Positions 1 to 34,826 of a stretch of 34,826 bases of DNA are shown in pieces; position 1 is the stretch's first letter; every line of letters begins with the position of its first letter. Origin of the DNA: Massalongia carnosa (taxonomy: Eukaryota). The DNA lies in contig OZ287074.1 in NCBI GenBank assembly GCA_965645245.1, forward strand, positions 2,418,001 through 2,452,826, read 5' to 3'. The translations under genes were made by a program, and so were the position numbers. The notes under the pieces were generated by a model. That model was not told the origin of the DNA and did not search any database. It saw only the letters and a program-made list of their open reading frames with translations.

Positions 1-221
1 ATCTCTCTCTACACTGCGGACCTGCCTCTAGACACAAGGTCTAGACTACATGGCCATGTAGGTTCATTCCGCCGACATCATTACCAGCGTAGCAATAAAA
101 GTGAAAGCTGAAGTTTACACCGGGGAGGCCGAGCTCAAGCAGCGTCTAGCTAGCCGTTGTCAGATGGTAGGGGCTACCATCATGGGCATTCATCTAGTGC
201 TTATCTTCGGCGACTCTACCA

Positions 222-272
222 CGGGGACCGAGATGACCTCCGGGGACCGAGATGACCTCAGGGGACCGAGAT
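222..272. repeat. 19-bp tandem repeat (CGGGGACCGAGATGACCTC), about 2.7 copies, possibly in the U3 of an LTR remnant
   Basis: Units at 222-240 and 241-259, partial unit at 260-272. TATATAA follows at about 332 and a ...CCTTACA possible LTR end at 531. Confidence 0.85.
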
Positions 273-574
273 TCAGTGGACCGGCTGACTCCTTATGAAA
301 AGGGTCGCCGAAAGGTCTCCAATGTGACTGCTATATAATGAAGTAGATAGCTCACAAATAATCTATACCTTCAATGACAATCATGCTATTATACCTACAC
401 GTGAATTTTACTATTCATCAGCCGTGCCTCCTGCTACAACTCTTGATCCATCAAGAGATCGAGTAGCTCCGAGTAGGCCAGTAGATTCCATATAGAGTTC
501 ACGGCTAGTGTCCAGAGGAGTTCGCCTTACACTTCATGGCAATCTACCACCGCGGCCTCGACAGGTGATTGTTC

Positions 575-975
575 TGTAAGCAGTCTAGAACGTAGTAACA
601 ACTAATCCAAAGTTGTGTGGCAAGGTGGCGTTGTGGTAAGATAGCGTTGTGTCAAGGTGGCGATGTGGCAACATCGACGGCTATGCGACTTCATACTACG
701 GCTTAGCTCATGCTAGTAAATCCCGCAACTGCCCTAGGCGATCACGTATCCCTCTAGCGCCATCCGTATTGTTGAGGATAGCCGAGATGTCTGCTTATAG
801 AAAATGGCACTAACCCCAATGCGCACTAGCTATTGGAAGTATTTGGATTGGCCACCTTGGGATTTATCATCAACATCCCGCGTCTGATATTCTAGGAGAC
901 ATTCGAACATTCTACAGTGGATTGATAATGAGGCAAATATGTCAGCTTTGGAACTCCGACAAAGACGAGCTTACA
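575..975. mobile_element. Putative solo LTR (401 bp)
   Basis: Perfect 7-bp terminal inverted repeats TGTAAGC...GCTTACA and internal degenerate 16-bp repeats. The flanks (TGTTC / TATCA) do not form a clean TSD. Confidence 0.45.
613..680. repeat. Degenerate 16-bp tandem repeat (about TTGTGGCAAGGTGGCG), about 4 copies
   Basis: ttgtgtggcaaggtggcg / ttgtggtaagatagcg / ttgtgtcaaggtggcg / atgtggcaacatcgacg. Confidence 0.7.
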
Positions 976-1194
976 TATCAGCATTTGACTGACCGATCAC
1001 ATAGAAAGTGGGAGAATCGTGCTCAAGGCAGGCAGCGGTATATAATGGGCTATATGCCCCCATAGATAGCCTCAGTCATTTTCAATCAATCATTAGTAGC
1101 CTGCCATTGGATCAGCTTGATCATCGCACGTACTTTTTGCTGTTGTTTCCTACTTCCACCCCTATAATCCGTAGCCTCCGCAACACGTATTACA

Positions 1195-1208
1195 ATTGCC
1201 TCCCCTCT
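1195..1208 (-). other. Polypurine tract (PPT) of element A
   Basis: Minus strand AGAGGGGAGGCAAT immediately followed by TGTAAT at 1194, similar to the PPTs of D and E. Confidence 0.75.
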
Positions 1209-1382
1209 AGGACGCAAGCTCCGCCGAGCGTGTAGTGGATAGTAACGACACGTTAGGTGGGTGGTATGATGTGTATGGCAGGCGGTGAAAAACCTCCTTC
1301 CTTGTATGATAGTAAGGAGGAAAACCGGCCTCCGAAGTCAATGGAAAACCTCCTAACCCAGTGGGAACTGAGGAGTTAAACC

Positions 1383-1514
1383 GACTTGTCGAGATCGATG
1401 AAATACTCTAAAACCCTGATAAGACAACAGGAGAACATAGGGAAAACTGACTTCTCAAGATCGATGAAAAACCCTTAAACCCTGATAATATAACGGGAAA
1501 ACGAAGGGAAAACC
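1383..1514. repeat. Imperfect 66-bp tandem duplication in the 3' UTR of element A
   Basis: gacttgtcgagatcgatgaaa..aaaccctgataa..agggaaaac (1383-1448) vs gacttctcaagatcgatgaaa..aaaccctgataa..agggaaaac (1449-1514). Confidence 0.85.
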
Positions 1515-1560
1515 TTTCCTAGACTCCATAGTAGGTGGCAGGTGAGAAACCCCGAGGCTT

Positions 1561-4500
1561 CTACTTCTTCGCCTTCTTGCTCCGAGTGCTGGTAGCTGGT
1601 CGGCCTCGTTTCCGCTTGCATTTAGGCTTAACGATCAGCTTAGCCATTGGTGGTGCGGTGTCGATAGGAGGAGAGGTTGCTGTCGGCTTGGTGGGGTTAC
1701 CCTCATGGTAGGCTTCGGCGATCTTCCGAAGGTATTTGATCGCTGCCGCCGGGTTCCACGTACTTTCATCCTCTGGATAGCCCTTCCAGGAGACCAGATA
1801 GTAGAGGCCTGGTAGGTAGCCAGCTTCTGACTCCTTGGCGTAGACCGCGCAATCCAAAGTGCCTTCAACCTCGTACTCCTCATCGTTTCCAGCTCCGAAT
1901 TCTAGCTGCTCCGCGATCATCTCGTCCACCAGCCCATTCCTTGTGGTGTCCTGCTCCATCAGTGATACATGAAAGACATCATGGATGCGCCACCGTTTTG
2001 GAGGCTCCAGCTTGTAGGCTTGCTTGCCCACTAGTTGCAAGACACGGAACGGCTCAAAGAACTTAGCCTCTAGCTTGCGATTACGTTTAGTCTTAATATA
2101 CTTGCTGTTCAACCAAACTTTATCGCCAGGTGCATAGCTCCGTGGCTTGGTTCCTTTGTTGTGGGCCTTTGTCTGCCATTCTTGTGCGTGCTGAAGGTTT
2201 TCCTTGCAGATAGCCATCAGGTCCTTTAGTTCTGCATCTAGCTCTTCTGCTGACTTGGACCTGGAGCGGGGGTTGATGTCTTCCTCATATGAGATACGGG
2301 GGTGGTAACCACAGTTGAGCTCGAACGGCGTATGCCATGTACTCGCGTTTTTCGCATTGTTGTACGCAAACTCAACCATCGGAAGCAGGCGCGCCCAGTC
2401 GTCTTGTTCCTAGTTGACGAACGCCCTAAGGTAGGCTTCCATGGTGCTGTTCTGGCGTTCAGTGTGCCCATCGGTCTGTGAATGGAACGCGGTAGAGAGG
2501 CGTCGCTTGATGCCTAAAAAGTAGCAAAAGGAAGACCAGAACTTGGAAGTGAAAACTGAGCCGCGGTCGCTGACGAAAGATGCTGGCAAGCCGTGGTGAT
2601 GAACTACTACGTCTATGTTTACTTCTGCTAGCCATGGTGCAGTGATCGTTGTCAGCAGTGGCTCATAGTGCACCATCTTCGTAAGCCGGTCGACGATGAC
2701 CAGGATCGAATCGTAGCTGTCGCGCTTCCAATTAGCAGATTCAGGCACTCCGTCACAAAATCCATAGACAAGTCTTTCCAGTGATGAGTTGGCACTGGCA
2801 GTGACTGTAGGTTTCCGTAAGGCTTGTGTCTGACCGCTTTAGAATAAGCAGACGTCGCAACCCTTGACATAGCTCTCGACATCGCGGCGGAGAATCTCCC
2901 AGAATTACTTTCTCGCAATGAGTTCTCGCGTCTTTTCGATACGGAAGTGTCCTGCTAATGGATCATCATGACGCCTGCTGATTAGCTCAGTTCTGAGGAT
3001 CTCAGGGACATAAGACAAGCTTTTGATAATGCAAAATCCCCTCGGTGTCTTCCCAGCCATCTTTTCCAAGCTTCTCTGCTCTGATCATCTGAGCTTGGGT
3101 ATCTTCCTCCTGCAACTCCTGCAACCTCAACCTCATGCCACCAATGCTGACTTTGTAAGGACCTTCAGAGGTCAAGTCTTGGCGGAGCGTATCCAAAACT
3201 GACGTAGTTAAGGGAAGACGTGCGTTCCGCAGATGATGACTTGGTGTGGAGGGGTGAGATGCTGAATACTAGTGATACCAGAGATGCTGGCGCTGGTCAG
3301 CGAGGACTGCAATCGGTGAAGGATTCGAGTATTTTCAGCTCGAAGCACTTCCTCTTCGCCTTGGCTCCTCTGAGGATAGCGAGATAAAGCATCGGCATCT
3401 CCATTAGCCTTGCCTTGACGATAATCGATGCGGAAATTGTAACGAGAGAGTTCTTGCGCCCAGCGAACCTGGCGGGGGCTTAGACTCTTCATATCCATAA
3501 ATTGCCGCAGGTTGTTGTGGTCTGTAAGCACGAGAACTTCATGCTTACAACCTTCGAGATAATGCCTCCAATTCTTAAAGGCTTCAACGATGGCCAGTAG
3601 TTCCCCATCGTGAGTTTCGTACCGAGTTTCTGCAGGAATCATTTTTCGAGAAAAATACGCTACTGGGTGCCATTGGCCGGTTTCGATATCCAGCTGGCTA
3701 AGAACGCCACCTATGGCGTAACCCGAGGCGTCCGTCTCAAGTCGGATGTGGCGCTCAGGGTCAAAATGTCGGAGGATCGGTGCTTCAGTGAACGCCTGCT
3801 TTAATTGGGCAAAGGCTAACTTAGCGGCAGGAGTTAGGAAACAAGATCCTTCCTCTCCACGCCTTGCCTTTGGGGATGGCCCAGTGTTGGCTACCAAGTT
3901 TGTTTTGAGCATCGAGGTGAGTGGAGCAGCAATCTTGCTGAACCCCCGGATGAACCGCCGGTAGAAGTTGGCGAATCCCATAAACACCTGGACGTCTCGT
4001 ACTGACTTGGGTTCTGGCCAGTTCTTGACAGCTTCAGTCCTTTCCTCTTCCATACGAATTCCTTGGCCAGAGACAACGTAGCCTAGGAAGCGAACCTCAT
4101 CCTGATGAAAACGGCACTTCTTTAGATTGGCAAAAAGTCCATTTTTTCGGAGGTTCTCCAGGACCCACTTAACAGCCTCAACGTGGCCTTGGCCTGAGTC
4201 TTCGGTATAGATCAGGATGTCATCCAAGTATACGATGACGAAGATGTCGAGTTTCTCTGCTAGAAATTTGTAGATATAGCCCTGAAAACTAGCTGGGGCA
4301 TTGGAAAGGCCGAAGGGCTAACCTGATACTCAAAATGGCCATATCGAGTCCTGAAAGCCGTCTTCCATTCGTCACCTTCTCGAATTCGCATCTGATGATA
4401 CGCATTCGTGAGATCCAGATGGGTAAATCGCTTGGCACGGCCTAGTCGATCAAGCGACTCTCCGATCAAGGGCAACGGGTACCGATTCTTAATCGTCAGG

Positions 4501-5408
4501 GTATTGAGTCCTCGATAATCCACACACAGGCGTAGACTACCGTCCTTCTTGCGGATGAACAGTATCGGAGCACCAGCCGGAGACTGGGAAGGCCTAATAA
4601 AACCGCTGGCTAGGTTGGTTTCGATATAGGTATTCAGTATCTCTAGTTCCACAGGACCTAGGCTGTAGATTGGGCCATAAGGTGGCTGCTTACCATCTAC
4701 TAGGTCAATAGGATGGTCGTTAATGCCGGTGTGCTCCGGTAGCTCTACTGCGGATTCAGGGGAGAAGACGTCAGAGAAGTCGGAATATTCAACGGGGATC
4801 TTAGCCTCCTCGCTCACTAGCGAGGCTACTTGGGCCTGACGAGAGGCATGGATCGGCATGGACGATGGCTTGCTTACGGCCATTACATGCACCACATATG
4901 CCTCGTCCTCTCCTCTAAGGACCGCCGCCGCGAATACTTCCTTATCGATGATCTCCACACGTCAGGTTGTTGGTAAAGCCTCGGCAGCTGTGTAGGTTCT
5001 CCAGGCGAGCTCTCGCTCTGCGAACCGTAAATCCACACTGCTGAGTGTAAGAAAAGGCATCCCCAAGGACCACCTCCAGGCTAATATTAGCCAACAAGAA
5101 GGTTTCCTGGAAGAATCTAACCTTCCCTAGCTTGTCCTTGACCGCGAACCCTGCGATAACCATACCGAAGGTATCCAGGTGAGATCCATCAATCTTTTGC
5201 GCCCCAACATCTGTTTCCTTAACACAAAGGCCTAATTTCGCGGCATAAGCGGGGTACATTGCGTTGACCTCGCTGCCCGAATCTATCAAAGCCTATATCT
5301 CATCTTGATCCTTCCTCAAACGGACAGGATATCTAATACAAGGAACCCGCTCAAGATTAGCCTCCTTACTAGTTTCAGTCGGAGGCGCGGAGGTTGCCAA
5401 GACCGATA
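1561..5408 (-). pseudogene. pol: pol of element A (protease, RT, RNase H, integrase, chromodomain), frameshifted
   Basis: IDSGS protease motif, LCVDYRGLN and DDILIY RT motifs, ETDASGYAIGG RNase [11 protein letters not shown] / TDGHTERQN integrase, EYEVE..YYLVSWKGYP chromodomain. Split over several ORFs. Confidence 0.93.
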
Positions 5409-6557
5409 CTAGTTTTTTGAGGCATCCTTCTTGGACTCGCGACAAGTACTTGAGTAGTGTCCCTTCTTGTTGCAGTTGAAGCAGGCGATTTGGGATAAGT
5501 CCTTGCTGGTGCCTCTGGAAGTGTTGGCACCGGTGGCCGGAGTGAACTCCGAGCCTTTCCGATCTCGACCATGATCAAGACGTCGCTGCTTTTTCTTTTC
5601 TCTCCGAGCTTTCTTGTTAGCAATCTCGCTATTCTCTAGGCGCGAGTTTGATTGCTTCGGACCCGACGGTTTGGGCTTTTCGCTAGGCTCGTCTCGAGGG
5701 TCTCGAGTAGAGGTGTGGGGTTTGGCCACAGTAGCATGAGCGGGCCGGTTTCCATGTGGACAACGCTGATGCCTCTCACGAAGGATCGATTGCGGCTACA
5801 GGCTAGCTTTTGCCTCAGCATCGATCACTTTTTCGACCAGCTACTCCCAACTGTCTAGTTCCCTTCCTCGTTGTTCCATCTGAGCCTTTATCGAAGGCTT
5901 GAGGCCTTCACGAAAGAACCGGATAAGGTCCGACTCCTCTGGAGCTCCCTCAGCATCAAACTCCAGGAGTATAGATTGCAGATGTTCCAGGTGAGAAGCC
6001 CAATCCTGAACTTATTCTTGTTGATACTGGGAGTCCCGCTTGATCCTACTCCAGGTTGCGTCCACAAAAGCCCTGGAGTCTCCAAGATTCTTCCGAAGGA
6101 AAGCCTTGAACTCGGTCCAAGACAAATATCCTACCTCTTCACCTTGGCTTCGACGTTTGTGCTGGTGCCAACGAAAGCTAATCCGGCCACGAAGGAAAGA
6201 TGCGGCAAAGGATGGACGGTTTGACCCGGTGGCGCCGGCGGTGTCAAAGTGGTCTTCGCATTGTTAGCAGAAATGGTAACACTCCATATGGGACTTTCAA
6301 TAGTAGAGATCCGGGAACCGAGCTTTCAACTGACCTTCTCGGGGGCCTTCATGTCGACTACCTTGTGCCTGGAGGAACGCCTCCATGCAGAGCTTTGTGA
6401 TTCTCTGCAGATCTTCCTCAGTGTATTTGGCAGGGCCCGTAGCTACCTCAGTGCTTGGTGTCGGTGACTCTTCCGCGGGCCTTGAAATATCTTCTGCCTG
6501 GGGAGATCTTGTTGGACCTTGCCGAACATTCCTGTGAGGGCGAGAGTTTGATGACAT
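5409..6557 (-). pseudogene. gag: gag of element A with CCHC zinc knuckle, frameshifted
   Basis: ATG at 6557. Capsid-like SFAASFLRG..WTEFKAFLRKNLGD segment. CFNCNKKGHYSSTC knuckle. Ends A_AAA_AAC TAG. Confidence 0.88.
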
Positions 6558-6646
6558 CGTTTGCGGAGTTCAAAAACAGATGGCTCTACTAGCTAAGCTC
6601 CTCTAAACGGGCTGGCTGACCCGTAGGGTATGAGAGCAATTAGAAT

Positions 6647-6864
6647 TGTAATGGGCTACGAGGCCAGTAAGCTAATCACGAGCGAAACTGATTTCGAAAA
6701 GGGGAAATGCTCAGCGTGAGAGGTGGAAGATAGCTACTACGTGCTAGTCTCCGAGAGTATACGTGATCCAAAGAACTAATTGATGTGGAAGTGCTTAGAC
6801 CAAGAGATCTCGTCCGGGACCCAAACGTAGGTTGTTCATAGAATAATGACTAATTGCTAACGAA
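6647..6864 (-). repeat. R-U5 remnant of the 5' LTR of element A (U3 displaced by element B)
   Basis: Ends TTACA on the minus strand. 9-nt motif at 6850-6858 is complementary to 6635-6643 just inside the element. Confidence 0.75.
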
Positions 6865-7210
6865 TGTCACGGTGTGAGGTCTGGTAGGAATCCAGGTGAT
6901 GCAAACGTATTACTTGATTGTCTAGCTAGGTGGACAAGACGTTCGACAAGGAGAAAAGAAACAGAAAATCCAACGTGGGCGAGTATAAGACTCTGGCGAA
7001 CTGAACTAGTCCCAATCCAGCCGTTGATCCAATTTCCCCCAAGTCCCTGGCATAAAACTATCGCTATGACAGTCGGAACACTTACCTTTGCCCTGACTGA
7101 ACCGGATTAAGCTTAGTTCCTTTCGGATCGGCTAGCCGGCTAGTGCTTCGTTCAAGCAGCTAAGGTTGGTTCATTGAACTAACTGGCAGGTGCCCAGTCA
7201 CTCCATGACA
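6865..7210 (-). repeat. 3' LTR of element B (346 bp)
   Basis: TGTCATGG...CCGTGACA termini. Preceded on the minus strand by PPT AAAAGGGGAGCTGG. R-U5 is alignable to the E LTR. Confidence 0.92.
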
Positions 7211-7222
7211 CCAGCTCCCCTT

Positions 7223-10200
7223 TTAGGTGCGAGCTCCGCGAGGACCACCAGGCTTGGTAGGCCTCAATCGATGAAAATCTTCCAATAGGTCTGAGCAGTG
7301 GGTGACGTCCTTAGCTTCAGTCCAGTCGGGGGCGTCCCAACCAGTCCATTTGATCAGGTATTGTAATCGTCTTCGAAAGAAACGGGAGTCCAAAATTTCT
7401 TCGACTTCCCACTCTGTTTCACCTTCAACTTGGACAGGAGGAGAAGGAGCGGGTATGTGGCCGACGTGGAGGTGTTGAGAGACAGGTTCTAGAAGAGAGA
7501 CGTGGAACACAAGATGAACTTTCATAGAGGCGGGAAGGTCTAACTCGTATGCGTACTAGCTAACAACCTTATTTATAATGAACCTTCCAAGCTTTTTCCA
7601 ATCCAACTTTCGTGATGGCCGTTTGGTCTTTATATGCCTAGCGTCCAACCATACCTCGTCACCGACATGAAACATGGGAGCCGGGGTCCTGTTTGCATTA
7701 GCAGATGCTTCATAACGCGCTTGAGCTAGGCGCATTTCGTCGCCGAGGTGTTCACTGATACTTTGCATTTTGGAGGCGAATTCGTCGGCGCTAATGACCT
7801 GCGCATTGGGGGAGTCGCGATGAACAGGTTCAAAACCAAGACGGGGGTGGAAACCATAGTTAGCAAGGAACGGGCTGACGGACGTTGTTTCGGAGTCGAA
7901 GCAAACTCAGCCATGGGCAGCCAGTCGGTCCAGTCATCTTGTTGATAGGATACATAGCTTCTGAGGTATTGTTCCATGACCGAGTTTTATCGTTCCGTTT
8001 GACCGTCGGTCTCCGGGGGAAACGACGTGGATAGCCGACTGTTGATCTTTAGTCGTTCACATAGTGCTTTCCAGAAGTCAGCGATGAACGGGCCTCCTCG
8101 GTCCGACACAATGGAGTCAGGTAGGCCATGAATTTTCCAGACATGTTCCACGTATAGCCTAGCCAAGGCCTTAGCGTCGATGGTTTCTCTGCAGGGAATA
8201 AAATGCTTCATCTTGGTTAGTCGACAAACAACGCTTAGTATGGCGTTTTATCACTACTTTCGGGTAGGCCAGTGACGAAATCCATGGATATGTCCTTCCA
8301 TCGTTGTTGAGGAACAGGCAAAGGTTTCAACACTCCGTACTTAGCATGATGAGAAGCTTTACTGCGAGAGCATGTGTGACAGTGCTGTACATAGCGGGCA
8401 ATGAACTGAGGATATCGGGGCCAGTAGTAGTCTCGCGCCATTAGACTAAATGTTTTAGATCTGCCTGGATGACCGGCGACTGGACTGTCGTGATATTCCT
8501 TGCATAGTCTCGTTTTTAATTCATGCCAATCAGGGACATATAGCCTTTCCTTGTAGTATAGTCTTCCATTCCTGTCTTCACATTCGGCTAGGGTGATGTC
8601 CTTGCTGTGTCGAGTACCGTTTCGGAGAAGTGTCAGGATTTTGTTAGGCATAGGGTCATGTTAATATCCTAGATCAATGAGTTCGTCTATAGATTTGTCT
8701 TCCGAGTCAGAGGCGGGAGCAAGGTTCGATGGTTCAATGACGATGTTAGGTTCAGAGTCGGACACGTCAGTCACACGAGGCACGTTGTTAGCATGAAGTT
8801 CAAAATTATGCGGTTTTAATACCACCTGATTCTGATATTCCAGTCTCACGTCCCCTTCCTTAGGAAGATCTCCTGATCTTCTAGTCAAAGCATCAGGTTT
8901 TCCACCTAATTTGCCGGGTCTATACGTGCTTTTGAAGTCGAAACGTGAGAGATATTCTGCCCAGCGGGCCTGTCGTCTGCTTAGCTGCTTGGTGGTGGTG
9001 AAATACTCTAGGTTTTTATGATCGGTGATAACTTTAACCGGATATGCGGCTCCTTGGAGTTCTGGTCTCCATTCCTCGAAGGCACGTATTATGGCTAGCA
9101 GTTCTTTATCATAAATCTCGTAATTGCATTCCGCCGGTGACAAACGTCGCGAGAAAAAGGCTACGGGGCGAAGGACTCCATTGTCATCATACTGTGAGAG
9201 AACTCCGGCATTGACATAATCAGAAGAGTCAGTTTCAACCACACTTTCCTTATCGGGGTCAAAATGCAGCAGAACAACGTCACTGGTGAACATAGCCTTC
9301 AGATCCTCGAAGGCCCTGGCGCAGTCAGCGGTCCATACGAATAATGTCTTCTTTTTTGACATAGCAGTTAATGGTCCGGCTATGCGAGAGAAACCCTTGA
9401 CAAATCGACGATAGAAATTCGCGAATCCTATGAAGGCCTGCACGTCTTTTAGATTCTCGGGGGTGTTCCAATTCTGAATTGTCTCAATTTTCTTAGGGTC
9501 CATTCTTATACCATCTTTATATATTATCAGCCCTAAATAAATGGTCTCCGTGACATGGAATTCACACTTTGAGATGTCGAGTTGTAGTCCGGCCTTCCGT
9601 AAGGCCGTTAGTACTTTTCTCACACGACCCTTGTGTTCGCTCATGGAATTGCTGTAAATCAGTATGTCATCGATGTACGCGTTGCAGAAGATGTCTAGAT
9701 ATTCACGAAGCACATCATTAATGTACTCCTGAAACGAGGATGGCGCTCCACAGAGCCCAAATGGCATGACGAGATATTCGAATAATCCATAACGTGTTCG
9801 AAAGGCAGTTTTCCATTCCTCTCCATGAGTTACACGGAGACGGTTGAAAGCCGCGACAATATCCAACTTAGTAAAGACAACTGCCTTACTCAAGCGGTCC
9901 AAGGTTTCTCTAATCAAAGGTAGGGGGTATTTGTTCTTGATCGTTATCGCATTTAATGCTCTGTAATCAACACAAAAACGCAGGCCTCCGCTTGGTTTCC
10001 TAACGAACATCACCGGGGACGCAGCGGGGGAAGAACTGGATCGAATAAAACCATTCTTCAAGTTTTCCGTGAGATACTTCTGTAGAACTAACAGTTCATC
10101 TCGACTCATGCCGTATAACGGGCCATACGTGGGTTCCTTTACTTCCATTAATGGAATTTTATGATCATAGCTACGTCGCTCAGGAAGTTTATCAGCTTCT

Positions 10201-11133
10201 TTCTTGGAAAATACATCAAGAAATTCATGATATTCCTGTGGCAACACTGTAGCAGGGTCAATTTCCGGTTTAGGGTTCAAGGCACGCTCGATATCTCTCA
10301 TGTTCACGGTAAAGAGTTCACACTCTTTTTTCTTTGCTAGACGGGTAAAGGGGCGGCCCCTATCATACATATACTCAATGGTGGACTCTGATTAGTCGGC
10401 GGCGGAACGAGCGGGGACGGAACGGGTAAGGTCGAAGACAAGATAGGCGAAGGGGCGGCGGACGCAACCGCATTGGAGTTGACGCGCTGATTTAACCGGC
10501 CGGGCCTGTTAAATCTAACCGCCTCGGAACTAGTGTCATGAGCGATGATTGGCGCAGTCGTGTCGGGACTAGCGCTACTTTCAACGACGAGGGGTTTTTC
10601 TGCGCGGAGTTCTGGGACATTGGTTATGCCGATGACCGTGTTTGACTCGGAGTTGTCAAGACAGTGCTGACGGCAGTAAGGTGAGTTGAACGTGAGAGAG
10701 TTCATGGCCCATCGTATGCTGACGTCGTGAATTTGCAGCCATTTAATGCCGAGAACGATGGGGTAGTGACCGAGGCTGGTGACGAGGAGGTTAGCGGGTT
10801 CGGAATGCGACGCGATGTCAAGGTTCAAACGGGCGAGCTGGGTAAGTTTTCCAGACGACACGGGACGACCGTCTGCGAGTTCAAGAATACGGGGTTTCTT
10901 CATGGGGGCGAGGGGTATGCGGTAGTAGTGCGCGAACGAAGAATCAACAAAGGCAAATCCAGATGCTCCACAATCAATCAATGCATAAGTCTTGATTCTG
11001 ATTGTTCCTATGGAAACAACGAGAGACATAACAAAATGCCTTCCATCCAAGTTTTCTTCGGATAGAGGTTCTTTTGACAGAGAAAATGCCGAAATCGAAA
11101 TAGCTCCTTTCGATACATGTCTTCGGCTGCAAC
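7223..11133 (-). pseudogene. pol: pol of element B, multiple frameshifts/stops
   Basis: LIDCGASG protease, YIDD RT, ETDSSDY RNase H, HHCC and VSDRG integrase, EWEVEEILDSR..YLIKWTGW chromodomain. Confidence 0.94.
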
Positions 11134-11888
11134 TTAGGCCGAAGACTGAGCTTTTTCCTCCTCCGGAGTTACCGAGCTCAGTTCATATGTCTTCATTCTA
11201 GCTTTTCCCTTGGAGACTGGGCAAGCATTGGCGAAATATCCGGATCCTCCACAGTACATACATAGTCCCCCATTCATGCGGCGCGATCTTTCCGCCGATA
11301 TGATGGGATCACGTCGCCTAGAGGTTGACAGGTCCATGGCATCCGAGTCTGCAAATGGGGAGAGAGCGGGCCTAGGAGCGGGCCTAGGAGCGGGAGTGCT
11401 GGGGGTAGAGGTGGAAGAGGTCTTGGTAGTCGGGGTGGACGGAGCAGAGGAGGAACGGGATGAGCCATATGAAAATGGGTTGCGGATTGAAGCTTGGACG
11501 GAACGGAAACGATTATCAATTTTCTGAAGGCTTTGTATGGTGTCGTCCAGAGAGGTAGGTAGGTCCACCGTGATGAGAGCAGATTTCAACTCATCACTTA
11601 GACCATCTAGGAGAATAGATCGTTTGGCTTCATCATCGAAACCTGTGTCCGGAACGAGACGTTGATAGTCTGATAGGTATAAGTAGAAATCTTTGTTCTT
11701 TTGTCGAAGCTGTCGCAGTTCCCTTTGTGCAGTGCTTTTCTATCGGGGTCACCGAAGGCCAACTGCAATTTGGTATAGAATGCTTCCATATTGACAAGAG
11801 CAATGTTTCCATCTTTTTCCAGGTACGGCTTTAGTTGTTCCAATGCTTTCTCCTTCAAGCGGCTTAGTGCATAAGCGAGCTTGCTTTT
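11134..11888 (-). pseudogene. gag: gag of element B, 5'-truncated and frameshifted
   Basis: SKLAYALSRLKEKALEQL and CMYCGGSGYFANAC align to E gag. Similarity stops at about 11888. Confidence 0.9.
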
Positions 11889-13317
11889 TGTCACAGTTGA
11901 AGCAGCATGTACGGAACAGTTTCGGACTTACGCCCACAAGCTCGCGGCTACGCAAGACCTCGGGCGCATTGTATTGGACGAGGCTCACTTGACTATCACA
12001 GCGTCCGACTATCGCGAGGCTATGGTTGACCTCGCCCTGATCCGCAACGTCCGTACGCAGTTTGTTTACTTAACAGCTACTCTACCACCGACAATACAAG
12101 CTAGATTTGAAGAGCAGAACAACTTGGTGAACCCCAAGGTGATTCGAGCATCGACGAACCGGCGAAATCTGTTCTATATGGTACAGCGGGCCACCGGGCG
12201 AGGGAGTCTGCTCGAAGAGGGCGCGCGGAGGGCAAGGGAGGCGTGGGAGAATAGCCAGCTCTTGGATCGGGCTCGAGATAAGATCATCTTATACGTTCGG
12301 ACAAAGGAAGATGCTGCTACGCTGGCTGAGCTACTCTGCTGCTCCCAGTACACAGCTGATATAGGCACGGCTGAGCAGAAGGAGGAGCTGGTGAGAATGT
12401 GGCCTGCCGCCTCGGACCAGCCGTACATGGTGGCCACGTCTGCACTAAGCGCTGGCTTCGACTATGCCCACGTTCGCTTAGTTGTGCATGTCAAGGAGCC
12501 GTCGTCTTTAGTCGACTTCGCCCAAGAGTCTGGTCGGGCCGGGCGGGATAGAAAGGAGGCGTACTCGCTAGTCCTCCTCTCACCTACATGGAAGCCGCAA
12601 GCCGCTGAGATTACCGCGGTCGAGAGAAAAGCGGTTCACCGCTACCTCCTCGGGCAGGACTGCCGCCGGGCATGCTTGAGTGAGCACCTCGACTCGGAGC
12701 CGTATTGGCGACAGTGTCAGGCTGACGAGGACGTTGTATGCGACGTATGCAGCGCCGGCCCAGCTCTCGCTCCGTCTTCCGCTCCGTCTCCCGAGCCGGC
12801 TCTTCAGTATACTGGCAGTGCAGCTATCCAGGAGAAGCGACGTCGAGCCGAGCTCGAGTTAAGCCGGTACCAGGAGGACCTGCTCGCAGTTCAAGGCACG
12901 TGTCTGCTCTGCCGGGCATCCGACGATGCCTGGGACCACGCCTTCCCTACGTGCTGGCGTCGATTCGAGTTCTTTGAGGCTCGCAATCGTGTTAAGAAAG
13001 CGAAGCAAGGAGGGCGGTGGATTACTCCGTACCACACATGCTACTGGTGCTATAATCCCCAGGCCGTCTGTTCGCGAGCGGACCCAAAGAGTAACTGCCA
13101 GAGCTGCCTCTACGCGGATATTGTCATGCCGCTCTGCTATGGCATCTTCCACGGAGGTGGGGCCGAGCAGTGGCTAGAAGAGCGGTTTCAGCGGACGTTT
13201 ACAGACGTCGATGAATTTCTTAAGTGGTGTGGTCAGGCAGCTAGCTTCGGCGGGGGTAAGGCAATCTAGGGAGTCTGTGTAGCTGCGGCTGCCCTAATTC
13301 AATTTGAGTTATACTAG
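11884..13317 (+). pseudogene. RecQ-family helicase, telomere-linked helicase (TLH) type, C-terminal part only
   Basis: IVLDEAH (motif II), LTATLPP (III), VATSALSAGFD (V), QESGRAGRD (VI), CRR..CDVC Zn motif and Cys-rich tail. Motif I is missing. TAG at 13267 may be a premature stop because the frame continues to 13317. Confidence 0.88.
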
Positions 13318-13580
13318 GCTAGGTGTAAGGTAAAACGGGAGTTTAGACTAGGGTTGAGTTAATTATAAATTTAAAGTATAAAGTATCGAATAGAGAAGGA
13401 TTAATTATGAATAGGCAAATAGGCCATAGGGTCGATGCCTACTCCCCAGCTTTCCTTCGCTTTTGCCTTTGCCTCCCTCAACTAATATACGGGCGTGAGT
13501 AAGCCGAGGCACTGCCTACGACCCCCCACTCGGCCGCTGACCCAATCCCTGGCGAGGTGCCCACGCCAGCCAAACCTAGG

Positions 13581-15165
13581 GTATTACATGAGGTTCTACA
13601 CTTCTGCTTTAGTAGAGTGAATAAAATTAATGAGCTTCTTGTATTCGTCTTCTTTCCTGTGCTTCTTGAAAAGAGTGACTATTAAGCACTCTACCTACTT
13701 GAGCAAAAATGCCAGCGGCTCTGGATGGATGTTATTGTACTTCTTTCAGTCACTAAGGTCGTTGGATCTTCCAATATCCTGCTACACTAAGCTCGAGTTC
13801 AGCAGGCCTGACTTGACCGACGCATACGATGTGTGGGAACAGCGCTGGTCAGAGGCAACCGATCCAGATTTCTACAATAAGAATCGTACCTATGTCGACC
13901 TGGCAAAGCAGACTACATCTAAGGATTCTGCTTTGCCGTATAACCAGATCCCCGATCATCACGAGGCAAAAACGTTCCTATAGAGGAAGTGCTGCCTTGA
14001 CGCATACTCTAGGACCCGCACAACTCTTAATACAGATAGAAGCAAAGCAAAAGGGAACCCAAATCGTACCGTATATCCTTGGGCTACTATACGAGATACA
14101 GTAGGCTAGATATTCTTCACTGCACCGCAGGGAGTTGAATGCCGAGATAGATTGATTTATTCCCCGTTCTGTACGCTAATAAAGACGCCCTTTGACTCGA
14201 CAGATGTAAACGTCTTTAACAACGACTCGGTAGAAAACCTCGCACTAGATCCCGGATATGTAAGGTCTCTGCAACAAGAAAGTGGTGCCGTTACCTTCTC
14301 TAAGGGCGTGTGCGAATTTGCCTAACTGCATAGTAAGAAGCGGGTATATGCTAATCTCCTCGACAACCGCTGGAGATCGTACGACACGAGAAAAAAGCAT
14401 CGGATTTCTCTGACCATGATAGAGGAGATCTAGGAGTAATAGTAGCAATGGGATCTCTACGATGCCGACGATATCGACGATGACCGGTCTCCGTTGCCGT
14501 ATTATATTATCCCCACGCGTGACCTTCCCGCTTTTCTCTATGCCCAGATCAATAAGTACTGTTTTCTCTTCGAGCACACCTTAGCCAATACAGCGAAGAC
14601 TTATTCCTTATCTGAGACGATCGTAATAGTCATTGCACTGCGAGCACTCCGCTTCTGCTACAGCAGTAATCTACTCGAGCGAGAATCGCTTCTTTTCAAG
14701 GATCACTAGCAGCAGATGCGTGGCCAGAAGGTACTCGTCAAAGAGGGCCTCGGGATAAAGAAGAGCATCGAAAGCTGCGGAATGGGCTGGTTCCTCCCCA
14801 AGTTCAACTGGGCGACATAGAGGCTAGCAGCACCGCATAGGCAGAATATCCTGGTAGGAAACATGCTTATGCACGAGGAATACAAACAGAGATAGAGGGC
14901 AGTCAAAGATCTCCGGGACACCTCCGTCTCTTTCAACTAGGCAAAGTCCTAGTTTGATAAGTATAAGGGTCTGGGCAACGGTAGGCTAAGGATGGCGTGC
15001 CTAGAATATCTATACGTGCTAAACCTCGAGCAATTCGACGCTGATGTATGAAAGGCTATGCTCAGGACTAATAAACAGAGCTATAAGCTTAGACCCGAGG
15101 CTATACAGTCGGCAGCCAAGAAACGGCTTTGCTATTATAATATAAAGAGGATGTTCTCGGGGAAC
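13581..15165 (+). pseudogene. Pseudogene of unknown function with RIP-like nonsense mutations, truncated at both ends
   Basis: One frame from about 13780 to 15165 gives protein-like sequence (TKLEF..YVDLAKQ..IKTPFD..ENLALDPGY..LHSKKR..EGLG..GWFLPKFNW) with about a dozen stops, mostly TAG, and no frameshift. Cut by the G LTR at 15166. Confidence 0.7.
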
Positions 15166-15649
15166 TGTAATAGGGTAGGCCTAGTATGCGTTCGTTGAAC
15201 GTAAGACTGGCCTATGTGGCTATGTGGGATACGTACAGCCAAAACAACCACCAAGACAATAAGGTCCCGCCTAACCAAGTTAGGCATAGTGTGGGGACTT
15301 AACTTATTATGGAGGTATTTTCGTAGTACACGAAGTATCCCCTCGCCTCGTCTCACCTCCCCTAGCTCGCCTGCCAAGTCTTATCTACCCGTGTCTTTCG
15401 GTGACCGAAGTATTTCGGAGACCGAAAATACCAGGTAGTATGGGCAAGGTACGGAAGAAGAGCTTAGGTTGTGGATTGTCCTATCCTATATAGATCAATG
15501 ATCAAGCACTTCAAAAGGGTAGCATTTAGTCTACCCTTTGACCCGACCCAACCTATTTGTACCTCTATTGTGACCATCACGTTGTGTAGCCCCTGTGGAT
15601 CCCATCTTCCAGTAGTGAATGCCTGCTGGGAGAAGGTCTCCCCGTTTCA
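15166..15649 (+). repeat. 5' LTR of element G (484 bp)
   Basis: TGTAATAG...CGTTTCA. Boundaries are defined by the inverted solo copy at 33108-33776. TATATAG at 15487. Confidence 0.92.
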
Positions 15650-15784
15650 ATTCTAAATGCTCTATATATCTCCGGATTAGCACGATCCGGTGGTCGCAAT
15701 AAGGGTGCTGCTTTTTACCGCTTTCGCCATCGAGCACCATTTGGCCTTTCGTCGTTCAGGCCAAACTTCCTCATCGATTCTTCC

Positions 15785-16569
15785 ATGGCCTCCCGCAGCC
15801 AGTTCGCTGCAATTAGGGCCTCAATGGATCCTTCTCTCCTCGGCACCTCCGGTGCTTCGGCTAAATTCAGCCAATGCATCTGGTGCTCCGCCGTCTAGTG
15901 GCCCCCTTCCTGTCGGCCCGCACGGCTCCTCCCGTCCTTCCTCTGGCACGTCAGCTACCACAGTGACTCTGACTGCCGAGCAATGGGCTGCTATCCAGTC
16001 TACCCTGGACCAAATCAACCAGGGCCAGGGCCGAACTCCCTCTCGGTCTGCTCGCCGATCTCGATCGGCCCCACGATCTCCTCGGGCACCCCAGTCGCCT
16101 GAGAGGTCATCCAGGTGGAATAGTCATCATACCTGCCGGGACTCTCGCTCTCGCTCGCCCGGCCATTACCATCGCCGCCGGTCACCTTCGTGTGACTACT
16201 CAAGCCGCCGTTATGACGGCGCCTCTCGTCCCTTACTGAAGCCCAAGTTTTCTGACATATACAAGGGAAGTAGTCACAAGGAGCTGCATGAGTTCGCTCG
16301 TCAGTGTCACGAGTACTTCAAAAACTGCACGGGCGCATCCCGATGATTCTTCCTCCGTCTCTTTCGCGGCTTCCTTTCTTCGCGGAGAGACTTTTGGCCA
16401 TGTATGGTCAGAATACGTCCAGACATTGCCGCTTGATTACGACCCACCCTGGGCCGAATTCTCAAAGGTCCTCTGGGATGACCTTGGCAACGAGAAGACC
16501 TTCGTGGACAAAACCTGGGGAAAGTTCTTTAGTTTTGTTCAGCGCCCTGGAGACAACGTACGCACGTTT
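15785..16569 (+). pseudogene. gag: gag of element G, part 1 (Ser/Arg-rich region and capsid start)
   Basis: YKGSSHKELHEFARQCHEYF..SFAASFLRG..WAEFSKVLWDDLG, similar to A gag. Two apparent frameshifts. Start codon is a guess. Confidence 0.75.
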
Positions 16570-17056
16570 TGTCATGAAATGCCTCCGACCTCACCACGTG
16601 CCTCTATCACGTGCCTTGATCTGATGACTACTCACGGACGTCGTGCCATGCCTTCGGGACCCTCATATCATTCTTCGAATTCGCCGATTACTGATCATTA
16701 ATCAGCCTCGCATTGATGATTTATTCCCGTCTTTCGACTATTATCATGTCTAATAGCTTCGCATTGATGTTTGACATCTCCCGTCTCCTCGCTGACCCCA
16801 TCGTGCTTATTACCGCTATAATGCCCCTCATTCATCATCGCACTGACTAGACATCATTCGCCGCCACCCTAGAAAGATGAATATGGGAGGACAAAGATAT
16901 AAGAAAGAAGTCGAATCATGGAAGTTCTGATTCTTTGTCGAACGTCTTGAATAGCCAACCTAGCCTAGCCTAGATTCATAGCTATAGACTCAATCAATAA
17001 GCTTGACCATCAACCCACCTTGCCTTTGCCCTTGCCCTCGACCTGATTTCGTGACA
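16570..17056 (+). repeat. 5' LTR of element D
   Basis: TGTCATGAAAT...ATTTCGTGACA. Direct repeat of 22764-23250. Confidence 0.98.
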
Positions 17057-17132
17057 TTACGTTCGACCAACATTCAAAAGTGCCTTCCATAGCATTTTCC
17101 CTCATCTCCCTTTATCTCATTCCCCCTCAATC

Positions 17133-18275
17133 ATGTCTTCAGCAGAAGAGAACCTCTCCGAGCTGGATAAGCGTATTCGATTCATTCAGGAACGTCTTCA
17201 GGCAGACCCTCAGCAATTCCTGAGTCAAATGGACAACCTAGAAGCCGAAGTAAACCAACTTCGCAACAATGCCAATACCCCTTCTATTTCCGAGCCCATA
17301 CCTATCTCAAATCCACCCCCCCCTACCTTGGATCCGCAAATCATGGCCATGATGCAGCTGCTCCTGGCGTCAAAAAACTCCCTCATCCGCTCCGAAAAGC
17401 TCCCGGACATCACGGAGTATGAGGGCGAAGAAGTCAAGCTGGATGCGTGGGAGCAGTCCCTGATTCAAAGAATGCATGTCAACAATGATCGATACCCGTT
17501 CGATCAAGCCAAAATTGCCTATGCCGAAAGCCGACTCACCATAGGCAAAAAGGCTCATAACCTAATGAATGCGTACAGGGTCGATGGCCTTTGCGTACTC
17601 ACCTCATTTGCTGAATGGCGATCAGCCCTCCGCCGCGCATGCGGAAATCCCTACGAGCAGGAGGATGCTCGCAAATACCTTCGCGATATCCTCAAACAGG
17701 GAAGTAGTAGCTTCGAGGAGTACTACAACCTTTTTGCGCAGAAAAAAGACCGGTCCAAGATGGAAGATGCCAGCCTGATCGATGCCATGAAGGCAAATGT
17801 GAATTATTCAACCCAGACCGCAGCCCTAATGTATAGGGTCCCCGGAACCCAAAGGCAACCAACCACCTTCGACGAGCACGTCACCATGTGGTTGGAGACA
17901 GATCGTGGCCTTCGGCAGATCCGCCACATTGCCCCAAAGGCGAACACCACCACTATCACCCCGACACCGAAAAAGCCAAACCCGTTATCAGCACTTCCCC
18001 CGACAGTCGCTCCCGCTGCCAAAGCACCTGTCGCTTCTCCCGCCTCCCCTGCGCTGCTCATTGGCGACCCCATGGACCTAAGCTCTGCCATGGCAGCGGT
18101 GAAAGGCCAATCGCTCAAAACCGAGGGGGTCCGCAAAATCTGCGAAGACTGGAAGTTGTGTTTCTACTGCAAATTGCAGCATCCAGGGAAGTCAGCAACT
18201 GACTGTCCCAACAAGCGAACCAACCTTCGGAGCATGGAGCTCGAAGCCCCTGATATTGAGCAGGGAAAAGCCTAG
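17133..18275 (+). CDS. gag: Gag of element D (380 aa)
   Basis: Open ORF after the LTR. SEKLPDITEYEG capsid-like motif, GDPMDLS, variant Cys/His knuckle. Confidence 0.93.
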   Translation: MSSAEENLSELDKRIRFIQERLQADPQQFLSQMDNLEAEVNQLRNNANTPSISEPIPISNPPPPTLDPQIMAMMQLLLASKNSLIRSEKLPDITEYEGEEVKLDAWEQSLIQRMHVNNDRYPFDQAKIAYAESRLTIGKKAHNLMNAYRVDGLCVLTSFAEWRSALRRACGNPYEQEDARKYLRDILKQGSSSFEEYYNLFAQKKDRSKMEDASLIDAMKANVNYSTQTAALMYRVPGTQRQPTTFDEHVTMWLETDRGLRQIRHIAPKANTTTITPTPKKPNPLSALPPTVAPAAKAPVASPASPALLIGDPMDLSSAMAAVKGQSLKTEGVRKICEDWKLCFYCKLQHPGKSATDCPNKRTNLRSMELEAPDIEQGKA

Positions 18276-21200
18276 TCTCTGCACATCGTCGCGTGCAGGG
18301 ACTCCCCCCCCTTCTCATTTCCTCATGTTTGATGGCCAGTTTTTCCCCCTCTTTGAGATCCAATACGCGATTTTCCGCAGCCTCCGCTTTGGAGCTGTTT
18401 GAATCAGATAAGACGTTCAGAGACAGTCACATGGTGATGACAGGTATCTTGCGATTATCTAGATCTAGGATTAGAACGTATAATCTAATTGATTGTGGTG
18501 CATCTGGCTTTTCATTCATCGATGAGAAATTTGCGCATACTAACCAAATTCCCCTTCATCTTCTCAAATATCCCCGCCGGCTCGAAGGATTCGACGGCCA
18601 AAGGGCTCTATCCGGCAATATCACTCATGTGGCCGAAATCACCATGGATCTAGAAGGTCATGTAGAAAAACTCTTTCTATATGTCACCGGGTTAAAAAAT
18701 TATCCCATTATCTTGGGCCATCCATGGCTCCGCCGGCATAACGCCATAGCCGATTTTGGGCATAATACGCTCACCTTTGCCTCCCCCTACTGCCTCACTC
18801 ACTGTTGCCCCCACCCCGTCAAGCTTCAAGCCGTTGAGGAAGAATTCCTCACCCCAGCCGAGAGTCGAAAAATCTGGGATGAAGAGATCCTCGAAGACGC
18901 CCTAGGAAAAGTTATCAATCAAGACACGTCTATCAGAACGTCGATAACTTCTCTAGAAGAGGGGGAAGAAATTCCCACAATCAAAAATTCTATTCCTGAC
19001 AATCCCGTCAAAATCGAGGAATCCATCCCTTTGTTCAAAACCGCGCAGCACGATTTCACCTTAATCAAACCCGAAATTAATGAACCCGAACCCCAGCCTC
19101 AAAACCCCACCGATGAACCCAGTCGCATTGAAAATGCAATCCAGCAAGGGCTTCCCCCCCCGAAAATCCGATACCGAAGCCCGTCCAAATTGCGGACATC
19201 CACCCAAAGACGTGCTCATCAAGCAGCACGCAAAACCACCCCGCAGATGAATGTCTGCGAAATCGGAGCTATCTCCTTCAATCGACTGACTCGGAAGAAA
19301 AACCACGATAGTTTCGCCCTGTCCATGAAAGAAATTGACCTCTTTCTAGGAAAAACCAACCCCGAACCTCTAGTAATGAAAGCCTCACCTAGTTCAGCCC
19401 CCGATTTGATCGAAAAAGCCAAAAAACCAAGCCCAGCCTACCAACCATTGCCATCTCGAGCAAGCCCGCACGAGAAAGAAATCCACCTAGCCTTATTTAA
19501 GATGAATAAGGCCCTAACCCTAGCCACCGCCGTGACTCGTGAAGAGTTAGACGCTTACCGAGAAAGTAAGAACGTCGACCCAGCCCCCCTTCTGCCCAAG
19601 CAATACCACGAATTCCTAGATGTCTTCTCGAAGAAGAAATCCGAAGACTTGCCCCCCCGCCGTCCCTACGATCATGCCATAAACCTGAAAGAAGGTACGC
19701 AGGCCCCTAGTCAGGCCCTGTATGGTATGAGTCGTACCGAAATCGAGGAGCTCCGCCGCTACCTCGACGAAAATCTAGCCAAGGGATTTATTCGGGCTAG
19801 TCGCTCCCACGCCGCCTCCCCGGTGATGTTCGTGAAAAAGCCAGGTGGGGGACTTCGATTTTGCGTGGATTATCGTGCTCTGAATGCCATCACCATTAAG
19901 GATCGCTATCCGCTGCCCTTGATCGCCGAGACCCTGCACCAATTAATCAAAGCCAAGATATTCACCAAGATAGACATCATCGCCGCCTTCAATATGCTCC
20001 GCATACGAGAAGGAGACGAAGAACTCACCGCTTTTCGCACTCGTTTCGGCCTTTTCGAGTCCTTGGTCCTACCCTTCGGCCTATGCAACGGGCCCGCCTC
20101 ATTTCAGCACTTCATCAACGATACGCTTCACGAGTATCTTGCTGACTTTTGCACTGCGTACCTAGATGATATCCTCATCTACAGTGACAATGAGCTGGAG
20201 CACGAGGTCCACGTCAAAAAAATCCTGTCTCGACTCCGAGATGCAGGCCTGCAAGCCGACATCACCAAGTGCAAGTTCCATGTCACCGAAATTGCATACC
20301 TAGGGATGATCGTGACCACCGAAGGGATAAAAATGGACCCGGCCAAGGTGGAAACCGTCGTCAATTGGCCAAACCTCGTCAATGTGAAAGATGTGCAAAG
20401 CTTTCTGGGTTTTGCTAACTTTTATAGACGATTCGTGTATGGGTTTAGCGACATAGCTGGCCCCCTAACCAACCTGACCAAGAAGGAGACGGAATTCCTG
20501 TGGACTGACAAATGCCAATTGGCATTCGAAATGCTGAAAAAAGCTTTCACCTCCGATGTCATTCTCAGGCATTTCGACCCCGATCGTCCCATCATCGTCG
20601 AAACCGATGCCTCCGACTATGTTTCGGGGGGCATTCTTTCTCAATACGACGATGATGGGATACTTCACCCCGTCGCCTACTTCTCAAAGAAGCACAATCC
20701 CGCCGAGTGCAACTACGAGATCTATGACAAAGAACTGATGGCAATCGTTCGATGTTTTGAAGAATGGCGACCCGAACTAGAAGGATCTGCCTTCCCCATC
20801 AGCGTCATATCCGACCACAAAAACCTGGAGTATTTTGCCTCCACCAAGCAGCTCAGCCGTCGCCAAGCTAGATGGAGCGAATTTCTCTCTCGATTTGACT
20901 TCAAGATAGTCTATCGACCAGGAAAAGCCGGAGGAAAACCGGACGCTCTAACTCGTCGATCGGGAGATCTTCCTAAAGAAGGGGATGATACGGACGAGCG
21001 AAGGAAATTTCAACACCAAACCATTTTGAAAACCGAAAACCTGGATGAGGAAGTCGCAAAAAGTTATTTGCGATCCATTCTTCTGGCACCAGCTTTCCTA
21101 GATGATGCAGATATCGAAGAAGCAGAACCTCAGCTAGATGAGGACCTCATCGATCCCGATGAGGATATCTCCACGGAGCTCCTCTGGGAACAAGCCCTGA

Positions 21201-22720
21201 CACGAGACCAATTCGCCCCCGAAGTCCTGGAAGCCCTTCGTAATAACGAGAGGCATCACAATCGAATCCAATTAGCCGAATGCGAAGATAGGGACGGTAT
21301 CTTGTATTTTCGAAACAAGAAATACGTACCTCGATCCGATCGTCTGAGGCTTCGTATCATTCAACTCGCTCACGATAGCGTCGCCGGCGGACATCCGGGC
21401 CGTTCCAAATGCCATGAGTTGGTAAATCGATCCTACTGGTGGCCCAGCATGCATCAGTCCATCAAGCGATTTATCCGAAACTGCCACACTTGCAGAAGAT
21501 CAAAACCATCCCGCCAGCGCTATCAGGGCTGGCTACGCCCACTCCCCCCCCCCGAGCCCAGATGGCGGGATATTTCCATGGATTATGTAGGCCCCCTGAC
21601 CCCCAGCACCTTCATTGGAATCACTTATCGCTACATCTTGGTGGTTATAGATCGCCTGTCCAAGATGCGACATTTCATTCCTATCACGTCCATGGAAGTT
21701 GAAGACGCCGCCGATGCGTTCTATCAGAATGTCTGGAAACTACATGGGCTTCCCGAAGCCATGGTTTCTGATCGTGGCCCCCAATTCGTCTCCGATTTCT
21801 GGCAGCTCATGTGCAAGAGGCTGAAAATCGACGCCAAGCTATCCACCGGATACCACCCGGAGACCGACGGGCAGACCGAGCGAGCCAACGCCACCATGGA
21901 GCACTACCTAAGGGCTTATGTCAACTACATGCAGGATGACTGGGCACAATGGCTTCCTGGCGCCGAATTCGCCAGCAATAACACCGATTCATCTAGTATC
22001 CTGGCCTCCCCCTTCCTAGCCAACTTCGGGCAACATCCCCGCATGGGATTTGAACCGGAGGAACCCCTGCCGCAAGACCTAACCGCTCAGGGGAGAGCAA
22101 ACCTAGTTGCAGCCAATCAGTTCGTGAATAAGATGCAGGATATCGACACTCATCTTCGAGACGAAATGCTGATGGCCCAAGCTTCGTACGAAGCAACTGC
22201 AAATGCTAACCGACGTCCCTGCCCCCGCTATTTCGTTGGCGATATGGTGTGGCTAAGCACCAGAAATATCCAAACCGCTCGCCCCACAGTCAAGCTGGAT
22301 GACCTAAATATCGGCCCCTACCGCGTCAGCAAGGTGTTTTCCAACCCCTTGATCGTACAGCTGGAGCTTCCCGATACCGTCAAAATCCATCCCGTCTTTC
22401 ACGTCAATCTGTTGCAGCATGATGCCAATGACCCCCTCCCCGGGCAGAGACCGGAGCCTAGAGACCCCGTCATCGCCGAAGATGGCCAACGAGAATGGTA
22501 TGTCAATAGGGTATTGAATTCCAAGCTCGACCGACGTTTTCAACCCCCGCTTCTGAAATACCTAGTGGGTTGGGAAGGGCATCCTTCCACCTGGGAGCCT
22601 TTCAACTATCTCATCAATTGTCAGCAAGTCATAGACGAATACCACCAAGCCTATCCCAATGCGGCCGGCCCTCATCTAAACCCCTGTCAAATTCCCCGTT
22701 GCCAATGCCACGAGGCATAG
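18263..22720 (+). CDS. pol: Pol of element D (PR-RT-RNaseH-IN-chromodomain), probably via -1 frameshift
   Basis: LIDCGASG, YLDD, ETDASDY, HHCC, VSDRGPQF, TDGQTERAN, GPY, EWYVNRVL..YLVGWEG. Frame is -1 relative to gag and open from the G_GGA_AAA site at 18263. Confidence 0.96.
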   Translation, partial: GKSLVSAHRRVQGLPPLLISSCLMASFSPSLRSNTRFSAASALELFESDKTFRDSHMVMTGILRLSRSRIRTYNLIDCGASGFSFIDEKFAHTNQIPLHLLKYPRRLEGFDGQRALSGNITHVAEITMDLEGHVEKLFLYVTGLKNYPIILGHPWLRRHNAIADFGHNTLTFASPYCLTHCCPHPVKLQAVEEEFLTPAESRKIWDEEILEDALGKVINQDTSIRTSITSLEEGEEIPTIKNSIPDNPVKIEESIPLFKTAQHDFTLIKPEINEPEPQPQNPTDEPSRIENAIQQGLPPPKIRYRSPSKLRTSTQRRAHQAARKTTPQMNVCEIGAISFNRLTRKKNHDSFALSMKEIDLFLGKTNPEPLVMKASPSSAPDLIEKAKKPSPAYQPLPSRASPHEKEIHLALFKMNKALTLATAVTREELDAYRESKNVDPAPLLPKQYHEFLDVFSKKKSEDLPPRRPYDHAINLKEGTQAPSQALYGMSRTEIEELRRYLDENLAKGFIRASRSHAASPVMFVKKPGGGLRFCVDYRALNAITIKDRYPLPLIAETLHQLIKAKIFTKIDIIAAFNMLRIREGDEELTAFRTRFGLFESLVLPFGLCNGPASFQHFINDTLHEYLADFCTAYLDDILIYSDNELEHEVHVKKILSRLRDAGLQADITKCKFHVTEIAYLGMIVTTEGIKMDPAKVETVVNWPNLVNVKDVQSFLGFANFYRRFVYGFSDIAGPLTNLTKKETEFLWTDKCQLAFEMLKKAFTSDVILRHFDPDRPIIVETDASDYVSGGILSQYDDDGILHPVAYFSKKHNPAECNYEIYDKELMAIVRCFEEWRPELEGSAFPISVISDHKNLEYFASTKQLSRRQARWSEFLSRFDFKIVYRPGKAGGKPDALTRRSGDLPKEGDDTDERRKFQHQTILKTENLDEEVAKSYLRSILLAPAFLDDADIEEAEPQLDEDLIDPDEDISTELLWEQALTRDQFAPEVLEALRNNERHHNRIQLAECEDRDGILYFRNKKYVPRSDRLRLRIIQLAHDSVAGGHPGRSKCHELVNRSYWWPSMHQSIKRFIRNCHTCRRSKPSRQRYQGWLRPLPPPEPRWRDISMDYVGPLTPSTFIGITYRYILVVIDRLSKMRHFIPITSMEVEDAADAFYQNVWKLHGLPEAMVSDRGPQFVSDFWQLMCKRLKIDAKLSTGYHPETDGQTERANATMEHYLRAYVNYMQDDWAQWLPGAEFASNNTDSSSILASPFLANFGQHPRMGFEPEEPLPQDLTAQGRANLVAANQFVNKMQDIDTHLRDEMLMAQASYEATANANRRPCPRYFVGDMVWLSTRNIQTARPTVKLDDLNIGPYRVSKVFSNPLIVQLELPDTVKIHPVFHVNLLQHDANDPLPGQRPEPRDPVIAEDGQREWYVNRVLNSKLDRRFQPPLLKYLVGWEGHPSTWEPFNYLINCQQVIDEYHQAYPNAAGPHLNPCQIPRCQCHEA

Positions 22721-22763
22721 ATAAGATGGCATCGCAGGAGCTCTGCCTTGAAGGGGGAGCTAC

Positions 22764-23250
22764 TGTCATGAAATGCCTCCGACCTCACCACGTGCCTCTA
22801 TCACGTGCCTTGATCTGATGACTACTCACGGACGTCGTGCCATACCTTCGGGACCCTCATATCATTCTTCGAATTCGCCGATTACTGATCATTAATCAGC
22901 CTCGCATTGATGATTTATTCCCGTCTTTCGACTATTATCATGTCTAATAGCTTCGCATTGATGTTTGACATCTCCCGTCTCCTCGCTGACCCCATCGTGC
23001 TTATTACCGCTATAATGCCCCTCATTCATCATCGCACTGACTAGACATCATTCGCCGCCACCCTAGAAAGATGAATATGGGAGGACAAAGATATAAGAAA
23101 GAAGTCGAATCATGGAAGTTCTGATTCTTTGTCGAACGTCTTGAATAGCCAACCTAGCCTAGCCTAGATTCATAGCTATAGACTCAATCAATAAGCTTGA
23201 CCATCAACCCACCTTGCCTTTGCCCTTGCCCTCGACCTGATTTCGTGACA
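22764..23250 (+). repeat. 3' LTR of element D
   Basis: Direct repeat of 16570-17056, preceded by the PPT. Confidence 0.98.
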
Positions 23251-23255
23251 CGTTT

Positions 23256-23351
23256 AACGTACAGCTTCAACAATTGTGCTCCGTTCTTCAGGAGTATGAC
23301 CATCATTTCCCCCGCGAGTCCGACATGATTCGCCGCGCTCGAGATGCTCTG
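23256..23351 (+). pseudogene. gag: gag of element G, part 2
   Basis: NVQLQQLCSVLQEYDHHFPRESDMIRRARDAL continues ..GDNVRTF in frame across D. Confidence 0.85.
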
Positions 23352-23603
23352 TATAAGAAGGACAGTAGACACTAGTCCTTATGGGTTATAATGCTCAGTG
23401 TGACTGCTAATAGATTGGTAGGTGCTAAAGCTAAAAGCTGATTCCCTGAAGATGGGAATCGAGCTTTCTATATACCCCTTGCGGTCCTATTTACTAACTA
23501 CTTGTCTGGTTACCTGTCTGCCTTGTTGCCTTCAGCTGAGGTCTAGTAGATAGCCTTGCTGCCTTCAGCTGAGGTCTAGCAGATAACCTTGTTGCCTTCA
23601 GCT

Positions 23604-23904
23604 TGTCACGGGGTGACAAAGCACATGCCACGTCGGAACGGGAAGAACTAGTCTTCCGGAGGTGCTAAGAACAGTCATGAGGTAATGGCATTGCGGAAGT
23701 GCATGCCGAAAGCATGACGAAGTCAACATGGTAATCAGGGCAGACAACGTCCGAAGGTGGACTAGCTTAGTTATCAGGAGTAATAGGCATGTCTTTTCGT
23801 TCTACTGTTTCTTTTCTCTTTGTCGAACGTCTTGTCCATTTAGCTAGACAATCAAGTCTCACGTTTGCACCACCTGAATTACTACACGCCCTCGCACCGT
23901 GACA
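23604..23904 (+). repeat. 5' LTR of element E
   Basis: TGTCACGG...CCGTGACA. Direct repeat of 29053-29353. Confidence 0.98.
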
Positions 23905-23941
23905 CTACGTTCGACCTGCTCATTCACCTGGTGCATTCATT

Positions 23942-25111
23942 ATGTCTGTTAATCTCGATCCTCCTACTCCCGTGTCCAACGCGGACGAATTGCTCAAAGC
24001 AGTACAACAACGTCCTCAAGAATGGCTAGAATTTCTTCAACGCATCAGCAACTTCTCCACCAATGCTCAGGAAATGATCGTTTCCTTGGAGCAAGAACTC
24101 GCAGTCACTAAGTCATCCCTCGATGAAGCCAATGTAACCATAGCAGACGCGCAAGCCAATATGGCCACAGGTCAGCTAGTGCTCAACGAACTCCGATCCA
24201 ACCTTGCCACCGTGTCCGCCCAATCCAATAAATCACAACGTTCCACTAAGCATCCCGACCCACCCCTGTATGGAGGTGACAAGTCGGAACTTCGAGGATG
24301 GATGACGCAACTCCGAATCAAACTCAACATCAACAGTGATCACTATCCCACGGAACAAAGTAAGCTGGCCTATGCACTAGGACGTCTAAAGGAGAAAGCT
24401 TTGGAACAATTACAACCCTATCTGAAGGAAAATGGAACAATCGACCTGGCTGACATGGGGACATTCTATAACAAACTGCAATTAGCCTTTGGAGACCCGG
24501 ATAGGAAAGCAACTGCACAAAGGGAACTTCGTCAACTAAAACAAAAGGACAGAGAGTTCTATCTATACCTATCAGACTATCAACGCCTTGTTCCTGACAC
24601 AGGCTATGATGACGAAGCCAAGCGTTCTATTCTTCTAGACGGCCTCAGTGATGAATTAAAGTCCGCTCTGATCACCGTGGACCTACCAGCCTCTCTCGAC
24701 GACACCATCAATGTCCTACAAAAAATTGATAATCGTTTTCGCTCCGTCCAGGCCTCGCTCCGCAAACCATTTGCGTATGGTACGACACGATCTTCTTCTG
24801 CTCCTAGCATTCCGACTCCTAAAGTCTCTTCTGGTACATCTACACCTGGTACATCTACCCCCGCTCCTCGTCCCACTCCCCCTTCGTCCTCCGAGCCGGA
24901 CGTAATGGACTTGTCCACTTCTAGACGACGTGGTCCCATAACACCGGCGGAAAGATCTCGCCGCATGAACGAAGGATTGTGCATGTACTGTGGGGGATCC
25001 GGACATTTTGCCAATTCCTGCCCGGCTTCCAAGGGAAAGTCTAGAATAAAAACATATGAGTTGAGCTCAGTAGCTTCAGAGGAGGAGGAAAAAGCTCAGT
25101 CTCCGGCCTAA
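23942..25111 (+). CDS. gag: Gag of element E (389 aa)
   Basis: Coiled-coil-like N-terminus, KHPDPPLYGG capsid-like motif, VMDLS, CMYCGGSGHFANSC knuckle. Confidence 0.95.
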   Translation: MSVNLDPPTPVSNADELLKAVQQRPQEWLEFLQRISNFSTNAQEMIVSLEQELAVTKSSLDEANVTIADAQANMATGQLVLNELRSNLATVSAQSNKSQRSTKHPDPPLYGGDKSELRGWMTQLRIKLNINSDHYPTEQSKLAYALGRLKEKALEQLQPYLKENGTIDLADMGTFYNKLQLAFGDPDRKATAQRELRQLKQKDREFYLYLSDYQRLVPDTGYDDEAKRSILLDGLSDELKSALITVDLPASLDDTINVLQKIDNRFRSVQASLRKPFAYGTTRSSSAPSIPTPKVSSGTSTPGTSTPAPRPTPPSSSEPDVMDLSTSRRRGPITPAERSRRMNEGLCMYCGGSGHFANSCPASKGKSRIKTYELSSVASEEEEKAQSPA

Positions 25112-28100
25112 GTCGCGGTCGGAGACCAAAGTCGAAAGAAGCTATATCAATTTCGGCATTTTCCCTGTCCAGAGAGCCTCTATCTGAAGAAGATTTAGAT
25201 GGAAGGCACCTTGTTGTCTCCCTTGTTGTCTCCATAGGAACAATCAAAATCAAGACTTATGCTTTGCTTGACTGTGGAGCCTCTGGATTTGCCTTTGTTG
25301 ATTCTTCGTTCGCGCACCAGCATCATATCCCTCTCACCCTCATGAAAGAACCTCGTATCCTCGAGCTCGCGGACGGTCGTCCTGTATCGTCTGGAAAGCT
25401 TACCCACCTTGCCCGCATGAATCTTGCCATCGCTTCACATTCCGAACCCGCGAACCTGCTCGTCACCAGTCTCGGCCATTACCCCATCGTCCTTGGCATT
25501 AAATGGTTACAGATACATGATGTTAGCATAAGATGGGCTTCGAACTCTCTCACCTTTAACTCGCCTCACTGCCGTCAAAACTGTTTGAACAATTCCGAAT
25601 CAAACACAGTCGTCGGCATTACTAATGTCCCAGAACTCCGCGCTGAAAAGCCTCTCGTCGTCGAAAGCAGCACTAGTACGAGTGTTGCTGTGTCAATAAA
25701 CCCTTGTCCCGAGACGGTTAGATTTAACAGGCCCGGCCGGTTAAATCAGCGCGTCCAATCAGAAGCGTCCATCCCGGCCACTTCCATTCCTTCCTTGCCC
25801 GTTACGGCTTCTTCCGCCATGTCCTCGCCCATTCAGACCCCGTCTGTTCCGAGCATGCGCGTTTCGTCCTCAATCAATAAAAATCCACCCATGAACATTT
25901 GTATGATAGGGGCAGCCCCCTTTACCCGTTTGGCAAAAAAGAAAGAGTGTGAACTCTTTACTGTGAACATGAGAGACATTGAACGCGCCCTGAGCCCCAA
26001 GCCGGAGATTGATCCCGCTACCGTTCTGCCAGAAGAGTATCATGAATTTCTTGATTTATTCTCCAAGAAAAGAGCTGATACACTACCTGAACGACGTAGC
26101 TATGATCATAAAATCCCGTTGATGGAAGGCAAGGAACCTAGCTATGGCCCTTTGTATGGCATGAGTCGTGATGAACTGTTGGTTCTACAAAAGTATCTAA
26201 CAGAAAACCTTAAGAAGGGTTTTATTCGTTCCAGTTCTTCGCCTGCTGCGTCCCCGGTGTTGTTCGTTAAAAAACCAGGCGGAGGTCTGCGTTTTTGTGT
26301 TGATTACAGAGCATTAAATGCTATAACGATCAAGAACAGATACCCACTACCTCTGATCAGAGAAACCTTGGATCGCTTGAGTAAAGCAGTCGTCTTTACT
26401 AAGTTGGATATTGTTGCGGCTTTCAACCGTCTTCGTATGGCCTACGGAGAGGAATGGAAAACTGCCTTTCGAACACGCTACGGACTATATGAATATCTTG
26501 TTATGCCTTTTGGGCTCTGTGGAGCGCCATCCTCCTTTCAGGAGTACATTAATGATGTACTTCGTGAATATCTTGACATTTTTTGTACCGCGTACATCGA
26601 TGATATATTGATTTACAGCAATTCTTTGAACGAACATAGGAATCACGTGAAGAAAGTTCTGCAAGCCTTAAGAAAGGCGGGACTGCTATTGGACATATCA
26701 AAGTGTGAGTTTCACGTCACGGAAACCATTTATCTAGGTATGATAATATCGAATGACGGTATTAAAATGGACCCGAAGAAGATTGAGACTATTCAAAATT
26801 GGAACACGCCAGAAAATCTAAAGGATGTACAGGCCTTTATAGGATTCGCCAATTTTTATCGCCGCTTCGTCAAAGGATTCTCTCGAATAGCCGGACCATT
26901 GACAGCACTATCGAAGAAAAAGATACCATTTGCCTGGACGGTCGACTGTGACGAGGCCTTCAAGAAACTCAAGACAATGTTCACTAGTGATGTAGTGCTA
27001 CTACACTTCGACCCTGACAAAGAAAGTGTGGTAGAGTGTGATTCTTCCGACTATGTCAGTGCTGGAGTTCTGTCTCAATTCGATGATAGTGGAGTCCTTC
27101 GACCGGTGGCTTTCTTCTCTCGACGACTTTCTCCAGCAGAGTGCAATTATGAGATATATGACAAAGAACTCCTAGCAATAATTCGGGCATTTGAGGAATG
27201 GAGGCCAGAACTACAAGGATCGGCCTATCCTATTAAGGTAATCACGGATCATAAAAACTTAGAGTATTTCAGCACGACCAAGCTATTGAGCAGACGACAG
27301 GCACGATGGTCAGAGTTTCTCTCACGTTTCGACTTCAAAATCATGTATCGGCCAGGAAAGTTGGGCGCTAAACCGGACGCACTAACTAGAAGATCAGGAG
27401 ATCTTCCTAAGGAAGGGGACATGAGACTAGAACATCAGAATCAGGTGGTACTAAAACCACATAATTTTGAACTACATGCTAACAATGTGCCCCGTGTGAC
27501 CGAGACTTCCCATCCCGAGCCTGAGGTGACTGCCGAAACTGATCCTGATGACGAAAAATCTCTAGAAGAACTCATCACCTTAGGATATGAACATGATCCT
27601 TTACCCAACAAAGTCCTGACTCTTCTTAGAAACGGAATTCGACACAGCAGAGACATTACCCTCGCCGAATGCGAAGATAGAAATGGAAGACTATACTACA
27701 AAGAGCGACTGTACGTTCCCGACTGGCATGAATTGAAGATGAAATTATGCAAGAATTACCACGACAGTCCAGTTGCAGGTCATCCAGGTAGATCTAAAAC
27801 CTTCAGTCTGTTAGCGCGAGACTATTACTGGCCAAGATATCATCAGTTCGTCGCTCGCTATGTTCAACACTGTCATGTATGTTCCCGAAGCAAGCCCTCT
27901 CATCATGCCAAGTATGGAGTCCTCAAGCCACTATCGATACCGGAACAACGTTGGAAAGATATATCCATGGACTTCATTTCTGGTTTACCCGAAAGCGACA
28001 ACAAAGACACTGTGCTAAGTGTTGTTTGCCGACTCACCAAGATGAAACACTTTATATCTTGTAAAGAAACCACTGATGCAAGGACTTTGGCAAAGTTATA

Positions 28101-29040
28101 TGTCGAAAACGTTTGGAAACTTCATGGCCTACCTGACTCCATTGTGTCGGACCGAGGAGGACAATTCGTAGCCGATTTCTGGAAAGCATTATGCGAACGA
28201 CTAAAGATCAATAGTCGTCTATCTACATCCTTTCATCCTGAAACGGACGGACAAACAGAACGGTACAACTCAGTTATGGAACAATATCTGAGGAGTTATG
28301 TGTCATATCAACAGGACGACTGGACCGACTGGCTGCCTATGGCCGAATTTGCAAGCAATAATGCAGACTCCGAGACTACATCAGTTAGTCCGTTCCTTGC
28401 CAATTATGGATTTCATCCTCGTCTCGGTTTTGAACCCATTCAGCGCGAGTCGCCTAATGCACAGGTACTTAGTGCTGACGAATTCGCCAATAAGATGAAA
28501 GAAATTAGTGAACATCTCGGAAACGAAATGCGTTTAGCTCAGGCTAGATATGAAGACTCCGCTAATGCGGATAGACTTCCCGCTCCAATGTTTCAAGTCG
28601 GTGACGAAGTATGGTTAGACGCCCGGCACATAAAGACCAAACGACCCTCCCGAAAGCTAGATTGGAAGAAACTTGGAAGGTTCACTATAAAGAGAGTGAT
28701 CAGCAAGTATGCATACGAGCTGAACCTACCCGCCTCCATGAAGTTACATCCTGTGTTTCATGTATCTCTTTTGGAACCAGTGTCTCAACACCCGCACGTT
28801 GATCAAGTACCCGCTCCATCACCTCCCGTCGAAGTAGAAGGCGAAGAAGAATGGGAGGTCGAAGACATAATGGACTCGCGTTTCTTTCGAAGACGATTAC
28901 AGTACTTGGTGAAGTGGGCCGGATGGGACTCTCCGGACTGGACAGAAGCGAAAGACGTTACTCATTGTGATGACTTGGTGAAGGACTATCATCGATTAAG
29001 GCCTAACAAGCCTGGTGGTCCTCGCGGAGCTCGGACCTAG
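25087..29040 (+). CDS. pol: Pol of element E (PR-RT-RNaseH-IN-chromodomain), probably via -1 frameshift
   Basis: Frame open from 25060 to TAG at 29040. LLDCGASG, YIDD, ECDSSDY, HHCC, VSDRGGQF, EWEVEDIMDSR..YLVKWAGW. Confidence 0.96.
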   Translation, partial: GKSSVSGLSRGRRPKSKEAISISAFSLSREPLSEEDLDGRHLVVSLVVSIGTIKIKTYALLDCGASGFAFVDSSFAHQHHIPLTLMKEPRILELADGRPVSSGKLTHLARMNLAIASHSEPANLLVTSLGHYPIVLGIKWLQIHDVSIRWASNSLTFNSPHCRQNCLNNSESNTVVGITNVPELRAEKPLVVESSTSTSVAVSINPCPETVRFNRPGRLNQRVQSEASIPATSIPSLPVTASSAMSSPIQTPSVPSMRVSSSINKNPPMNICMIGAAPFTRLAKKKECELFTVNMRDIERALSPKPEIDPATVLPEEYHEFLDLFSKKRADTLPERRSYDHKIPLMEGKEPSYGPLYGMSRDELLVLQKYLTENLKKGFIRSSSSPAASPVLFVKKPGGGLRFCVDYRALNAITIKNRYPLPLIRETLDRLSKAVVFTKLDIVAAFNRLRMAYGEEWKTAFRTRYGLYEYLVMPFGLCGAPSSFQEYINDVLREYLDIFCTAYIDDILIYSNSLNEHRNHVKKVLQALRKAGLLLDISKCEFHVTETIYLGMIISNDGIKMDPKKIETIQNWNTPENLKDVQAFIGFANFYRRFVKGFSRIAGPLTALSKKKIPFAWTVDCDEAFKKLKTMFTSDVVLLHFDPDKESVVECDSSDYVSAGVLSQFDDSGVLRPVAFFSRRLSPAECNYEIYDKELLAIIRAFEEWRPELQGSAYPIKVITDHKNLEYFSTTKLLSRRQARWSEFLSRFDFKIMYRPGKLGAKPDALTRRSGDLPKEGDMRLEHQNQVVLKPHNFELHANNVPRVTETSHPEPEVTAETDPDDEKSLEELITLGYEHDPLPNKVLTLLRNGIRHSRDITLAECEDRNGRLYYKERLYVPDWHELKMKLCKNYHDSPVAGHPGRSKTFSLLARDYYWPRYHQFVARYVQHCHVCSRSKPSHHAKYGVLKPLSIPEQRWKDISMDFISGLPESDNKDTVLSVVCRLTKMKHFISCKETTDARTLAKLYVENVWKLHGLPDSIVSDRGGQFVADFWKALCERLKINSRLSTSFHPETDGQTERYNSVMEQYLRSYVSYQQDDWTDWLPMAEFASNNADSETTSVSPFLANYGFHPRLGFEPIQRESPNAQVLSADEFANKMKEISEHLGNEMRLAQARYEDSANADRLPAPMFQVGDEVWLDARHIKTKRPSRKLDWKKLGRFTIKRVISKYAYELNLPASMKLHPVFHVSLLEPVSQHPHVDQVPAPSPPVEVEGEEEWEVEDIMDSRFFRRRLQYLVKWAGWDSPDWTEAKDVTHCDDLVKDYHRLRPNKPGGPRGART

Positions 29041-29052
29041 AAGGGGAGCTGG

Positions 29053-29353
29053 TGTCACGGGGTGACAAAGCACATGCCACGTCGGAACGGGAAGAACTAG
29101 TCTTCCGGAGGTGCTAAGAACAGTCATGAGGTAATGGCATTGCGGAAGTGCATGCCGAAAGCATGACGAAGTCAACATGGTAATCAGGGCAGACAACGTC
29201 CGAAGGTGGACTAGCTTAGTTATCAGGAGTAATAGGCATGTCTTTTCGTTCTACTGTTTCTTTTCTCTTTGTCGAACGTCTTGTCCATTTAGCTAGACAA
29301 TCAAGTCTCACGTTTGCACCACCTGAATTACTACACGCCCTCGCACCGTGACA
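29053..29353 (+). repeat. 3' LTR of element E
   Basis: Direct repeat of 23604-23904. Confidence 0.98.
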
Positions 29354-29607
29354 CAGCTGAGGTCTAGCAGATAGCCTTGTTGCCTTCAGCTGAGGTCTCC
29401 TAGGCGTCTCAGGCCTCCCATGAGATCGAGGCTTATCTGAATAGCTTCAGTTGCTGCCTAACAAACTGGTAAGGCTGATTGCTGATGGCTTAGTATTGCT
29501 ATCCGCCTTATCATGACTAAGCATCCGGATTATCAGTCACCCGGTCTTCTTGGGTGAGTCATCCCAGGAGCTAGCGCAGTCCTGTATTGCCGCGCTATTA
29601 CACTCTG

Positions 29608-29979
29608 CGTCCTGAGATTAAATCAGCCCTTTACAACATGGTTGACAATGCGAGCACCTACTCGCAATTCGTCGATCTCGCAATGCAGGCCGAAGCATCC
29701 GTTAATATGCACACCTCGACCAAGAACTCCTCACATCGCGACTCTCGTCGCGAATAGTCAAGGGATGCCTCGCAAACTCGATCGTCGAAGACTCAGGGTA
29801 AGAATCACAGACGTGGCAAGGGTAACAACAAGCCTACCGAATTTTCCGGCACCTCTGCCAACAAGACGCCTGCCACTGGCGCCAACGCAGAGCCTCCTGC
29901 CGAAGTCACCTGCTATAGATGCGGTGAAAAAGGGCATATCTCTACCCACTGCACCAATCCTCCCAAGCCAAAAAACTAG
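29608..29979 (+). pseudogene. gag: gag of element G, part 3 (zinc knuckle)
   Basis: RPEIKSALYNM..CYRCGEKGHISTHC..PKN*, in frame with part 2. One internal TAG. Ends A_AAA_AAC TAG. Confidence 0.88.
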
Positions 29980-31092
29980 CTGTCGCCGGCGTTACTTCCG
30001 AACCGGTGACTGACCCTAGGAGGCAATTGCCAAGCATGCGCCCCGTTTGCAAAGAGAACCCTCTACGATAGATGGTTCTCGGTTGACTACCCATGGCATG
30101 GGGTTAGCCAAATTCTCTCTTGATGACAAGCTCGAACGAACTCGCTGGTTCGAGGAGACTTTTCTAATAGCAAACGTCTCTCATGAAGTTGTGTTGGGGA
30201 TGCCTTTTCTGAAACTCGGCAACCCGGACGTCCACTTCGCTGAAGGGTCTCTCACTTGGAGAGATTATTCTGTCTCGACTTCTTTGCCAACCGAAAGGCG
30301 CATTGAGTTAGTTGAGCCGGAGACCTTCGCAGAGGATGCTCGGGATGATAAGTCCGCTTGCTTTGTCGTACAAGTAGCCGCCATTCTTGATGCGTTGGAA
30401 GACGCTAGGCGCGTGAACCTACAGGCTATTTCAACTACAGAGGAGATCAAGCTCCCTGTGGAATACACCGATTATGAAGGGGTATTCTCTGCGGAGAAAG
30501 CTGACGAGTTGCCGTCGCTGACCCCGGATGATCACAGAATCGTCCTAGAGGAGGGCAAGTCGCCTCCTCATGGGCCTATCTATAGCCTCGGTCCCACGGA
30601 GTTAGAAGCTCTAAGGGGTTATATCGAAGTCAACCTCAATAACGGGTTCATCAGACCGTCGACTTCTCCTTTGAGGGCGCCTATCCTCTTTATTAGGAAG
30701 CCCAGCGGAGGATTGCGGCTATGCGTCGACTACAGGGGTCTCAACAATATAACGATTAAAAATTGTTACCCCCTGCCGTTAGTAGGCGAGGCCCTAGATA
30801 GGCTCGGCCGAGCGAAGGAGTATACCCAGCTTGATCTCATCCATGCGTACCATAGGGTGCGAATAGCAAAGGGAGACGAGTGGAAGACTGCCTTTCGAAC
30901 TCGCTATGGCCATTTCGAATATCAGGTTATGCCCTTTGGGCTTTCCAATGCACCAGCGACGTTTCAAGCTTTGATTAACAAGGTACTCGCTGAAAAACTT
31001 GATGTTTTTTGCATTGTCTACTAAGACGATATTCTAATTTACACTGAAGAGACTGGTTCAGCGCTCACTGATGCGGTTAAGTGGGTGTTTGA

Positions 31093-31588
31093 TGTAATAG
31101 CGCGGCAATACAGGACTGCGCTAGCTCCTGGGATGACTCACCCAAGAAGACCGGGTGACTGATAATCCGGATGCTTAGTCATGATAAGGCGGATAGCAAT
31201 ACTAAGCCATCAGCAATCAGCTTTACCAGTTTGTTAGGCAGCAACTGAAGCTATTCAGATAAGCCTCGATCTCATGGGAGGCCTGGGACGCCTAGGAGGC
31301 CTCAGCTGAAGGCAACAAGGCTATCTGCTAGACCTCAGCTGAAGGCAACAAGGTTATCTGCTAGACCTCAGCTGAAGGCAGCAAGGCTATCTACTAGACC
31401 TCAGCTGAAGGCAACAAGGCAGACAGGTAACCAGACAAGTAGTTAGTAAATAGGACCCCAAGGGGTATATAGAAAGCTCGATTCCCATCTTCAGGGAATC
31501 AGCTTTTAGCTTTAGCACCTACCAATCTATTAGCAGTCACACTGAGCATTATAACCCATAAGGACTAGTGTCTATTGTCCCTCTTATA
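31093..31588 (+). mobile_element. Solo LTR F, copy 2 (496 bp)
   Basis: TGTAATAG...CTCTTATA. TSD TTTGA (31088-31092 / 31589-31593). TATATAG at 31466. Confidence 0.93.
31298..31420 (+). repeat. 33-bp tandem repeat (GACCTCAGCTGAAGGCAACAAGGCTATCTGCTA), about 3.7 copies, in F U3
   Basis: Read directly. The same array in F1 is split by E. Confidence 0.92.
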
Positions 31589-33107
31589 TTTGAACAATTA
31601 CGAAAGCACGGCCTGTATGCCAATTTGCAGAAGTGCCGTTTCAGTCAGAAAGAGGTTCGCTTTCTTGGGTATATTATTTCACCTGAAGGTATTCGGATGG
31701 AGAATGATAGGATAGAGAGCGTGCGCAGCTGGCCTAGACCCCAGTGCGTTCGCGATATTCAAGTCTTTATAGGCTTTGTCAAATTTTACCCCCGGTTTAT
31801 CAAGGGGTTCAGTAAGATCGCTAGGCCTTTGACCGCGATGCTGAAGACGACGGGTCCTAAGATGCCGAAATCGGACTCGTTTCTGACTGCTGAGGCGTTA
31901 GTAGCGTTCGATCAACTGAAGGGGGCCTTTGTCACGGCCCCAGTCGTCAGGCACGAGACCGTGCCATCTCAGAACTGAGATTTTGGAACCGGTTTCAAGT
32001 TTTTACGATCGATGCAATTCGTAAAAGGTTGTAAATTTAAAACCACGTATGCAATAAAAAAATTATCTATTTAATTTCAGGATTGAAATCGAAAAATTGA
32101 AAACTTTTCTTAAATTTTCTAAAACTTACGACTTGCGAAATAAGCGGAAAATGTCACACTTGATGACCCGGACGATAAGTTTTTGATAACACAATAAACT
32201 TGCTGTCTATTTTGCAATTGAATACATTTTCTACGTGATATGATACCCTATATCATCATAAACTTACAGCAGGATTCGGAGGAACATGAGTTATCATGTC
32301 ATGTTGCGATCGCAGAATTACTTCCGGATATACAATGTTATCCGTTTTCCAGTCATTTCGGTCCGGAAACAACATACACAATCGAGACACATCCATAACT
32401 CGAGATAATGCCACATATAACTGACCATGAGTAAAAGGAGGAGCTCGCAAATCGACTCCTATCGTGTCCAATGCTTGACCTTACGACTTGTTGACAGTCA
32501 TAGCAAAGCACAATCGTATCGGAAATTGTTTGCGACTTATGATCCAGGGCAACTCGCCTTCCGTGGTATTAAGAAGAATCCGGGGAATTAATCACGTTTC
32601 ACCGTTGAATTCTTATCCCAAAATCTTTCCCTCTAGACAGGTCCGCGAAATGTGAGTAAGACGTAATCGGGTGCCGTTACAGAGACCAAGTTTGGGATAC
32701 AAAATCCGCAAAAAAATGATTCCGGCTCCAAGTTTCAGTTGCAATTGTGAAGGTTGTATAGACGATGTTTGCAAGGGTTGTAAAAACTCGGGAGAAAGAA
32801 AGTCTCCTCGTTCCTACGCCGTATCGTTCTCTATTTGAGCAACGAAGTTCACGGTGTGCGAACCGCCCTGCAATTTATTCAGTACTGCACCGTTTAACTC
32901 TGCGACGATATCGTTCCGCAAAGTCAAAATTGCTCGACTTGCGAAAGAATCCGCATCCAGATGAGCTTGCCGCATGCGATCGGAAGGAAAAACGGTGTCC
33001 ACGAAACTGTCTAAGTTGTTCAGTTGATTGACTTGTTCCGGTAGCTGAACACGACCGGAAAAAGCAGGATCATAAGACATTTTCCCGATCCAGTCCGCAA
33101 ACGCCTC

Positions 33108-33776
33108 TGAAACGGGGAGACCTTCTCCCAGCAGGCATTCACTACTGGAAGATGGGATCCACAGGGGCTACACAACGTGATGGTCACAATAGAGGTACAA
33201 ATAGGTAGGGTCGGGTCAAAGGGTAGACTAAATGCTACCCTTTTAAAGTGCTTGATCATTGATCTATATAGGATAGGACGATCCATAACCTAAGCTCTTC
33301 TTCCATACCTTGCCCATACTACCTGGTATTTTCGGACTCCGAAATACTTCGGACACCGAAAGACACGGGTAGATAAGACTAGGCAGGTGAGCAAGGGGAG
33401 GTGAGGCGAGGCGAGGGGATACTTCGTGTACTACGAAAACACCTCCATAATAAGTTAAGTCCCCACACTATGCCTAACTGGGTTAGGCGGGACCTTATTG
33501 TCTTGGTAGTTGTTTTGGCTGTACATGGACCTTATTGTCTTGGTGGTTGTTTTGGCTGTACATGGACCTTATTGTCTTGGTGGTTGTTTTGGCTGTACAT
33601 GGACCTTATTGTCTTGGTGGTTGTTTTAGCTGTACATGGACCTTATTGTCTTGGTGGTTGTTTTGGCTGTACATGGACCTTATTGTCTTGGTGGTTGTTT
33701 TGGCTGTACATATCCCACATAGCCACATAGGCCAGTTTTACGTTCAACGAACGCATACTTGGCTTACCCTATTACA
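33108..33776 (-). mobile_element. Solo LTR of the element G family (669 bp)
   Basis: Reverse complement of 15166-15649 plus 5 extra 37-bp units. TSD GCCTC (33103-33107 / 33777-33781). Helicase frame NEVANEA|FADWIGK is restored on removal. Confidence 0.95.
33490..33711. repeat. 37-bp tandem repeat x6 (GGACCTTATTGTCTTGGTGGTTGTTTTGGCTGTACAT)
   Basis: Six head-to-tail units with no spacers. Two single-base variants. Confidence 0.97.
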
Positions 33777-34415
33777 GCCTCATTGGCGACTTCGTTACGA
33801 ATTCGCATGATTTGACGCAAAAACAGTTTTTGAAATCGCGGCCAAAAAAGGTGTTTTGAATGTTCGCCGCACCGATGGCTTCCCGATTTCCACGGGGAAC
33901 AACGGGCAAGATTTGAGCGAAATCTCCGCCTAACACCATCGGAATAACTCCGAAAGGTCGTCATTACCTAAAAGGTCCGTAAAAGTGCGATGTACGACCA
34001 TGAAGCATTGTTTGTGTTGCATCGGCACCTTATCCCCAATGATTAAGGCTGTGAGTTACAAAAGACAGTGTAAATGCGTGTTGCGGGTGATATTACACAT
34101 GCTGTCCTCATTTAAAATCAAAGGAATTTTCAACCGGGAATGTGAAGTCTGTCCGCTAGGAAGAAGTAAAGCCGCAATGCCGGGAGACGCAACGCAAAGA
34201 ATGATTTTATTCTCCGCCCGAATATCATTGCAAAGAGTCTAATATAAAAAAGTCTTACCTCTTCCTGCAGGTCCGTGAACAAAAAAATGCGCCATTCTAG
34301 GATAATCTCTAACTCCCGCAACAATGGTATCAAAACAGTATTTCTGATCCGCATTCAATTGAGTATATCGTTCATTTCGTAACGTCGTTTCTTCGTTGAA
34401 ATCGTAAGTCATTTC

Positions 34416-34584
34416 TGTAACGGTTCGACCATGCGTGGTGCGGACGGCAGGACCTACAGTGAACAGAGCAGGAGTCCGAGTTATAGTAGAATAGAGCTTA
34501 GTCTGCGGACTAAGTATTGTGCCTTTTGGTCGGGAGGACAGATGGCGCAATGGTAGAAATCTATTTACTTCTCGCTTCGTCACA
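34416..34584. mobile_element. Small solo LTR (169 bp)
   Basis: TGTAACG...CGTCACA termini. TSD ATTTC (34411-34415 / 34585-34589). Removal restores NPLIANEMTYD. Confidence 0.85.
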
Positions 34585-34669
34585 ATTTCATTTGCGATCA
34601 ACGGATTTCCAGTACTCCGACCCCAATCGTATGTAAACAGCGGCATATTCTAATCCTCTAATCGTTTTC

Positions 34670-34826
34670 TTAGGGTTAGGGTTAGGGTTAGGGTTAGGGT
34701 TAGGGTTAGGGTTAGGGTTAGGGTTAGGGTTAGGGTTAGGGTTAGGGTTAGGGTTAGGGTTAGGGTTAGGGTTAGGGTTAGGGTTAGGGTTAGGGTTAGG
34801 GTTAGGGTTAGGGTTAGGGTTAGGGT
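34670..34826 (+). repeat. Telomeric repeat (TTAGGG)26, chromosome end
   Basis: Perfect G-strand array running to the end of the window. Confidence 0.99.

Follow-up and report, generated by a model that had tools for sequence, protein, structure and literature searches.

How do two LTR retrotransposons, here called A and G, begin reverse transcription if neither carries a site for a tRNA primer? The question is raised by a stretch of 34,826 nucleotides, referred to throughout as the window, which corresponds to G000:C8:2418001-2452826 in an assembly of 52 Mb. This sequence represents the end of a fungal chromosome, packed with nested LTR retrotransposons, and a TTAGGG array occupies it from about 34670. 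A sequence-only reading had proposed that the two elements prime themselves, with a short segment of the LTR acting as primer, and had built its argument around a compensatory base change between A and G.

Element A retains only part of its 5' LTR, which is 1030 nt long in other copies; element B, whose 3' LTR ends at 6865, cuts it 6 nt upstream of the 9-mer discussed below and displaces the remainder. The reading frames of this copy are broken. Its Pfam domains run in the order RVT_1, RT_RNaseH, rve, SH3_Tf2-1 and Chromo (Chromo E 1.9e-8), the arrangement that marks Ty3/gypsy chromoviruses (PR-RT-RNase H-IN with a C-terminal chromodomain). Element G extends from 15166 to 31953, nested insertions having divided it into four pieces; its pol was classed by its 64-67% identity to A in RT and IN DNA rather than by a whole-pol scan. 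The RT-RNase H regions of A and G are 75% identical and, in a tree without named reference elements, A, G and a further family, E, form one clade with a support of 0.955. These comparisons place A and G as sister chromovirus families of one lineage. The homologues in the tree derive from fungi, amphibians and an alga, which fits the range of the Tf1/sushi group. The gag and pol ORFs overlap in the -1 frame in natural copies of A, G, E and a fourth family, X, the frameshifting itself being predicted.

Several other features of the window accompany these elements. The 3' LTR of A (1186-771) is broken by about 400 nt that have no match in other A copies and that start with a 150-nt LTR-like piece. 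A plus-strand ORF at 11875-13269 takes the place of the 5' end of element B and encodes a Helicase_C domain (E 5e-10); we take it from its appearance to be RecQ-like, and it is possibly the remnant of a telomere-linked helicase. A broken PIF1-like helicase on the minus strand, at about 32300-34650, adjoins the telomere repeat and holds an inserted solo G LTR, flanked by a 5-nt target duplication, that carries the tandem array listed in the table.

Table. Positions in the window of the elements, the putative primers and their binding sites (PBS), and the predicted RNA structures.
Feature	Position	Strand	Remark
Element A, overall	6864 to 1186	minus	
A, remaining R-U5 part of 5' LTR	6647..6864	minus	LTR-terminal CA at 6647
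A, internal region	1186..6646	minus	gag with CCHC; pol with RT, RNase H, integrase, SH3, chromodomain
A, putative self-primer AGCAATTAG	6850..6858	minus	34 nt after GATAAATA in intact copies
A, PBS CTAATTGCT	6635..6643	minus	3 nt past LTR end; 21/23 copies, other 2 with G·U change
A, leader pairing back with U5, predicted helix closing PBS loop	6585..6634	minus	11/300 shuffles as strong
G, 5' LTR	15166..15649	plus	TG...CA, 484 nt
G, TATA-like box TATATAG	15487..15493	plus	starts 34 nt before primer
G, putative self-primer AGCATTTAG	15521..15529	plus	
G, U5-leader helix, 5' arm, predicted	15559..15587	plus	z -3.95, 0/200 shuffles
G, U5 hairpin, predicted	15594..15644	plus	ends 8 nt before PBS
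G, PBS CTAAATGCT	15653..15661	plus	3 nt past LTR end; unpaired in predicted fold
G, polymorphic PBS base opposite primer position 5	15657	plus	A here (6/22 copies), T in 16/22
G, U5-leader helix, 3' arm, predicted	15680..15708	plus	
G, leader and first part of gag	15662..16569	plus	cut by nested element D4
G, gag, second piece	23249..23351	plus	
G, gag end, protease, start of RT	29603..31092	plus	
G, RT, last piece present, truncated	31590..31953	plus	
D4, putative primer GTCGAACGT	16937..16945	plus	6/2000 shuffles
D4, PBS ACGTTCGAC	17059..17067	plus	2 nt past LTR end
D3, putative primer GTCGAACGT	23822..23830	plus	23/2000 shuffles
D3, PBS ACGTTCGAC	23907..23915	plus	2 nt past LTR end
E, primer AGCTTTTAG in solo E LTR	23431..23439	minus	LTR about 23352-23603 and 29354-29602, split by D3
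E, primer AGCTTTTAG in second solo E LTR	31501..31509	plus	LTR 31093-31588
Solo G LTR with internal 37-nt tandem array	33108..33776	minus	primer at 33236-33228

In both A and G, a 9-mer within the LTR is complementary to a 9-mer just beyond it, and the letters and coordinates of both pairs are exactly those first reported. The claimed distance of 3 nt between LTR and PBS is likewise correct, an ATT standing in both families between the terminal CA and the 9-mer that begins with CTAA; the LTR ends (CA at 6647 on the minus strand and at 15649 on the plus strand) were set from full-length two-LTR copies elsewhere in the genome. The spacing of the TATATAG box from the G primer is as described. The two LTRs had been called unalignable, and the full A LTR indeed gives no significant local alignment with the G LTR, the best match (E 0.73) being the primer itself. 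When the LTR was shuffled and any post-LTR offset of 0-6 allowed, a complement of at least 9 nt to the post-LTR sequence arose in 7/2000 shuffles for the A of the window, in 36/2000 for the full A LTR and in 20/2000 for the G of the window. Pairing is perfect in 19 of 22 A copies, includes a G·U pair in two and a mismatch in one, after the removal of 3 of 25 A loci from which the PBS is absent. Among 22 G copies it extends to 9/9 in four, 8/9 in 17 and 7/9 in one.

The surroundings of the G primer show some variation. The primer lies inside an inverted repeat (15512-15539), AAAGGGTAG ... CTACCCTTT, that can form fully only where the RNA contains U3, as it does at the end of the 3' LTR or in transcripts that start upstream. 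Two G copies, L250 and L032, have the primer variant AGCATTAAG with the PBS unchanged at that position; in L250 the variant is present in both LTRs, which fits the copying of R positions 1-9 from the 3' LTR of the parent. In the alignment of a further G copy, L266 (G000:C19 near 1195950), both flanks of the PBS are present but most of the 9-mer between them is missing. Finally, L267 is a single G-type LTR that has no PBS after it, an altered upstream region and the A-type primer AGCAATTAG.

Complementarity played no part in the recovery of families E and X: solo LTRs in the window led to E, an RNase H peptide pattern led to X, and the LTR end defined the PBS of each. In E, AGCTTTTAG pairs with CTAAAAGCT and, in X, AACGATTAG pairs with CTAATCGTT, in each case over 9 bp at an offset of 3 (24/2000 and 16/2000 shuffles, respectively). 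Where the primer matches, the PBS is nearly invariant, being the same in 21/23 copies of A, 21/21 of E and 28/30 of X. The proposed check, that covariation should hold among family members, thus comes out with 9/9 pairing in A, E and X and with only 8/9 in most G copies. The motif AGCwwTTAG, put forward as the primer of the lineage, is too narrow, as X has AACGATTAG. It could be argued that the complementarity has arisen by chance or as a by-product of LTR hairpins, given that a single 9-mer is expected in 0.3-1.8% of cases per element and that the double change first emphasized is not fixed. The idea is contradicted already by families E and X, and the same length, offset and TATA distance recur in four families with unalignable LTRs, so that it is scarcely credible.

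The E LTRs end in TA, not CA, in 21/21 matched copies (L145-L147; window LTRs included), as do those of the relatives L179 and L224. At L161 (G000:C14:27300-37200), an X copy close to the end of a contig is flanked by degenerate tandem repeats whose unit is GGTGGACAAAA-like. The nested elements D3 and D4 belong to another chromovirus clade and display the same layout as A and G; both D4 (16570-23250) and D3 (23604-29353) are young, with near-identical LTRs. Their primer, GTCGAACGT, is also contained in the minus-strand B LTR that abuts A. A loose PBS pattern search did not rise above its control (226 vs 324 matches), and six of its non-A/G loci, when inspected, had no upstream complement; a second loose pattern search was uninformative.

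A tRNA that primes from its CCA end needs a TGG in the PBS. The claim that A and G have no such site is borne out: there is none in the first 8 nt of any post-LTR sequence, and no tRNA 3' end, in a set of 31 nuclear and 12 mitochondrial genes, matches the PBS over more than 1 nt; the set represents a lower bound, with 63 of 2634 candidates scored. Internal tRNA matches reach 6-8 nt at best. One intron-bearing tRNA gene, L132 (G000:C4:350292-350382), was called SeC (tca) by ARAGORN under the bacterial code, which is probably a miscall caused by the intron. A host RNA, either a half-tRNA or another small RNA, might still prime at the post-LTR site and leave the LTR 9-mer as a structural partner only; the ATTCTAA core common to A, G, E and X would suit such a primer, as would the lower-bound nature of the tRNA set. 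However, the PBS differs by family and tracks its own LTR, the internal tRNA matches fall in different genes for different families, and a single host primer would not yield family-specific letters. Priming by a host RNA is therefore very improbable.

Relatives in metagenomes extend the series. Of 78 loci, 11 belong to the wider clade or lie beside it, and a scan of these found a 9-bp pair directly before gag in 5/11; of the others, five contigs start at or within gag or pol and one is degraded. All four of the whole-element circular contigs in or beside this clade have 9/9 pairing. The five pairs are partly circular as evidence, because it was a scan for complementarity that found them, and separate support is provided by their position, by a primer that begins with A and by a TATA-like box in 4/5. 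Across nine families, with G entered as the window allele, double-sided changes occur at each of positions 2-9, and each primer fully fits only its own PBS. A TATA-like box is located 33-37 nt upstream of the primer in 8/9 of these families and the primer start has the context pyrimidine then A, the TATA spacing serving as a proxy for the RNA 5' end. More distantly, 8 of 12 two-LTR metagenome elements were examined: one has a 12-nt complement (1/500 shuffles), three related ones have an 8-nt complement (26-39/500 shuffles), and no complement was found in the remaining four. In L225, a distant metagenome chromovirus, a 12-nt LTR/PBS complement lies 37 nt after TATAAATA (1/500 shuffles).

Taken together, the recurrence of a 9-bp duplex in four resident families and five relatives, with double-sided changes across positions 2-9, makes self-priming a well supported interpretation. 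In A and G an LTR segment is complementary to sequence within 0-5 nt of the 5' LTR and a tRNA-type PBS is absent, as in the Tf1/sushi group, and the two sister families very probably prime themselves in the way that Tf1 does. The original proposal consequently stands as regards the lack of a tRNA match, the 9-bp duplexes and the TATA spacing; the compensatory change on which it leaned is not fixed.

RNA folding adds a structural dimension. When G RNA is folded from the first base of the primer, the prediction comprises a long U5-leader helix and a U5 hairpin, with the PBS left unpaired. Against 300 shuffled leaders, the predicted helix stands out in G (2 and 0 shuffles as strong), E (2), A (11 and 7), L172 (4), L179 (0), L191 (2) and D3 (0), and does not rise above shuffles in X (40), L178 (82), L224 (37) or D4 (229). 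Only in E does the predicted upstream duplex directly adjoin the PBS, its place in G and X being taken by a U5 hairpin that ends 8-12 nt earlier. The models suggest that the U5-leader helix may hold the PBS open in most families. With unconstrained folding, the mean pair probability of the primer duplex is 0.0 in G, E and X and 0.0-0.26 in A, which is to be expected when such a duplex crosses the U5-leader helix, and is counted neither for nor against. A search of Rfam returned 0 matches.

The base change at position 5 had been presented as a difference between families. It is in fact a polymorphism within G, of which the window copy has the minority allele: the PBS of 16/22 G copies is CTAATTGCT, identical to that of A, and only 6/22 have the CTAAATGCT of the window. 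Position 5 of the G primer is nearly fixed, being T in 168 LTRs and another letter in 2. The result in most G copies is a U·U mismatch, since the primer T is fixed while the PBS keeps the letter of family A, and the own-primer duplex in these copies amounts to -6.1 vs -9.3 kcal/mol. Two copies with the T allele have identical LTRs (0/484 and 0/483 differences) and so were inserted recently, which suggests that priming in G tolerates the mismatch. The sequence-only reading thus likely arrived at the correct mechanism by way of a base change that is not fixed.

The minority allele is scattered over the family. Trees of G were built without the PBS site from 19 of 24 sequences, three short ones and two without a readable PBS being omitted; on these, 4-5 steps are required for the PBS base, much as for labels assigned at random, and each of the 10, 20 and 22 other sites in the three trees (minor count at least 4) needs three or fewer. 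By the four-gamete criterion the PBS-A allele is incompatible with 14/14 informative sites in the 400 nt to either side of it, and the next site reaches 0.62. Over 912 neighbouring bases, only 3 separate L031 from a T copy. The allele occurs in 6/22 copies of G and, in the same PBS context, in 0/23 of family A (Fisher p 0.009); its share is not clearly different from one half (p 0.052). Among the public runs, X1 and X2 contain both alleles and the single X4 contig contains T alone. At rough depths, T is the majority here and in all three runs. The scatter, the incompatibility and the absence from A together indicate that one base switches repeatedly, and it does so between the letter of family A and the exact complement of the G primer. 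Three of the copies with the A allele, L032, L250 and L251, are near one another in gag and may share one origin.

Two explanations, both of which concern this polymorphism alone, compete with copying of the primer. In one, self-priming is real and the A allele has been scattered by recombination or gene conversion among G copies, or by a slippage hot spot beside the AA run. G copies do recombine, since sites over the whole internal region reach 5-7 steps; moreover, the PBS is a point of strand transfer and the allele is found in six copies only. On the other hand, the allele is unlinked to both sides, the other G sites of this type show A in single copies only (1/13 AATT and 2/54 AAT), the same context in family A never changes, and the base gained is precisely the complement of the primer. 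We regard this account as possible though doubtful. In the other, AGCAAUUAG, the primer of family A, often acts in trans on G, and the PBS base switches in both directions according to the primer used. The A primer fits the majority G PBS at 9/9, that PBS being identical to A's over 14 nt, and binds the T allele at -9.3 kcal/mol compared with -6.1 for G's own; trans-priming would also account for the persistence of T, and two T copies fall among A copies in the gag tree. Yet the reciprocal change is absent from A (0/23), the presence of most of the same PBS frame in E and X allows the identity to be ancestral, G retains its own conserved primer, TATA spacing and helix, and parsimony requires no A-to-T step. 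Trans-priming is accordingly unlikely, and is the weaker of the two.

Copying of the primer into the PBS is the explanation that we favour, and the steps envisaged are as follows. Transcription would start at the A of the 9-mer, about 35 nt downstream of the TATA box. The first 9 nt of the RNA would pair with the PBS, a site 3 nt beyond the LTR that the predicted U5-leader helix encloses in a loop. By analogy with Tf1, RNase H would cut after about nucleotide 9 and the released fragment would prime minus-strand DNA. Plus-strand strong-stop DNA would then copy the primer, so that in a new insertion one strand of the PBS can carry the complement of the primer. In family G, the second strand transfer would yield a mismatched PBS duplex in which either base may be fixed, such that some new copies, the window copy among them, gain the base that matches the primer. 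As a second route, a DNA copy of the primer at the end of the cDNA could anneal to existing PBS sites. On the sequence evidence, such a copying step in G is somewhat more probable than its absence. With similar confidence, copying of the primer into the PBS during plus-strand synthesis appears the likeliest cause of the switching, in whichever direction this runs. One-way conversion should erode the T allele, however, and leaves its majority unexplained.

If this account is true, family G displays primer inheritance in progress at a single site, and its pattern amounts to sequence evidence that the LTR 9-mer primes in vivo. A change in the LTR primer would be written into the PBS by replication, and no second mutation would then be needed for the two to covary; this would explain how primer and PBS stay matched in evolution. 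Covariation that arises through replication shows that priming happens, not that selection has restored pairing, and a natural 8/9 duplex would be sufficient for recent transposition. The polymorphism in G provides a population-level test of self-primer inheritance, and the recurrent switch at the position-5 PBS base is a more useful result than the compensatory change that was claimed. The set as a whole contributes a covariation series that is well bounded and in which the duplex keeps a length of 9 bp throughout.

Experimental proof of self-priming comes mainly from Tf1, and elsewhere the mechanism is deduced from complementarity. The primary surveys of the Tf1/sushi group are said to be those of Lin and Levin in 1997 and of Butler in 2001. 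The mechanism itself is already described for this group, and A, G, E and X are probable new members of this self-priming kind. Self-priming is treated as general for Tf1/sushi chromoviruses (PMC6317226, PMC4600332, bioRxiv 2022.12.06.519325), and is common, as proposed for A and G, in MAGGY, skippy, Cgret, grasshopper, Tcn1 and sushi; most members outside fission yeast share the gag-pol overlap of A, G, E and X. The fungal chromovirus clades are listed in PMC2864245. The 9-nt duplexes of A, E and X fall below the complementarity cut-off of 10 nt given in Neumann 2019.

Tf1 and Tf2 of Schizosaccharomyces pombe, with Tj1, Tosmo1-3 and Tcry1, are the closest parallels: like A and G they are chromoviruses that use no tRNA and whose PBS is the complement of a segment predicted to begin the RNA, and they have flanking helices, which are predicted for part of the present set. 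The sequence of start, pairing, RNase H cut and priming is outlined for Tf1 in PMC7175516 and PMC5341516, and a pretzel structure of three duplexes, with helices on both sides of the PBS, in bioRxiv 2022.12.06.519325. The predicted folds of the A/G type resemble this pretzel, although not in every family. There are also differences, in that the Tf1 duplex is 11 nt long rather than 9 nt, Tf1 has a single ORF in place of overlapping gag and pol frames with a CCHC gag, and G has a family-wide internal mismatch; the 5' end and cleavage are here presumed. According to PMC11042837, about half of Tf1 cDNA molecules have a DNA copy of the primer at their end, which can anneal to existing PBS sites, and the same copying is proposed for G.

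In the open-licence literature, whose reach excludes most primary Tf1 papers and supplements, no report of primer inheritance in self-priming elements was found. Ty1 and Ty3 of Saccharomyces cerevisiae are LTR retrotransposons like A and G, Ty3 being of the same superfamily, but are tRNA-primed and are reported in PMC7472051 and PMC5371799 not to inherit the primer, with strict inheritance of the PBS, the opposite of what G suggests. Self-priming chromoviruses, unlike Ty1 and Ty3, may on balance inherit their primer sequence into the PBS. Among mouse ETn/MusD elements, Cullen and Schorn 2020 (PMC7472051) describe a commonest PBS that has a mismatch with the primer, while sites with a perfect match are scattered over the tree, and ascribe the scatter to primer copying with 50:50 inheritance. 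Those elements are tRNA-primed retroviruses with a host-encoded primer, whereas in G the primer is encoded by the element itself, and copying would therefore let primer and PBS change together.
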